IMG/VR virus record: IMGVR_UViG_3300028797_000012 | Length of the DNA stretch: 64,000 nt | Reading direction: 5' to 3' (one strand) | From: an uncultured virus (IMG/VR IMGVR_UViG_3300028797_000012) | Lineage: Duplodnaviria > Heunggongvirae > Uroviricota > Caudoviricetes | Shown: positions 1 to 64,000 of the stretch, piece by piece | Layout: each line of letters begins with the position of its first letter | How positions within the stretch are numbered: the stretch's first letter is position 1 | Notes under the pieces: model-generated | Seen by the model: only the letters and a program-made list of their open reading frames with translations | Told to the model about the DNA's origin: nothing | Database searches by the model: none | Program-made: the position numbers and the translations under genes

Positions 1-210
1 AGGAAGAAACGCGGCGATGACGAGTCGTGGGTGGGGAAGTACTACTTTCCATCGCTCGAATACGCCGTCATGAAGGCAGCCGACCTTTTGAAGCGCAAGT
101 CGCCCAAGAACGCCAAGTCCATCGCCGAAGCGGTGGACGAGGTGCGGCGCATCGACACGCTGATGGTCATGTCGGTCAAGAAGGCGGTGGCCGAATGCGA
201 ACAGCGTTAA
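1..210 (+). CDS. Hypothetical protein, 5'-truncated by window edge
   Basis: Frame 1 is open from base 1 to TAA at 208-210 and overlaps the next start. Confidence 0.55.
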   Translation, partial: RKKRGDDESWVGKYYFPSLEYAVMKAADLLKRKSPKNAKSIAEAVDEVRRIDTLMVMSVKKAVAECEQR

Positions 211-380
211 AGGATGAAGCCGCCGCCAAGCGCATCTACGACCTCGAAGGAGAGGCCGCGCGGCTCAGGGCGTTCGGCATGGCGGCATGGGCCGAGCTGA
301 AGTTCCTCGGCCCCGAGCAGGTGTTCCTGTACGAGCGCCTGAAAGAGCTCGCCATCGGCGCGGGATTGGAGGACGAATGA
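195..380 (+). CDS. Hypothetical phage protein
   Basis: ATG 195; ATGA coupling to the next gene. Confidence 0.6.
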   Translation: MRTALKDEAAAKRIYDLEGEAARLRAFGMAAWAELKFLGPEQVFLYERLKELAIGAGLEDE

Positions 381-649
381 CCGCGAAAATCGAAGACGAC
401 AAGCAGCTCAACGAGCACATCGAGAAGCTGAAAAGGCTCAACGGCGAGCTTTGCGCCGAGGTCAACGAGCTCACTGCGAAGGTGGACAAGCTGAAGTCGC
501 TGGTGCTCGACATGCACGCAGAGCTCGTGAAGGACGTGACCTACGTCAACCCCGACGGCGAGAACGCGCTCGCGCCGTGGGCGCCCGAGTACCTAGCTCC
601 CTTCGAGGAGCGCATGAAGCGGCTCGGATTGGAGGTGGACGATGGCTAG
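377..649 (+). CDS. Coiled-coil hypothetical protein
   Basis: GGAGG RBS, heptad-like LNEHIEKLKRLNGEL. Confidence 0.7.
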   Translation: MTAKIEDDKQLNEHIEKLKRLNGELCAEVNELTAKVDKLKSLVLDMHAELVKDVTYVNPDGENALAPWAPEYLAPFEERMKRLGLEVDDG

Positions 650-857
650 GGCGAAGACGGCGCCCTGCAAGCTCTGCGGGTGCGACAAGGCGCGCGTCGT
701 CGAGATCGAGACGACATGGAACGACAAGGTGCACTACGTCGCGGTGTGCGACAACGAGAAGTGCCGCCTTAGCGTCGTTCCGGGGCTGTCGATGTGTTCC
801 GAGTCAGACGAGGACGCAATCGCCGACTGGAACGAGATGTTTGGGCAACCACTGTAG
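642..857 (+). CDS. Lar-like (restriction alleviation family) zinc-finger protein
   Basis: PCKLCG...VCDNEKC...EDAIADWN pattern. Confidence 0.65.
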   Translation: MARAKTAPCKLCGCDKARVVEIETTWNDKVHYVAVCDNEKCRLSVVPGLSMCSESDEDAIADWNEMFGQPL

Positions 858-867
858 GAGGTGGACC

Positions 868-1494
868 ATGAAGGTAGAGATCAAGGCGTGCACGCCCGAC
901 CCGCTGCGCGTCATCAGCGAAGCGGCTGGGACGTGTTACGGCAAGGACAACTACAGCGAGAACCGCGTGCGCAATTGCCTTAAATCCGGTCATACGAGCG
1001 TGTTCGAGCATGCTAGCGTGACGTTCAAGGTGAGCGGCATAAGCCGTGCGTGTTCCCATCAGCTCGTAAGGCACCGTCTCGCAAGCTACAGTCAGGAATC
1101 ACAGCGCTATTGCAAGATTGATACCGAGTCTGACGAGTGGTATGTGATACCCCCGTGGTTCGATGACGATTGCGAAGAAGAGTACATCCCGTCCAACAAG
1201 GGCGCTTTCATGTACGTCATGGAGCAATGCGCGATCGATTACCAGGAAGCGCTGAGTCGTGGATGCAAGCCAGAGGACGCGCGTTACCTGCTGCCAGAAG
1301 CAACCAAGACAACCATCGTCGTGACGATGAACGCGCGCGAGCTGTTCCACTTCCTCGACGTACGCAACACCCAGCAGGCGCAATGGGAAATACGCGACCT
1401 CGCGAAGGCGATGACCAGCGCCCTCCGCGCAGTGGACGGGTGGCGCGACCTTGTGGCGATCAGGGAGGAGGGCCGCGGATGGGCGAGTTCGTAG
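868..1494 (+). CDS. thyX: FAD-dependent thymidylate synthase
   Basis: GHTSVFEH, SRACSHQLVRHRLASYSQESQRY (RHRx7SxR motif), EDARYLLP, AQWEIR; AGGAGG RBS. Confidence 0.96.
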   Translation: MKVEIKACTPDPLRVISEAAGTCYGKDNYSENRVRNCLKSGHTSVFEHASVTFKVSGISRACSHQLVRHRLASYSQESQRYCKIDTESDEWYVIPPWFDDDCEEEYIPSNKGAFMYVMEQCAIDYQEALSRGCKPEDARYLLPEATKTTIVVTMNARELFHFLDVRNTQQAQWEIRDLAKAMTSALRAVDGWRDLVAIREEGRGWASS

Positions 1495-1790
1495 CGGGCC
1501 TCATCGGCCTGCTCATCGGCGTCAGCTCCATGGCGGTGCTTGCCGCGTCGCGCGACGATCCGCGCGAGTACGCCAAGTACGCATGGATGCTCGGCGCCCC
1601 TTGCTGGATGGTCGTCAACGGGGATTTCGAGAAGTTCCGCGTCGTGGCGGTCAGCCACAAGGGGGCCGTCGCGATCCGCGGGTGGGACGACGAGTCCGGC
1701 AAGCGCGCAAAGTGGGTTCCCGCAAAGTACGTCAAGGCCGGGTGCGTCGTGTTCGGAGATTGCCCGGAACTTGGGATAACGGTCTCGTGA
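1479..1790 (+). CDS. Hypothetical protein with N-terminal membrane anchor
   Basis: Hydrophobic FVAGLIGLLIGVSSMAVLAA; GGAGG RBS. Confidence 0.65.
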   Translation: MGEFVAGLIGLLIGVSSMAVLAASRDDPREYAKYAWMLGAPCWMVVNGDFEKFRVVAVSHKGAVAIRGWDDESGKRAKWVPAKYVKAGCVVFGDCPELGITVS

Positions 1791-1827
1791 CCAGGTATAA
1801 CAACACACTTGAAGAAAGGGTTGAAAG

Positions 1828-2217
1828 ATGAAAAAAGCAATCTTGCTAGCACTTGCGATAGCGCTGGCGTTGCCCGTGTTCGCATGGGCCGACGACTACG
1901 ACTACGACGAGTGGACAGGGGAGGAGTGGACCTACGCCGACGACGCGACCTGGGTCACGCCCGAGGAGTTCCAGGAGCTTGGCGTCGTCTACGCGGACGA
2001 CGGCACCTGGTTCACGTACTACAACGACGAGGACGCGCCCGAGGGCTTCGACGGCTACCTGGACGAGCAGGGCGTGTGGCGCGACTGGGACGGCTACATC
2101 GCGGTCGCCGCCGAGTGGTGGCAGCACGGCGAGCTGGTAGAGACGCCGCTCGGCTGGGGCCGCGTGTACGACATCTGCCCGAGCGGGGCGGTTGACGTGT
2201 GGACGTGTTGGGAGTGA
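1828..2217 (+). CDS. Secreted acidic protein with 3D-domain-like C-terminus
   Basis: Signal peptide MKKAILLALAIALALPVFAWA; C-terminal DGYIAVA...VETPLGWGRVYD...GAVDVW. Confidence 0.6.
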   Translation: MKKAILLALAIALALPVFAWADDYDYDEWTGEEWTYADDATWVTPEEFQELGVVYADDGTWFTYYNDEDAPEGFDGYLDEQGVWRDWDGYIAVAAEWWQHGELVETPLGWGRVYDICPSGAVDVWTCWE

Positions 2218-2222
2218 TTGCC

Positions 2223-2534
2223 ATGAGCGGATTGGAAGTCAGCCCGTGCATCTGCGGCGGGGCCGTCGTAATCAGGCAGGTTTGCGCCGACGAGTACCGA
2301 GTCGAATGCACGGTATGCGACAGGCGCACCAGCGCGCTACCGCTAGAGGAAGCGGTGGGCGCATGGAACGAAGAGCAAGGCAGGCAGGACACGTGGCCCG
2401 AACTGTTCGACGAGTTCAAGAACTACTTCTGCCGTGGATGGTGCAACTACTACGACTACCGCTGCGAGAGCGCGAGCGAATGCAGCGTATACGGCTACAG
2501 GAAGAGGGCCGAGAGATTGAGGGGAGGGGCTTAA
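2223..2534 (+). CDS. Lar-like zinc-finger protein
   Basis: PCICGG...VECTVC...EEAVGAWN. Confidence 0.6.
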   Translation: MSGLEVSPCICGGAVVIRQVCADEYRVECTVCDRRTSALPLEEAVGAWNEEQGRQDTWPELFDEFKNYFCRGWCNYYDYRCESASECSVYGYRKRAERLRGGA

Positions 2535-2535
2535 G

Positions 2536-3045
2536 ATGGCGGCGATTAACGCGCTCGCGACGCTGCGCAAGCTCGTGAAAGGCGTCGGCGAGCCAGACGA
2601 GCTGGGAATCAGCGCGCTGTATTTCACGCCGAGCGAGAAGGAGCTGTTCGTCGGGTTGGCCGACAGGATTCAGGCCGAGGTCGACGGGCGGTTCATGGAG
2701 CTGCCGACGGCGGCGGACGGAATCCCAATCCGCCCGAAGGAGGAGCTTTGGAACAAGGACACGGGCGAGCACGTGGAAGCCGAATATGTCTACGCCGTGA
2801 GCAACACACACGTTTACATCTGGGAGGAGAGACCAAACAAGGCGCATGGGATTTTCGGCAGCTACCCCGAACATTACGTTCACGCCAAGCCGCGCACCGT
2901 CGAGGACGTGCTGGCCGACCGTGCGAATGACGTGCTCGGCATGGTGGGGTCTGGCTTGTTTAGCCTCGAAACGGCATTGAATGACGCGTTCGGGGGTGAG
3001 TGCGCCGACGAGATACGCGAGCTGATGAAGGAGACAGAGGAGTGA
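2536..3045 (+). CDS. Hypothetical phage protein
   Basis: 169-aa ORF with RBS, tightly packed with neighbours. Confidence 0.7.
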   Translation: MAAINALATLRKLVKGVGEPDELGISALYFTPSEKELFVGLADRIQAEVDGRFMELPTAADGIPIRPKEELWNKDTGEHVEAEYVYAVSNTHVYIWEERPNKAHGIFGSYPEHYVHAKPRTVEDVLADRANDVLGMVGSGLFSLETALNDAFGGECADEIRELMKETEE

Positions 3046-3293
3046 ACAACCTACAGCACATCATCGCCAACGACACCCGCGCAGCGATGCATATGGCCGT
3101 GGAGCTTTGCGAGTCTGGAGACTTCGACAGCGTGACCGAGGCGTTCCGCTGGCTGATGCAGGAGCACGAGGAGCGGGTGGACTACCTCTGCGACATGTGC
3201 GCGAACGACTGCGACGAGCGGAAGGCCATCAAGGTGGGCCAGAGCGCGTACGACGTGTGCGAGCGCTGGAAGGAGGCCAGCGATGACCGATAG
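3042..3293 (+). CDS. Hypothetical Cys-containing protein
   Basis: GTGA overlap, GAGGAG RBS. Confidence 0.6.
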   Translation: MNNLQHIIANDTRAAMHMAVELCESGDFDSVTEAFRWLMQEHEERVDYLCDMCANDCDERKAIKVGQSAYDVCERWKEASDDR

Positions 3294-3453
3294 CAACGCG
3301 ACCGAGTTTGAAACAATCATCGAAGTGCTCGAAAAGCTCGCGTGGGCGGTAGCGTGGACGATGCCGAACGACCCGGCGAGCGTCAGAGCCTACCTGACGG
3401 AAGCGCTCGACGCAATCGCCAAGCTGAAGGAGATGGTGGCAGATGACCGATAG
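3283..3453 (+). CDS. Small hypothetical protein (MTDSNATE...)
   Basis: AAGGAGG RBS; 56 aa, below the ORF-track cutoff. Confidence 0.6.
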   Translation: MTDSNATEFETIIEVLEKLAWAVAWTMPNDPASVRAYLTEALDAIAKLKEMVADDR

Positions 3454-3724
3454 CAACGCGACCGAACGTGCGAAGTGCGATGAATGCGGAATTAAGAAGA
3501 TTTTCACCATGAGCCAGGAACGTCGTGCCGAGGCATCGAAGCTGGCGCGTGAGACGTTCAAGGAAGCCCGTAACCGCAGGATCGACATAGGCGAGCTTAT
3601 CAAGTGCCTAGCTAACGAATACGCGGCATCCGAGGCATCGTACGCCGAGATAGAGGCGTGCAAAGGCTCGTACGACGAGGGTTATGCCGAGGGGTTCGAA
3701 GACGGGAGGGGATGGTATGACTAG
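3443..3724 (+). CDS. Hypothetical protein (MTDSNATE...)
   Basis: Same 5' end as the preceding gene. Confidence 0.65.
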   Translation: MTDSNATERAKCDECGIKKIFTMSQERRAEASKLARETFKEARNRRIDIGELIKCLANEYAASEASYAEIEACKGSYDEGYAEGFEDGRGWYD

Positions 3725-4073
3725 CGCGACCGACGAGCTGCGCCGAATGCTGGACGAGTGCGGCGTGGAATACCGCTGTGGACTTCAAGGCGTTACGTTC
3801 GTCGGCGATTGGTGCTTTGTCGAATACGAGAACGGATTGCTTGCAGCAACGTGCGAACCCGTACTCACGCCCGAGCAGGCCATAGCCGCGACACTGGGGA
3901 GCGAACCGCCGAAGAAGTGCTCGACATGCCAGTACAGGTATTGCGTGGGGCAGAGGCCGTATCCGACGTTCGGCTACAGGTGCGGATTCGGCGACGGCAA
4001 GAAGCTATGCGGGAGCAACACGAGCGTCCTCGACCACATATGCTGCGAGCATTGGGAAAAGGAGCTGCGATGA
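3717..4073 (+). CDS. Hypothetical Cys-rich protein
   Basis: MTSATDE start; CxxC motifs. Confidence 0.65.
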   Translation: MTSATDELRRMLDECGVEYRCGLQGVTFVGDWCFVEYENGLLAATCEPVLTPEQAIAATLGSEPPKKCSTCQYRYCVGQRPYPTFGYRCGFGDGKKLCGSNTSVLDHICCEHWEKELR

Positions 4074-4273
4074 GCGACAACCGAACGACCGAACGTATCT
4101 ACATGACGGACGGTAAGCATGTCCGCAAACTCCACTATGGCGATGGGGCTACAGATGGATATGCATGGATTCGCGCACCGTGGAGGAAGGTTCGCAACTA
4201 CGCATCCTGCGGACTCATAGCACGTAGCAACTTGGCCGAGCGCATGAGGAAGAAAGGTTGGTGGTACGCATGA
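4070..4273 (+). CDS. Hypothetical protein (MSDNRTTE...)
   Basis: ATGA coupling, AAGGAG RBS. Confidence 0.6.
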   Translation: MSDNRTTERIYMTDGKHVRKLHYGDGATDGYAWIRAPWRKVRNYASCGLIARSNLAERMRKKGWWYA

Positions 4274-4755
4274 CCGACAACCGAACGACAGAGCTGCTGC
4301 CCTGCCCGTTCTGCGGTGGCGAAGCGGAGTTTCAGATGTTCGATAACGTATGCAACGTTGTTTGCTCTAATTGCCATATTGGGACGCGCTTCGAATCGCT
4401 GGACTTTCATGAGCAGGTAGTTGAAGCATGGAACACCCGCGCCGAGCTGGGAAGCGGCATGCTGACAGCCGAGCAGGCCATGGCGATAGCTGGGAAGCAC
4501 CAGCCTGATTACTGCTCAGACACGCATGTTTGCTTCGACTGGCAGGCAATCGCCGACGAGCTGAACGCCGCGACGCTGGGCGGCGGGACGTGTCACGATA
4601 AAGGCTATATCGAAGATGGCGAATGGTATTTCGGCTGCTCAAATTGCGGAGGCGAATTCGATTACTCAGACTTTGCTTGTGAATTCGCCAAAGGATGCCT
4701 GCTAGGAAGTCCTAAATTCTGCCCCAACTGCGGCGCAAAGGTGGTGAAGCGATGA
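4270..4755 (+). CDS. Lar-family N-terminus plus C-terminal zinc ribbon
   Basis: LLPCPFCGGEA...VVCSNC...VEAWNTRA; C-terminal CSNCG...FCPNCGAKV. Confidence 0.75.
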   Translation: MTDNRTTELLPCPFCGGEAEFQMFDNVCNVVCSNCHIGTRFESLDFHEQVVEAWNTRAELGSGMLTAEQAMAIAGKHQPDYCSDTHVCFDWQAIADELNAATLGGGTCHDKGYIEDGEWYFGCSNCGGEFDYSDFACEFAKGCLLGSPKFCPNCGAKVVKR

Positions 4756-4828
4756 ACCACTTTGAAATACTTGTTTTCATCGTTGGCTTGGTTGTTGGGT
4801 GGGTACTTGTCATGAAGGCGGTGAGGCG

Positions 4829-5059
4829 ATGAGCGATTACCCGAAAATCCGCGACCTCGACGGCGTGTACTTCCGCGTGGAGCGCGGTGGGAGGTACAAG
4901 GCCATCTGCTGGTCGGACTTGACCGACGAGGAGCGCGAGCAGATGGGCGATGGCATGCCGACCGAATGGTGGCGCAGCATGGCGCTCATCATGACGAGGC
5001 AGCTCAGGCACATCGGCGACGAGCTGGGCATCGTGTTCGAGAGCGACGAGGAGGACTGA
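4829..5059 (+). CDS. Hypothetical phage protein
   Basis: RDLDGVYFRVERGG..CWSDLT ORF with RBS. Confidence 0.7.
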   Translation: MSDYPKIRDLDGVYFRVERGGRYKAICWSDLTDEEREQMGDGMPTEWWRSMALIMTRQLRHIGDELGIVFESDEED

Positions 5060-5060
5060 C

Positions 5061-5739
5061 ATGGACAAAAGCTGTGAGAACTGTTTGCAGGCGCTCTACA
5101 TCGGCGAGGGGGATTACATCTGCGACGTGGACGGCTGCGAGCAGGAGCGCGGGCTGGTCATAAGCGACTGGATTTACGACGGCGAGATGCCGTGTCACGG
5201 CGAGGACTGGGAGGCGCTCTAGATGGGACTTGCGATCCTGACGCTGGTAGCGTTCATCGCGGGGTTCGTCATCACGGGATGGAGGTTGCGATGAGCCAAT
5301 GGTACGAGGTAACCGACTGGAAGACGTACGACACATTAGTGCCGACGACGAGTTACTTCGTGGCGTGTATGAAATGCGGCGAGGAGTTCCAGACGTGGAG
5401 CCTGTCGGAAGCCGCGAAGAACAATCCGACGTGCCCGGCGTGCGGCTATGCGGGAAAGGAGGCTGGCGAATGAGACACAAAATCGGACGCGCTTGCCTGA
5501 ACTGCGACCATTGGTTTCCGAACCCCGGTGAGAAGGAGCCGTACGATCTAATCACGTGCGGCTCCTGCCATCGCTACCCGCCGAGCGTCCCGATAGTGGC
5601 CGAGCGCGGCTTGTTCTATGAGGAGCACGAGCAGGGCAGCACGGCGGACCAGACGCTCATGGGCTTCCCCGAGACGTACGGCGACGAGTGGTGCGGCGAG
5701 TGGATGCCAGACGAGGAGACGGGGAAGGAGGAGCTATGA
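5061..5739 (+). CDS. Three small Cys/zinc-ribbon genes (5061-5222, 5291-5473, 5470-5739)
   Basis: Each has an RBS-like purine run and CxxC pairs. Confidence 0.6.
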
Positions 5740-6122
5740 ACAGGAGCTGTTCCGACTGCACGGAGCGGCGAGGCTACTACATGGACGCCGAGACCATCCG
5801 CAACCAGCAGGAGCGCATCAGGCAGCTCGAAGCCGAGCGGGACGACGCGGTTGCGGCCTACGACGCGCACATGGCTGCGCACGACGCATGGCACGAGGCC
5901 GAGGACGTCGAGTACACGCGCAACAGGTTCGCGGTGCTTGAGAAGGCCAAGAACGAGCGCATAGCCGAGCTTGAGAAGGCGTTAGCCGAGCGCGACGAGC
6001 TTATCCGCGACATGATGTACCTGCATTGCCCGAAGCCATGTGGAGAATGCGATGTTCCCCACGACGAAGAATTAGGCTGCGAGTTCATGGTCAGGGCGAT
6101 TGATATGGGGGTGGAGCTATGA
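5736..6122 (+). CDS. Coiled-coil protein with Cys-rich C-terminus
   Basis: ERDELIRDM...CEFM; paralogous to the next gene. Confidence 0.7.
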   Translation: MNRSCSDCTERRGYYMDAETIRNQQERIRQLEAERDDAVAAYDAHMAAHDAWHEAEDVEYTRNRFAVLEKAKNERIAELEKALAERDELIRDMMYLHCPKPCGECDVPHDEELGCEFMVRAIDMGVEL

Positions 6123-6319
6123 GCATAGTCGAGAAGAACTGGCTCGCGACGGAAATCAACAGCCTTGAAGCCGAGTTGGACAAGCGCGACGAGCTTATCC
6201 GCGACATGCTGCGCACGCGTTGCCCGAGCCATATGCACTGCGCCGACTGCGGGCACGAGCGCGACGAGGGCTGCGAGTTCATGACGCGGGCAATCGAGTT
6301 AGGGGTGGACGCATGGTAA
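6119..6319 (+). CDS. Paralogue of the preceding C-terminal domain
   Basis: KRDELIRDML...CEFMTRAIELGV. Confidence 0.7.
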   Translation: MSIVEKNWLATEINSLEAELDKRDELIRDMLRTRCPSHMHCADCGHERDEGCEFMTRAIELGVDAW

Positions 6320-7335
6320 TGCCGACGATCGAGTGGAACCACGTCATCCTGGCGCTGGTGGCCGCTCACTACGACAACGACGAGAAGCGGTTCAAGGACA
6401 ACGCGCGAGAGCTTGCGCGGCTCTACGACGAGGCAGGAAAGCCCGATCTCGCGGAGTACGTCATCGCGCAATACTGCCCCGAAGCCGCGTTCATTCCTAT
6501 GTAAGGAGGAAAAATGAGCAAGGAACCATGCAAATGCCCGCACTGCGGCGAGTTCTGGCACGTCATGAAGCGTCAAATTGATTACAAATGGGTGACGCAC
6601 ATGCCGCCGAAGTTCTGCCCGGGTTGCGGCGGCAAGATCGGGAAGAAGGTGGACTAATGAACAGGACGCAGGCAAAGCACCTGCTGGACGCGTATGCGGC
6701 AGCGTGCTCGATGTTCCCGCGAAAGGACGACGACGACGCGTTCGCGCTAGGCGACGTCTGCGACACGTTGCGCGACGTCATCGTCGATGCCATGTGCGAA
6801 ACGCGGTACTACCCGTACACCACGACGCCGATCGTGTCGACTCCGACCATAAAGCCGGAAAAGCCGTTCATCACATGGACTAACGAGGTGGACTGCAATG
6901 CCAAGCAATAAGGAGTTCCTCAACGCGCTCGCGAAGGACGACCCGGAGAAGCTCACGGAGTGGATGGACGCCGAGCATTCGGCAATCGACGTAGACGCCC
7001 TGATCGCCGAGAACGCCAAGCTGAAGGACAAGTTCGACCAGGCCGTCGAATCGTACCTTGACGCCAAGGAAGAGCGCGACGCATGGAAGGCCAAGTTCGA
7101 GGAGCTGGAAAAGGAGAACAACGCGCTGCTCGACGCCCATGCTGACGACGTGGAGCGGCTCGACGCCCTCGGCGAGGCCGAGGTGTTCGAGCTCCACGAG
7201 GAGATCGAGGAGCTTTACTCGCAGCTCGAAAACGCGCATGCGGCGCATTACGAGCTTCGCGAGAAGCTCGGGGCGGCATGTGACCACGCGCACGGCATCC
7301 TCGCGCTCATGGACCTTGAGAACACGGGGCCGTGA
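6313..7335 (+). CDS. Four small hypothetical genes (6313-6504, 6514-6657, 6657-6911, 6898-7335)
   Basis: Coupled ORFs with RBSs; the last is an acidic coiled coil. Confidence 0.6.
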
Positions 7336-7393
7336 GAGGTCTAGCGGCAAAGCGCGTGACGCTTGATCGATTATCACAGAGAAAGGAAGCTGA

Positions 7394-7828
7394 ATGGATT
7401 TGTACGCATACGTGCTGTCAAGTGACGAGCAGATTCACGGCTACGTGACCAAGCACTACGGCGATCCCCCGCGCCTTCGCGGAATCCGCCATATGAAGTT
7501 CGAGACCCCCGACCATTGCGAGGGAGACGGCGTTCAGGCGGAGATGTTCGCCCGTCATTGCGGCGAGGACGTCATCTACATCCACACGCGCTGCGGCTCC
7601 GCTCGCTGGGGAGACGACGACCCCGACGCGAACTACGTTTACTTCGGCGCCGACAACTGGGAGAAGGCCAACTCTGACACGTTCATCGAGTCGTGCAACG
7701 ACGAGTTTGACGGGACGTATCGCGACCACTACTTCAAGGCCGTGCCCGGGGAGGATTACGACGAGCTGTGCAAGCTGTTCGAGGAGATCGAGGCGAGCAA
7801 GAACGAGAAGGAGGGTTCTGGCGAGTAA
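7394..7828 (+). CDS. Hypothetical phage protein
   Basis: GAAAGGA RBS; YIHTRCG...DEFDGTYRDHYF. Confidence 0.75.
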   Translation: MDLYAYVLSSDEQIHGYVTKHYGDPPRLRGIRHMKFETPDHCEGDGVQAEMFARHCGEDVIYIHTRCGSARWGDDDPDANYVYFGADNWEKANSDTFIESCNDEFDGTYRDHYFKAVPGEDYDELCKLFEEIEASKNEKEGSGE

Positions 7829-7866
7829 AAAAATAAGCCCCGCTTCGCGCGGGGCTTTTTCTATTT
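7827..7866. terminator. Bidirectional intrinsic terminator
   Basis: A-tract, AAGCCCCGC/GCGGGGCTT stem, T-tract, between convergent genes. Confidence 0.85.
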
Positions 7867-8394
7867 GTCGAACTTCGCTATCTCCAAGCCTATCCTGTGC
7901 GGGACGCCGACCACGAGCGCGTTGCCCATGCAGAAGGCGCGATGGCCGTCTGACATCCCCTCGGTCCACCCCTTCGGAAACGTCTGTAGCATGTCCAGCT
8001 CGTCCGGGACCAGCCTGCGCAGCCGTCCGGAGCCTCCGCGCACGACATGCTTCATGCGGCTCGGCGAGCTTCCGCCCTCGGATGTGAGTATCGTCCGCGA
8101 CGGCTTGTCAAGCGGGTCGGGGAACGCCACGGGGCCCTCGGCGTACTTCTGCTCCGCGAAGATTCTCGACTCGGCAGCCCACCCGCGCTCGACGAGCCGC
8201 GCCTTTATCAGCGCGTTGAGTGTTATCGAGATGGACTTCTGGCGGTGCTCGCCGTGCTCCTTGAAATGCTCCACGATATCATCGTCGGAAATCGAGCGCA
8301 GCGCATCGTCTATCTCGGACCAATACGCGACGTACTCGCCTACGTTCATGGCGAGGTAGTCTCCGTGCCTGAAACCGTGCATCGTGAAATCCAT
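7861..8394 (-). pseudogene. Chimeric ORF: type II restriction endonuclease-like N-terminus fused to a C5 DNA methyltransferase C-terminus
   Basis: C-terminal FPDPLDKPSRTILTSEGG...RRLVPDELDMLQTFPKGWT...FCMGNALVV matches C5-MTase motifs IX-X; no motif I (FxGxG) or IV (PC). Confidence 0.7.
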
Positions 8395-8447
8395 GTGCAG
8401 AGTATCCCAGACCACGCGCGCGCAACGGTGGACATTTCCGTAAACGG

Positions 8448-8972
8448 CTACTTTCCCGCCTTGAGCATGGCGTAGAGCAGCTCTGCGGTTCCGTGCCGCC
8501 TGTCATGCCTGACCGCCTGGGCCTTTATTTTCGCGAGCTTCCAGTCGTCGGCATATGGCGACAAGGGCGTCGGGTCGTCGTATTCGCTGTATTTCATCTC
8601 GGCTGTGATTTGCCCGGAGCAAGCGGGGAGCGGGCAGTACACGGAGACATTGGCGGGCAAGTCTTTCTTGACCTTTTTGTACAGCTTCATGGGCATAACC
8701 AGGCAGTTCCAGTCTCCGACGAGGTTCAGTCCGTTCCCGCCCACGAGGTCTTGCATGCAACTCCTCACCTCATAGCACGTAAACGACCCGCCTTGCACTA
8801 TCGCCTCGCTCGTTCCGTCCACCTGCTCGGCGGTCTTGAAGCTCATGAAGTCCACGTGGCCGCCAGAGCCGTCGAGATTCCTGTACCTCACGTCCCTGAC
8901 CCAGAGGCAGCGGTACAGCACGTCTCGCACCAGCAGCTCCGATAGCAGCTTCGTGGTTTCGTCCCTGTCCAT
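8448..8972 (-). CDS. PD-(D/E)xK-like nuclease fold protein, possibly inactive
   Basis: HVDFMSF...CYEVRS..D...GNGLNLVGDWN; Arg where ExK would have Lys. Confidence 0.55.
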   Translation of the reverse strand: MDRDETTKLLSELLVRDVLYRCLWVRDVRYRNLDGSGGHVDFMSFKTAEQVDGTSEAIVQGGSFTCYEVRSCMQDLVGGNGLNLVGDWNCLVMPMKLYKKVKKDLPANVSVYCPLPACSGQITAEMKYSEYDDPTPLSPYADDWKLAKIKAQAVRHDRRHGTAELLYAMLKAGK

Positions 8973-9085
8973 ATGTTACTCCTTCCGATCTTCGTGTTAT
9001 CATTTCCATGTACCGAAAAACGTACAGTATTGTAATCTGGCGCGACACCGCGCCGTCAATCATGCCGGCATGCAAGGGGGGCAGC

Positions 9086-9304
9086 GTGGACAACGTGGAC
9101 AACTCCGAATCCCTGAAGAACCTCATACTCGCCATCGAGGTCGCCATCTTCGCCTTCGCGCTTTCCCTCTCGATCTCGCTCGGGCTGCTCGTCGGCCCCT
9201 GGCTCGGCTTCATGGTGTTCGCGGGCTTCGCCCTCGCGTTCGTCGCCGTGATGCTCCTGTCGTACTCCAGGAGCCTCAAGCAAGCGGACGGGGGCCAGTC
9301 ATAA
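9086..9304 (+). CDS. Small two-TM membrane protein
   Basis: Two hydrophobic stretches; GTG start after AAGGGGG. Confidence 0.6.
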   Translation: MDNVDNSESLKNLILAIEVAIFAFALSLSISLGLLVGPWLGFMVFAGFALAFVAVMLLSYSRSLKQADGGQS

Positions 9305-9495
9305 GGGCGTCGGGGGACAAGCTTCGCGAGGTCATAGAGTCGAGGGGCTACAGCGTGACGCGGCTCTCCGACGAGTCCGGCGTCGCCCGCTCGACCATCC
9401 AGCGCATGGTGCGCACGGGCGACGGCATGCTGTACTCGTGGCAGGCGGTCGCCTTCGCGCTCGGCGTCCGCGTTTCCGATTTGATAGGGGACTGA
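9301..9495 (+). CDS. Cro/CI-type HTH regulator (apparent ATA start)
   Basis: LREVIESRGYSVTRLSDESGVARSTIQR...VAFALGVRVSDL. Confidence 0.75.
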   Translation: MRASGDKLREVIESRGYSVTRLSDESGVARSTIQRMVRTGDGMLYSWQAVAFALGVRVSDLIGD

Positions 9496-9496
9496 C

Positions 9497-9697
9497 ATGG
9501 AAGACCGACCTGCCCAAGAGACGGTGGACCCAGGCGTGTTCGACAAGCGCCGCGTGGACGAGGCCATAGAGCACGTCTGCGACTACTTCCACGAGCGCGG
9601 CCTGACGCTCTACGAGACATGGCACGTCTGCACGAGCGTCGAGAAGGCGACGCTTGCCGTCATGGGGGAGCACGTGCGGGAGTCCCGCGACGGCTAG
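9497..9697 (+). CDS. Hypothetical protein
   Basis: ORF directly after the HTH gene, AGGGG RBS. Confidence 0.6.
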   Translation: MEDRPAQETVDPGVFDKRRVDEAIEHVCDYFHERGLTLYETWHVCTSVEKATLAVMGEHVRESRDG

Positions 9698-9951
9698 CCC
9701 GGGTACTTCTCGCCCGTTATCTCCTCGTACATCCTGACGTACTCCTTCCCCTCGTCCGACTCCATGAACTCCCTGTCCTTCCTCTCGCCGCGCTCCAGCA
9801 GGAAGTCCATGAACTTCACGAGCAGCAGCGACAGCAGCGCCAGAACCGAGGACACCGCCAGCACCGCGAATATGATGAACGGGATGAACCCGAGGAACTC
9901 TATCCAGCAAGATATGCAGTACGTGAGCGTTATGAAGAAACCGACCGCCAT
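9694..9951 (-). CDS. Small membrane protein
   Basis: Long hydrophobic N-terminal half; AGGAGG RBS. Confidence 0.6.
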   Translation of the reverse strand: MAVGFFITLTYCISCWIEFLGFIPFIIFAVLAVSSVLALLSLLLVKFMDFLLERGERKDREFMESDEGKEYVRMYEEITGEKYPG

Positions 9952-9999
9952 GCTTCCACCTTCCTCCTTGTCATTGCAGATGATACGCCATCTTAGCGG

Positions 10000-11195
10000 C
10001 TACTCGCCGGGCGCTTCGCCGAGCACTTCGCCGAGCCAGTACCGCGCGGCGCTCTCGAACCCGTCGAAGTAGTGCCCCCAGTCCCACTCGTAGTCCACGT
10101 GCTCGTAGCCGAGCATGCCGTGGTAGGGCCTCTGCTGGAAGTAGCTGCCGATTACGTACTCGTGGCGCCCGCTCTCGCATTCGCGGAGCAGGAGCATGCG
10201 GACGTTGCCGCCAGCCTGCTCGACGGTCGCCAGGATTTTCGTGTTCGTGCTGTTGTAGCTGCTCATGGCTATTCCTCCCCGTCGTCGTGGCAAAGTGAGT
10301 CCCAGTATCCGCCCATGAAGTTGATGGCCGTGCTTCCGTGGCCGCAACCGCCGCAAACCATCAGGGTGCCGTCGGGTATCTGGTAGTGCAGGCCCTTGCC
10401 GTCCTGCGGCTCGTAGCCGTGCTCGTCCACGCTTATCGGGCCGTAGATTACGAGCTCGTAGGCCGTGAAGCTCTCAACCTGCCCGCACTTCGGGCACTTG
10501 AATCCTGTGCTCATGGCTATTCCCCCTCTTCGTAATAGGTACCAACGTACTGGTACATCTCCGTGAAATTCGCGCCGCATTCGGCACAGGTGTAGTATTC
10601 GTAGAACCAATGCTTGCCGCTATGGCAGTCATACTCCCAGTCATGGCGCTCGTTCCACATGGCGCCGCATTTCGGGCACTTGCTGAAGCATTCCTTTTCC
10701 TTTGCCGTGGTCATGGTCATTCCTCCTCCGGGTCGTAGTAGAAGCCGTCGCCACATGGGTCCATGTAGAAGCTTTCGATGTCGTCAGGACGCTGGCCGTC
10801 CCATGCGTGGACGTGAATCCTGTCGTCGCCGAAACAGGGGTCGTCTCCCTGTTCGTTCGTGCCGATGCACGCGACCTGGTATTCCCTGCCGTCGTTCGCT
10901 ATCAGGTCGATGGAGAACTCCTTGTACTCGGCATCGTCGCGCACCTTCCAGCACACGAGCTTGCCGAACTTGGTTTCGAGCACCAGGCACTCGTCCAGGC
11001 GCTCGGTCAGCGTGAACCTGCTCATACGTACACCTCCTTGACGTCGATCTGCTGCTCGTTGAGCGACTCGGAAACGCGCTCGATGTTCTCGTCCAGCCAT
11101 CTGCCCGCGAGAATCTCGCACTCGTCGGGCGGCGCGCCGTCGGGAGCCTCGATCTCGTAGCACGTGGTCGCCTCGTACACCGCGATGATTTTCAT
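10000..11195 (-). CDS. Five small genes (10000-10266, 10269-10514, 10517-10720, 10717-11025, 11022-11195), two with zinc ribbons
   Basis: Coupled by TAGCCATG/ATGA junctions with GGAG/GGGG RBSs. Confidence 0.7.
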
Positions 11196-11204
11196 GGCCT
11201 CTCC

Positions 11205-11495
11205 TTAATCCGTGACCTCGAAGTAGTACCTGATATCGTCGCCCTCCAGGTTGTCCAGGCACCAGTTGCGGACCTTGTAGTACAGCTCGGCGTAAAGGTC
11301 GGACAGCGCGTCTTCGCCGGCATCATGGTGCAGCCAGCACCGCCAGTTCGTGACGAGAGCGAGCTCGGTCACATAGACGACGTCAGACTTCCATTCGCCG
11401 AATGCGCGGTCGAACGTGTCGCGGACGGCGGTTTCGCCGAAACAGTCGGCTATCGTGAAGTCCTGCCAGAAGGTTGTCTTGAATTCATAGGGCAT
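11205..11495 (-). CDS. Phage hypothetical protein
   Basis: TTFWQDFTIADCFG..A..DTF.RAF.EWK...Y.TEL..V.NW; resembles a recurrent phage family (from memory). Confidence 0.8.
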   Translation of the reverse strand: MPYEFKTTFWQDFTIADCFGETAVRDTFDRAFGEWKSDVVYVTELALVTNWRCWLHHDAGEDALSDLYAELYYKVRNWCLDNLEGDDIRYYFEVTD

Positions 11496-11505
11496 GGTTT
11501 CCTCC

Positions 11506-13632
11506 TTATGCCTTCGTCCTCATGTCGTACGTCTCCCCGTAAACCGTCATGCGTTCGAGAGGCTCGCCGCCGTCGCCTGCGTAGGCGAATACGTCATAGC
11601 CGCAATCCCAACACTCGAACGCCATGCCGAACAGGTCGTTCGCGTTCCTCACCTTGGTCGCCATGACGTCGCCGCGCATGAACGGGTTCGGGAGCCATCC
11701 GCATCCCCATATCGGGTCTTTCCCGGTCTTGCGGTGGATGATCTCGAAGGGGTCGCAGTCTTCTTCGTCCGAGCCGCCGTAGTGGTACCCGAGCAGGTAC
11801 CATCCAGTTCCCTTGTCCTCGTACATGTAGAGCAGCTCGCTCAGCGCTTGGAGCATTTGCTCGTGGCAGTCATCGCTTACCCATTCGATACCGCCTACGA
11901 AGCATTCGTTTCCCTGCCAGCTCATCGTTTCCTCCTTAAAGACGGTAGTAGTTCCAGTTTGAGCGGCGCTTGAAGACCGTCACCCAATGGCCGTTCTCGA
12001 AGCGCTCGGACTTCATCGTGCGGCGGATTTGCAAGGTGTCTTGCGCGTTGCAGCACCGCCTGTAGAAATCGAGCGCCTCATGGGCGCTCTCGAACTCCTT
12101 CGCCCAATCGTCGTCGGGGTCGTCGTGCTCCGCGACCACTCTGTACAGGGGTTTCATGACTCGTTCCTCCTTCGCCTTGATGTCCGCATCCTCCGGCAGT
12201 ACGCCCGGACGCGCCGCCATGTCCGCCACCATGAACGCCGACCAGTGGCGGTTCGGGTTCTCATGGACGGCTTGCAGCATTTCGTCAAGCCCCTCGTCGG
12301 TCTTGAGGTACTCGTAGACCGCCTCCTCGGCAGCGAAGGTGGACTCCGCATCGACGAGAATCGTCGTGCTCGTGACGTAATCGACCGTTACTTCGTAGAC
12401 CATGGCTTCCAATCCTCCTTAATCGAGACTTCGTCTGTCAGCAGGGCAGGCACGTTGAACGGGTGGCCGAAGATGATTACCCTGTCATCGCGGAACGCCT
12501 CCACCTTCTCGACCTCGAACCAGAGGCACCACGCCGATGACCGCGCGCTTTCGGCCCAATCGCGGGCCTCCTCGATTTCATCGGCGCGGACTCGCTCGAT
12601 GAGCTGCTCGACCAGCAGAACGGCGTCGTACATGTCGCCTGGCTTCAGGTCGCGGACGGGTTTCCTCATGGCTACCACCTCCACCAGATGCCGCGCTTGG
12701 CCTGCCTGCTGAGCAGTATGTAGCCCTGGCTTCCGAATTCGAAGCGCAGGCTGTCGTAGTCGGCCAGCAAATCGGCCGTCAGGCATTCGACAGCGCCGGA
12801 GCGGACGTCGCTCATCCTCTGCGACAGCTCGGACACCGACATGTCCACCACCCAGGCTTCGCGCAGCCCGTCGCTCCAATCGTCGAAGCAGAGCACGCTT
12901 GCGGTGAAATCGCCGTTGATTCTGAAATACGTTCCCTCCATGGCTACCACTCCTCTTTGTTTGCTTCCAGCTGCTCACGCTTCATGAGCTCCAGCTTGTC
13001 GACGAGCCATCCTTCCAGCTCCCAGCCGACGAACTCGGCAGGCTCGAACTGCCTCACGTAGCTCCTCGCGAGGTCTGCGGACAAGATGAACCGCAGCGGG
13101 CAGGTTCCCGCCCAGACGTAGGGCAGCTCCTCTATCTGGTAGATGTCGCCATCGTCCCAACCGACGTCGAGCATTTGCCTGTAGCCCTCCTCGGTGTCGG
13201 CGAGGTAGATTTTGTGGCACCCGTCGAAGAAGAACTCCTCCGCCTCGAACTCGATTCCGTTGATGGTTCCCTTCATGTTCATCGCTCCTCTCCGTACAGC
13301 GCGTCGGCTGCGATTTGCAACAGGCGCTCGGCTTCCGCCCTGTCCTTCGCGGGGAATTTTGCGAGCACATCCTTGCAGTACAGGCTGGTCGTGTAATACC
13401 GAATGCGTACGATGCAGTTGAACTGGTATCCGCGTTCGAACAGTTCGGCATCCTCGTGGTTGGCCTTGAACGACGTGTCATACGCTTTGAACCATACGTC
13501 GCCGTCAGAGTAGTCAACATAACCGTCTGGACTCTTTAAGTCATGCGGCCAACCTTTCGGCCAGTCGGTTATCGCTTCGAAATCTTCACCATATTCGGTG
13601 TTGTAGAAGTCAAGTTCGTACATGTTCATCAT
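11506..13632 (-). CDS. Six hypothetical genes (11506-11925, 11936-12403, 12388-12669, 12672-12941, 12944-13282, 13279-13632)
   Basis: Acidic ORFs with strong RBSs, tightly packed. Confidence 0.7.
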
Positions 13633-13712
13633 TCCTTCTCGTGTCCCATATTCGCGTTCGCTCGCGCCCGACCGACCTGATGCGCAGCCGTGGCGCGGGC
13701 ACATCCGCATGG

Positions 13713-14291
13713 CTACCAGCTGGCGTGGTAGTGGAACGTCACGTTCCATTCGTCCACCTCGCCCTTCTCGCGCCAGCTAGACCACGTCAGGTCGCCGACG
13801 GAGTGCTGGGTGTACTGCTCGACGTTGTCGAGAATCGCGTCGATGCCCTTCACGGTGATGACGAGCTGGTCGAAGTAGTAGTCGTCGTAGCCCGTGCTGC
13901 CGAAGAAGAAGCCGCTCCGCGTCGGGAGCAGCCTCTCGGCGGTGGACGGGTCTTCGATTACCATGACGCGCTCCTTCACGGTCTCAAGCCTCCCCGTTCC
14001 AGGGTTGACGCGCTGGAACTCAAGCACATCGCCGACCACCAGCTTCGACCCCGCGATGACCTCCTTGCAGGTGTCGCGGAGCTTGATGAGGTCGGGCACG
14101 CTGACATTGCATGTCGAGTAATTGTCGTTGCCGCCCATAAGGTTGTCCACGAACCATCCGTGGATGGCGTTCGCCTTGCGCCAATAGATGGCGTCCCCGT
14201 AGGGCAGGCGCCACATCTCGCCGCCAATCGCCTCAAGAGCCGCCTTGCAGACCTTCTTGCTGTTCGTGCTCAAGTACATATCTAAGCCCAT
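13713..14291 (-). CDS. Widespread conserved phage protein of unknown function
   Basis: MGLDMYL...YWRKANAIHGWF...LLPTRSGFFFGS..YD.YY...YHASW signature. Confidence 0.85.
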   Translation of the reverse strand: MGLDMYLSTNSKKVCKAALEAIGGEMWRLPYGDAIYWRKANAIHGWFVDNLMGGNDNYSTCNVSVPDLIKLRDTCKEVIAGSKLVVGDVLEFQRVNPGTGRLETVKERVMVIEDPSTAERLLPTRSGFFFGSTGYDDYYFDQLVITVKGIDAILDNVEQYTQHSVGDLTWSSWREKGEVDEWNVTFHYHASW

Positions 14292-14295
14292 GGTT

Positions 14296-14680
14296 TCTCC
14301 TCTCGAAATGGTTGGAGCCGCTAAGAAAGGCGGCTCCGTGATTCATGTTCGCGTTTTCCGTTACTCGTACATGGCGTCGTCAACGATGACGTCGATGATT
14401 TCCCATCCCTCCTCGATGCTGCGCTCCTTCAGCGTGCGTTCGAAGCGGTTGCCGAGGATGCGCTCGATGTTCTCGTCGGTCAGCTCGACGCCGTGATGTG
14501 CCATCATGTCGAGCAAGTCCGCGATTTTCCATTCGATTTTGCAGATGGTTTCGTTCGGGTCGTAGCTCCCGTCGTAGATGACCTCGTCTGCATAGACCGC
14601 GTAGGATGCCTTGTACATAGCCTCTCCTCTCGAAATGGTTGGAGCCGCCCCGAAAAGGACGGCTCCGCGTTACATGGCTC
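14296..14680 (-). repeat. Duplicated gene leader: GGAGCCG/CGGCTCC hairpin plus RBS
   Basis: 26 identical nt (tctcctctcgaaatggttggagccgc) at 14296-14321 and 14623-14648. Confidence 0.9.
14361..14618 (-). CDS. Hypothetical protein
   Basis: ORF between the two duplicated leaders. Confidence 0.75.
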   Translation of the reverse strand: MYKASYAVYADEVIYDGSYDPNETICKIEWKIADLLDMMAHHGVELTDENIERILGNRFERTLKERSIEEGWEIIDVIVDDAMYE

Positions 14681-14691
14681 CAGGCGGGTTG

Positions 14692-15405
14692 CTACGCAGG
14701 CATGAACACCGTGCCGCCGCTCACACCCTTGCCCTTCAGCTCGGGGTAGGTCTTCTTGACCTTCTCCACCAGCTCCTTCTCGCTGATGGCCGGCAGCTCC
14801 GACTCCTCGCACAGCTTCTTGTACTGCGAGTAGACCGTCTTGCTGTGCAGGTTCACGAACGACAGGAAGCTCTTGTCCTTCATGAACAGCGCCACGCCGT
14901 CATCGGCGGTGGGCTGGGCTTCGGCGGGCGGCTCCATGGTGGGCGCCGCCGCCATCTTCTCCTGCGGCCTGGCCTTCACGGCGTCCGCCACAGCCATGGC
15001 GAGCAGCTCGATGGCTTCGCCGTTGTCCAGGTTCGGCAGGTAGGTGGACATGCCGAACAGCGCCACGCCGCCGAGCTTGACCGCGCACGCGGAGTTCGGG
15101 ACGCTGTACACTGGGCACGCGGGCGTGCATTCCTCGTTCGAGAACGGGCACATGTTGCTGGGTTTGTCTGCCATGGAATCATCCTCCAAGTCCTTGTATT
15201 CGTCGTCGTCGATTTTCCTGCCCTGCCATTTGAGCCAGCGCTGCGAGACCTCCTCCTCGTTGAAGCCGTCGCAGCGGAAGCGCTTCGTTATCACCTTCCC
15301 GTCCGGCAGGGTGGCGCTGCCCACATAGGTGTTCGTCTTGCCTATGCGCTCAAGCGTCCCGTTGTCGTTTCGGCGGATCACGCCGCCGCGGTTGATGGAA
15401 CCCAT
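14692..15405 (-). CDS. Multi-domain hypothetical protein, possible C-terminal winged helix
   Basis: Cys cluster CPF...C...C; C-terminal VYSQYKKLCEE...ISEKEL resembles D5/primase C-terminal helices. Confidence 0.65.
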   Translation of the reverse strand: MGSINRGGVIRRNDNGTLERIGKTNTYVGSATLPDGKVITKRFRCDGFNEEEVSQRWLKWQGRKIDDDEYKDLEDDSMADKPSNMCPFSNEECTPACPVYSVPNSACAVKLGGVALFGMSTYLPNLDNGEAIELLAMAVADAVKARPQEKMAAAPTMEPPAEAQPTADDGVALFMKDKSFLSFVNLHSKTVYSQYKKLCEESELPAISEKELVEKVKKTYPELKGKGVSGGTVFMPA

Positions 15406-15472
15406 CGGTTACCTCCTTCGTGTTCGTGGGAAATATTGGGGCGCCCGAGAGCGCCCCGCCCTGCATGGCCGC

Positions 15473-15769
15473 CTACGAATCGACCCTGACCAGGTACACA
15501 TGACCCTTCACGTGGAAGGTGCTGAGCGTGGTCTCAAGCGCCAGCTCCTCGATTTTCTTCGCGAGCGCCGACCTTATCGAAGTCGGGGTGCTCTTCGTCA
15601 TGGTGCGCTGGGTGCGCCCGAAGTCCTGCGGTTCGATTTCGACGGCATCGTAGCCGCTGTCCAGGAACCGCCTGATGGCGCTTGCCGCGTGCACGGGCAT
15701 CGTGACGTTGCCGTTGTTGAAGTTGCGGGAACGGATTTCGGATACCTGCTCGAAAGTCATGGGTTTCAT
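15473..15769 (-). CDS. Hypothetical protein
   Basis: AAGGAG RBS. Confidence 0.7.
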   Translation of the reverse strand: MKPMTFEQVSEIRSRNFNNGNVTMPVHAASAIRRFLDSGYDAVEIEPQDFGRTQRTMTKSTPTSIRSALAKKIEELALETTLSTFHVKGHVYLVRVDS

Positions 15770-15833
15770 GCTGTTCTCCTTCTGCTGTTTTGTCGCTAAT
15801 CTGTCGGTGCTTGCTGCTGTTTCGTGCTTCGTC

Positions 15834-16475
15834 TTAGGCTTCCTGCGGCTTCATCCACCACCCCTCTCCGTAATGCTTGCTGCGGCCATGGCGCAATCCC
15901 ATTTCCGCAAGCTCCTCCTCGTGGCCGTCCAGCTCGCCGACCACCCAGATGCACGCGCCTTCCTTGCGCTGGCGCACCAGGACGTTGCCCCACATGGCGG
16001 CAAGCTCGCGCAGGGTGGACATGGTGACCTCGGCGGCGGCTTCGACCGCGGCTTCCTCGGCACGAGCGGCCTCGGCTTCCTCGGTCATCTGCTTCTCGGT
16101 CTCGCTGACGAACACGACGTACTCGCTGCGGCTCATGGAGCGGCCGTTGTCGATGAGCGCCTTCAGCGCGGCGGCCTTGCTCTCGCATACGTGCGGCCTG
16201 GATGCCACAGCGCCGTCGAGCGCCGCCATGACGGGCGTGGACTCCGCGTACTCGATGGCGGCCTTCCTGGTGGCGAACACCATGGCATGCGAGAACGCGC
16301 TGAGCCCTGTCGCCAGGTCATCGACCGTCCACTTGCTGCCCTTGCGGCGTGCGCCGAGCGTCCACTTCTTGCGGGGGGTGGACAGCTCGAAGACGTACCC
16401 CTCGACGCTCACGGCCTTCACGTTCGCGCCGTCGTTGATTACGATGTCGTAGCTCTTCTTCGTCAAAGTAGTCAT
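15834..16475 (-). CDS. Hypothetical protein
   Basis: GAAAGGA RBS; C-terminal CIWVVG...L...G.R...W module. Confidence 0.75.
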   Translation of the reverse strand: MTTLTKKSYDIVINDGANVKAVSVEGYVFELSTPRKKWTLGARRKGSKWTVDDLATGLSAFSHAMVFATRKAAIEYAESTPVMAALDGAVASRPHVCESKAAALKALIDNGRSMSRSEYVVFVSETEKQMTEEAEAARAEEAAVEAAAEVTMSTLRELAAMWGNVLVRQRKEGACIWVVGELDGHEEELAEMGLRHGRSKHYGEGWWMKPQEA

Positions 16476-16498
16476 GCTGGTTCCTTTCGCTAGGCATG

Positions 16499-16527
16499 AA
16501 AAAGGGGAGCCGCTTCATCGACTCCCC
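16499..16527 (-). terminator. Intrinsic terminator-like hairpin
   Basis: Minus strand GGGGAGTCG-ATGAAG-CGGCTCCCC then TTTTT. Confidence 0.65.
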
Positions 16528-16553
16528 AGGTTCCCGATGTGTGTTGCCAGCCG

Positions 16554-16832
16554 TTACCGCGGCATCAGGTCTCCGCTGACGGCTTCTATGACGAACTCCT
16601 CAAGCAGCTCCATGGCCGAGCATTCGCGCTCGGCAACCCTTCGGAGCATCTCGTCGTTGAGCTCGTCCCTCGTGTACGGGCTGCGCTCGACCAGGTAGGC
16701 GTACAGCGACTCGCGCCATCCCTGGGTCGCGCACAGCTTGGCTTCGGCGAGGTACGTCGCATAGGGTTCCTGCAACGTGAACTCGCCCTCCTCGTTCATC
16801 GTCCAGACACCGACCGTGCCCATAGGCATCAC
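16554..16832 (-). CDS. Hypothetical protein
   Basis: AAGGAGG RBS. Confidence 0.7.
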   Translation of the reverse strand: MMPMGTVGVWTMNEEGEFTLQEPYATYLAEAKLCATQGWRESLYAYLVERSPYTRDELNDEMLRRVAERECSAMELLEEFVIEAVSGDLMPR

Positions 16833-16836
16833 CTCC

Positions 16837-17829
16837 TTAGAATTTCGTCATCAACGCCTTCGAAACCGCCTTCTGCTGCTCGTTGGAAGCGTGCAGGGCC
16901 TCGTAGTACGACGGGTCTTCCTCATACCCGAGCTCAAGCGCCTCGCGCTCGGATTCCTCGGCGAGTATGTCGGCGGCCATGGAGTCGGCGCCCTTCTCCG
17001 TGTCGCAGACGGGGTAGGTCAGGGCGCATTCCTCGTTCCACAGGCAGTCGGCGCACGCCGCGTACGGCAGGGCGTCCACGAGGTCTTCGAGCTTCTCGCC
17101 GTAAGCGAGGCCGTACTCGTCGTCATCGTCGTCATCGTCCCATATGCCGTAGGACGCACGCACCGTCGATGCCGTGCGCCATCCGCCCTCGTGCCAGCCC
17201 GTGTCGCTGTACCATATGTCCTTGTACGACGACCAGTTGGTGACCGTGCGCAGGTAGCTCGTGTTGGAGAACTTCACGCCCTCCTTGTCGTAGAAGTGGC
17301 CGACCGTCTTGATTTCGCCCGAGCCGTCCATGATGGCGAGCTTTGACCCGCATGCGTCCTCAAGCAGCTCGGTTGCGTAGTCGTTGTGCATGAAGTTCGG
17401 GTTCATCTTCGCCAGCGGCGTCATGAAGCATGCGATGAAGTCCATGGAGTCCGACCACTCGGCTCCCGTGCTCCTTCCCGTGATGACGCCGTTGTGCGCC
17501 ACGCCGAAGCGCGCGGAGACCTCCGTCGCCCTCATGTCCTCCTTCGAGTCCGTGAGCGGGAACGGGTGGCAGCAGGCGGGCTTCACGCCGCCGTGAGTCG
17601 CAATCCTGAAGTGCATGACGATGGACACGTCGTCCTGCATCCACGTCGGGATTTCGTCATCCAACGCGTCCAGGAAATCGCCGAACTTCATGAACCCCTT
17701 GCGGATTTTCACGGTCTTGCCGTCGGCGTACATGAACCCCGCGCCGTCGGGGTTGGCGGTGAAGCACGCCCTCAGGGTCTCGGTGTCGGGCATCTTGGTG
17801 TCTGCGGGTTTGGCTACGATGATGCACAT
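16837..17829 (-). CDS. Class II (Ntn) glutamine amidotransferase
   Basis: N-terminal M-C-II nucleophile, NPDGAG, HFRIATHG, CHPF, AHNG, SDS; acidic C-terminal tail. Confidence 0.88.
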   Translation of the reverse strand: MCIIVAKPADTKMPDTETLRACFTANPDGAGFMYADGKTVKIRKGFMKFGDFLDALDDEIPTWMQDDVSIVMHFRIATHGGVKPACCHPFPLTDSKEDMRATEVSARFGVAHNGVITGRSTGAEWSDSMDFIACFMTPLAKMNPNFMHNDYATELLEDACGSKLAIMDGSGEIKTVGHFYDKEGVKFSNTSYLRTVTNWSSYKDIWYSDTGWHEGGWRTASTVRASYGIWDDDDDDDEYGLAYGEKLEDLVDALPYAACADCLWNEECALTYPVCDTEKGADSMAADILAEESEREALELGYEEDPSYYEALHASNEQQKAVSKALMTKF

Positions 17830-17882
17830 GTTGCATTCCTTTCGTTCGTGTTCTCTGGTTTCGTCGGGGAGGTGGACAGCCG

Positions 17883-19511
17883 CTAGAGCAGCTCTTTGTT
17901 CTCCAGGTAGTCGCGCAGGTACTCGCGGGACTTCGGCTCGTCGCATGCGGACATGACGTCCTTCATGAGCTGGTACCATTCGACCGTCTCGACGTAGTGG
18001 GCGCTGTGCATCTTGGCGACGTGGCACATGCCGTTCACCAGGGCGAGGCAGGCGAAGTAGGTGGACATGTTCAGCGTCCCGCGGAAGATGCGGAACTCGA
18101 ACGTGTTCTGGTGCTGGAAGTTGAGCGCCTGCTCGTGGCGGCGTTCGTACTTCATGTCGCGAGCCTTGTCCAGCGTGCGGCTGGGGGAGTCGGGCTCGCC
18201 CTGCTCGTCGGGGCCGTACACCCCGCTCGTGGTGTACTCGCACCAGCGGTTCGAGCGGCGGCGCGAGAACTTCGTGAGCTCGTTCTCGAACCGTTGCAGC
18301 AGCCTCATCAGCTTGTAGCCGCCGACGTCCTGGAGGTCTACGCTCTTCCCGAAGAACAGGCGGTTCACATGGACGTGCAGGCCGCAGCGTCCGCCGTCAT
18401 GGCTCCGGAAGCTGTTCGCGAGCGCCGCGCCGCGAATCTTCGTGTAGACGTCGGCGAGCTCGTTGGCGTGATAGGCCAGCGTGCACGGCATGGACGTGAT
18501 TTCGACGCCGTTCTCAAGCGACGAGTCGCGGGTCATCCAGAAGTGCTCCTTGAACCCCTCGATATCGGCGAGCTGGACTACGTAGGCTTCGCGGTCATAG
18601 CCGCCGTCGGTCTCCAGCTCGACGCCAAGGAGCGGGGACTTCGCGTAATCGCCGAAGAACTTGATGAGCGGCGTCCAGCCGTAATCGTGCAGCTCGCCGT
18701 TCGCGTTTCGGCGCCGTATGCAGGACGGGCAGAAATAGGAATCGTCTTCATCGTCGTATTCCATGACCGACTCGTCCCAGCACGTGCCGCACCCCTCGCA
18801 TTCGCGGGTTTCGTCCTCCCAGCACGACTCGCACCAGAGGAGGTTGCCCTCCTCCGTGCGCACCACATACGTGCGGTTGTTCGGCACCCATTCGTCGCAG
18901 TGGGCGCAGCGCGTGAAGTCGTGGCTCGCACAACTGTCGCCACAGAAGAAATGGCCGTCGAGCTCGATGCTGTAGTAGCTGCCCGTGGATACCCAATCGC
19001 CGCACCACTCGCAGCATTCGTAGCCAGCTTCGTGGGCGCATTCCGCCGAGCAGAAGAGCTGGCCGCCCACGGTGAGGACACTGTCGTCATCATGGCTGTG
19101 CGAATCGAACCGCTCGCCGCACTGGGGGCAGGTGTGGACGCCGGCATCGTTGGCGCACGTGGTCGAGCAGAACAGGCGACCTTCGTGCTCGACGGAGTAC
19201 GGGTCGTCAGGGTCGACCACGGATCGGCAGCACTCGCATAACCGCACGCCCTGGGCTTCGGCCGCCGCGTTCATGGCGTCTTCCAGGAGGCCGGCTTCAC
19301 GGGACGAGTAGATGTTCGATGATATCCTCCGCATCTGTTCGAGGTCGCCGTCCATTACTTCGATGGCCGCGAGCAGGACGGCCTCGCGTGCGATCGCGTA
19401 CTCATTCCGCGTCAGGTTGCCCTCCAGGCGGTCCGCGTAGAGCCGACGGCAGCCCTCGATGTACTCCTCATACGGGGTGAGCTGGACGCTGTTCGTGTTC
19501 GTGTTCGGCAT
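17883..19511 (-). CDS. Putative amidoligase (COOH-NH2 ligase) with N-terminal zinc-ribbon repeats
   Basis: GVELE, DSSL..GVEITS.P, CGLHVHV, ALN, TFEFRIFRGT; about five tandem CxxC...CxxC units. Confidence 0.88.
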   Translation of the reverse strand: MPNTNTNSVQLTPYEEYIEGCRRLYADRLEGNLTRNEYAIAREAVLLAAIEVMDGDLEQMRRISSNIYSSREAGLLEDAMNAAAEAQGVRLCECCRSVVDPDDPYSVEHEGRLFCSTTCANDAGVHTCPQCGERFDSHSHDDDSVLTVGGQLFCSAECAHEAGYECCEWCGDWVSTGSYYSIELDGHFFCGDSCASHDFTRCAHCDEWVPNNRTYVVRTEEGNLLWCESCWEDETRECEGCGTCWDESVMEYDDEDDSYFCPSCIRRRNANGELHDYGWTPLIKFFGDYAKSPLLGVELETDGGYDREAYVVQLADIEGFKEHFWMTRDSSLENGVEITSMPCTLAYHANELADVYTKIRGAALANSFRSHDGGRCGLHVHVNRLFFGKSVDLQDVGGYKLMRLLQRFENELTKFSRRRSNRWCEYTTSGVYGPDEQGEPDSPSRTLDKARDMKYERRHEQALNFQHQNTFEFRIFRGTLNMSTYFACLALVNGMCHVAKMHSAHYVETVEWYQLMKDVMSACDEPKSREYLRDYLENKELL

Positions 19512-19605
19512 GGTACAATTCCTTTCGTTCGTGAGCTGCCGAAGTTTCCTAGGCAGCGGCAGCTCGACTTACATGGCAACGCCCCACTGCGGGGCGTTGT
19601 TGCTG

Positions 19606-19640
19606 AAAAGAAAAAGCCCCGTTCATCGGGGCGTTTTTTG
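19606..19640. terminator. Bidirectional terminator-like hairpin
   Basis: A-tract, GCCCC-GTTCATC-GGGGC, T-tract; near copy at 20037-20060. Confidence 0.7.
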
Positions 19641-19657
19641 TGATTCGTAGATTTGGG

Positions 19658-21521
19658 CTAACAGCCCGTCCAGTCTTTGTGGGCGGCGTGGTAATTCGCG
19701 TTGAGCCGTTTGTATTCGGCACGAGCTTCCTCGTCGTTCATGCTCCGCCGCGCTGGGGAGTTGAGGAACGCTTCCAGTTCGGCATCCGCCTTCATGAACG
19801 CCATCAGCGCACGGTGCCGTCCTTCTGCGAATCGGACGGTCACAAATGCGATGGGTTTGCTGTTCCTCTCAGTCCATTCGAGCGCCATGTCGAAGCAATC
19901 GCTTTCGAGTCCGAACACGGCGTTGTATCCGCACGTCCCCTCGTAAACGATTTCGCCCGTGTCGTAATCGTTAACCACGACCATGACCTCGGACATGACC
20001 AAGTCTCGCAACTTCATGGTTTCCTCCTTTCAAAGGAAAAGCCCTGTTCATCGGGGCGTTTCATGGTTCGCGTTTCGCGCCGTGCGGGCTGGGTGGACTC
20101 CCTTCTAAGCGAGTTCCAGCCATTCCTCATAGGCTGCCTTGCTCCTGTTCCTGATTTCGAGGTACGCCGCCGCGAAGATTTTCGTGTGGTCATGCGTCCA
20201 TTGGCCGGATTCGCGCAGGGACACCTCCGCGATTTCGAATTCGTTCCAGTCGAACTTCGAGCCGTCGAGCACGCCCCACCAGTAGGCGCGCTCGTCATCG
20301 CGGTATCCGTCCAGCTCATAGGCCACCAGCTCGGCGGTCATGCGCTTCAGGATGGCGCGTTCGCGCTTCCTGTAGCGGTGCTTCGTGTCGGCCAGCCATT
20401 CGTGCGAATGGCAGACGTAGCGGCGCGTCCTCGGGTTGATGAGGTCGTATTCGTCGCCGCCCTTGAACTTCGCGTAGTGCTTCATGGTTCGTCCCCTTTC
20501 CTAGACCTGGGTTACCTTGCCGTCCACGTATGCCATCTGCGCCCTCATGGTTTCCTGGGCGATGACCGCGGCGACGTCTTCGAGCTTCGATTCGGCGATG
20601 GCCTGGTAGTGAGTGAGGTTCTTTTTCTCAGAACCAGTTCGTCTCATGTATCCGTGCTTGTCGGTTCTTCCGTAGATGACCAGCATCTTCATGGTTACCT
20701 CCAAGGGTCGATGTTGATGGTGTCTTCGAGGTCGCATACGCGACCATCCATGGCGAGTTCGAGGTCTTCGCCCTCGATTCCAGCGGCGAGCAGGGCGCAC
20801 ATGATTTCGCGCTGCATGGTCGCTGGAAGCATCCAGATGTACCGGAGCATGGTTCCTCCTTAGTACGGGTGCCCGCAGTTCACGAGCACATCCCAAATCA
20901 GGGGCAACAGAAAGGCCGCCACGTAGGCGGCCGCTAACATCAGGTTCGTCTTCATCGTCGGCACCTCAGCAGATGCCGTACTTGATGGACTTCCACGCGC
21001 CGCTTCGCGCCTTCACGCTGATGCGATACGTGCGGCCACGCTTCATGGTCACCGTCCAGACGCGTGGACGGTGCTTCGTGACTCTGACCTGCTTTTTCGT
21101 TTTCAGGTCGGTCACCTTCAGCTTCGCCTTCGCGTCGCCGCAGCAGGTGATTGTCGCGACATAGGACTTCGCGCCGCACGGGTTCGCGTCGTCCACATAG
21201 GGGAGCGACACGTTCGCGGCCTGCATGTTCGTTGCTTGCAGGGCTTCGGCCTTCGGTGTTCCTGCGAGCGTCAGGGCGATTACGGCTGCGACACATGCAG
21301 CCAGTACGATGATTCGCGTTTTCATTTCGTACCTACCTTTCGTTCTCGTTCGCGTACATCAGGCGAAACGCCTGCTCAAGCCCATCGTCGGGCTCGACTT
21401 CGAACCAGCGGGGGGCGGGTTCGAAAGCTTCGAAGTTCGTTCCGTAGGCGGCGATTTCGCTTTGCGCCGTCTCGTTTGCGACTTCAACCATCGCCAACAG
21501 TTCGTCAATCGTCTCGTACAT
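19658..21521 (-). CDS. Seven small genes (19658-20017, 20105-20485, 20501-20692, 20695-20850, 20860-20955, 20966-21325 secreted, 21333-21521)
   Basis: Strong RBSs; 20966-21325 has a signal peptide; 20860-20955 is a 31-aa hydrophobic peptide. Confidence 0.7.
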
Positions 21522-21569
21522 GGTTTTTCCTTTCTCATCAGGGGTTTTCCTTCGTGGCGAGTTGCCACT

Positions 21570-22870
21570 TACATGACCTCACGCGTCTTCACCCCGCATG
21601 AGGTCAGGCACTAGCAACTCGCTACGCGTTGCATAGCGAGCGTGGGTTTACATGACCACGCATGACCTGTCACACGGTTCGCGACGCCGTTTCCGGAAAA
21701 CCGCTGCTCGCATATAGCACAGCCCACGTGGTATCGACGCAGGACATACTGCACCCGTAGTATTCGGGCATGGGTTGTGCCTTTGTCTGTCTTGACAAGC
21801 CGTGCGGCTCGTATTGCCAAAAGGTTTTGCGCGAACATAAGGCGCTCGTATCGCGTCGCTCGCGTCGTGGGTTATCGTTCGCCGCTCGTATCGCGGCGCT
21901 CGTTTCGTGGCTCAGTGACCGCCGCTTGTATCGCGGCGCTCAGCGCTCAGCGCTCGCCGCTTGTATCACGGCTCAGCGCTCGCCGCTCGTATCGCGGCGC
22001 TCAGGGATTGACCGCCGCTCGTATCGCGGCGCTCAGGGATTGACCGCCGCTCGTATCGCGGCGCTCAGGTTGCACGGCTTTTCTAGTATCGATTGATTCA
22101 AGGCGTATGGAGTAGGGTTATCCGTTGACAGGATTTGAAGCACCACAGCTAAACGGCTTTCGCGGTTTCTATTCGCTCAAACGCCGAAACCGTAGCGCGA
22201 CGCTCGCTCGTATCGCTTGCGTCGTTTCGAGCTTTGCGGCAAGTTAGTCGTATCACTTGCGCTATGCATTGCTTGCTAGCTATTCGCCGCCGTCGGTCAA
22301 AGCGTAACCGTTCTAAGCCACGTTATGACGTGGCTTTCACTTAACGCGCATTCTTGCAAGCGCTAGCAGCTTTTCGCCGCTATGCGGTCATTGTTTCGGG
22401 TATGGACTGAGCAGCCCTTAGAACGGCTTAGAATGGCCTGTTTAACCCGATTCAACGAGCTACGCCAAACGCTTGCAACGTCTGCGTTGTGTCTCCGTGA
22501 ACTGTGGATTATGGAACAACCTAGAAAGCTTTCGTATCCACTCGCAAAGCGTTGTATAGGCTTTGCGGGTTTCGGGTTCAATCGCGGCTAGTATCGCCCT
22601 TGCGATTGTGCCCACGTCCCTACTTTATCGGGGGTGACCAGCTTGCACCAGCGCGACCGTCTCACGCTGTACACGCTATAGAATCGCGTGCATTCGGTTG
22701 TTTCGTTGTGACCGTCAAGCTTGACGGCTTGCCCAAATTAGAGCCAACGAGGATGTTATAGCTCAGGCATATTTGGGCGTTTGTAGGCTCGTATTGCCCA
22801 CGTCTAGAGACTCACAGCGGGTATGAGTCCCTAGCGTATGCAATGACGGCTTAGAGACGCTTAGAGCCGC
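21570..22870. ncRNA. Candidate large structured non-coding RNA with ~15 same-loop hairpins
   Basis: No credible ORF; dense inverted repeats; loop TNGTAT(C/T/A) closed by different stems. Confidence 0.6.
21981..22069. repeat. 32-bp tandem repeat (~2.8 copies), each unit a hairpin
   Basis: cgccgctcgtatcgcggcgctcagggattgac at 21981 and 22013, partial at 22045. Confidence 0.95.
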
Positions 22871-22877
22871 TCAGAAG

Positions 22878-24278
<1,401 letters not shown>

Positions 24279-24348
24279 TTCTGTTCACCCTTTCGGTTGT
24301 TCGCGCTGTGGCTTGCGCTGTGGTTTATCGGGAGTGCCACGGTGAGAC

Positions 24349-24482
24349 AAGGTAGCACAATGTCTAAAGGCGTTTAGAATTCTGGGGCTTATCGTGTGGT
24401 CTAAGTGCGTTTAGACTTTTGGGGCTATCTGGGTTTATGGTCATTCTGTGGTTTAGATGTGAATTGCTAAACGGGTTTAGAC
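24349..24482. promoter_or_regulatory. Extended -10 promoter (minus strand) with three palindromic operators
   Basis: Minus TGcTACCTT at ~24349-24357; CTAA-N6-TTAG palindromes at 24363-24378, 24399-24416, 24467-24480. Confidence 0.65.
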
Positions 24483-24619
24483 GTGATAAACTGCGATTTA
24501 TGCGGGTTTTTCAGGCAAAACAGGCGTTTTCGAGGGGGTGAACGGTTCTCAAACGAGATATATCAATTGCAAGTTATTCAATCAACGATGATAAATCGCT
24601 TATTGTTAGGGGTTTTGGT

Positions 24620-24856
24620 ATGGGTTTTTGGGCTGTGCTTTATCAGGCGGCCAAACGTTCAAAGGTTCGAACAACCGATATAGGGCCAAAATTGGGCTTG
24701 AGCAGGGGTTTTGTATCTGCTTGCAAGACTCAAAACGTAGAGCCGAAAATATACAACGCTGCTCGATTGTTGAGCGTTTGCGGTTTCACGCTTTGCGCCA
24801 TTCCTAGCGAGAAAGTGCCTGATGATGCGCTTGTAATTGACTTCGAACGAGAATAG
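24620..24856 (+). CDS. Small HTH transcriptional regulator
   Basis: TTDIGPKLGLSRGFVS...EPKIYNAARLLSVCG; divergent from the minus block. Confidence 0.7.
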   Translation: MGFWAVLYQAAKRSKVRTTDIGPKLGLSRGFVSACKTQNVEPKIYNAARLLSVCGFTLCAIPSEKVPDDALVIDFERE

Positions 24857-24954
24857 ATTTATTTTCACGAAAGATAGTGTGACGGATCCAAGGTTTCGTA
24901 ATAACCCCTGATATTCGTTATTCTCGTTCGTGATAGCGTCGCCCTGGTGCGCAC

Positions 24955-25660
24955 TAGCGAGCGGCGAGCGAGGGGGCGAGGGGGCGAGCAGCGGGGCGAG
25001 CGAGCGGGGGCGAGCAGCGAGCAGCGGGGCGAGCGCAAGCGGCGAGCGAGCGAGCGGCGAGCAGCGAGCAGCGGGGGCGAAAGCGGGGGCGAGCGAGCGG
25101 GGGCGAGCTGTACCGAAAACGGCACAGCGAGCGAGCGCAAGCGGCGAGCAGTGGCGAGCGTGTAGCGAGGGGGCGAGCGTGCGGCGAGCGCGGGGCAAAG
25201 TGCACCAAAAGCGGGACTGTACCGAAAGCAGTACACCAAAGCGAGCGAGCGGGGGGCGAGGGTGCGAGCAGCGAGCGAGTGCTAGCGAGCAGCGAGCAGC
25301 GGGGGCGAGCGAATACCAGACAGACACGACACGCAAAGCGGCGCGAATAGTGGACGTGTGCAAGTAGTGAGCGAGTGCGAGCAGCGAGCGAGCGCAAGCA
25401 GTGGGCGAGTGAGTGCGAGCGAGCGAGGGGGCGAGCAGCGAGCGAGGGGGGCGAGGGGCGGCGAGCGAGCAGGGGCGAGCGCGAGCGAGGGGGCGAGCGA
25501 GGGGGGCGAGCGAGGGCGAGCGAGGGGGGCGAGCGAGGGCGAGCGAGGGCGAGCGAGCGCGAGCGACGAGCAGTGAGCGAGCGAGTGAGCGAGCGAGGGC
25601 GAGCGAGGGCGAGACTGTACCGAAAAGCGGACACGAGACGAGGGCGAGCGTGACAAAAGC
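24955..25660 (+). repeat. Low-complexity, almost T-free GCGAGC/GGGGCGAG tract
   Basis: Dozens of GCGAGC copies; the overlapping ORFs are Ala/Arg/Ser artefacts. Confidence 0.9.
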
Positions 25661-25860
25661 GTGACAAAAGCGGAAATCCGCGGATGACCTGGGGAAACGA
25701 TGCAAAACCCCTGATGATCCCCGAAAAACGCTCTGACCTGGGGTGATACGCCCCCCGGGTCGCCGTAACACCGTTGCGTCTGGGGGACCGGCGCGGGGAG
25801 TCAAAAAAACGCGCCGCCGCGAAAATAAATTGCACTTTTTCGGCCCGCTCCCCTCCCCTT
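25650..25860. other. Probable cos/packaging region
   Basis: Non-coding, just upstream of HNH-terS; CCCCCCGGG...GGGGGACCGGCGCGGGG; GTGACAAAAGC x2; TGACCTGGGG x2. Confidence 0.5.
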
Positions 25861-25882
25861 TTCGCAAATTTTGTATCTGTTT

Positions 25883-25897
25883 TGGTACAATATTCCA
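25883..25897 (+). promoter_or_regulatory. Extended -10 late promoter, probably giving a leaderless mRNA
   Basis: TGgTACAAT, 6 nt, then ATG 25898; no SD sequence. Confidence 0.6.
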
Positions 25898-26227
25898 ATG
25901 GCTAGGGACTTCGCGCGGGATTTCTACCACGGGAGGCCGTGGAGGACGGTCCGGGACTCGTACATGCAGGAGGGTTTCGGGCTTTGCGAGAGGTGCCTGA
26001 GCTTGGGGAAATACACCAAGGCGGAGATCGTGCACCACAAGGTGCACCTGAGCCCGCAGAACATCAACGACCCGAAGATAACGCTTGACAAGGCGAACCT
26101 TGAGAGGGTTTGCAGGGATTGCCACGCGTACTACCACCCGGAGGTGTACGGGTCCGCTCCCGCGCGCGAGCCGAGGTGGGCTTTCGACGACGATGGGAAC
26201 GTGATACCGATTGAAGACTTCAACTAA
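25898..26227 (+). CDS. Terminase-associated HNH endonuclease (HK97 gp74-like)
   Basis: FY...W...R...GLCERC...VHH...NL...CRDCH...H next to terS. Confidence 0.88.
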   Translation: MARDFARDFYHGRPWRTVRDSYMQEGFGLCERCLSLGKYTKAEIVHHKVHLSPQNINDPKITLDKANLERVCRDCHAYYHPEVYGSAPAREPRWAFDDDGNVIPIEDFN

Positions 26228-26531
26228 GGTAGAGAAGCTTGCGGCAGAGAAGTACGCCCAGTACAAGCCCGTGTTCGGGGAGGGGCTGGACGCCTTCACG
26301 AACGAGATTCTGAGCGGGTTCTGCATGACGTGCGCGCAGATCGAGGTGCTCAACGAGGAGATCGCGCGCGAGGGGCTGGTCATCGAGACCGAGAAGGGCC
26401 CGAAGGAGAATCCCAAGCTCAACATCGTGCACAAGCGCGAGACGGACAAGGCGCGCGCGGCCACGTACTTGCGGCGCGTGCTGGTGGACAACGGCTCGGA
26501 CGAGCCGAGCATGGCGGACGATTGGAGCTAG
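26211..26531 (+). CDS. terS: Terminase small subunit (P27-like)
   Basis: EEIAREGLVIETEKGPKENP; position after HNH; TTG start. Confidence 0.75.
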   Translation: MKTSTKVEKLAAEKYAQYKPVFGEGLDAFTNEILSGFCMTCAQIEVLNEEIAREGLVIETEKGPKENPKLNIVHKRETDKARAATYLRRVLVDNGSDEPSMADDWS

Positions 26532-26961
26532 GTGGCGGATACGAACTGCAAGAACTGCGGCGCCCCGGTAACCGGGCCGCGTTGCGAGTACTGCGGGACC
26601 CAGACGCGCAGTCTGCGCGATATCTCGAAGGGGATTTGCGGCAAGACGCTCCACTGCTGCTATGAGGAAGAAGGCGAGAAGGTCGAGTTCGACATCCTGG
26701 TCGAAAGCATGGAGCTCAGCTTCGATTGCGAGACCTTCTGGAACGACGGCGCGCCGTATTACACGTCTATGCCGACTTCTCACTGGCTTGAGATTTGCGG
26801 GAGGGTACGAAATGACTGGTAACAAGGGTTGCGACACCTGCGCGCACAAGGCGATCGAAGCGGTGGACGACGACGGGAAGCGCATCGTGGACTGCGCGAT
26901 CAACCGCAAGCAGATATTCTCGCCCCTGGTGGACGAGTGCAAGCGCCACCGCGCGAAGTAA
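26532..26961 (+). CDS. Two small zinc-binding proteins (26532-26822, 26812-26961)
   Basis: NCKNCGAP...CEYCG; CDTC..C..C. Confidence 0.6.
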
Positions 26962-26976
26962 CAGGGGAGAACGCTT

Positions 26977-27177
26977 ATGAAGTTTCGTGACTGCTCGATT
27001 TGCGGGTCGCACGTCGAGCCTACGTACCTAGACGTCAAGGGCCGGAAGACGCTCTACGGCGCGGAATGCGACGAGGGCCACTCCATCCCCGCCGTGTTCG
27101 GCACGAAGAACCGCGCCGCGCAGGCGTGGAACGAGTGCCAGGGGTTCGTGGAGAGGTACACCGAGGAGATGGACTGA
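26977..27177 (+). CDS. Lar-like zinc-finger protein
   Basis: CSICGS...AECDEGH...AAQAWN. Confidence 0.6.
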   Translation: MKFRDCSICGSHVEPTYLDVKGRKTLYGAECDEGHSIPAVFGTKNRAAQAWNECQGFVERYTEEMD

Positions 27178-28157
27178 TGGGTTCCGTGCTCTTCGTCTCA
27201 CAGAACAGGCTCGGCCGCTGCGAGAACCTTACCGCCGTGTGGAACGCGTACCGAGGCGAGAAGGACTTCGCACTCGGCAACGACGCCATGCGGTCAGCCG
27301 AGCGCGACGGGTACTCCGTCGTCGTCTGCGACTACCTACCGAAGCTCATCGAGGGCAAATCGCGCGTGAAGTCGGTCAACATCGGGCACGGCATCACGGG
27401 CGACAAGCTCTACGCCGCCGACGAGAAGCACAAGCCATGGTACGACCAGGCGGCATCTGACCAGATAGACTACGCGATATCAACCTCCAAGGCAGGTATT
27501 GGCATCGTGGCGAACCAGTTCCGAATCCCCCGCGCGCGCGTGTTGCCATACGGGATGCCGAGGACCGACTCGTGCTTCCGTGACGGCTTCAGGTACAAGT
27601 CGCTCGGCGGGCGCCCGGTCGACCGCATCTACCTGTACGCACCGACCTACCGCAACGGCGACGGACGCCTCCCGACTATCGACTGGACGCTTCTCGACTC
27701 GCTCCTCGAAGACGGCGAGGTTTTTGTCGTGAAGAGGCATTACTTCACCAAGGGGCCGCTGATGGGGGAGCGCGGGCACGGCTGGTACAGGCACGTGATA
27801 GAGGTGTCGCCCGATGAGCCGTCCGAAGCGTACCTGCGCTCGTGCTCCGTGCTGCTCACCGACTACAGCTCGATATTGTTCGACGCATACCTGTTCGGCA
27901 AGCCGAGCGTGCTAGCGGTGGACGACAAGGACGTTTACCTGAGAAAACGCGGCATGTACTACGACTACCCGACGTTCTACAGCTCGCGGTGGATATCGGT
28001 CGAAGGCAACGAGGAGCGCCTCGTGCTGGCGCTTCGCGAAGCGGCAGCGACGGGCATGCGCGCCGTCGAGAGGCGGTGCGTCGCAACCGTGGCCGGCGCA
28101 TGCGACGGGCACAGCACGGAACGCGTATGCGACCTGATAAGCAGGCTGGCTGACTAA
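27177..28157 (+). CDS. CDP-glycerol glycerophosphotransferase (TagB/TagF family)
   Basis: GHG, GMPRTD, YLYAPTYR, KRH, LLTDYSSILFD..LFGKP, DGHSTER motifs. Confidence 0.85.
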   Translation: MGSVLFVSQNRLGRCENLTAVWNAYRGEKDFALGNDAMRSAERDGYSVVVCDYLPKLIEGKSRVKSVNIGHGITGDKLYAADEKHKPWYDQAASDQIDYAISTSKAGIGIVANQFRIPRARVLPYGMPRTDSCFRDGFRYKSLGGRPVDRIYLYAPTYRNGDGRLPTIDWTLLDSLLEDGEVFVVKRHYFTKGPLMGERGHGWYRHVIEVSPDEPSEAYLRSCSVLLTDYSSILFDAYLFGKPSVLAVDDKDVYLRKRGMYYDYPTFYSSRWISVEGNEERLVLALREAAATGMRAVERRCVATVAGACDGHSTERVCDLISRLAD

Positions 28158-28169
28158 GGAGGCACCACC

Positions 28170-28901
28170 ATGAAGCACGCGCTCTACTCTGGCACGAAGA
28201 ACATCTACGGCGACATGCAGACGGCGGCGAAGTCGCTCATCGCGAACTCGGACGTCGACAAGGTCTGGATGCTGACCGAGGGCGACTACGACTGTTGGCT
28301 GCCGGATTTCTGCGAGGTCGTCGACGTGAGCGGCCAGGAGTTCTTCCCGAAGACGTCGCCGAGCATGAGGACGTCGTACTCCTACCTGGCGCTCATGCGC
28401 GCGGCCCTCGCGCTCATGCCGGAGCTCGCCGACGTGGACCGCATCCTGTCGCTTGACGTGGACACCATCTGCGTGCGCAGCGTCTCGGACGTATGGGACA
28501 TGCCGATAGACAACTGCTACTTCTCCGCGGCCCAGGAGACGGCGACGAAAATCAAGAACATGCTCTACTGCAACACGGGCGTGGCCCTCTACAACCTTGA
28601 GAAGCTCCGCGACGGGAAGGCAGAGGAGGTCATCTACGCGCTCAACGAGCGGCTGTACCCGAACATCGAGCAGGACGTCTTCAGCTTCCTTTGCTGCGGC
28701 CACATCCATGACATGCCGAGTGAGTACAACTGCACGCGCTTCACCAACCCGACGAACATAATCCGCATCGAGCACTTCGCCGGGTACAAGACCGAGGACT
28801 GGCGGAAGCGCTCGATCGTCGACGAGTACCGCAAGATGAGCTGGGACAGCGTCCTTGAGCTGCACGAACGGGCCATAAAGAAGGCTCACAATGGCAAATA
28901 G
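28170..28901 (+). CDS. Glycosyltransferase family 8
   Basis: RILSLDVD (DxD), YCNTGVALYNL, EQDVF, YN, IEHFAG. Confidence 0.88.
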   Translation: MKHALYSGTKNIYGDMQTAAKSLIANSDVDKVWMLTEGDYDCWLPDFCEVVDVSGQEFFPKTSPSMRTSYSYLALMRAALALMPELADVDRILSLDVDTICVRSVSDVWDMPIDNCYFSAAQETATKIKNMLYCNTGVALYNLEKLRDGKAEEVIYALNERLYPNIEQDVFSFLCCGHIHDMPSEYNCTRFTNPTNIIRIEHFAGYKTEDWRKRSIVDEYRKMSWDSVLELHERAIKKAHNGK

Positions 28902-29526
28902 CCTGATGGTGAGCGTGCCGACGTTCGACAGGTCGATCAAGGCGGCGTGCGCCGAGGCGATAGGCAACGCGATCGAGCACGCCGAGGTCAACGCCCCGTG
29001 CGAGCTCGAAAGGGTGGTCCACCGCTACGTGAGCGGCTACGACGTCGCACGCGCGCGCAACGAGATGGCGCGGGCTGCGCTCGACGACCAGGTGGACCTC
29101 CTCTGGATGGTGGACTCCGACGTCGTCGTCCCGCCCGACGCGCTCACGCTGCTGCTGTCAGCGCAGCTCGACGTCTGCATGGGCTTCTACGTCCGCGGCA
29201 CAGACGACGGCGACCTCACGAGCTTCGTGAGGCCCGGCACGGTCGGGAACGACGACTGCTACAGGGCTTCGGAGCTGCGTGAGCTGCGCGATAAGGGGGT
29301 CCACCTCGCCGGGGCCAAGCGTGGCGGCATGGGCTGCGCGCTCATAAGCACGAGCGTGTTCAGGCGGCTCAAGCGCCCGTGGTTCGTGTTCCGGGATTAC
29401 GCCGACGGCAGCGGGCTCGGGGAAGATTACCACTTCTGCGCAGCATGCGCGGAACGCGGGATAAAGCTCTACGTTGACACGCGCGTGGGGTGCGGGCACA
29501 TACACGACAGGATATTGGAGGCATGA
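28891..29526 (+). CDS. GT-A (GT2-like) glycosyltransferase
   Basis: ARN, WMVDSD (DxD), GMGCALI, PWF, GEDYHFC, VD..V.CGH. Confidence 0.85.
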   Translation: MANSLMVSVPTFDRSIKAACAEAIGNAIEHAEVNAPCELERVVHRYVSGYDVARARNEMARAALDDQVDLLWMVDSDVVVPPDALTLLLSAQLDVCMGFYVRGTDDGDLTSFVRPGTVGNDDCYRASELRELRDKGVHLAGAKRGGMGCALISTSVFRRLKRPWFVFRDYADGSGLGEDYHFCAACAERGIKLYVDTRVGCGHIHDRILEA

Positions 29527-29723
29527 TGGGCGAGAAAATCGGCGAGGTCGAGGTCGGCATCGCGGTAGACACCGAGCAGGTCGACGAGGCTATCGAGAAG
29601 TGCGGTGAGTTGTCCGAGGTCATGGGCGAGTTCTCGCCGCAGGTGGTTATCCGCAATTGCCGAGACTGCACGTTCAACATCTACCCGTCGCGCACGGTCA
29701 TAAACGAGCAAGTTGGCTGCTAA
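29523..29723 (+). CDS. Small hypothetical protein
   Basis: GGAGG RBS, ATGA overlap. Confidence 0.55.
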   Translation: MMGEKIGEVEVGIAVDTEQVDEAIEKCGELSEVMGEFSPQVVIRNCRDCTFNIYPSRTVINEQVGC

Positions 29724-31425
29724 GCGCAAAAGACATATCTCAGAGGCGGAGCGGTACTTCCAGGACGTGGCGGACGGCAAGATTGTCGCGTGCGCGAAAA
29801 TACAGGCGCTCGCCCTCATAATGCTGCCGCGCTTCGAAGGCGGCTACAAGCGCTGGCACTTCGATTACGAAGCCGCGAACAGGCCGGTCAAGTTCATCGA
29901 GACCGAGTGCTACGTCCCGTCCGGCAGGATTGGGCGCCTCCTGTCGCTGGACCCGTTTCAGAAGGCGCTCGTGCAGACGGCGTTCGGCTTCGTGGACGAT
30001 AACGGCAACAGGCAGTTCAACAACGTGCTCGTCGTAATCGGGCGCAAGAACGGAAAGACCACGCTTCTCGCCGCACTTGAGCTGTACATGCTGATAGGCG
30101 ACCGCGAGGGCGCTCCACAAATCTACAATGTCGCAACCTCGAAAGATCAAGCATCGCTCGGCTATGGCGCAGCGGTCCGCATGTACAAGCTGTCGCGCCG
30201 CATGAAGAAGCTGTTGCGCACTGGCATCGTCAAGGAGCGCGGCCAGGACGGCATTATCAACGATGCCAACCTCGGCTACATCACGCCTTTATCGTCGAAT
30301 ACGAGTCACCTCGACGGCCTCGACGTCCACCTCGGCGTGGTGGATGAAGTAGCGGCGCTTGTGAACCGCGACGTCTTCGATTTAGTTCGTCAGGGCACTG
30401 GTTCCAGGGAAAACCCAATGATGTTCCTGATTACCACCAACGGCTTTGTCCGCAATAACGTTTTCGACAGCGAGTACGACTATGCGAAACGCTGGCTCGA
30501 AGGGGAAGTGGACGATGACACACTTCTTCCGTTCATCTATGAGCTCGACAATCGCGACGAGTACGAAAAAGAGGCGATGTGGCCGAAGGCTAATCCTGGA
30601 CTCGGCACCATCAAAAAGCTCGATTACCTACGCGACCAGGTCAATAAGGCAAAGCAGGACCCGAGCTATCTACCGACCGTCCTCACCAAGGAGTTCAACG
30701 TCCCGCAGAACCAGTCGTGCGCTTGGCTGAAGATCGAGGAGTGCGTGAACACCACGAAGGTGGACGACTGGAAGAACATGAACTTCAAGTACGGCATCGC
30801 AGGCTTCGACGCCGCAGACACGATCGACCTCAACGCCGCGAAGGTGCTGCTCATGCGCCCGGACGACCTGACCATCTACGAGCGGTCCATGTACTGGATA
30901 CCGGAGGCCGTATTCGACCTGACCGACGAGTTGAACCGCGAGCGCGACGACGTGCCGTACCGCCAGTGGATAGCGCGCGACCTGATGCGCACGTACCCGG
31001 GCAACAAGGTGGACAAGCGCGTGTTCCTCGACTGGTTCCAGGAAATCGAGTCTGAGCTGGGTATATACATCTACGCCGTCGGGTTCGACCCGTGGCACGT
31101 GGACGACTCGACCCTGCGCGAGCTGCAATCGTTCGTCGGCGAGCAGAACTGCATCAAAGTCCGCCAGGGCGCCATCACGCTGTCGCAGCCCATGAAGCAG
31201 CTGCGGGCCGAGTACCAGGCGCACCGCGTGGTGGACGACCACAACCCGATCAACGAGTGGTGCCGCATGAACGTGCAGGTGAAACCCGACGTCAACGGCA
31301 ACATCCAGCCCGACAAGAAGATGAACTCGCCGAAGTTCCGCATCGACGGCTTCGTCGCGGAGCTGTGCGCCTACACCGTGCTCTCCGACAAGTGGGACGA
31401 CTACCAGGCGATAATCAAGCAGTAG
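29713..31425 (+). CDS. terL: Terminase large subunit
   Basis: Walker A GRKNGKT, Walker B VVDE, ITT motif, nuclease GFD...D and RIDG. Confidence 0.97.
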   Translation: MAAKRKRHISEAERYFQDVADGKIVACAKIQALALIMLPRFEGGYKRWHFDYEAANRPVKFIETECYVPSGRIGRLLSLDPFQKALVQTAFGFVDDNGNRQFNNVLVVIGRKNGKTTLLAALELYMLIGDREGAPQIYNVATSKDQASLGYGAAVRMYKLSRRMKKLLRTGIVKERGQDGIINDANLGYITPLSSNTSHLDGLDVHLGVVDEVAALVNRDVFDLVRQGTGSRENPMMFLITTNGFVRNNVFDSEYDYAKRWLEGEVDDDTLLPFIYELDNRDEYEKEAMWPKANPGLGTIKKLDYLRDQVNKAKQDPSYLPTVLTKEFNVPQNQSCAWLKIEECVNTTKVDDWKNMNFKYGIAGFDAADTIDLNAAKVLLMRPDDLTIYERSMYWIPEAVFDLTDELNRERDDVPYRQWIARDLMRTYPGNKVDKRVFLDWFQEIESELGIYIYAVGFDPWHVDDSTLRELQSFVGEQNCIKVRQGAITLSQPMKQLRAEYQAHRVVDDHNPINEWCRMNVQVKPDVNGNIQPDKKMNSPKFRIDGFVAELCAYTVLSDKWDDYQAIIKQ

Positions 31426-31479
31426 CGGTGCCGAGAAACGCTTCAGCCATAGCAGTACCAAAGATGGTACAGTCATGCT

Positions 31480-32739
31480 ATGGGACTATGGGAAAAACTG
31501 TACTGGCCTAAGAAGCAGGCTCTAGAAAAGCCTGCCGTGAATCCGTATGCCACCTTCTCCGAATCGCAGCCTGTGTCCACCGCCTACACCGGCGAGGTCT
31601 ACGAGCAGGAACTCATCCGCGCGTGCATCGACAAGTTCGCCACGGCCTGCTCGAAGCTCGACCCCGCCTACGAGGGCAACAGCAAAGCCGTCGAGCGGAT
31701 GATAAAGACCGCCCCGAACGAGCTCATGACCTGGCCGCAATTTCTGTATAGGAGCGCAACGCTCACGGAGGCGCTAAACACGTGCGCCATCATCCCGGCT
31801 TTCGCCAAGGACATGCAGACCATCGTGGGCATCTACCCGCTCCTGTACGACTACGCCGAGGTGGTGGACTACGCGGGCGAGCCGTGGGTCAAGTTCTACA
31901 CCTCGCCCGACGGCGTCAGCCCCCATTGCACCCATGCGATCGAGCTGAGGAGCGTCTGCTTCATCACGCGCTTCCAGTTCAGGAGCGACATCTTCGGCGC
32001 GAACGTAGCGCCGAGATCGACCCTGGACCTCATGAAGGCGCAGGAGAACGCGCAGAAGGCCGCCATCAGGGCGGGCGCGCGCATCAGGTGGATAGGCCAG
32101 GTCAGCTCGCGCATGGACGAGAAGGACCTCGACAACAAGCGCAAGCGCTTCGTCGACACCAACCTCGCCGCCGACAACGAGGGCGGCATCCTGGTGTACG
32201 ACCAGACGTTCGCGAGCGTCGAGCAGGTCAAGAACCAGTCCTTCGTCATCGACGCGGACGAGATGGAGCGCATCCAGGACGGCGTGTTCAGCTACTACGG
32301 CACGAACAAGGCCATCATCCAGAACGACTACGAGCCCAACAAGTGGGCGGCCTACTACGAGGGCAAGGTCGAGCCGTGGGCGGTCAACATCAGTGAGGGC
32401 ATCACGAGCATGCTCTTCACGCGGACGCAGCGCCTGCACAACAAGGTCGAGTTCTCCTCAAGCCGCCTCCAGTACGCGGCCATGGCTGAGAAGCGCAACA
32501 TGATCCGCGACATGGTCGACCGTGGACTGATGACGCTCAACGAGGGTCGCAAGATTCTCCAGATGAACACGGTACCCGGCGGCGACCAGTTCGTGATCCG
32601 CGGCGAGTACCTGCTGCTATCGCAAATCGACATGACAGAGCGCCAGCACGACTCCGACTACGAGCACCAGCTCATCGAGAGGCCGCTCTACGAGGACATG
32701 TCGAACGACTCAGAAGACGACGAGAACGCGGAGGCTTAG
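31480..32739 (+). CDS. Portal protein (HK97 family)
   Basis: IRACID, PNELMT..QF, MTLNEGR...GGD; position after terL. Confidence 0.92.
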   Translation: MGLWEKLYWPKKQALEKPAVNPYATFSESQPVSTAYTGEVYEQELIRACIDKFATACSKLDPAYEGNSKAVERMIKTAPNELMTWPQFLYRSATLTEALNTCAIIPAFAKDMQTIVGIYPLLYDYAEVVDYAGEPWVKFYTSPDGVSPHCTHAIELRSVCFITRFQFRSDIFGANVAPRSTLDLMKAQENAQKAAIRAGARIRWIGQVSSRMDEKDLDNKRKRFVDTNLAADNEGGILVYDQTFASVEQVKNQSFVIDADEMERIQDGVFSYYGTNKAIIQNDYEPNKWAAYYEGKVEPWAVNISEGITSMLFTRTQRLHNKVEFSSSRLQYAAMAEKRNMIRDMVDRGLMTLNEGRKILQMNTVPGGDQFVIRGEYLLLSQIDMTERQHDSDYEHQLIERPLYEDMSNDSEDDENAEA

Positions 32740-32741
32740 CC

Positions 32742-33371
32742 ATGCCTGTTGTAGAAGGACGCGAATACAGGAATTTCGAGATGACCTTCACGGCGGTCGA
32801 GCCCGAGGAGGGCAGCGACGACTGCATCATCGAAGGTTACGCCACGACGTTCGACGACCCGTACGAGCTGTGGGACGGGTACTACGAGGTCATCGACCGC
32901 AACGCGCTCGATGGCGCGGACATGTCGGACGTCATCTTCCAGCTCAACCACGAGGGCATCGTGATGGCGCGCCTGCGCAACGCGACGCTCGCGCTCCTGC
33001 CCGACGAGCACGGTCTGTTCACGAGGGCAAACCTCAAGGGCTGCCGACAGGGCCGTGACCTCTACGAGGCCATCAAGAACGGCCTTATTGACCGTATGAG
33101 CTGGGGTTTTATTATCGCAGAGGATGGGTACGAGTACGACAGGTCCACCCATACCTCGACCATCACCAAGGTTTCAAAGGTCTTCGACGTCAGCGCCGTG
33201 TCGCGCCCGGCGAACGAAGGCACCGAGATACATGCACGCTCCTACTTCGACGGAGTGATCGAAGCGGAACGCCAGGAGTTGGCTGAGCGCCAGGAGTTGG
33301 CGCGGTGCATCGAAAGGGACGAGCGCAACCGCCGCAAGTCCAAGTTTCTGTTCGAGACAGGAGAAATGTAA
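32742..33371 (+). CDS. HK97-family prohead protease
   Basis: IEGYATTF, NH, MSWGF, DVSAVSRPA. Confidence 0.93.
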   Translation: MPVVEGREYRNFEMTFTAVEPEEGSDDCIIEGYATTFDDPYELWDGYYEVIDRNALDGADMSDVIFQLNHEGIVMARLRNATLALLPDEHGLFTRANLKGCRQGRDLYEAIKNGLIDRMSWGFIIAEDGYEYDRSTHTSTITKVSKVFDVSAVSRPANEGTEIHARSYFDGVIEAERQELAERQELARCIERDERNRRKSKFLFETGEM

Positions 33372-34648
33372 TGGCATTCGAGACTTTGACTGCCGAGCAG
33401 TACCGCGAGCTCGATTACGACTCCCTTATTGCTCGCCGCGACGTGATCGCGGACGCCTTCGACGACCCTGAGAACGACGTCGAGGCAATCGAGGCCGACG
33501 GCAAGCTGTTCAAGGCCGAGGTCGCACGCCGTGCCAAGCAGGTCGAAATCCGCTCGCTCAAGATCGACCAGGTCATGGGCGGCGCTGGCACCGTGGTGGG
33601 CACCAGCAAGAACACCGGCAAGGTTCACGTCAAGCGCGACAACTCGCTCGGCGCGCGCGTCTGGGACGAGCTCCAGAAGAACAAGTTCGGCCGCGAGCGC
33701 AAGTTCGAGCTCCCGAACATCTCGTTCCGCGCCTACAACGACACCCAGACCGTAGGCGAGCTTGACGGCGAGAACAGCCCGAACTACTTCGACGAGGTGC
33801 TGACCGACGTCGACACCGAAATCCGCGAGGGCTACCGTCGCCCGCTGACCATCTGGGACCTGTTCAACCACGAGACTACCTCCAAGGATTCCGTGGCATG
33901 GTACGTCGAGGGCACGTTCGAGGGCTCCGCCGCGATGACGGCAGAGACCGGCAAGTTCGCGCAGATTCACGTGAACGACCCCGTCCGCGCGTCTTCGGAG
34001 CTGAAGAAGGTCACGGCCTTCTGGAAGCAGTCCGACGAGATCCTCACCGACGCCCCGCGCTTCGTGAGCCACGTCAACTCCCGCGCAGGCTACAACCTCG
34101 ACATCGTCGTCGAGGACCAGCTCGTGGGCGGCGACGGCACCGGCAACAACATCACGGGCCTCGTGAACACGTCCGGCCTGCTGACCGCCTCCGCAAGCGG
34201 CTACAACCTCTCGTTCATCGAGTCGCTGCTCGCGCAGAAGACGCTCATCCGCAAGGCGACGCCGAACTTCAACGTCGACACGCTGCTCGTGGCCGACGAG
34301 GACTATGACACGCTCCAGACCTTGCGCAACGAGTCCGACCAGTACGTGCTCGGAGGTCCCGTCGGGCTGGTCTACGGCAACAGCGTCACGGTCGGCGACG
34401 TCCTGTGGCGCACCATCCGTATCGTACCGACCCCGGCGCTGACCAGCGGCACGTCCATCCTGGGCGCGTTCAAGCGCGGCGGCACGATTTACTCGCACGT
34501 GACCGGACGCCGTTTCGACGTCGGTTACGACGGCGAGGACTTCAGCCACGGCCTGGTGAGCTTCCGCGCCTACCAGCGCTTCGTGCTCGCGGTCGAGTAC
34601 CCGGCAGCGTTCTGCAAGTACTCGGTCGAGACCGGCAGCTCGATCTAG
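33371..34648 (+). CDS. Major capsid protein (HK97 fold)
   Basis: Coiled-coil delta-like N-terminus, AETG, SDEILTD, GDGTG, PAAF. Confidence 0.93.
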   Translation: MAFETLTAEQYRELDYDSLIARRDVIADAFDDPENDVEAIEADGKLFKAEVARRAKQVEIRSLKIDQVMGGAGTVVGTSKNTGKVHVKRDNSLGARVWDELQKNKFGRERKFELPNISFRAYNDTQTVGELDGENSPNYFDEVLTDVDTEIREGYRRPLTIWDLFNHETTSKDSVAWYVEGTFEGSAAMTAETGKFAQIHVNDPVRASSELKKVTAFWKQSDEILTDAPRFVSHVNSRAGYNLDIVVEDQLVGGDGTGNNITGLVNTSGLLTASASGYNLSFIESLLAQKTLIRKATPNFNVDTLLVADEDYDTLQTLRNESDQYVLGGPVGLVYGNSVTVGDVLWRTIRIVPTPALTSGTSILGAFKRGGTIYSHVTGRRFDVGYDGEDFSHGLVSFRAYQRFVLAVEYPAAFCKYSVETGSSI

Positions 34649-34656
34649 GAGACGCC

Positions 34657-34869
34657 ATGGTAGCGCTGAGGAACTACAAGCTGCCTGACGGGACGACCCG
34701 CCAGTACCGCGAGGGCGAGCAGCCCGAGTGCGCGGTTGCAGTCGCGACCGCGGCTCCCGTCCAGACGCCCGAGGCCCGCATGGCCGAGGTCGTCGAGAAG
34801 GCGCACACCACGACGTCGTCCAAGCGTCGCTCGTCTAGGAAGTCGCAGCCCAAGGAGGTCGTCGAGTAA
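34657..34869 (+). CDS. Small head accessory protein
   Basis: AGGAG RBS after capsid gene; basic C-terminus. Confidence 0.65.
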   Translation: MVALRNYKLPDGTTRQYREGEQPECAVAVATAAPVQTPEARMAEVVEKAHTTTSSKRRSSRKSQPKEVVE

Positions 34870-35156
34870 TGGCCGAGCGAATCCTCGTCAAGGCAGTCAA
34901 GAAGTTCAAGGACCTCGTCGAGCAGGTCGACCGCTCGTGCGGCGAGCAGTGGATGGTGGACAAGGCACGCTTCAAGGAGCTCAACTCCACCATCTACGGC
35001 GAGCTCGTGCAGAGGATCGACGTCGACCCGGCGATTAGGATTTCCGGTCGCCCGAAGAAGTCGGAGCTCATCGCGATGGCCGAGGAGCTCGGCATCGAGG
35101 TGCCCGAGGGCGCGACCAACCCTGAAATCGCGAGGCTCATCAAGGAGGCGCAGTAG
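34869..35156 (+). CDS. Small virion-associated protein with Rho-N/HeH-like C-terminus
   Basis: KKSELIAMAEELGIEVPEGATNPEI. Confidence 0.7.
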   Translation: MAERILVKAVKKFKDLVEQVDRSCGEQWMVDKARFKELNSTIYGELVQRIDVDPAIRISGRPKKSELIAMAEELGIEVPEGATNPEIARLIKEAQ

Positions 35157-35621
35157 TTGGCAACCCTGGCCGACATAATCCGCGATGTAAAACCGCTGCT
35201 CATGCCGACCGTCAAGGTCGCGGCACGCCTATCCACCGACGCTTTCGACCTCGAAATCGAGGCGGCGGTGGAGGGCGCGATCGCCGACCTGAAGCGCGTC
35301 GGCATAGCGGAGGCGTGCTTCGACAGCAGGAGCGACTACTACCCGCTCATCCGGCAGGCGGTGGTCATGTACTGCAAGGCGCACTTCGGGCAGGACAACC
35401 CAAACGAGGAGATGCGCTTCTGGATTGACAGCTACCAGATGCACCTCGACGCGCTGCTGAACAGCGGCGCGAACGCCTACGCGATGGAGGACATCGTGCT
35501 TGCCGACGAGGTCGAGGAGCCGGTCGAGGAGCCGCCCGAGGAGCCGTCTGACGACCCAAGCGAGCCTGACGGTGAAGAGGGCGGCGAGCCTGCGGAGGTG
35601 GACCCAAATGCGCTGGGATAA
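35157..35621 (+). CDS. Head-tail connector/adaptor
   Basis: VKVAAR...FDLEI...AIADL..VGI...AVVMYCKAHFG. Confidence 0.8.
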   Translation: MATLADIIRDVKPLLMPTVKVAARLSTDAFDLEIEAAVEGAIADLKRVGIAEACFDSRSDYYPLIRQAVVMYCKAHFGQDNPNEEMRFWIDSYQMHLDALLNSGANAYAMEDIVLADEVEEPVEEPPEEPSDDPSEPDGEEGGEPAEVDPNALG

Positions 35622-35919
35622 GGTCGCGAACCTGTACAGCGCCAAGGTGACGCACGATTCCGAGGGCAACCCGTCCGAGGAGAAGGCCGACGAGGCGACC
35701 GTCTTCGCGAACGCGCGGAACATGGGCCTGGAGAGCTGGGCGGCCGCCCGCAACAGCGGGCTGCACGCCGACGCTTCGCTCCAGGTGCGCTCCGCCGAGT
35801 ACTCGGGCCAGAACCGCTGCGAGGTGGACGGAACCGAGTACGAGGTCGAGCGATCGTACGACACGGGCGAGTACACGACCCTGACGCTGAAGAGGAGGCT
35901 GCGCAATGTCGTTGCATGA
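35608..35919 (+). CDS. Head closure protein
   Basis: VFAN...EYSGQ...DGTEYEVER; position. Confidence 0.8.
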   Translation: MRWDKVANLYSAKVTHDSEGNPSEEKADEATVFANARNMGLESWAAARNSGLHADASLQVRSAEYSGQNRCEVDGTEYEVERSYDTGEYTTLTLKRRLRNVVA

Positions 35920-36301
35920 GATCAGCGTGGACGCCGACCGCTTCGCGTACGGGTTCGACCGCCTGCTTGAGGACATCGGCCCGGGCGTCGAGACTTGCCT
36001 TGAACCCGCCATCCGCGAGGGCTGCAAGACCGCGCGCAAGGTCGCGAAGTCCACCGCTCCGAAGAAGACGGGCCGATATGCCAAGTCGCTGTCCTACAAG
36101 ACCAAGAAGGCTGGGATGAGCGCGTCCGGCGAGGTTGGCTCAAAGAACCTGCCCGGTCTTGTCCACCTGCTCGAAAAGGGGCACGCGAAGGTCGGCGGCG
36201 GCCGCACGCGGGCTTTCCCGCACATGGCGCCGGGATTCGACGCTGGCGCGCCCGTTTTCGAGAAGGCCCTGCTGGAGGGGGTGGACCGTGCCCTCAGCTA
36301 A
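35906..36301 (+). CDS. HK97 gp10-family tail completion protein
   Basis: APKKTG.Y..S, HLLEKGH...GGR...PH. Confidence 0.85.
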   Translation: MSLHEISVDADRFAYGFDRLLEDIGPGVETCLEPAIREGCKTARKVAKSTAPKKTGRYAKSLSYKTKKAGMSASGEVGSKNLPGLVHLLEKGHAKVGGGRTRAFPHMAPGFDAGAPVFEKALLEGVDRALS

Positions 36302-36620
36302 GGAAAGGATCGTGTCCGCCGTCTCCGAGCACGTACCGTGCGCGCACCTGTGCTGGCCGCAGGCGAACGCCCCGGACCTGCCGTGGGCCGTCTACCTGGA
36401 CGAGCCGAGCGGCAAGGGGGCGGACAACGTCAACTGGGCGACGGTCCACGGCTGGTCCGTCGAGCTTTACGAGAAATACCCGAGCACCGAGCTTGAGGAC
36501 GCGGTGTTCGACACGTTGCGCGGCGAGTACGGGTACGTCGAGCCGCCCACAACGACCTGGATAGATTCGGAGGGCTGCTACTGCACGCTCTACCGCTTCT
36601 CCGAGATAGAAAGGACATAG
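36288..36620 (+). CDS. Tail terminator
   Basis: P.LPW.VY, ADN, VELY; position. Confidence 0.75.
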   Translation: MPSAKERIVSAVSEHVPCAHLCWPQANAPDLPWAVYLDEPSGKGADNVNWATVHGWSVELYEKYPSTELEDAVFDTLRGEYGYVEPPTTTWIDSEGCYCTLYRFSEIERT

Positions 36621-36622
36621 CC

Positions 36623-37255
36623 ATGTCTGATACCAAGCCTATCCGCTACGGCGTGAACAAGATGTTCTACGCGCTGAAGACCGTCAGCGGCAGCACCGTG
36701 TCCTACGGCACGCCGAAGCGCATGTACGGCGCGCGCCAGATCACCATCACCCCCGAGGGCGGCACCGAGAAGTTCTACGCCGACAACTGCACGTTCTTCG
36801 TCTCGACGACGAACAACGGCCGTTCCGGCTCCGTCGAGATGGCGGGCCTGTCCGACGAGTTCCTGAAGGACGTCTTCGGGTACGTCGAGGACGACAACGG
36901 CGTCATCTTCGAGGACGCGGGCGCGAAGACCAACTCGGTCGCGCTGCTGTTCGAGTGCGAGAACGACGGCGACAAGCCGACGTTGTTCGAGATGCTCGAC
37001 GTGACGTTCTCCCGCCCGCAGGAAGAGCACAACACCACCGAGGACAACACCACGCCTGACACCGTCACCCTCGACTACGAGGCCGCCCCGGTCGAGCTCC
37101 CTTGGGAGAGCGGCACGAAGAAGGTCGTCGGCGGTCATGTGGACTACGTCGCGGCATCCGGCACCCAGGGCCAGTACGGCTACAACGCCGGTACCGTCGC
37201 CACGTACGAAGCATGGTACACCTCCGTCACCCTGCCGACTAAGGCAGCCGCCTAA
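36623..37255 (+). CDS. Major tail protein (phi13-like)
   Basis: YG.P, FYADN, ALLFE, FSRP. Confidence 0.9.
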   Translation: MSDTKPIRYGVNKMFYALKTVSGSTVSYGTPKRMYGARQITITPEGGTEKFYADNCTFFVSTTNNGRSGSVEMAGLSDEFLKDVFGYVEDDNGVIFEDAGAKTNSVALLFECENDGDKPTLFEMLDVTFSRPQEEHNTTEDNTTPDTVTLDYEAAPVELPWESGTKKVVGGHVDYVAASGTQGQYGYNAGTVATYEAWYTSVTLPTKAAA

Positions 37256-37614
37256 TGGAGCTGACCGTAAACGGCGCCAAGCTGGAATGCGCCTTCTCCG
37301 TCTGGACATGCGTGCTCTACGAGCAGGAGTTCGACGGAGCAGACATCATCGCCGACGTGAGCGGGCGCATCACGGCTGACGACCTCAAGCCCGACAGCGA
37401 CGTCATCGTCGACTTCGCGAAAATCCCATGGCTCAAGATCATGCAGGCCGCGTGGGCGATGGCGAAGACGGCCGACGACTCCCTGCCGCACTTCAACGAG
37501 TGGGCGAAGGGGGTCACCGAGATCGACTCGTGGGAGTTCCGCGGCGTCGTGAACAAGGCCGTAAACGAGACCTTTTTTCATCAAGCCGCCGCCGACGGCG
37601 AAGGCGACGAATAG
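37255..37614 (+). CDS. Tail assembly chaperone (G)
   Basis: Between major tail and tape measure genes; YEQEF..DII; T6 run near its end. Confidence 0.8.
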   Translation: MELTVNGAKLECAFSVWTCVLYEQEFDGADIIADVSGRITADDLKPDSDVIVDFAKIPWLKIMQAAWAMAKTADDSLPHFNEWAKGVTEIDSWEFRGVVNKAVNETFFHQAAADGEGDE

Positions 37615-37813
37615 CGGCAGATCGAACAGGATGCCCTACACGCGAATGTACGTGGGGGCTTTGGGCATGGGCTTCACGACGACCGACCTGAAGCTCATGC
37701 CCTTGTCTAGGCTCCTGTGGTTCATCCACTGCAACAACCTGAACAACGGGGCCAAGGAGCCGGAACCCGAATACCGCTGGGGAACCATAGCGGAACTCAA
37801 GCGAATTCTCTAA
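37565..37813 (+). CDS. Tail assembly chaperone extension (T), in the +1 frame
   Basis: Frame open from 37565 to 37813; in-frame ATG at 37631 has a poor SD. Confidence 0.65.
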   Translation, partial: TRPFFIKPPPTAKATNSGRSNRMPYTRMYVGALGMGFTTTDLKLMPLSRLLWFIHCNNLNNGAKEPEPEYRWGTIAELKRIL

Positions 37814-37826
37814 GGAGGCGGCTCGC

Positions 37827-40800
37827 ATGGGCGAGGCATACAGGGGGCTGACCATCCAGTTCAAGGCGGACGGAACGCGCGTCCTGTCCACCCTCAAATC
37901 CATGTCAAACGCATCGAAGCAGGTCGAGAGTGAGCTGCGCATGGTCAAGCGCGCCCTGCGGTTCGACCCGTCTTCTGCGAAGGCCGCCCAGGCGCAGATG
38001 AAGCTCCTTGCCGAGAAGGCCGGAACGACGCGTGCCGAAGTGGCGATGATGGAGCGCGAGTTCAAGAAGCTCGGCGATGTCGAAATCGGCGGCGTCAAGA
38101 TGAAGGAGCTGTCGGAGCGCACTAAAGATGCGTCAGCGCAAGCGTCAACTATGCTGACGCGTTACAATCGCGTCACCGAAGAGCTTGCAAGGCTCCACAA
38201 CAAAGCCACTGACGCATGGGCGTCTTGTAAAAAACTTAGCAACGTCCCGAATCCGTTCAAAAAGGGGTGGAGCGAGCTATCAACTGAAAAGCTGCAAGGG
38301 TTCATTGCCTACATGGAACGCTTAGGCGCTGTAACGGCAGAAGAATCCGATCAAATGCGCCACGCCGTCAAGGCGCTGCGGAGCGAATTCAGCTTTACCG
38401 AAACGGAACTCAAGAAGCTCAACGACATTGCAGCATACCAATCTTTTGGGAACAAGATAATCGAGCAAACCGCAAAGGCTAAGGCCGCGATGCGCGAGAT
38501 GAACGCCGCAGCAAAGGCGTTCCAGGGCACCAGCATGACCGGCAACCTCAAGGAGGCCCGCGCTGAAATCGAGCGAACTGCCGTCCAGGCGAAGTTGCTC
38601 AAAGAGGCGATGCGCAGCGACCCGTCGAGCCTGAGCACGGCAATCTCGCATGCTGAATCGCTCAGGGCGAAAATCAAGGCCGTCGAAATCGAGACCAAGC
38701 ATCTCAACAACGAGATGGACGAGCTTGCTGCAAGTCCTGGCGTGCTCGAAGCCGCGAGGGACGCCGAGAGGCTCGAATCGCATATGGCGCAGGCGCGCGC
38801 CGAGGTGGACCGACTCGGTGAAGCATATGCGGAAGCCAAGGCTAAGGCAAACGTGTACGGAGACGAACTCACCGAGCTGCGCCTCAAAATCATGAATTCA
38901 AACAACGCCGAGGAAATGCTCACTGCTGGAGACGAGTACAGGGCAAAAAACGCGCAATTGCGTGAAACGCGCGCACTTGTCGATGAGCTCGGGCGTAGCT
39001 ACAACAACGCGGCAGAACAAGTTCAAGTATACAACCGAGCCGTCAGGTACAACGAGGCGGCGGGCCAAGCAGCCTCAAATACCGCCATGACGGCCGCTAT
39101 GAACAAGAGCCTTAAAACCGGTCAGAAGACCAAGTTCTTCTCGTCGAGCGCGTTCACCTCGATGGGCATGCAGATTTACTCGACGCTCTACCCGGCGGTC
39201 ATGATGGGCGGCATGTACGCTGTCGAGTCTGCCAGGGAAGTGGACGCCGCATACCGCGACATGCGCAAGACGGTGCAGGGCTCCGAAGAGGACTTCGTCC
39301 AGCTCAAGGAGAAGGCCATCGACTTTGGCAACACGCATTACACGAGCGCCGACGAGATTCTGTCCATCGAGGCCATCGGCGGCCAGCTCGGCGTCACGGT
39401 GGACAACCTGGAGCAGTTCAGCAAGGTCGTCAGCGATTTGTCGATTGCTACCGACGAAGCCTTCGAGACCGAGGACATCGCGCTGTGGCTCGGCAAGATG
39501 AGCAACATCATGCACATCTCGGCGGACGACTACGACAACTTCGCCGACTCGCTCGTGCGCCTCGGCAACTCCGAGCCCGCGCTCGAATCCGACATCGCGA
39601 ACATCACGACGCGCTTCGCGGGCATGGCGTCCATCGTCGGCATGATGCCGGACGAGATTCTCGCCATCGCGACCGCCGCGACCGCGACGGGCCAGAAGTC
39701 CCACGCGGCAGGCGGCGCTCTCATGAGGGTGCTGGGCCGCATCGAGACGGCAACGGCGGGCGTGTCCGAGGGCATGTACAACCTGGAGGACGTCACCGAG
39801 GAGGACATCGCCGAGTTCGAGGCCGCGCAGGACAGCCTGCAAGCCTACGCCGAGATTTCCGGCATGACCGCAGAGCAGTTCTCGAAGGCGTGGGACCAGG
39901 ACCCGACGGCGACCTTCCAGAAGTTCATCAACGGCCTCAAGCAGATCAAGGACGAGGGCGGCTCGGTCGAGGACGTGCTCCAGAACAAGCTCGGCATCGG
40001 GTCTGTCTACGACAGGACGCTGCTCAACGGCCTGACGCAGACGACCAAGGTGCTCGACGAGTCCTTGAGGATGTCCAAGAACGCGTATTACGGAATCTCG
40101 GACGAGTTCGGCACGATGGGCGACGCCGCGCGGGAGGCCGAGAACAAGTCCCAGGGCTTCAGCGGCACGCTCCAGATCATGCTGAACAACATGCAGGCGC
40201 TCGGGGCGGTAGCGGCAGAGTCCCTGACGCCGCACCTCAAGACGCTTACCAGCATCGCGCAAGACCTCGTCAAGTGGTTCACAGACCTCGACCCCGCGAT
40301 GCAGACGATGCTGACGTCGGCCGTCGGCCTGGGTGGACTCCTCGGCCCGACGCTCACGGGTATCGGCGCCTTCGGCAACATGTTCGGGTCGTTCAGGTCG
40401 AACCTGCGCACGTACATGTCGGCAGAGAACAAGCTCGCCAGGACCGAGGGGTCCGCGCTTACGAGCGCAATGGGCGTCACCTCGGCCTACAAGGCAATGG
40501 GGAGCAAGCTCGAAGGGACGACGAAGAAGCTCGACACTGCCCGGAGGGCCATGGTCGGCGTGAACGCCGCGCAGGAGAAGCACATCATAGCAACGGGCAA
40601 AGAGAGCGCCGCCATCAGGCAACAGCAGCAATCGGCGGCGAAGCAGCTCAAGGTAGCCGAACGCGAGCAAGCAATGCAAAGAATCAAAAACGTCCGCACC
40701 AGGGCTAGTGCTGGTTTCCTGAACCTCATGAACGGCGTCGGGCAGATGGGAGCCATGGCCGCTGCTGGATTTGCGATAGAACAAGTCGGCATGGCTATTT

Positions 40801-42569
40801 ACGACGCGTGGAAGAAGAACGACAACTACAGGAAGTCGACGGAAGAGCTTCGAAAAGTCGTCGACAACCTCAAGAACAGCACCGATGCCGCAAAGCTCGG
40901 GCAGGGCGAGTTTGCGAAAAGCCTTAATGACGGAGCAAAGACTGCCAAGAAGCAACAGGATACGTTTGACTCCGTGACCGAAAACAACGCGCAGCTTGCT
41001 GACCAGTACACAAAGACGCTCGACGGAGCTGAAGACAACGCGATAATGGCCCAGTTCTACGCGGATAAGATTCTGAACCTGGCTGGAGCGCTCGACGGCG
41101 ATAAGACAAAATTGGAAGAGCTTAAAGCCGCCCTGAAGGAATACAACAACCTTACAGGATCGAGCTTGGGAATAGTCGACGATTACACAGGTCGCATTAA
41201 CGAGAACTCAGACGCGCTTGAAGCCAATGTCGAGGCGTTCAAGCAGAGGACAATGGCTAACGCGTACATGGAAGTCGCGCAAGACGCCATGAAGCAGGAG
41301 GCGGCGACAAACGTTGCCCTGGCTCAAGAAGAGTCTTATTACGACGACCTCGTCAAGAAATACCAAGAATGGTCGAAGATACACCAGTCAGAAAACGGCG
41401 AGTACTTCGACCAGTTTGGAAACAGGTACGACGCAGACCCAACTGACATGCAAACGCAGATTGATGCATCGTACAAAAGGATAGAAGGATATCGCGAAGA
41501 GCTGGACGCCATCGTTGCGACAGAAAATGCGTCTTACGAGCTGGCGACAACCACCGCCGCTGTTGCAAACGAGTCGGAAAAGAGCGCCGTAGCCCTCGCA
41601 GACGAGGCCCGCAGTGCCAGGAAGTATAAGGACGCCCTGATGGCAGCCGGAGAAAGCGAGTCTGCGTGGCGCACCATGGCTAAGGGCGCCGGATATGCGA
41701 AAGGCACGTTCAACGAGTTCTCCAAAGCGCTATACGACGTTGGCATCGATGCAGAGCGTCTCGCGAACATCGGCTCCGAACAGTTTTCGCGCCTTTACAG
41801 GGAGGCGGGCGGTAGGCTTGACCTCGTGGCACAGGCTGTGAACACAATCGACAACCTGAACATCTCGCCGAAAGACGTCGCAATTACCGACAATGCCGTT
41901 GAGGTTAAGGGCCATGTTATCGACCTTGAAAACATGACGATCGACGGAAAGACGTTTACCGTCGAGGACGACGGTTCAGTAATTGTCGAGGGGAAGAAGG
42001 TCAACGGGCTCAAGGGAATGCTTGACGAAGTTGCAGACAAAAATCCGTCTCCTACCATCAAGGTTGATGACCAGGCGAGCAGCGTCATTTCCTCAGTAGG
42101 CGCACAGCTCACAAGCTTAGACGGGCAATCGTCAACAGTCACCATCAGGACAAAGCAGATACTAGAAAAGCAAACTCTCGATTTAGGCACGCAAAAAGTA
42201 GAAAAGGCGTCCGGCGGAATCTCAATCCCGATGAACGCCGCTGGCGGCATCTCCGTCCCGATGCACGCGGCAGGCGGCTTCAGCGTCGCGACGCGCGCGA
42301 TTATGACGCCTGACGGCATCATCGGCGAGGCGGGCACGGAAGCCTACCTCAAGATGGGGCGGCAGAGGGCCATCGTGCCGCTGTCCAACCGCCGATACGT
42401 CCGCCCGTTCGCACGTGCGGTGGCCGCCGAGATGCCAGGTGCGGCTGGGTCCACCTCCGTCGTGCACAACCACTATTCGATAAACGGCGTGTCGCTCGTA
42501 GAGGGCAGCGACGGCGCCATCGCGCTCCAGGCGCTCGCGAAGGCGCTCAAGGTCGAGGCAGGTAGGTAG
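37827..42569 (+). CDS. Tape measure protein
   Basis: 1580 aa, helical and Ala-rich; GLTI.F..D N-terminus; TP901-like core; GEAG.EA C-terminus. Confidence 0.95.
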   Translation: MGEAYRGLTIQFKADGTRVLSTLKSMSNASKQVESELRMVKRALRFDPSSAKAAQAQMKLLAEKAGTTRAEVAMMEREFKKLGDVEIGGVKMKELSERTKDASAQASTMLTRYNRVTEELARLHNKATDAWASCKKLSNVPNPFKKGWSELSTEKLQGFIAYMERLGAVTAEESDQMRHAVKALRSEFSFTETELKKLNDIAAYQSFGNKIIEQTAKAKAAMREMNAAAKAFQGTSMTGNLKEARAEIERTAVQAKLLKEAMRSDPSSLSTAISHAESLRAKIKAVEIETKHLNNEMDELAASPGVLEAARDAERLESHMAQARAEVDRLGEAYAEAKAKANVYGDELTELRLKIMNSNNAEEMLTAGDEYRAKNAQLRETRALVDELGRSYNNAAEQVQVYNRAVRYNEAAGQAASNTAMTAAMNKSLKTGQKTKFFSSSAFTSMGMQIYSTLYPAVMMGGMYAVESAREVDAAYRDMRKTVQGSEEDFVQLKEKAIDFGNTHYTSADEILSIEAIGGQLGVTVDNLEQFSKVVSDLSIATDEAFETEDIALWLGKMSNIMHISADDYDNFADSLVRLGNSEPALESDIANITTRFAGMASIVGMMPDEILAIATAATATGQKSHAAGGALMRVLGRIETATAGVSEGMYNLEDVTEEDIAEFEAAQDSLQAYAEISGMTAEQFSKAWDQDPTATFQKFINGLKQIKDEGGSVEDVLQNKLGIGSVYDRTLLNGLTQTTKVLDESLRMSKNAYYGISDEFGTMGDAAREAENKSQGFSGTLQIMLNNMQALGAVAAESLTPHLKTLTSIAQDLVKWFTDLDPAMQTMLTSAVGLGGLLGPTLTGIGAFGNMFGSFRSNLRTYMSAENKLARTEGSALTSAMGVTSAYKAMGSKLEGTTKKLDTARRAMVGVNAAQEKHIIATGKESAAIRQQQQSAAKQLKVAEREQAMQRIKNVRTRASAGFLNLMNGVGQMGAMAAAGFAIEQVGMAIYDAWKKNDNYRKSTEELRKVVDNLKNSTDAAKLGQGEFAKSLNDGAKTAKKQQDTFDSVTENNAQLADQYTKTLDGAEDNAIMAQFYADKILNLAGALDGDKTKLEELKAALKEYNNLTGSSLGIVDDYTGRINENSDALEANVEAFKQRTMANAYMEVAQDAMKQEAATNVALAQEESYYDDLVKKYQEWSKIHQSENGEYFDQFGNRYDADPTDMQTQIDASYKRIEGYREELDAIVATENASYELATTTAAVANESEKSAVALADEARSARKYKDALMAAGESESAWRTMAKGAGYAKGTFNEFSKALYDVGIDAERLANIGSEQFSRLYREAGGRLDLVAQAVNTIDNLNISPKDVAITDNAVEVKGHVIDLENMTIDGKTFTVEDDGSVIVEGKKVNGLKGMLDEVADKNPSPTIKVDDQASSVISSVGAQLTSLDGQSSTVTIRTKQILEKQTLDLGTQKVEKASGGISIPMNAAGGISVPMHAAGGFSVATRAIMTPDGIIGEAGTEAYLKMGRQRAIVPLSNRRYVRPFARAVAAEMPGAAGSTSVVHNHYSINGVSLVEGSDGAIALQALAKALKVEAGR

Positions 42570-42571
42570 AC

Positions 42572-45337
42572 ATGGCGAAAGGCAAAGTGACAAACCTAAC
42601 CATATCGCTCAAGCCGGGTTCGGAGAAAACGGCCCTGTTGTCGTGGACGTTCAAGGACGCCCCACAAGCGACGGGTTTCGAATACGCATGGGAATACCTG
42701 CGCGGCAGCAAGTGGATACCGTCCTCGCACGGCACGGCTGAAAAGGAGGCCGCGAGGGTCGGCAACGCCAGCTCGAAGACCTTCCGCATCGAGTACTCGG
42801 CACCGGAAGACGCGCTCAAGGTGCGTTGCAAGATTCGACCTGTTTCCGGCACCTACACGGTGACCGAGAACAAGAAGGAAGTCGAGAAAAAGTACTTTAC
42901 AGCCAATTGGACGGGAGTCGTCACACTCGCGTTCAGCATCAAGATGGACGCGCCGTCGATCACCGTCGACATGGACGGAACCTACGCCAAGGTGACGGTT
43001 ACCAGCTCAGAGAGCGACTGCGGGACGTGCGACGTCGAGGTCTACGACGGCAGCAAGCGCCTTGCGAGCCTTTGCGTCAACAAGCGCAAATGCGAGGGCG
43101 AGGCGGTACTCCACTTCAAGGACAAAAATAAGGTGCCGCCTGGCAAGACGTACAAGTTCAGGGCGAGGATTCACCCGAAGACGGGCGGCAGCACGGCAAA
43201 CCGCAAAGCTGACTCGAACTGGAGCGAGAAAGTTAACGGCAAGTCGATACCCGCGACCCCGAAGGCGAACAAGGCGAGCGCCCTCTCGTCCACTTCCGCG
43301 CGATTCACCTGGAGCTCCGCAGACGGCGCGGCGACCTACGAGGTCGAGTACGTCGCCGACTCGTCGTCCTACTTCAACACGAACCCGAGCATGGTGAGCA
43401 GCGTCGACGACATCCACGGCACCACGTTCGACGCCGTCAACGTCGAGTCGGGCCACAAGTACTACTTCCGCGTCCGCGCCGTCAACGAGACGGGCGAGGG
43501 TGCGTGGAGCTCGGTCCTCAACACCGTTCTCGCCACGCGGCCTGACGCGCCGACCGTATACGACACCGACCCGTCGTACATCTACGGTCAGACCGTCAGG
43601 CTAAGGTGGACCCACAACAGCGAGGACGAGTCCGACCAGACCGCCGCGAAGGTGTACGTGAGCATCGGGTCGGGGCAGCCGATGATGTTCTCGGTGTCGA
43701 ACGACGCGGACCACTACGACCTCAACACCGGCAGCAGCTCGTTCTCCGCGCTCGCGCAGGCGTCAGGCACCACCCTGACATGGAACGTCGAGACCAAGGG
43801 CGTCCACAGCTCCTACTCGCCGAGGTCGGAGAGCCGCAGCTTCAAGGTGTACCTCCAGCCGACGGCGTCCGTCTCGTTCGAGTCGAACGGCGAACCAATC
43901 GTCGGGGATATGACGTCGTGGCCGCTCGAAGTCGTCATGGAGGCCGGGAACGGTGGGTCGCTCGAAGCCGATGCCCCGGCCGCCTACACGCTGACCATCG
44001 CGCCTTTGCAGGAGGTCGAGGTCATCGACATATACGGCGACACGCAATTAACGCCAGCGGGTGAGACGGTGTTCTCGCAAACGTACTATCCCGTGAACAG
44101 GAGCCAGGCCAACATGGTGACCGCCGTCCTAGGCCCCGGCGACGTGGACCTGGTCAGCGGCGTGGACTACAGGTTCATCGTCGACGCGGCGATGGAGAGC
44201 GGCCTGCGAGCAAGCACGTCGGCCAACCAGCGCGTCTACATCGACGTCACCGAGATACCGGACCCGAGCGCGGGCGTCTGGTTCGATCCCGAGCTGCTCA
44301 CGGCCTACATCGAGCCAGCATGCTACGCCGAGGACGAGAACGGCGACCCGACCGACGAGTTGCAGGAAAACATCGAGCTCGCGGTGTACAGGATGGAGGC
44401 GAACGGCTCGCTCACGCTGCTGCTGGACGGCATACAGAACGACGAGGCGACGACGATAGCCGACCCGCACGCCAACTTCGGCACGTGCACGTACCGCGTG
44501 GTCGCGAGGGACACCGAGACCGGCGCCGTGTCGTACGACGACATGTACGCCAACTCGTCCCATTCCACCTGCGTCATCCAGTGGGACGAGGAGTGGGTCA
44601 TCAACAACAACGGCGATGACGAGGACAACCTGTACTACGGGCTGTCCGGAACCCGCATCGACGGGCTGTACAACATGCAGCTCAGCGAGTCCGGCGAGGT
44701 CGAGAGGGAACACGCCGAGTTCATCGGGCGGAAGCACCCGGTCGCGTACTACGGCACGCAGCTCGGCCACACGGCACGCTACTCGCTCGACTTCCCGCGC
44801 GACGACACCGCGACGCTCGCCCTTTGCAGGCAGCTCCTCGCGTACCGTGGGGACGTCTACATCCGCGAGCCGAGGGGCATGGGGTTCTGGGCAAGCGTCC
44901 GATGCGGCCTGTCGATGGACTCGAAGACGGAGACCGTCTCGCTGTCCGTCGACGCGACCGAGGTCGACCACGAGAACGAGTCGACGGCCATCGACATCGA
45001 GCAAGAAGCGCACGAGTGGTGCCGCATCGTTGAAGTCGAGACCGTGAGCGTGCTCGACGACAGCACCGGCGATTCTACCGACTACGCAAAGGTCTACTTC
45101 AACATCAGCCACATTCCGGAGGTCGGCTCGGACAGGGAGCTCGTCAGGGCGAAGGCGAAGACCTTTGGCTCGGGGTCGCCCACGTCGATAGCGGCATCCG
45201 AGGACAACATGACGTACATATGCGCAATGTTCCCGTACAGGACCGCATGGCACGGCTCGCTGCCGGTCACGTTGCGGGTCGGCCGCTCGCTAGAGGTGAC
45301 GTACGCCTACTTCACCGCCAACCAGGCAAGGTGGTGA
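42572..45337 (+). CDS. Minor tail protein with fibronectin type III domains (distal tail-like)
   Basis: Y.FRVRAVN..GEGAWS FnIII motifs; F.GR..PV.YYG. Confidence 0.8.
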   Translation: MAKGKVTNLTISLKPGSEKTALLSWTFKDAPQATGFEYAWEYLRGSKWIPSSHGTAEKEAARVGNASSKTFRIEYSAPEDALKVRCKIRPVSGTYTVTENKKEVEKKYFTANWTGVVTLAFSIKMDAPSITVDMDGTYAKVTVTSSESDCGTCDVEVYDGSKRLASLCVNKRKCEGEAVLHFKDKNKVPPGKTYKFRARIHPKTGGSTANRKADSNWSEKVNGKSIPATPKANKASALSSTSARFTWSSADGAATYEVEYVADSSSYFNTNPSMVSSVDDIHGTTFDAVNVESGHKYYFRVRAVNETGEGAWSSVLNTVLATRPDAPTVYDTDPSYIYGQTVRLRWTHNSEDESDQTAAKVYVSIGSGQPMMFSVSNDADHYDLNTGSSSFSALAQASGTTLTWNVETKGVHSSYSPRSESRSFKVYLQPTASVSFESNGEPIVGDMTSWPLEVVMEAGNGGSLEADAPAAYTLTIAPLQEVEVIDIYGDTQLTPAGETVFSQTYYPVNRSQANMVTAVLGPGDVDLVSGVDYRFIVDAAMESGLRASTSANQRVYIDVTEIPDPSAGVWFDPELLTAYIEPACYAEDENGDPTDELQENIELAVYRMEANGSLTLLLDGIQNDEATTIADPHANFGTCTYRVVARDTETGAVSYDDMYANSSHSTCVIQWDEEWVINNNGDDEDNLYYGLSGTRIDGLYNMQLSESGEVEREHAEFIGRKHPVAYYGTQLGHTARYSLDFPRDDTATLALCRQLLAYRGDVYIREPRGMGFWASVRCGLSMDSKTETVSLSVDATEVDHENESTAIDIEQEAHEWCRIVEVETVSVLDDSTGDSTDYAKVYFNISHIPEVGSDRELVRAKAKTFGSGSPTSIAASEDNMTYICAMFPYRTAWHGSLPVTLRVGRSLEVTYAYFTANQARW

Positions 45338-46404
45338 TGAAAGTGCCCGACTGGAAACGATCGATGCGCCGCACCTACGAGTACTGGAAGGTGGACCCCC
45401 TGTCCTGGGGCGACGTCGCCAGGATCGACGAGGTGACCGCGTGCACCATCACGCGCGACCTCGACGACGAGCTGCTGTCCAACGCGACGGTGGACCTGTC
45501 CATGAGCACGTGGGAGTGGGAGGACGAGGTGTACATCCGCGTGTACCTCGTGACCGAGCAGGACCACGTCTCTGAGCGTTTCGCGCTCGGCACGTTCCTC
45601 ATGCTCGCGACCGACTGGAACTTCAGCGGCATGCGAGGCAGCTCGTCCGTGACGGGCTACTCGCCGCTCAAGGAGCTCGCAGACGACAGCCCGCCGATCG
45701 GCTACCCGATAGGCAGCGGCAACACGGCGCAGAGGTGCGTGACGCTTGCCTCGGCCCACTGCCGCGCGCCCGTGGAACCGGCCGCGAGCGGCGAGGGGAT
45801 CGCCATCGCGGAGCCGTACGTGGCAGACGACGACGACACGTGGAACTCGTTTTTGTCCGGCGTGCTCGCGAAGAGCGGCCACCGCCTAGACGTCACGGAG
45901 CGCGGGCATCTCACGATAGCGCCCATACGCTATCCGGCCGCGATAGCGCCCGCGTACGTGTTCGACGACTCCAACAGCTCGATACTTAGGCCCGCCGTCA
46001 CAGTATCGGCAAACCTTCCAGATGTACCAAACGTGGTACAATTGATATACAGCAGGGACGGGGGGTCCACCATTGTGACCAGGGAGGATAACGACCCGGG
46101 AAAGCCCACGTCGCTGAAGCGCAGGGGACGCCGCGTGCTCTACCGCGAGACGTCGCCGGAGCTGCCCGACAACCCGTCCCAGGCGGACGTCGAGCAGGCC
46201 GCAGACAAGGTCATGCGGGACAAGGGCGCCGCGGTGTACGAGGTCGGTTACGAGCACGCGTTCGTGCCGGACGTAAGGCCGGGGACGGGCGTCAGGCTGG
46301 CTTACAGCAGGGCGGGGATCGTCGTCAACGCGATGGTGGTCAGCCAGACCATCAACTGCACGCCGGCATGCCTCGTCCAGGAGACGGCAAGGTTCACGAA
46401 GTAG
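45337..46404 (+). CDS. Minor tail/baseplate hub-like protein
   Basis: Position; W..SM..TYE...VDP.SW.D; PNVV. Confidence 0.7.
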   Translation: MKVPDWKRSMRRTYEYWKVDPLSWGDVARIDEVTACTITRDLDDELLSNATVDLSMSTWEWEDEVYIRVYLVTEQDHVSERFALGTFLMLATDWNFSGMRGSSSVTGYSPLKELADDSPPIGYPIGSGNTAQRCVTLASAHCRAPVEPAASGEGIAIAEPYVADDDDTWNSFLSGVLAKSGHRLDVTERGHLTIAPIRYPAAIAPAYVFDDSNSSILRPAVTVSANLPDVPNVVQLIYSRDGGSTIVTREDNDPGKPTSLKRRGRRVLYRETSPELPDNPSQADVEQAADKVMRDKGAAVYEVGYEHAFVPDVRPGTGVRLAYSRAGIVVNAMVVSQTINCTPACLVQETARFTK

Positions 46405-46410
46405 GCGGTA

Positions 46411-48252
46411 ATGGCTGAAATCGACGTCATAGCAAGGGAAATCGCTAAGCAGATTGGCGCGAGGGCCGACTCGACGAGGAGCGAGGCTTCCCGCGACATC
46501 TTCGCGACCATACGCGTGTCAAACGACGGCACCTACGCCCTGCTTGACGGCGGCGAGGAGCCCACGCCCGTGACGTCGGCGGTAGAGGTCCACCACGGGG
46601 ACCGGGTCATCGTGCACATCGTGGACCACAGGGCCGTCGTCGTGTCCAACGTCACGGTCCCGTCGGTCAACGACGGGGACTACACGCACGTGAAGTCCAT
46701 CGCCGAGGAGGCCGACGAGCTGCTCGACGGCGTCGCCGAGGCAGCCGCCACCGCAGACAAGACGGTGGCCGAGATACTCGCCGACGCCAACACGTCGAGC
46801 GAGCTGGTGTCGGGCATGCAGGTCGCCGCGGATACGGCTGGCAAGACGCTGGCGCAGATCGTCGCCGACGCCGACAGCGCCTCCGCGACGCTCTCGGACA
46901 TGCAGGAGGCCGCTGAGGCGGCGAACACCACGCTTCTCGACATCTACCAGGACGCGGCCGACGCGGCGCAGGCGGCCTCAGACGCGCAGGACAGCGCCGA
47001 CACGGCAACGCTCTACGCTTCGAGCGCCCTCGGGCAGCTCGGCGTCGTGCAGGACGTGATCGGCGTCCTCACGTGGGCGAGCGAGCACGGCACGTTCACG
47101 CTCACGCAGGACCAGTCCGTGCAGGACGGCAAGGTGTACTTCACCTACGATTCGTCCACCCATGACTACTCGCCGGTGGTGGACCCGCAGGCGAGCGGGC
47201 TGTCCACCTACTACGAGCTGTCGGTCGACGAGGCCATGGACTCCTTCATCATGAGCCACCTCGCCGTCACGTCTCGCGGCCTCTGGGTGCTGCCAAACGG
47301 CATCAACACGGGGAGCGTGACGCCAGCTACGGGCGAGGCGCTCGAAGACGCGCGCGCGAGGCTCGGCAGCCGGTACAAGATGCTGCTCGCAAACGACGGC
47401 ACGTACATCTACGACGGCAGCGGCGTGCTCGTGGCCCAGTACAAGGGCGACGGCATCAGCTACGCCGATGGGCGCTCGTACCATATCGGCTCGGACGACG
47501 CGTACATCCTGTACACGCCCGCGTCGGGCAACAGCTCGGCGAGCATCACCATCGGCGGCAGCAACGTCGTGCTCGGCGAGTCGCGCACGCTCTCGCAGCT
47601 CATGGCGCAGGTGGACGGCACGTTGCTCTACGACCACGAGTACGAGATGAACGCGGCGGGCACCCAGGCGACCTTCACGGCCCACCTCTACAGCGGGGGA
47701 GTGGACGTCGCGGGCGACGCGACCCACCCTGCGAGCCAGTTCACGTGGTACCGCAAGAGCGAGACGCCGGACAACCTCGGCAACACGCTCACGTACCTCG
47801 GCGACGGGCTCACCTGCACGGTGAACATGGCCGACATGGGCTACGGGTCGCACATCGTCGGCAGGTACACGACGGTCGAGGACTCGCCGCTGCTCACGGA
47901 GGACGACGACGAGATCACGGACTCCGAGGACAACCCGCTCACTGGCAGGACGCCATCGGGAGAGTCGGTGCGCGTGAGCGACCTGTCGGTCGCGACGGCG
48001 CTCTACGACACGGAGAAGCTGCTCATCGTCGGGGCCGAGGACGAGCACCTGGTGACGGTCGGGGACTTCATCGACCACATACCGAAGCCGTCCATCGAGG
48101 ACGTCGTGCTCGTCGGCAACAACGACTTCCCCGACCTCGGGATATTCCAGGTTGACCAGCAGGGATACGACGTCCCGGACGACTACTCCCTCACGACAAT
48201 GGACATAAACGCCCTGTGGACCAACGCGGTCCCCGTGCAGATAGGAGCATAA
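46411..48252 (+). CDS. Minor tail protein with Ala-rich coiled coil
   Basis: N-terminal beta domain, Ala/Asp repeats, C-terminal Ig-like module. Confidence 0.75.
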   Translation: MAEIDVIAREIAKQIGARADSTRSEASRDIFATIRVSNDGTYALLDGGEEPTPVTSAVEVHHGDRVIVHIVDHRAVVVSNVTVPSVNDGDYTHVKSIAEEADELLDGVAEAAATADKTVAEILADANTSSELVSGMQVAADTAGKTLAQIVADADSASATLSDMQEAAEAANTTLLDIYQDAADAAQAASDAQDSADTATLYASSALGQLGVVQDVIGVLTWASEHGTFTLTQDQSVQDGKVYFTYDSSTHDYSPVVDPQASGLSTYYELSVDEAMDSFIMSHLAVTSRGLWVLPNGINTGSVTPATGEALEDARARLGSRYKMLLANDGTYIYDGSGVLVAQYKGDGISYADGRSYHIGSDDAYILYTPASGNSSASITIGGSNVVLGESRTLSQLMAQVDGTLLYDHEYEMNAAGTQATFTAHLYSGGVDVAGDATHPASQFTWYRKSETPDNLGNTLTYLGDGLTCTVNMADMGYGSHIVGRYTTVEDSPLLTEDDDEITDSEDNPLTGRTPSGESVRVSDLSVATALYDTEKLLIVGAEDEHLVTVGDFIDHIPKPSIEDVVLVGNNDFPDLGIFQVDQQGYDVPDDYSLTTMDINALWTNAVPVQIGA

Positions 48253-48255
48253 CCT

Positions 48256-49971
48256 ATGGGCAAGTACATAGACGGCAGCGGCCTCTCCCATTTCATGGGG
48301 ATACTGAAGGGGATCCACCAGACGTTCGTCACGAACGTGAAGTGGGACTCGTCTACCAAGAAGATAAAGCAGACCAAGAACGGCACGGACTCGGACGTAA
48401 TGCAGTTCGTCCAAGGTTCCAATGTGACGCTCACCGCGGCGTCCGGCAGCCTCACGATAGCGGCGACCGACACGACCTACTCGGCCGCCACGACGAGCAC
48501 CGCCGGCCTCATGTCCGCCGCCGACAAGACCAAGCTCAACGGCATCGCGACCGGGGCCGAGGTCAACCAGAACGCGTTCTCGACCGTCCACGTCGGCACC
48601 ACCGACATCGCTGCCGACGGCAAGACCGACACGTTGGAGCTCGCCGCGGGGAGCAACATCACGCTCACGCCGGATGCGACCAACGACAAGGTGACCATCG
48701 CCACCTTGGGCAATTTCGGCGCGCCCACGTCGAACGCCGCCGGTACCGACGGTTTCGTTTACGGCCCGCCGGCAGGGGGCGGAAACTACACGCTGTTCGG
48801 CAGCACGGACTGGGCCCCTCTCAAGATTATCGAAGGCTATGACCCGCAAAACGACGAGTTCGCCATCAGCATTGCAAGGGGGGTTCCCGGAACCGATCAG
48901 GCCACCGTCCTTTCCACGGTCGCTCCGGAAGGCTTCATCACGTCTGCCGAGCGGACCAAGCTCAACGGCTTGAAGATGGACGGAGTGGGCCTGGCGGCCG
49001 ACGGCTCGGCCATCCACTACGGCGCGTGCTCGACGGCAGCGGGAACCGTTCCCAAGGCGGTTTCGTGCTCGAACTTCACGCTCGTGACTGGCGCGTGGAT
49101 CGCGGTCAAGTTCACGGTAACGAACACCGCCGCCGTCGCGAACCTCACGCTCAGCGTCAACTCGACGACGGCGAAGCCCATCAAGTACCGCGGGGCGAAC
49201 CTGTCGAGCGCGGGCGTGTTGGCGGCGAACCGCACGTACTTGTTCGTCTACGACGGCACCAACTACGAGCTGGTGGGCGACCTCGACACGAATAGCGACA
49301 CCAAGAACACCGCGGGCTCGACCGACAGCAGCTCGAAGCTGTTCCTCATCGGCGCAACCTCGCAGGCGGCGAACCCGCAGACCTACTCGCAGGACACCGC
49401 GTACGTCGGCACGGACGGGCACCTGTACTCCAACAGCAAGCAGGTCGTCAACCTCAGCGACGAGCAGGCGTTGACGAACAAGACCTACAACGGCCTCGGC
49501 CTGATGGCGGCGTCCGCCGGGTTCGTCATCGCCGGCGGCACTACGTCCAAGACGTTGACCGTCAGCAACTCCTACACACTCGGCGCGGCTTGCGAAAAGG
49601 GCGTCGACACGAGCATAGCCGCGAACTCCACGTCCACCAACGTTCCGACCACGAAGGCCGTGGTCGAATACATCGGCCAGGTGGCGGGCGCGCTGGTCTA
49701 CAAAGGCACGGTCTCCGCCGAGTCGTCGCTCCTGAACGTGGCGTTGAAGACTGGCTGGTTCTACATAGTTACGATGCCCAACACGAGCACGTCCACTGTC
49801 ACCATCGGCGGCGTGGTGTGCGAGGCGGGCGACATGATCATCGTCAACACGGCGGGCACCTACACCACCAGCTCGGCGCTCGGCACGAAGATAGACGTCG
49901 TGCAGACCAACATCGAGACGCTGTCCAACTCCGAGATCGACTCGCTCTGGACGGCGGCGACGGCGGCGTAA
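48256..49971 (+). CDS. Tail fibre protein
   Basis: AGLMSAADKTKLNGI motif; Thr/Ser/Gly-rich. Confidence 0.8.
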   Translation: MGKYIDGSGLSHFMGILKGIHQTFVTNVKWDSSTKKIKQTKNGTDSDVMQFVQGSNVTLTAASGSLTIAATDTTYSAATTSTAGLMSAADKTKLNGIATGAEVNQNAFSTVHVGTTDIAADGKTDTLELAAGSNITLTPDATNDKVTIATLGNFGAPTSNAAGTDGFVYGPPAGGGNYTLFGSTDWAPLKIIEGYDPQNDEFAISIARGVPGTDQATVLSTVAPEGFITSAERTKLNGLKMDGVGLAADGSAIHYGACSTAAGTVPKAVSCSNFTLVTGAWIAVKFTVTNTAAVANLTLSVNSTTAKPIKYRGANLSSAGVLAANRTYLFVYDGTNYELVGDLDTNSDTKNTAGSTDSSSKLFLIGATSQAANPQTYSQDTAYVGTDGHLYSNSKQVVNLSDEQALTNKTYNGLGLMAASAGFVIAGGTTSKTLTVSNSYTLGAACEKGVDTSIAANSTSTNVPTTKAVVEYIGQVAGALVYKGTVSAESSLLNVALKTGWFYIVTMPNTSTSTVTIGGVVCEAGDMIIVNTAGTYTTSSALGTKIDVVQTNIETLSNSEIDSLWTAATAA

Positions 49972-49980
49972 GGAGCCTAG

Positions 49981-52900
49981 ATGACAGACGCTTTGAACAA
50001 GCAATTGGACGGCGCCGGCCTCAAGCACGCCTTCGAGCTCGTCAAGGAGGGCGCGCGCCTCACGAAGGCGTCCTCCGGCGAGCGCTCGATCGTGACGACC
50101 AACGCCGCCGACCTGCCCCTCATAGACCTCACGGCCTACGGCGAGTCCGTCCAGGACGGCACGCCGACGCCGAGCTCGCCTGTGTACATCCAGGCGGTGC
50201 GGCCGCTGAATTACACGTATTTCCCGCCCGCGCTGCAAGCAGTGGTCGTTGACGAGGTCCTTGCGTTGTCCGACACGCAGAAGAGCGGGACGACGACCAG
50301 TGGAGGCGCTTCTGTTACTATCACGTATTCTTCGTTCGTTCCGAAGGCGACTGCCGACCTCATGCTGACGCAGGATTGGGTCGATTCGCACGAGCTTTGG
50401 ATTCAGTACGACGTCAAGACGAGCGTCGCTGGCTGCGTTCCAACGGGGAATCTTCGCGGCGTGTACAGCGGAGGCTCTGCGGAGGTCGTTCCGTTCGGAA
50501 ATAATCGCCGAGACGTAAATGGTAACGTGTTGCATAAAATCGAAATCGCTTCCGATGCCGTTTTAGAGCAGGGCGATGAGGGAAGTACGTTGTTTAACAG
50601 CGGTGCGTTCCGGACGACGGACACCGAATGGCATACGGTGCTTGTCCGATTGCACCCGCAATACCTTAGCTCGCAGCCTTGGACCGATGGGGCTACTACC
50701 AATAGCGGGTTCAGCTTCACGCTTGTTCCGTCGGCAGTAAGCGCTGCGACATACACCGTGAAGAACGTGCGGTTGTTCACGGGTCGCGTCAAGCTTATCG
50801 ACCTCAAGGGCCACGAGCTCCACGCCCTCGACTCCACTTACCGCGACGTCCTCACCGTCGACCCGGATGGGTACATGTCGTTGGAGAAGAGGACGGGCAC
50901 GCTCGGTGTGGACGATTTCGTGTCGTCTGCGAACGCTGGAGATAATGTCACGTATGCTAAAACTAACAAGACCACTGTGCACGTTGAAAACACCGAAGCG
51001 CCTTTGATCAAGTCGAACATGCAAGTGGCAAAGAAGTATTCGGGCACGGCTTGGACTATTGGCTATGCGTTCAAGAATGCGAACGCGTCGGACATCATGC
51101 TGTTCTGCTTCGCAACATCCACCTTGGAGCAGATAAAGGCGGACTACTCGAATTTCAAGGCGGTTTACGCCCTTCCGGAAGACCAATGGCACACCATCCC
51201 CCTCGGCCGTATCGACCTCCCGCAGGTTTCCGACAACTCCACGGTTTACGTGGCCTCCGAGGTCCAGCCCGTCGTCGACGGCGAGTGGTGGACCAAGGCC
51301 GGATATTCGGCCGGGCGCTCCGTCGAGCTCGCGAAGTCCTCGACCGGCCTCCTCGAAGCCCCCTACACCGAGGTCGAGTGGGTGGAGTCGAACGGCTTGC
51401 AATTGGTGCAGCTCGATTGGAAGCCTGACAGTACATGGGGTTTCGAGGCGGACTTCATCATCTACAACGCGTTCTCGTCTTCTGCTGGCGCTATCAGCAC
51501 GGCAAACTTGAATGGATATGGCTATCTATTCAACACACGTGACGGCAGCAGGGCGAACGACTACGGCTTGTGCTCGTACCCGGCAAATTCGACAGGCATC
51601 ATAAGATCCGGGACCCAAGAATGGTCCGCTGGTCTTAAAACAGACAAGACCCGGCAGCAGGTTAGCTTGAGAGGAACCACGTACAAGAACGCCAGTGGCA
51701 CGACCTCAACGGTTACGAAGAACGGCTCAGCTTCTAAGTGGCCGATGAATGTATTCGGTCTCATGAACGATACGAACAGCAATTTCCAGAATAGCACGGG
51801 TACCGCTCGTGTATATTCGTTGAAATTCTACTCTGGCGACGACTTGGCGGTAGACCTTGTCGGTGCATACAGGAAGCTGGACGGATGCACTGGCCTTTAC
51901 GATAGGGTGTCCAATCATTTCTATCCGGCAGCCGGCATGCTTAAAGGTGACGATGTAGCGGACATAGGCCCTGTCAGGTCAATATCAGAGGTTCTGCTAT
52001 CGGCCAACCCGACGGTGACAACCACTAACACGGCTGCAACAAGGCTCTGGACTGCGAACTTGTCCACTGTTTTGAAGTTAGAGGACGGCCAGCAGATAAC
52101 GCTGCGCAACCGTTTCTCAACTGCGACCGAAACGAAGGCGACCGAGCTTGCTAACCGGTCCGACTCGGGGTCCTATGCGAACGTCTACCTCAACGTGACG
52201 CTCGCCGACGGGACGGAGTCCGGGTGGGTTCCGTGTTATTATTCGAATACGGGCAGACTCACGTCTCATTACGGTGCCGGGAGCGAGATACGCCTGGTAT
52301 ACCGCGAGAACGCGTTTGTCGGACAGCTTCCTATTCCACGTGGATGGTTTGCGGACGCAAACTACGACTCCAACACCATCAACAACACCGTCGGCTACCA
52401 ATGCCTAAAGACGGGTGCAATCGGCATATGGGCAACCTCGCTGTTCATGGAGGACGGAAACGGCACCTACCAGAACATCTGCACGGCATCTGATGGAACG
52501 GTCACGTCATCGAACCGTACGACGGCCACGACGAAGAAGGCCAACCCCAACGGCTTTCGAGTTGGAAGCACCGTATCCTATACCACTACGAATTACGCTG
52601 CCAACACGCACATTAGCGGAAGCAACGTCATCTATACCAACTGTACGCTGTTCGACTCCCGCTACTCGCTCAACACGACGTTGACGGCCAACTCGCTCAC
52701 CCCGCAGGCTCCGGTCTACCTCGTGGGCGAGATAGGGAGCGACGGGCTGTACTACCTCGACACGGTGTGGTGGACCCAGACGCCGACGACCCAGGGCAAG
52801 GTCTACGTCCTGATCGGCGGCTGCTACGACTCCACCACGTCGAACTGCCGCATCAACCTGTTCGAGCACAACCCGTGGTACGTCTACGATGGCACGAGGC

Positions 52901-55900
52901 TCGTCGAGTACGACCATAAGCGCATCCGGGACCTTGAAGTAAAGGCACCGAACGTCTCCGAAGCAACAGGTACGTTGCCGATATCCCGCGGCGGCACTGG
53001 TCAAACAACAGCCCAGGCAGCTGCGAATTCGCTTCTCGGAGCTCTCGACAACTCGGCTGCTCAAGCAACAGATTACACCGACAACACGAGCATCATCACG
53101 ACCAACACGAGCGGCACGACGGGAACATACTACCATCGCAAAGCGAGCCTGTTGTGGAACTACATCAAGGGGAAGATAAGCAGTGTCCTCGGGCTTACCT
53201 CGACGGCTGATAGCGGCGTGTACCAGAAGCAGGCTGTAATCACCGTCAAGACGGGCTCCACAGCCCAGTCGCACATCTCGCTCGATACGCTCATGACATG
53301 GCTCATCACGACGAAGAAGTACATTCCGAGTGGAGTGAATTGCTCGGTGATTCTCAAAGTTGACTGGAGCTATGCGAACAACGACATATTGCAGTTGACG
53401 GCCGATGGGACAAACTACGAACTCCAGCTCGCGGGCTGCGTCATCGAGTTCTACGGTACAGCCACCGCGTACAACGCCGGGGTTTTTCGCATGCGTGTTC
53501 ATTCCTCGCCAGCGAGGAGCTTCACGCTTGCGAGCGGATATTCTTACTTCCCGCTGAATACCATTGCGGAGCACACCTGTAACGGCTCGGGATACAACCC
53601 GAATTGGGTCGTGTACTCAGTCAATGCGGTGAATGCAGCTGGCACCGGCCTCTCCAAGTCCGGTTTCACCCTCAACCACTCCAACAGCGTCACGGCCGGC
53701 ACGGCGGGAACCAGCTCCGCCACGAGCGGGACGAACACGCTGGCGGTCCCGTACGTCACCTACGACGCGCAGGGGCATGTCACGGCTTCTGGTACGCATA
53801 CGCATACTATCGGCAATGCTTCCACGTCCGCATACGGTGTGACCAAGCTCAGCTCCGCGACGGATTCCACGTCCGAGGCATTGGCTGCGACGCCGAAGGC
53901 CGTGTCCGACTCGCTAGCGGCGGCCAAGACGTATGCGGATGGCAAGAACAACCAAAACGCCTTCTCGAACGTCAAGGTTGGCTCCACGACTGTCGCGGCT
54001 GATACTACGACAGACACACTGGAGCTTGCTGGCAGCAACGTCACGCTGACCCCTGATGCCACGAACGACAAGGTCACAATCGGCATCACGGCGAGCAATG
54101 TGACGACCGCGCTTGGTAACACGGCGGTTGCGAGGGCGACTGCCGATGCGAGCGGGAACACGATATCGAGCACTTATCTCACGAAGTCCGGCGGTACGAT
54201 GACGGGAACACTCACGCTCGTGGATTCCCGCTACTCAGACGACAACGCAACGTGCGCGCTTGACGTGCAAAACTCGAACATCATCGGTGTGAACAGCATC
54301 TACACAGCCGATGCTAGCGATAATGCGAAAGAAGGTATCCACTTCTACCGTGACTCGACTCATTTCGACTCAATTCACGCGAGCAACGGAGAGCTTTACT
54401 TCACGCCGAATCGCGCCCTTGGCGATGCCGGGTCTTCCAAGAAAGTTCTTCGCGAAGATACGCTTGTTATCGGTGGTAAGAATCTCTTACCGATCTCAAC
54501 GTGGAAAACCGCAAGCACGTGGGGATATTCAAACGTTACGCCTACTTCTTTCACGGATAGCACAGCGCCAACTATTGAATGTGTGCGATTTGCAGTGACA
54601 AACGTCTCTAATAATGTCCACGCATACCTTGATAATTTGCCAAACAAAGTAGCAATGGTTAACGGAGAAGTATATGTAGCCTCCGCTTGGATAAGAGCTG
54701 GACAATCGTTTTCTGTTGATCCGGCCATGAACGTCGAATGCAAATCGGGTTCATTGACTGTTCTCGAAAATCCGACAATTTCAACGAATTGGCAGAGGTA
54801 CAGCGTTCGCTTCACGTACAGCAGCTCAGCATCTTATAAAGCTTGGTATATTCTCTATCCGAAACAATGGACGGATGCGTCGAATGGAAATTACGTCGAG
54901 GTGTCTGGCCTCAAGGTCGAGAAGGCAACCTTTGCCACTGACCCCAATGAAACAGCAAACAGAGCTCTTTCGGTTATCGACGCCAACAACAAAACAAACG
55001 CGATAACCATCGAGTACAGCAGCTCCGGCATATCGTCAGCCCAATGGTTCCCAGCGTTCGATGGTTACGCCATAAAGCCGATGAGTGACCTCAATATGAG
55101 GCGCAATTTGCTCAACGCGAGAACATATACGAGCATAGCGGCATCAACAGATCTTAATACTCTTACGACACCCGGATATTACAGATGTATCACCAGTACC
55201 GCGGCAGCTTCTTGTAATAATTGTCCTGTTGACACGTGGTTTGTTATGACCGTGTATTATGCCGATGGTAGCGGTAGTGCATCGTGGGTCGCACAGGAAA
55301 TAATTCGCGGTAGCGATGGTCGACGATTCTATCGTCAGACAGGAGGCGGCACGTGGACCAGCTGGGTGGACCATTCCCAAGCATCTAAACTTGCAACAGC
55401 TCGTACCATCAACGTAAGCAACTACGCCTCGGGCACTGCCACGTCGTTCGACGGCTCGGCCAACATCACGATACCCGTGAACTCGCTGAACACGAGCGCC
55501 CTCGTCGAGCCGAGCATCGTCAAGTCGGGTTCTAAAACCTCGCTTCCTTTGGTCGATACGCTCAAGGGCAACAAGCTCGCATTGCTCCCCGCCGATCAGA
55601 TCATCATCGAGAAGACCACCGATGGCGGCACCACATGGGTCGACTACGGGGCTACGGACGAACAGAAGCGGTTGCTGTTCGTAGGAAATCTTTCTGGCTC
55701 GAACATAACCATTCCGCTCCTCAATGGCGTGAGAAACGTCAACTGCGGAGTGCGCATCACCTTCACCGCCATGAAGTACAACGTTCCGGACGGTACTGCC
55801 GAGACCGGCAAGTACGCGTATTGGAACTCGACGTATGCCAGCGCTACAGAGCGCTATGGCTCCTTGCAGTCGATGTACTTGTGGGTCCTCTCTATCAACG

Positions 55901-57603
55901 ACGGGATCTCGTGCAAGTGCGAGAAAGCGAACGGCAACGCGTCCACGACATGGACCACGGTGTTCAACAAGGATACGACGGAAGCTCTGACCGGTTGGAG
56001 CGGAGGCAACTACATTGCCTTCACCGACCAGATTTTCGGTGGAGGAACGACCCAGACCAGTCAAGCATGGAATTGGCGCCTCACGTTCTTCACCAGGAGC
56101 AGCACCGGAGGCACGACTCTTGCCACTACCAGCACGAACCAAGCCCAGCTAATCATGCGCATTCTCGGGTACGGCGCCAATGCATGGAACACGTCTGGCA
56201 ACAATCTCATGGGAATCGGGCACCTGTACACATGGGACACGAACAAAACCGCATATTTCCCAAGCGGTATATACCCTGCCGCCAACAATGCTCAGAGCCT
56301 CGGTACTTCTTCGCAAAAGTGGGCCAACGTCTATGCCGACAAATTCGTCGGCGGGCTGGTTCCCATAACGAATCGCCCGTCATCTGCGAACACGACGGGC
56401 TACGCAGCCAAGCTCAACTACCTTCTCGCCACATCGTCAATGTCGACGGGAAAACCCGATGGCGATGGCCATATCCTCGACATGGAGTGGGACAACAACG
56501 GCAAATGGCACGCACAGCTCTCGGTGCCGACCGACGGCACAAAGCAGGTTCAATGGCGATCCGAGAACGGCGGCACGTGGACCTCGTGGAACAAGATATT
56601 CGACGACGCCCACACGGTACCGATAGCCAACGGCGGCACCGGTGCGACTACAGCGGCAGACGCCTGGACAGCCCTCGGCGGAGGAGCCATCGGCAAGAAG
56701 GCATCTCTCGCAGCCTCGGATATTCCGAACCTGTCCACGGACAAGCTCACGAGCGGCACCCTTGGGGTGGCAAGGGGCGGCACCGGCAAGACCTCGGGCG
56801 TCGACGCCGCGAACTACTTCCTCAACGCCCTTACCACCGGCTCCTCCGACCCGGTCGACAACGACTACTACATCTCGCAGTACGTCAACGGCGGCACGAC
56901 CACCACGACGTACCATCGCCGCCCGGTGAGCAAGCTGTGGAACTACATGAAGTCCAAGATTAGCTCCTGGATGAAGAACAACACGTCCAAGGGCACGCTC
57001 GGCTGGACATCGTCGACCAACGACACGATGCCCATCACGAGCAACACGCTGGCCTACTGGGACGGCTCTTACACAGGTAACTCGTCCAACCTCACGTACT
57101 GCGTGAAAGGTGCATTCGGCACGATGGCGACGAAGAACTCCCTCGCCGCATCCGACATCCCAGACCATTCGTCCACGGCGACCTCCTGGGGCACAGGCAC
57201 CGACTCCAAGTACGGCCACGTCAAGCTGTCGGACTCCACGAGCTCGGACTCGGATACCACGTCCGGGACCGCCGCGACGCCCAAGGCGGTCAAGGCCGCC
57301 TACAATCTGGCGAACACGGCGAACGGCACGGCGAACAGCGCTCTCAGCGCGGCTCAGGGCGGCATCGTGTTCGACACGACCTACAGCATCGCCAGCAACG
57401 GCACGGTCACCTTCACGGCCCATGTCTACAGCTGCGGCTCGGAGGTCACGTCGAGTTACGCCGACGCCGACTTCTCGTGGTACTACCGCCTGGGGACGGG
57501 CACCAGCACGGTGGACCTCGGCACGGGCAAGACCAAGGCCATCCAACTAACGACGCTCGGGTACGGCGGCTCCGTCGGCTGCACGTTCACGGACAACAAC
57601 TAA
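49981..57603 (+). CDS. Giant tail fibre/receptor-binding protein (2540 aa)
   Basis: Fibre repeats G.VKLS...AATPKAV x2, GGTG x3, knob-like DLNTLTTPGYY. Confidence 0.88.
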   Translation: MTDALNKQLDGAGLKHAFELVKEGARLTKASSGERSIVTTNAADLPLIDLTAYGESVQDGTPTPSSPVYIQAVRPLNYTYFPPALQAVVVDEVLALSDTQKSGTTTSGGASVTITYSSFVPKATADLMLTQDWVDSHELWIQYDVKTSVAGCVPTGNLRGVYSGGSAEVVPFGNNRRDVNGNVLHKIEIASDAVLEQGDEGSTLFNSGAFRTTDTEWHTVLVRLHPQYLSSQPWTDGATTNSGFSFTLVPSAVSAATYTVKNVRLFTGRVKLIDLKGHELHALDSTYRDVLTVDPDGYMSLEKRTGTLGVDDFVSSANAGDNVTYAKTNKTTVHVENTEAPLIKSNMQVAKKYSGTAWTIGYAFKNANASDIMLFCFATSTLEQIKADYSNFKAVYALPEDQWHTIPLGRIDLPQVSDNSTVYVASEVQPVVDGEWWTKAGYSAGRSVELAKSSTGLLEAPYTEVEWVESNGLQLVQLDWKPDSTWGFEADFIIYNAFSSSAGAISTANLNGYGYLFNTRDGSRANDYGLCSYPANSTGIIRSGTQEWSAGLKTDKTRQQVSLRGTTYKNASGTTSTVTKNGSASKWPMNVFGLMNDTNSNFQNSTGTARVYSLKFYSGDDLAVDLVGAYRKLDGCTGLYDRVSNHFYPAAGMLKGDDVADIGPVRSISEVLLSANPTVTTTNTAATRLWTANLSTVLKLEDGQQITLRNRFSTATETKATELANRSDSGSYANVYLNVTLADGTESGWVPCYYSNTGRLTSHYGAGSEIRLVYRENAFVGQLPIPRGWFADANYDSNTINNTVGYQCLKTGAIGIWATSLFMEDGNGTYQNICTASDGTVTSSNRTTATTKKANPNGFRVGSTVSYTTTNYAANTHISGSNVIYTNCTLFDSRYSLNTTLTANSLTPQAPVYLVGEIGSDGLYYLDTVWWTQTPTTQGKVYVLIGGCYDSTTSNCRINLFEHNPWYVYDGTRLVEYDHKRIRDLEVKAPNVSEATGTLPISRGGTGQTTAQAAANSLLGALDNSAAQATDYTDNTSIITTNTSGTTGTYYHRKASLLWNYIKGKISSVLGLTSTADSGVYQKQAVITVKTGSTAQSHISLDTLMTWLITTKKYIPSGVNCSVILKVDWSYANNDILQLTADGTNYELQLAGCVIEFYGTATAYNAGVFRMRVHSSPARSFTLASGYSYFPLNTIAEHTCNGSGYNPNWVVYSVNAVNAAGTGLSKSGFTLNHSNSVTAGTAGTSSATSGTNTLAVPYVTYDAQGHVTASGTHTHTIGNASTSAYGVTKLSSATDSTSEALAATPKAVSDSLAAAKTYADGKNNQNAFSNVKVGSTTVAADTTTDTLELAGSNVTLTPDATNDKVTIGITASNVTTALGNTAVARATADASGNTISSTYLTKSGGTMTGTLTLVDSRYSDDNATCALDVQNSNIIGVNSIYTADASDNAKEGIHFYRDSTHFDSIHASNGELYFTPNRALGDAGSSKKVLREDTLVIGGKNLLPISTWKTASTWGYSNVTPTSFTDSTAPTIECVRFAVTNVSNNVHAYLDNLPNKVAMVNGEVYVASAWIRAGQSFSVDPAMNVECKSGSLTVLENPTISTNWQRYSVRFTYSSSASYKAWYILYPKQWTDASNGNYVEVSGLKVEKATFATDPNETANRALSVIDANNKTNAITIEYSSSGISSAQWFPAFDGYAIKPMSDLNMRRNLLNARTYTSIAASTDLNTLTTPGYYRCITSTAAASCNNCPVDTWFVMTVYYADGSGSASWVAQEIIRGSDGRRFYRQTGGGTWTSWVDHSQASKLATARTINVSNYASGTATSFDGSANITIPVNSLNTSALVEPSIVKSGSKTSLPLVDTLKGNKLALLPADQIIIEKTTDGGTTWVDYGATDEQKRLLFVGNLSGSNITIPLLNGVRNVNCGVRITFTAMKYNVPDGTAETGKYAYWNSTYASATERYGSLQSMYLWVLSINDGISCKCEKANGNASTTWTTVFNKDTTEALTGWSGGNYIAFTDQIFGGGTTQTSQAWNWRLTFFTRSSTGGTTLATTSTNQAQLIMRILGYGANAWNTSGNNLMGIGHLYTWDTNKTAYFPSGIYPAANNAQSLGTSSQKWANVYADKFVGGLVPITNRPSSANTTGYAAKLNYLLATSSMSTGKPDGDGHILDMEWDNNGKWHAQLSVPTDGTKQVQWRSENGGTWTSWNKIFDDAHTVPIANGGTGATTAADAWTALGGGAIGKKASLAASDIPNLSTDKLTSGTLGVARGGTGKTSGVDAANYFLNALTTGSSDPVDNDYYISQYVNGGTTTTTYHRRPVSKLWNYMKSKISSWMKNNTSKGTLGWTSSTNDTMPITSNTLAYWDGSYTGNSSNLTYCVKGAFGTMATKNSLAASDIPDHSSTATSWGTGTDSKYGHVKLSDSTSSDSDTTSGTAATPKAVKAAYNLANTANGTANSALSAAQGGIVFDTTYSIASNGTVTFTAHVYSCGSEVTSSYADADFSWYYRLGTGTSTVDLGTGKTKAIQLTTLGYGGSVGCTFTDNN

Positions 57604-57612
57604 GGAGCGCAT

Positions 57613-58986
57613 ATGACGACATACACCAAGGAGACCGCCCTCTACAACACGAACGCCATTGCGAACGACATCGACGATGCCGAGAACGCCTACAAGACCG
57701 TCATCACCGAGGTGGGTACGAGTGGCATCCAGCTCCACCCGAGCGGGCAAGACGGCAGTCCAGAGCATCCGATCGAGGACTACACGCTGATCGACAACAA
57801 CGGCATGGAGGTGTTCGACGGCGGCACGAGCGTTGCCGCCTTTGGAGGAAATGGCATACGCGTGGGGCAAAACGATTCGTCTAGCAACCGTATAATCATA
57901 GACGACGACAGTTTCGACGTCTATCATGGAATCATGCAGATTGCCCATTTCGGTTACGGTGAGGGAAACAACGGCAACAACGGCGTTTCCTCTGCTCCGT
58001 ATTATTCAATGGGGAATCGGCTGTATCCAACTAATACGTTCAGCACTAGCAGTACGTACGGCGAACATGTTGTCACGTTGTACAACGGCGAGCCCTATAT
58101 TTCAAAGAGGGCAATAACGTCGCCCGGTGCTTGGAATCCTAGTGACTGGGATAAGTTATATGGAAACTATTCGTTTGCTGAAGGTTCTGGCAATGTGGCA
58201 TCGGGTAGCAATTCACATGCCGAAGGTTCGCTTACGAAGGCTCTTTACCTTGCAGCACATGCGGAGGGCGCTTATTGCACGGCTGATGATTACGGTGCCC
58301 ACGCGGAAGGAGTATATAGCAAGGCCCTAGGACATAGCTCTCATGCCGAGGGAAACTACGCGCTTGCAAGAGGAAGTGCTTCTCATGCTGGTGGATATTT
58401 GACGACTGCGGCATATGACTACCAAACTGTTATAGGTTGTTGCAACGACAACAAGAGCACGAACTTGTTCGAGATAGGCAACGGTGACGAAGGAGATGAC
58501 GTTTACTCCAACGCGCTCGAACTCGACTGGAGCGGCAACCTGGAGATAGCAGGCGGGCTTACGGCAGGTAACGACTGCGCCATCGACGGCGACCTGGATA
58601 TCTCAGGGGCGTTCAACGGCTTCGACATGACTGCGGTCTCCAAGACAACTTACAGCGGGTCGAGCGGGGCCACGGCGATCAGCCAGGTGTTCGAAACCGT
58701 CAACACAGGTTTCAGCATATCCACCGTGTACGTTGCCAAATGGGGGCCGATGTGCACCATCCAGATAGAGTTCGCACGCACGAGCGGCGCCATAAACTCA
58801 ACTAACACGTTCGAGATTGGGAAACTCGCGACCGGTTTCAGGCCTGCCTACTTCGTCGGTGGCGGGAACAACTCGTTCGCCGCCTGCATCAGCAGCGCCG
58901 GGACGTTTGCGGCCAGGAATGTGTCGCCGAGCAACGTCGCCGCCAACACCACAGTGCGAGTCGGCTTCACATACATCCTCGGCTAA
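57613..58986 (+). CDS. Tail fibre/adhesin with YadA-head-like repeats
   Basis: Tandem ~14-aa (S/A)HAEG repeats; LFEIGNG. Confidence 0.8.
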   Translation: MTTYTKETALYNTNAIANDIDDAENAYKTVITEVGTSGIQLHPSGQDGSPEHPIEDYTLIDNNGMEVFDGGTSVAAFGGNGIRVGQNDSSSNRIIIDDDSFDVYHGIMQIAHFGYGEGNNGNNGVSSAPYYSMGNRLYPTNTFSTSSTYGEHVVTLYNGEPYISKRAITSPGAWNPSDWDKLYGNYSFAEGSGNVASGSNSHAEGSLTKALYLAAHAEGAYCTADDYGAHAEGVYSKALGHSSHAEGNYALARGSASHAGGYLTTAAYDYQTVIGCCNDNKSTNLFEIGNGDEGDDVYSNALELDWSGNLEIAGGLTAGNDCAIDGDLDISGAFNGFDMTAVSKTTYSGSSGATAISQVFETVNTGFSISTVYVAKWGPMCTIQIEFARTSGAINSTNTFEIGKLATGFRPAYFVGGGNNSFAACISSAGTFAARNVSPSNVAANTTVRVGFTYILG

Positions 58987-59000
58987 CAAGGAGGTAACAC

Positions 59001-60044
59001 ATGATAATCAGGGACGTCCTCATCGACGGCTCCGTGTACGGGGCCCACGAGGTGGTTTCCATCAAGCACGTGGTCGGCAGGCGCACGTCCATCACCGTCC
59101 GGTCCAGCAAGTCGAACCCGCGTTACGGCCCGTCTGCCTACGTGGAGAAGACCCACGACGTGGACCTCGACGACACGCTGACGTTCTCGGGCGCCGAGGA
59201 GCTCGTGTCGGCCATGGACGGATATTCCGAGTACGTCGACCCGGAGACCGCGCTCCTGACGGAGCTGGCCCCGACGCTCACGGACGAGCAGGCCGCCACG
59301 GTCCTGTCCATCTACCCCGAATGGTCGGCCGATGGCTCCTACTCGGCGGACGACCGCGTCAGGTATTCGGACGGCTTCTACAGGTGCCTCCAGGCGCATG
59401 ACGCGCAGGAGAGTTGGAACCCGGCTGCGTCGGCCAGCCTCTGGTCCGCCATCATCGACGCGACCGTGCTGCCCATCGGCGAGTACCCGCTGTGGCAGCA
59501 GCCGTCCTCCACGAACCCCTACATGGAGGGTGACAAGGTCACGTTCAACGGCAGCGTCTGGACCTCCGTGATCGACAACAACGTCTGGGCTCCCGGCGTG
59601 TTCGGCTGGGAGATGGACGCGCAGGCCATGCAGCTGGCGGACCTGGTCGAACCCTGGGCGCAGCCGGATTCCACGAACCCGTATCCCGCGGGGGCCCTCG
59701 TGAGCCACAGCGGCGGCATCTGGAGCTCCGACGTGGACGGCAACGTGTGGGAGCCAGGCGTGTACGGCTGGACCTGGGTCTCCGACATGGAGATGCAGGA
59801 GCCCGTCGTGGTGCCGGACGAGCCGACGGAACCGGAACCGAGCGAGCCGGAGCCTTCCGAGCCGACGGAACCGGAACCCTCCGAGCCGGAGGTGGACGAG
59901 TGGACGCAGCCCGACAGCACCAACCCGTACATGGCCGGTGACAAGGTCGTCCACAACGGCAGCGTTTGGGCGTCGCTCGTCGACAACAACGTTTGGGAAC
60001 CCGGGACGGTAGGAACCGAGGCGCTCTGGCAGGAGGTCGCGTAA
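59001..60044 (+). CDS. Protein with four CBM5/12-like carbohydrate-binding modules
   Basis: W.QP.STNPY..GD.V..NG..W.S..DNNVW.PG x3 plus one divergent copy; EP linker. Confidence 0.8.
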   Translation: MIIRDVLIDGSVYGAHEVVSIKHVVGRRTSITVRSSKSNPRYGPSAYVEKTHDVDLDDTLTFSGAEELVSAMDGYSEYVDPETALLTELAPTLTDEQAATVLSIYPEWSADGSYSADDRVRYSDGFYRCLQAHDAQESWNPAASASLWSAIIDATVLPIGEYPLWQQPSSTNPYMEGDKVTFNGSVWTSVIDNNVWAPGVFGWEMDAQAMQLADLVEPWAQPDSTNPYPAGALVSHSGGIWSSDVDGNVWEPGVYGWTWVSDMEMQEPVVVPDEPTEPEPSEPEPSEPTEPEPSEPEVDEWTQPDSTNPYMAGDKVVHNGSVWASLVDNNVWEPGTVGTEALWQEVA

Positions 60045-60445
60045 TGGACTCACATCTTCAGTACCTCACGTTCGACGAGGTGGGGATCACCATCATAGGC
60101 ATAGCGGTGGCGCTCGCGTTCGTCAGCCTCGTGCTGCACGCGGTCAAGGACATAGACGACTTCATGCAGTCGCGGAAGAAGCCGACGAACGACCGCTTCG
60201 GAGTGACCGAGGAGAAGCTGGAGAACCACGAGCAGCGCATCACGCACCTTGAGGGCTGCTGCTCCGAGGTCCAGGGCAAGCTCCAGAACGACTGGCAGTT
60301 CCAACAGGACGAGACCGAGATGAACCGCCTGATGCTCAAGTCCATCAAGCAGCTGCTCAAGCACTCGATAGACGGGAACGACACGCAGGGTTTGAAGTGC
60401 ATGGAAGACGAGATAGACAGCTACCTCCTGGACCACGCGCAGTAA
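60044..60445 (+). CDS. Membrane-anchored coiled-coil protein in the lysis region
   Basis: One TM helix then HEQRITHLE. Confidence 0.7.
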   Translation: MDSHLQYLTFDEVGITIIGIAVALAFVSLVLHAVKDIDDFMQSRKKPTNDRFGVTEEKLENHEQRITHLEGCCSEVQGKLQNDWQFQQDETEMNRLMLKSIKQLLKHSIDGNDTQGLKCMEDEIDSYLLDHAQ

Positions 60446-60455
60446 GGAGAGAAAA

Positions 60456-60731
60456 ATGATCAACTGGAAAGTACGCCTCAAGAACAAGATGTTCTGGCTC
60501 GGCCTCGTGCCGCTCGTCCTGCTGCTAATCCAGCAGGTTGCGGCGATCTTCGACATCGCCCTCGACTTCGGCATGCTGCAAGAGCAGCTCATCGCCATAA
60601 TCGGTACGGTGTTCGCGCTGCTGGCACTGTGCGGGGTGGTGGTGGACCCGACGACCGAGGGGTTCGGCGATTCCGAGCGTGCTTTGGGATACGAAGAACC
60701 CTACCCGAAACACGCCGCAGGAGCTGAATGA
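60456..60731 (+). CDS. Holin (phiLC3 family)
   Basis: INWKVRLKNK.FW...GVVVDPTTEGFGDS.RAL.Y. Confidence 0.92.
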   Translation: MINWKVRLKNKMFWLGLVPLVLLLIQQVAAIFDIALDFGMLQEQLIAIIGTVFALLALCGVVVDPTTEGFGDSERALGYEEPYPKHAAGAE

Positions 60732-60829
60732 TGTTCGCCGCGATGCAGGCGTCCATGACCGTCCTGGCTATCGCCGTGGCGGTCATGACCGTCACCATCA
60801 TGGTCGACATCTGGATGAAATGGAGGTAG
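60728..60829 (+). CDS. 33-aa single-TM peptide between holin and lysin
   Basis: MMFAAMQASMTVLAIAVAVMTVTIMVDIWMKWR; ATGA overlap with holin. Confidence 0.5.
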   Translation: MMFAAMQASMTVLAIAVAVMTVTIMVDIWMKWR

Positions 60830-60833
60830 TAAC

Positions 60834-62276
60834 ATGGCGGTCAGCAAGGGCCAAATCGCCGCTGACATCCACCGCCGCATGGTCGAGGACGAGCGCTTCG
60901 GGTACTCCTGGGAGGAGCGCTGGGGCTCGAAGGACGAGAAGTGGACCGTCGACGGCGTGTCGTTCACGATGAGCGTCGGCGACTACGACTGCTCGTCGAG
61001 CTCCATCACCGCATGGAAGAAGGCGCTCACGGGCACCAAGTACGCGAGGGTGCTCGACGGGGCGTCGTACACCGGCAACATGCGCGAGGTCTTCGTAAGG
61101 TCCGGCCTGTTCGAGTGGAAGCCCATCAGCTTCATAGCAAGCCCCGGCGACCTCTACCTCAGCGAATCCAACCACGTGGCGATCTGCCAGCGCCAAGTGC
61201 CAGACGAGCTTTCAGAGTTCAGCTGGGGAGACAACGGCGCGTACGGCAACAGGCGCGGCGACCAGAGCGGCTTCGAGTCGCGGGTGAACCCGTACTACGA
61301 CTACGAGCCCGATGGCTGGGACGGCATCCTGCACTACAACGGCAAGGCGGACGAGAAGTCCACCTCCTCGAAGGGGTCCACCTCACACAACACCGCCGAG
61401 AAGCGGCTCTACGGCATCGACGTGTCGAGCAACCAGCCGGAGCGCGTCGTCTCGATGGTGCCGAACGACTTCGCCATCGTGAAGATGTCGGGCAACCCGC
61501 CGGAGGACTGGCAGGGGAGGAAGCTGTCGTGGAACTTCGTCAACCCGTTCGCGAAGCAGCAGGCCGCCGATGCCGTCAAGAAGCACGGCCTGCTCGGGTT
61601 CTACCACTTCACGTACGGCATCCAGGCCGCGACCGAGGCGGAGTTCTTCGTCGAGCAGGTGAGGAAGCTCGGGTACCTCGGCAAGGCGATGCTCGTCATC
61701 GACTACGAGGACGCAGCGCTGTCAAGGGGTCAGACCTGGGTTAATGCGTTCGCCAAGAAGGTCGAGCAGCTCGCCGGTTACAAGCCCGTCATCTACGCGC
61801 AGGGGTCGGCGGTCACGGGCCAGAACCTCTTCAGCCTTGGGTACCCGGTCTGGTGCGCCAACTACAGCAGGGGCTATCAGCCGATATACGGGTACGACAC
61901 GTCGGGTTGTACCATCTGGCGCGGCTGCGAGAAGTCTGCCATGTGGCAGTACACCTCCGAGGGCTACCTCAACGGCTACGGCGGCGCCCTGGACTGCAAC
62001 GTGTTCTTCGGGACGGCCGACGACTTCAGGGCGCTCATGGGGCCGAAGGCCCACAGCCACAGGTACCGCATCGTCAAGGCCGTGTACGCGCGCACCCAGC
62101 GCAAGATGGGCCGCAAGTACATCGTGGGCCAGCTCAAGAAGGGCGAGGTCGTGGAGCTGTCCATGGTCAAGAAGGCCGACGACGGCATCACCTGGGCGCA
62201 CATCTGCGACGGCAAGTTCGAGGGCAACGTGCTGGCGGTGGACTTCCGCGGCGACGTGAGGGCCAAGCGAATGTGA
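60834..62276 (+). CDS. Endolysin: Cys/His peptidase-amidase-like domain + GH25 muramidase + SH3-like tail
   Basis: DYDCSS...YTGNM...GD...HVA; GIDVS..Q, GFYHF, IDYE, WQYTS, LDCN. Confidence 0.92.
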   Translation: MAVSKGQIAADIHRRMVEDERFGYSWEERWGSKDEKWTVDGVSFTMSVGDYDCSSSSITAWKKALTGTKYARVLDGASYTGNMREVFVRSGLFEWKPISFIASPGDLYLSESNHVAICQRQVPDELSEFSWGDNGAYGNRRGDQSGFESRVNPYYDYEPDGWDGILHYNGKADEKSTSSKGSTSHNTAEKRLYGIDVSSNQPERVVSMVPNDFAIVKMSGNPPEDWQGRKLSWNFVNPFAKQQAADAVKKHGLLGFYHFTYGIQAATEAEFFVEQVRKLGYLGKAMLVIDYEDAALSRGQTWVNAFAKKVEQLAGYKPVIYAQGSAVTGQNLFSLGYPVWCANYSRGYQPIYGYDTSGCTIWRGCEKSAMWQYTSEGYLNGYGGALDCNVFFGTADDFRALMGPKAHSHRYRIVKAVYARTQRKMGRKYIVGQLKKGEVVELSMVKKADDGITWAHICDGKFEGNVLAVDFRGDVRAKRM

Positions 62277-62351
62277 TACAATGCCACGTGCGGCAAGCAT
62301 TCGTCTTCGAGGAGGTGCGTCATGTCATAGCAGCCTAGAGATTGGAGAGCT

Positions 62352-62630
62352 ATGACAAGATCGCGCAAGAAGACCCCGTGCTGCCATTGCGCGGGGCACG
62401 ACGGCTCGTGGAAGGCGATCTACAACCGCCGCCTACGCCGAATGTCCAACGTGGACATGGAGAACGGTGTGTCCACCATCCCGGACGGCATGTACTACAG
62501 GCGGCTCAACTGCCCGTGGAACATCTCAGACCTCAAGGTCACGCACGTGACGTTCGCCGATTACTACGACCCTTGCAATGACGAGGCCAAGGAGCTCAAC
62601 CTGTACCAGCGTTTTTACATCCGCAAGTGA
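62352..62630 (+). CDS. Hypothetical basic protein
   Basis: GGAG RBS. Confidence 0.65.
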   Translation: MTRSRKKTPCCHCAGHDGSWKAIYNRRLRRMSNVDMENGVSTIPDGMYYRRLNCPWNISDLKVTHVTFADYYDPCNDEAKELNLYQRFYIRK

Positions 62631-62775
62631 TATAATTGGCACAGGACATCCTGCCCGATGCCCTAACGGCCCCGCAGGGCCACGGCTCATAGCTTTGTGC
62701 CAGAAAACGAAGCCCTCTTGGACGGCTGCGGAAACGTCCATGCGCATAACAAGTCTTCATTATATAAGGACAAAA

Positions 62776-63327
62776 ATGAGCCAGTTTAAGCATGGAACAG
62801 TTGTATACGATGGTGTTGACTATGCGCGAGGTATTATTAACGGTCGCGCTGTTTTATACCCGTTAGATAACGGGAAGATGAAAAGCAAGCAAAAGTTTAT
62901 CTACGAGCATAGGCTTGTCTATGAAATTACCCATAACGAAAAACTAGAGAAGAACGAAATTGTCCATCACATTAATGGTGACAAAACAGATAATAGTCCA
63001 GAAAACTTAATTAAGATGGACGCAAGACAACATATCAGCATGCACTTGCAGGAGAGAAATGTAAGCGGCATGCATAAAACCGATCCGACTTACTGTATTG
63101 ATTGCGGGAAAAAAATAACTTACATATCTAAAAGGTGTCCCGAATGTGCTCAAAAAGCAAGAATGATTCCAGGGCACCCCACAAAAGAACAGCTTGAAGA
63201 AATGTTACTCACTATGAATAACAGCCAAATTGCAAGACATTTTAATGTTTCTGATACTGCGGTGAGGAAATGGCGAAAACGCTACGGATTGCCTCCTGCA
63301 AGAAAAGCAAAGCGGTTAGTTAGTTAA
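62776..63327 (+). CDS. HNH homing endonuclease with zinc finger and C-terminal HTH
   Basis: YEHRLV...VHHINGDKTDN...NL; CIDCG..RCPEC; IARHFNVSDTAVRKW; clearly AT-rich. Confidence 0.9.
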   Translation: MSQFKHGTVVYDGVDYARGIINGRAVLYPLDNGKMKSKQKFIYEHRLVYEITHNEKLEKNEIVHHINGDKTDNSPENLIKMDARQHISMHLQERNVSGMHKTDPTYCIDCGKKITYISKRCPECAQKARMIPGHPTKEQLEEMLLTMNNSQIARHFNVSDTAVRKWRKRYGLPPARKAKRLVS

Positions 63328-63361
63328 CTGCACGCGGGTTCGAATCCCGTCTCCGCGACCA
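63312..63361 (+). tRNA. tRNA 3' half (long variable arm, T-arm, acceptor strand, CCA); no 5' half found
   Basis: GCGGG-TTCGAAT-CCCGT-CTCCGCG-A-CCA. Confidence 0.6.
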
Positions 63362-63362
63362 T

Positions 63363-63452
63363 GGAAGATTGGCAGAGTGGACGAATGCGGGCGGGTGCTA
63401 ACCGTCTGGGCGCCGAAACGCCCCGGAGGTTCGAATCCTCCATCTTCCGCCA
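63363..63452 (+). tRNA. tRNA-Ser(GCT)
   Basis: GGAAGAT/ATCTTCC acceptor stem, anticodon loop GTGCTAA, long variable arm, TTCGAAT, G73, CCA. Confidence 0.9.
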
Positions 63453-63488
63453 GGGAACAACCCGCGGACCTTCGGGTGGCCGCGGGAA

Positions 63489-63521
63489 CGCCCGTCGGGC
63501 TTCGGCTCGGCGGGCGCTTTT
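63489..63521 (+). terminator. Intrinsic terminator after the tRNAs
   Basis: CGCCCGTCGGGC-TTCG-GCTCGGCGGGCG then C-TTTT. Confidence 0.8.
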
Positions 63522-63536
63522 ACGTCGTCCAGGGGT

Positions 63537-63770
63537 GGTCACATCTGGTCACATCTCAGGGGTTCTCAGGGGGTCTCAGAGATACTAGATGTTGAAAAAA
63601 GTCGAGATGAACGGCGTTCTGACCTGGTGTTATATACAGCCATGCCAAACTCTTAATCCCAAGGTCCGGGGTTCGAGTCCCCGCCGGTCCACCACTTCTG
63701 AACTGCGAAAACGTCCGAATGTCGGGCGTTTTTCTCATATACGCCCGGTCACATCCGGTCACATCTCAGA
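63537..63770. other. attP: attP: tRNA-Lys(CTT) 3'-half core (63649-63694) with arm-type repeats
   Basis: ACTCTTAATC...GGTTCGAGTCC...CCACCA; GGTCACATC pairs at 63537/63547 and 63747/63757. Confidence 0.85.
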
Positions 63771-64000
63771 GGGCTTCACGGCGTCTCGGAGCACGACGCG
63801 CTCAGACACGGCGTCGTCGAGGGCCCTTGCGTTGGCGAGGTGCGCGGGCGCGTTCGCCGCGAAGTAGTGGTTGTAGTCCACTTGCAGGTTGGTGTGCCCG
63901 AGCGACTTCGATATGAGCGAGTCGGACGCGCCGATGCCCTGCATGATGGTGGCGTAGCTGTTGCGCAGGTTCTTCATGGGCACGTACTTGGCGTCCTTGC
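63759..64000 (-). CDS. int: Tyrosine integrase, C-terminal part (runs off the window)
   Basis: KNLRNSYAT...LGH......HY box II; adjacent to attP. Confidence 0.88.
   Translation of the reverse strand, partial: KDAKYVPMKNLRNSYATIMQGIGASDSLISKSLGHTNLQVDYNHYFAANAPAHLANARALDDAVSERVVLRDAVKPSEM

Follow-up and report, generated by a model that had tools for sequence, protein, structure and literature searches.

Arrays of hairpins that share one loop are a way in which cells and engineers make multivalent RNA docking sites. The loops of the CsrB and Rsm RNAs carry GGA and bind CsrA or RsmA. In phage lambda an operon has a single hairpin, whose pentaloop is GNRA-like, together with boxA, and put of phage HK022 is a protein-free variant of processive antitermination. 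Phages are also known to carry ToxI mimics. At the DNA level, N4 hairpin promoters have stems of 5–7 bp and 3-nt loops, each iteron of the lambda origin is in itself a small inverted repeat, and the origins of lactococcal phages are non-coding DNA with many repeats. We know of no constant-loop hairpin array described within a phage early operon.

TIGR-Tas systems comprise hairpin arrays in phage genomes whose stems are variable yet palindromic; the arrays lie beside a partner gene, are transcribed and processed, and have loops with two 8–12-nt variable spacers and box C/D-like flanks, which act as guides (PMC12045711). Here we analyse a rumen phage in which a 1.3-kb gene-free stretch lies right behind the first gene of the early operon and holds about 14 hairpins with one constant 7-nt loop. 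Throughout, the window is the whole 64-kb stretch of DNA that was analysed; the sense strand of the early operon is its minus strand.

Results

The hairpins lie in a non-coding stretch of the early operon

A preliminary description of this DNA had placed about 1.3 kb of non-coding sequence directly downstream of the first gene of the minus block. The position holds, and the non-coding status was borne out by the tests run: two of the region's small minus-strand ORFs (21611–21838 and 22363–22581) matched no PHROG family, and gene 21333–21521 is preceded by a ribosome-binding site of its own (Table 1). Neither this gene nor genes 20966–21325 and 20501–20896 had a Pfam, PADLOC or NCBIfam match. 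Terminators had been said to interrupt the downstream genes, and three strong terminator-like hairpins with U tracts are indeed found in gene gaps, while no terminator-like site was found on the minus strand between the first-gene stop and the ribosome-binding site of the next gene. Because no such site lies within the array and three follow it, the array appears to be inside a transcription unit. The product of the divergent ORF looks by eye like a helix-turn-helix regulator; a Pfam search of this ORF gave no match. A tRNA at 63363 is the sole Rfam match in the whole window at gathering score.

All of the hairpin coordinates and stems described earlier are present in the sequence, except that the CCGTTCTAAG arm had been placed one base off and runs from 22309 to 22318. 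With the same correction to the first arm, the long-range complementary arms (22308/22417, 22444/22572 and 22731/22771) also exist, and tandem 10-nt CTTAGAA units occupy 22417–22436. The commonest loop on the sense strand is GAUACGA, and three hairpins have stems of only 3 bp.

Table 1. Features of the array and its surroundings (positions in the window; stems and loops written as on the plus strand unless marked as sense)
Feature	Position	Strand	Remarks
Non-coding stretch	21570..22877	-	from stop of first early gene to next gene; sense is window minus strand
First gene of early operon (P0001), 466-aa orphan	22878..24278	-	candidate partner by position alone
Next gene past array, 62 aa	21333..21521	-	AAAGGA in front; weak homologue in L226
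Stemless motif copy TGGTATC	21729..21735	-	
Hairpin cccg/TAGTATT/cggg	21754..21768	-	sense loop AAUACUA
Hairpin ggc/TCGTATT/gcc	21806..21818	-	sense loop AAUACGA
Hairpin ggcgc/TCGTATC/gcgtc	21841..21857	-	one G.T on plus strand
Hairpin cgccgc/TCGTATC/gcggcg	21880..21898	-	tandem family copy 1
Hairpin cgccgc/TTGTATC/gcggcg	21920..21938	-	copy 2; missing from strain L154
Hairpin gccgc/TTGTATC/acggc	21956..21972	-	closing pair C.A on plus, U.G on minus; missing from L154
Hairpin cgccgc/TCGTATC/gcggcg	21981..21999	-	copy 4; missing from L154
Hairpin cgccgc/TCGTATC/gcggcg	22013..22031	-	copy 5; 32-nt unit; outer TGA/TCA pairs
Hairpin cgccgc/TCGTATC/gcggcg	22045..22063	-	copy 6
Weak hairpin tc/TAGTATC/ga	22082..22092	-	2 pairs only
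Hairpin cgacgc-tc-gc/TCGTATC/gc-tt-gcgtcg	22198..22224	-	2x2 internal loop
Hairpin gcaagt/tagTCGTATC/acttgc	22239..22260	-	10-nt loop
Stemless motif copy TCGTATC	22532..22538	-	
Hairpin gcaaagc/gTTGTATAg/gctttgc	22544..22566	-	10 pairs when extended, one T.G on plus
Hairpin caatcgc-ggc/TAGTATC/gcc-ctt-gcgattg	22579..22608	-	outer 7-bp stem, 3-nt bulge
Hairpin gtaggc/TCGTATT/gcccac	22783..22801	-	A.C on plus = G.U on minus
Long-range helix CCGTTCTAAG / CTTAGAACGG	22309..22436	-	around palindrome AGCCACGT..ACGTGGCT
Three 10-nt units GCTTAGAGAC / GCTTAGAGCC / GCTCAGAAGC	22846..22877	-	right behind stop of first gene
First terminator-like hairpin + T tract downstream of array	20914..20932	-	gene gap
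Second internal terminator-like site	19616..19632	-	gene gap
Third internal terminator-like site	16504..16527	-	gene gap
Four GTTTAGA words	24372..24481	+	probable operators in divergent promoter region
Small divergent ORF, 78 aa	24620..24856	+	conserved in L226 and L227

Stem pairing is under selection

Counts over the window and in shuffled sequence showed that both the motif and its stemmed form are enriched in the region. TNGTATH occurs 32 times on the plus strand of the window, and 17 of these copies fall inside 21570–22870, against a mean of 0.95 (maximum 5) in 2000 dinucleotide shuffles of the region. At least three Watson-Crick pairs directly flank 11 of the 32 copies, ten in the region and one at 19923, and the mean number of stemmed motifs in 2000 shuffles of the same region was 0.013 (maximum 1). 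The minus strand of the window has 26 copies of the motif, none with a stem of 3 or more, and the reverse complement of the region contains neither motifs nor stemmed motifs.

For a count over independent copies, the six tandem CGCCGC/GCGGCG copies were collapsed to one, which left 12 copies with 8 flanking positions each. Watson-Crick pairs were found at 44 of these 96 positions, compared with about 24 expected, and none of 20000 resamples reached 44. When 14 paralogous hairpins were aligned, 72.1% of the cells were paired (48.6% in shuffles), both sides changed in 8/8 stem pairs, and the covariation score was 0.543 against 0.166, with 0 of 500 shuffles as high and slid controls of 0.07–0.22. 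Thus, pairing is significant after duplicates are collapsed and the stems covary, which supports selection for pairing. Both the constant 7-nt loop on differing stems and the argument that simple duplication does not explain it, made in the preliminary description, are confirmed. A constant loop on changing stems indicates an element that is read in a single-stranded, folded form.

Folding favours the minus strand

Which strand folds? The evidence from G-U and A-C pairs had been called mixed, and this holds: flank positions in the 12 independent copies include 14 A.C and 10 G.T, where the null gives 9.7 and 13.9 (one-sided P = 0.067), which weakly favours the minus strand, and of the individual hairpins those at 21841 and 22544 favour the plus strand and those at 21956 and 22783 the minus strand. 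Folding z-scores for 22180–22880 were -5.2 on the minus strand versus -3.1 on the plus strand. For 21740–22270 they were -3.1 on the minus strand (1/100 shuffles as low) and -0.05 on the plus strand (44/100), and coding controls ranged from -1.8 to +1.1. Since the excess stability of the minus strand is seen again with DNA energy parameters (z -2.9 vs +0.2), it cannot separate RNA from single-stranded DNA.

This excess with DNA parameters would suit single-stranded or extruded DNA hairpins read by a hairpin-specific enzyme, be it at priming sites, in HUH-type nicking or at N4-like promoters, and such enzymes characteristically go with loops that stay constant while the stems vary; the single orientation of all copies would also fit. 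We nevertheless consider DNA hairpin signals improbable. Stems of 3 bp would not extrude from duplex (hairpin 21806 folded alone as DNA has -1.5 kcal/mol), and neither promoters nor nick sites would be expected in fourteen copies with no intervening genes. The loops have 7 nt against the 3 nt of N4, and the window encodes no giant virion RNA polymerase, its sole giant protein (2540 aa) bearing tail-fibre repeats. Finally, Rep, HUH or primase families were not found among the early genes of the window.

The array is confined to near-identical strains

Only near-identical strains carry the array. A stricter pattern gave 98 stretches in metagenome contigs, three of which are the same phage (L154, L131 and L221); the other stretches inspected were rejected as unrelated tandem repeats, mostly coding by eye. 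In genome contigs, the stricter pattern gave 65 stretches, none resembling the window. A loose gapped pattern found 119 stretches in viral contigs with a single match in each, and their sole standout, L012, was an unrelated RNA-virus-like contig. No array match was obtained by blastn against 50,697 phage records, and an exact 19-mer was not found in viral contigs. The contigs that carry TerL relatives do not extend as far as the array. DNA contigs of runs X3, X5, X6 and X7 added a few variant positions and no covariation, the uncovered parts of the X5–X7 contigs being left uninterpreted.

L154 lacks three array units, and the only changes to the region in a strain that is 95% identical overall are the unit deletion and a few substitutions. 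Could the array serve no particular purpose? It might be a repeat that expands and evolves fast, or copies of a small mobile palindrome, persisting in a gap that the phage can do without; the array would then be lineage-specific and absent from relatives, and its copy number would change by unit deletion, as observed here. However, at least 10 copies with different stems retain both loop and pairing, which single-unit slippage cannot yield, and the small difference in the 95% strain also speaks against it. Unlike REP- or MITE-like mobile palindromes, the motif is not dispersed in the window: 14/16 hits of covariance model R1 in 158 kb of window and related loci are the array itself, and pattern hits elsewhere are unrelated and mostly coding by eye. 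Nor did the metagenome or genome collections reveal it as a repeat family, and we regard this explanation as quite unlikely.

Two relatives, L226 and L227, have the divergent regulator and a number of early genes in common with this phage. Each has an unrelated 0.6–1.0-kb non-coding stretch in the first 1–2 kb of its early operon, structured at least in part and with repeats of its own, and covariance model R1 found the hairpin motif in neither. The L227 stretch folds with z -4.9 on the sense strand versus -1.9 on the antisense strand, and the second half of the L226 stretch with z -5.2. All three ATAC words of L227 lie in hairpin loops, but so they do in 35/500 shuffles.

Independent contigs of relatives begin or stop at 25251–25800, a possible sign that the genome ends about 3 kb from the array. 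Such an end, and a location after the first early gene, would be expected of a repeat- and palindrome-rich untranslated stretch that pauses injection or acts early in DNA entry, lying behind the gene expressed first at the end that enters first, as in the injection stop region of T5. This reading is very unlikely: the contig breaks adjoin a low-complexity (GCGAGC)n stretch that breaks assemblies anyway, 8 DnaA boxes mark that region in T5 whereas such boxes are not enriched here, and constant-loop hairpins have no likeness in T5.

Is the array read as duplex DNA?

A serious rival to an RNA platform is a DNA-level array (origin iterons, a centromere-like or a regulatory site), in which a protein would read GCTCGTATCGC and the palindromic flanks would aid melting or extrusion. 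The copies are same-orientation direct repeats 26–51 bp apart, with tandem units of 32 and 40 bp, and resemble iteron origins, with their 20–50 bp spacing, in being non-coding, near an early control region, different between related phages and variable in copy number, here between strains. The array adjoins the divergent early/late control region, at the minimum of the cumulative GC skew, and the stretches of the relatives are conserved in position, unrelated in sequence and furnished with their own repeats, as phage-specific origins would be. Yet the skew minimum carries little weight because it coincides with the gene-strand switch, and the spacings (51, 37, 40, 40, 35, 26, 32, 32 and 33) keep no helical phase. 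A dimer on inverted arms would conserve the arms and leave the centre free, the reverse of what is observed. In iterons the whole sequence is kept, whereas here only the 7-nt centre and two closing pairs are, and the arms covary. Iteron origins also have beside them an initiator gene and an AT-rich element for unwinding, neither of which was found here: the lowest GC in the array is 48% per 100-nt window, no AT-rich element lies in or beside it, and no replication initiator was recognised nearby. DnaA-box-like words are not enriched, with three in the window, one of them in the array (with 1 mismatch), versus 4.8 expected by chance. Overall, we hold a DNA-level array to be somewhat unlikely.

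The neighbouring protein is a disordered orphan

The first-gene protein contains PEPE linkers and, as a basic segment of low complexity, a stretch of the KPSKPAKA type rich in lysine, alanine and proline. Among 1.84 billion representatives it has a single relative, 99% identical, and it gave nothing against Pfam, PHROGs, PADLOC, NCBIfam and the ESM Atlas; the best hit of a PDB sequence search had E = 0.46. No RNA-binding domain was detected in it, and a single-sequence AlphaFold (AF2) model (pLDDT 41) was unusable and had no recognisable fold. Local similarity between it and the L227 first-gene protein (E = 0.006 over 21 residues) is too faint to be of use. It is absent from five related records, and neither it nor a 542-aa protein found anything when used as a query in viral contigs. 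A 119-aa protein family was not found in genome contigs.

Discussion

What might the array do? From hairpins of a single orientation, selected for pairing and set within the operon, we infer a sense-strand early RNA whose many NAUACNA loops would dock a loop-specific factor, likeliest for terminator read-through and otherwise as a decoy, and give this reading a probability of roughly 0.4. The 1.3-kb stretch would be transcribed within the early operon and the transcript would fold to a chain of short hairpins, each with the loop 5'-N-A-U-A-C-N-A-3', on stems that vary in sequence. Such a chain could offer multivalent docking sites to a single loop-specific factor. This factor would be either a host protein or the disordered, lysine-rich protein encoded immediately upstream, and may be loaded co-transcriptionally onto nascent early RNA or polymerase. 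The loaded factor would keep transcription and expression going through the long untranslated stretch and three terminators, in an N/nut-like manner. As a second option, the array may titrate a host RNA-binding defence or regulatory protein.

The RNA platform is supported by the at least partly structured non-coding stretches that L226 and L227 hold at the same operon position, and by the absence of classical origin features (GC of at least 48%, DnaA boxes not enriched). It is weakened because these relatives lack the motif, three stems have just 3 bp and the first-gene protein has no detectable RNA-binding domain. The difference in copy number in L154 also weighs against it, being equally typical of DNA-binding repeat arrays, and 14 copies weigh against antitermination, since known systems need just one boxB-like site.

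A further reading, which we think unlikely, is that an early phage RNA with about 14 identical loops soaks up or misleads a host RNA-reading immune or translation factor from the moment the first DNA is transcribed, and that its locus is a hypervariable counter-defence slot, "first gene plus structured RNA", different in every related phage and with the array as one of its members. As a decoy, the array would be the natural counterpart of engineered multi-hairpin tags. The loop centre is UAC, a tyrosine codon, on the sense strand, and GUA on the other strand, the anticodon of tRNA-Tyr at positions 34–36 of its 7-nt loop; purely speculatively, the hairpins could bind to tRNA-Tyr itself, or to an enzyme directed against the anticodon loop of this tRNA.

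Should the array be an RNA platform, it would point to a new loop-specific binding protein, possibly the disordered orphan next door, and perhaps to a new form of early-expression control or protection in phages of Gram-positive rumen bacteria. If it is an origin, it would be an unusual one, read via hairpin tips instead of whole iterons. The differing structured non-coding stretches at the same place in relatives suggest a fast-evolving functional slot that is worth mining.

Comparison with known systems

Nothing known matches the array: judged by sequence, it seems to fit no described element among phage records, protein families and solved structures. It had been put forward as belonging to no known family, and the Rfam covariance-model search agrees, with no relevant match to ROOL, GOLLD, ToxI, CsrB or any other family; for 21300–25900 with E up to 10 it returned just gntR-DTE, which lies inside a protein gene and has 20.3 bits where the gathering score is 63.6. 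Several resemblances were rejected. Judged by eye, the closing pair and positions 33 and 37 speak against a tRNA-like or T-arm mimic; ANTAR, PP7 or MS2 operators and HUH nick sites differ in loop length or sequence; and a CRISPR or anti-CRISPR repeat mimic was discarded, with variable stems and a spacing of 5–13 nt.

ToxI shares with the array tandem, non-coding, structured repeat units of 32–40 nt. Its repeats, however, are near-identical and lie directly upstream of a ToxN-family gene, whereas the hairpins here are mostly dispersed and have different stems; no ToxN/AbiE-type protein was found near the array, and Rfam ToxI did not match. The likeness to lambda N and nut is one of position only, a specific-loop hairpin after the first gene (nutR follows cro) and ahead of terminators, to which may be added a first gene product that is basic, small or disordered, the protein here being largely disordered with a lysine-rich segment. 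The locus differs in having about 14 hairpins with 7-nt loops; an N homologue or arginine-rich motif was not found with Pfam and PHROG, and Rfam gave no HK022 put-like match.

No Rfam Csr/Rsm model matched the array, although CsrB/CsrC and RsmX/Y/Z resemble it in design: many short hairpins with one loop word, multivalent binding, which is putative here, and a copy number that varies among relatives. The loop word is NAUACNA (TNGTATH on the plus strand) in 17/17 copies and GGA in none, and the array is a 1.3-kb part of a phage operon, whereas the sponges are stand-alone sRNAs with their own terminator. A Nop-domain (Tas) protein was found neither by Pfam, in the first-gene protein and its neighbours, nor by PDB sequence search. 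The TIGR arrays and this one are alike in being tandem hairpins with variable paired stems in phage DNA, adjoining a candidate partner gene, and differ in the loop, which here is a constant 7-mer in place of spacers.

Constant loop and covarying stems

Every hairpin listed in the preliminary description of the array (the non-coding region 21570-22870) is present in the sequence. The plus-strand loop word TNGTATH occurs 32 times in the window, 17 of them inside the 1.3-kb region, which also holds 10 of the 11 copies with at least three directly flanking Watson-Crick pairs. In the opposite orientation, none of the 26 words in the window has a stem of at least three pairs and none lies in the region. 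Dinucleotide shuffles of the region (n = 2000) yielded on average 0.95 words and 0.013 stemmed words, against 17 and 10 observed.

Recent tandem duplication accounts for six of the copies (CGCCGC/GCGGCG stems in 32- and 40-nt units), which were therefore collapsed to one for a pairing test. The resulting 12 independent copies form 44 Watson-Crick pairs at 96 flanking positions, where ~24 are expected, a count reached in 0 of 20,000 resamples; the proposal that pairing is under selection, and not merely duplicated, thus holds, and a repeat expansion without function appears quite unlikely. When 14 hairpins are aligned without gaps, 72.1% of the cells are paired (48.6% in shuffles). Covariation scores 0.543, against 0.166 in shuffles, none of 500 of which scored as high, and 0.07–0.22 when the partner is slid; all 8 pairs show changes on both sides. 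The constant part consists of the 7-nt loop and, in most copies, two closing pairs (GC...GC), outside of which the stems vary (cccg, ggc, ggcgc, cgccgc, cgacgc, gcaagt, gcaaagc, caatcgc, gtaggc). Two copies of the loop word are stemless and one has two pairs only. The array is a real, strongly non-random, lineage-specific element adjoining an orphan gene, and its constant loop on covarying stems indicates recognition in a folded, single-stranded form.

Genome setting

The window (~60% GC) is part of a tailed phage whose host is probably Gram-positive. Its genes include an HNH protein, small and large terminase, portal, capsid, tape measure, a 2540-aa tail-fibre protein, holin, a GH25 endolysin, ThyX and tRNA-Ser. 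A 73,557-nt contig carries an identical copy of one window protein, and the DNA sequencing runs containing the stretch, from 4 studies, are labelled bovine gut metagenome. The array lies directly behind the first gene of a minus-strand block spanning ~8000 to 24278. The control region of this block is the AT-richest part of 21-26 kb at 100-nt resolution; its divergent 78-aa ORF has no Pfam match, and two remoter phages, L226 and L227, keep it with the same divergent placement (32-39% identity).

Features of the array, its surroundings and other contigs
Feature	Sequence	Position	Strand	Remarks
First gene of minus block	window	22878-24278	-	P0001, 466 aa
Next gene after array	window	21333-21521	-	62 aa; own AAAGGA ribosome-binding site
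Divergent control region of minus block	window	24279-24900		38-53% GC
Four GTTTAGA words	window	24372-24481		within control region
Small divergent ORF	window	24620-24856	+	78 aa; helix-turn-helix regulator look by eye
10-nt tandem units GCTTAGAR / GCTCAGAA	window	22417-22436, 22846-22877		flank the array
GCTCAGG, related to the 10-nt units	window	23699-23981		plus-strand face of (CCTGAG)n encoding P0001 PEPE linkers
Early protein	window	17883-19511		542 aa; amidoligase_2 domain (PF12224, E = 1e-7; phrog_16683); 41% identity in L227
Three Glyphos_transf, GT8 and GT2-like genes	window	27000-29526		glycosyl-/glycerophosphotransferases; unusual place between small and large terminase genes
Purine-rich stretch	window	24930-25640		711 nt
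Sole G-quadruplex-type motif of window	window	25489-25529
Long non-coding stretch, early-operon start	L226	3545-4597		structured at least in part
Long non-coding stretch, early-operon start	L227	4081-4709		structured at least in part
Six aagc-TCGTATC-gctt repeats	L012	~2990-3290		5' untranslated region
Three 25-nt repeats CCGC-TCGTATC-GCGG-TCTAAGCC	L212	300-365		gap between two ORFs

P0001, the product of the first gene, matches none of the families in Pfam, PHROG, PADLOC or NCBIfam and has no PDB relative by sequence. A single 99%-identical relative was found, both in a search of 5.8 billion clusters and by exhaustive HMMER over 1.84 billion representatives. PEPE linkers and a basic stretch of KPSKPAKA type occur in the protein; its single-sequence model was unusable (pLDDT 41).

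The plus strand of the 711-nt stretch is strongly purine-rich and almost T-free (A 162, C 162, G 353, T 34). Words of GCGAGC type make up the stretch (51 of the window's 123 plus-strand copies, none on its minus strand), which also contains 15 copies of AGCGG, the Chi sequence of Bacillus subtilis. Beside it, three independent contigs from relatives begin or stop (25251, ~25450, 25800), and it may mark a genome end or be a mere assembly breaker.

Strains and relatives

Only near-identical strains were found to carry the array: L131 and L221 (99%) and L154 (95% overall). L154 has an almost identical array minus a 93-nt block of three hairpin units, so that copy number is free to change, and contigs from the sequencing runs added changes at 22110-22114 only. 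The relatives thus provide no covariation test. One contig from the runs matches 21300-21525, including the 62-aa gene, at ~92% identity and diverges just behind 21525, a sequence pattern suggesting that the first gene plus array form an exchangeable module. Short contigs from three runs match only the 36 nt of 21589-21624, with 6 differences and other flanks; these matches and the break at 21525 both point to mosaic exchange along the module edges.

L226 and L227, reached via a 119-aa early protein, have the divergent small ORF and several early genes in common with the window. Between control region and conserved early genes, each carries a near-orphan first gene and a long non-coding stretch of its own. 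At the nucleotide level these non-coding stretches are not similar to the array, and they have no Rfam match. A hairpin covariance model (E up to 10, 158 kb) gave 16 matches, 14 of them the training hairpins and none in L226 or L227. All three ATAC words of the L227 stretch lie in hairpin loops (GATACGTA, ATACAAA, ATACCTC), as they do in 35 of 500 shuffles, which is only a hint. The words GGGTACCC and GGGATAWGTACCC recur in this stretch, and its sense strand has a well-defined fold (z -4.9, antisense -1.9); the L226 stretch shows structure on either strand in its second half (z -5.2 and -7.5).

The loop word recurs in two further contigs. L012 is AT-rich and viral, and by eye its long ORF appears picorna-like; its repeats form a hairpin with the array's 7-nt loop, a likeness that is probably coincidental, most of it having been imposed by the search pattern. 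In L212, the repeats combine the loop word with a TCTAAG word resembling the window's, and the flanking ORFs look by eye like orf2 and transposase of an IS66-type element.

Strand and nature of the molecule

On which strand, and as which molecule, would the array act? Compared with shuffles, 22180-22880 folds with z -5.2 on the minus and -3.1 on the plus strand, and the hairpin-dense 21740-22270 with z -3.1 (1 of 100 shuffles as low) and -0.05 (44 of 100), respectively; coding controls range from -1.8 to +1.1. Raw folding energies are equal on both strands, and the asymmetry in z arises because the plus strand is G+T-rich. The same asymmetry is seen with DNA parameters (z -2.9 minus, +0.2 plus), which argues against a plus-strand RNA and leaves minus-strand RNA and single-stranded DNA unseparated. 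Non-Watson-Crick flank positions comprise 14 A.C and 10 G.T (null 9.7 and 13.9; P = 0.067), a lean to the minus strand in which individual hairpins contradict one another, much as the "mixed" evidence of the preliminary description had it.

Hairpin signals acting in single-stranded DNA would share this folding asymmetry but seem improbable, and an entry signal like T5 iss, a comparison drawn from bioRxiv 10.1101/866236, is more improbable still. An iteron or origin array acting at the DNA level is a clearly stronger and serious rival, though less probable than the RNA reading below: the array has no AT-rich block and no enrichment of DnaA boxes, and no recognisable replication initiator was found, so that the hallmarks of an origin are missing. 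The best single reading, at a probability of roughly 0.4, is a sense-strand RNA, preferred because the array lies within a predicted transcription unit and shows a sense-strand bias, and because relatives have structured non-coding stretches at a conserved position. Such an RNA could offer a loop-specific factor a multivalent platform. Most likely it would sustain early transcription or expression, N/nut-like, across the 1.3 kb of untranslated RNA and past three terminators; alternatively, it may be a decoy. Three strong terminator-like sites lie in gene gaps downstream of the array, and none was found on the minus strand within it.

Comparison with known systems

In line with the earlier failure to recognise a family, Rfam gave nothing relevant over the window at gathering thresholds or over 21300-25900 with E up to 10. 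There was no blastn match in 50,697 phage records, and a full-text literature search for constant-loop hairpin arrays in phages retrieved nothing comparable, which may yet exist in print. TIGR stem-loop arrays, as described in PMC12045711, share "variable but palindromic stems" with the array but are defined there by a Nop protein and spacers; the present array has no spacers, and no Nop protein was detected. Csr/Rsm sponge RNAs are defined by GGA loops, which the array lacks, and lambda N/nut by the N protein, none of which was found with it; by analogy, the array would nonetheless work most like a Csr/Rsm sponge RNA or a multiplied nut site.
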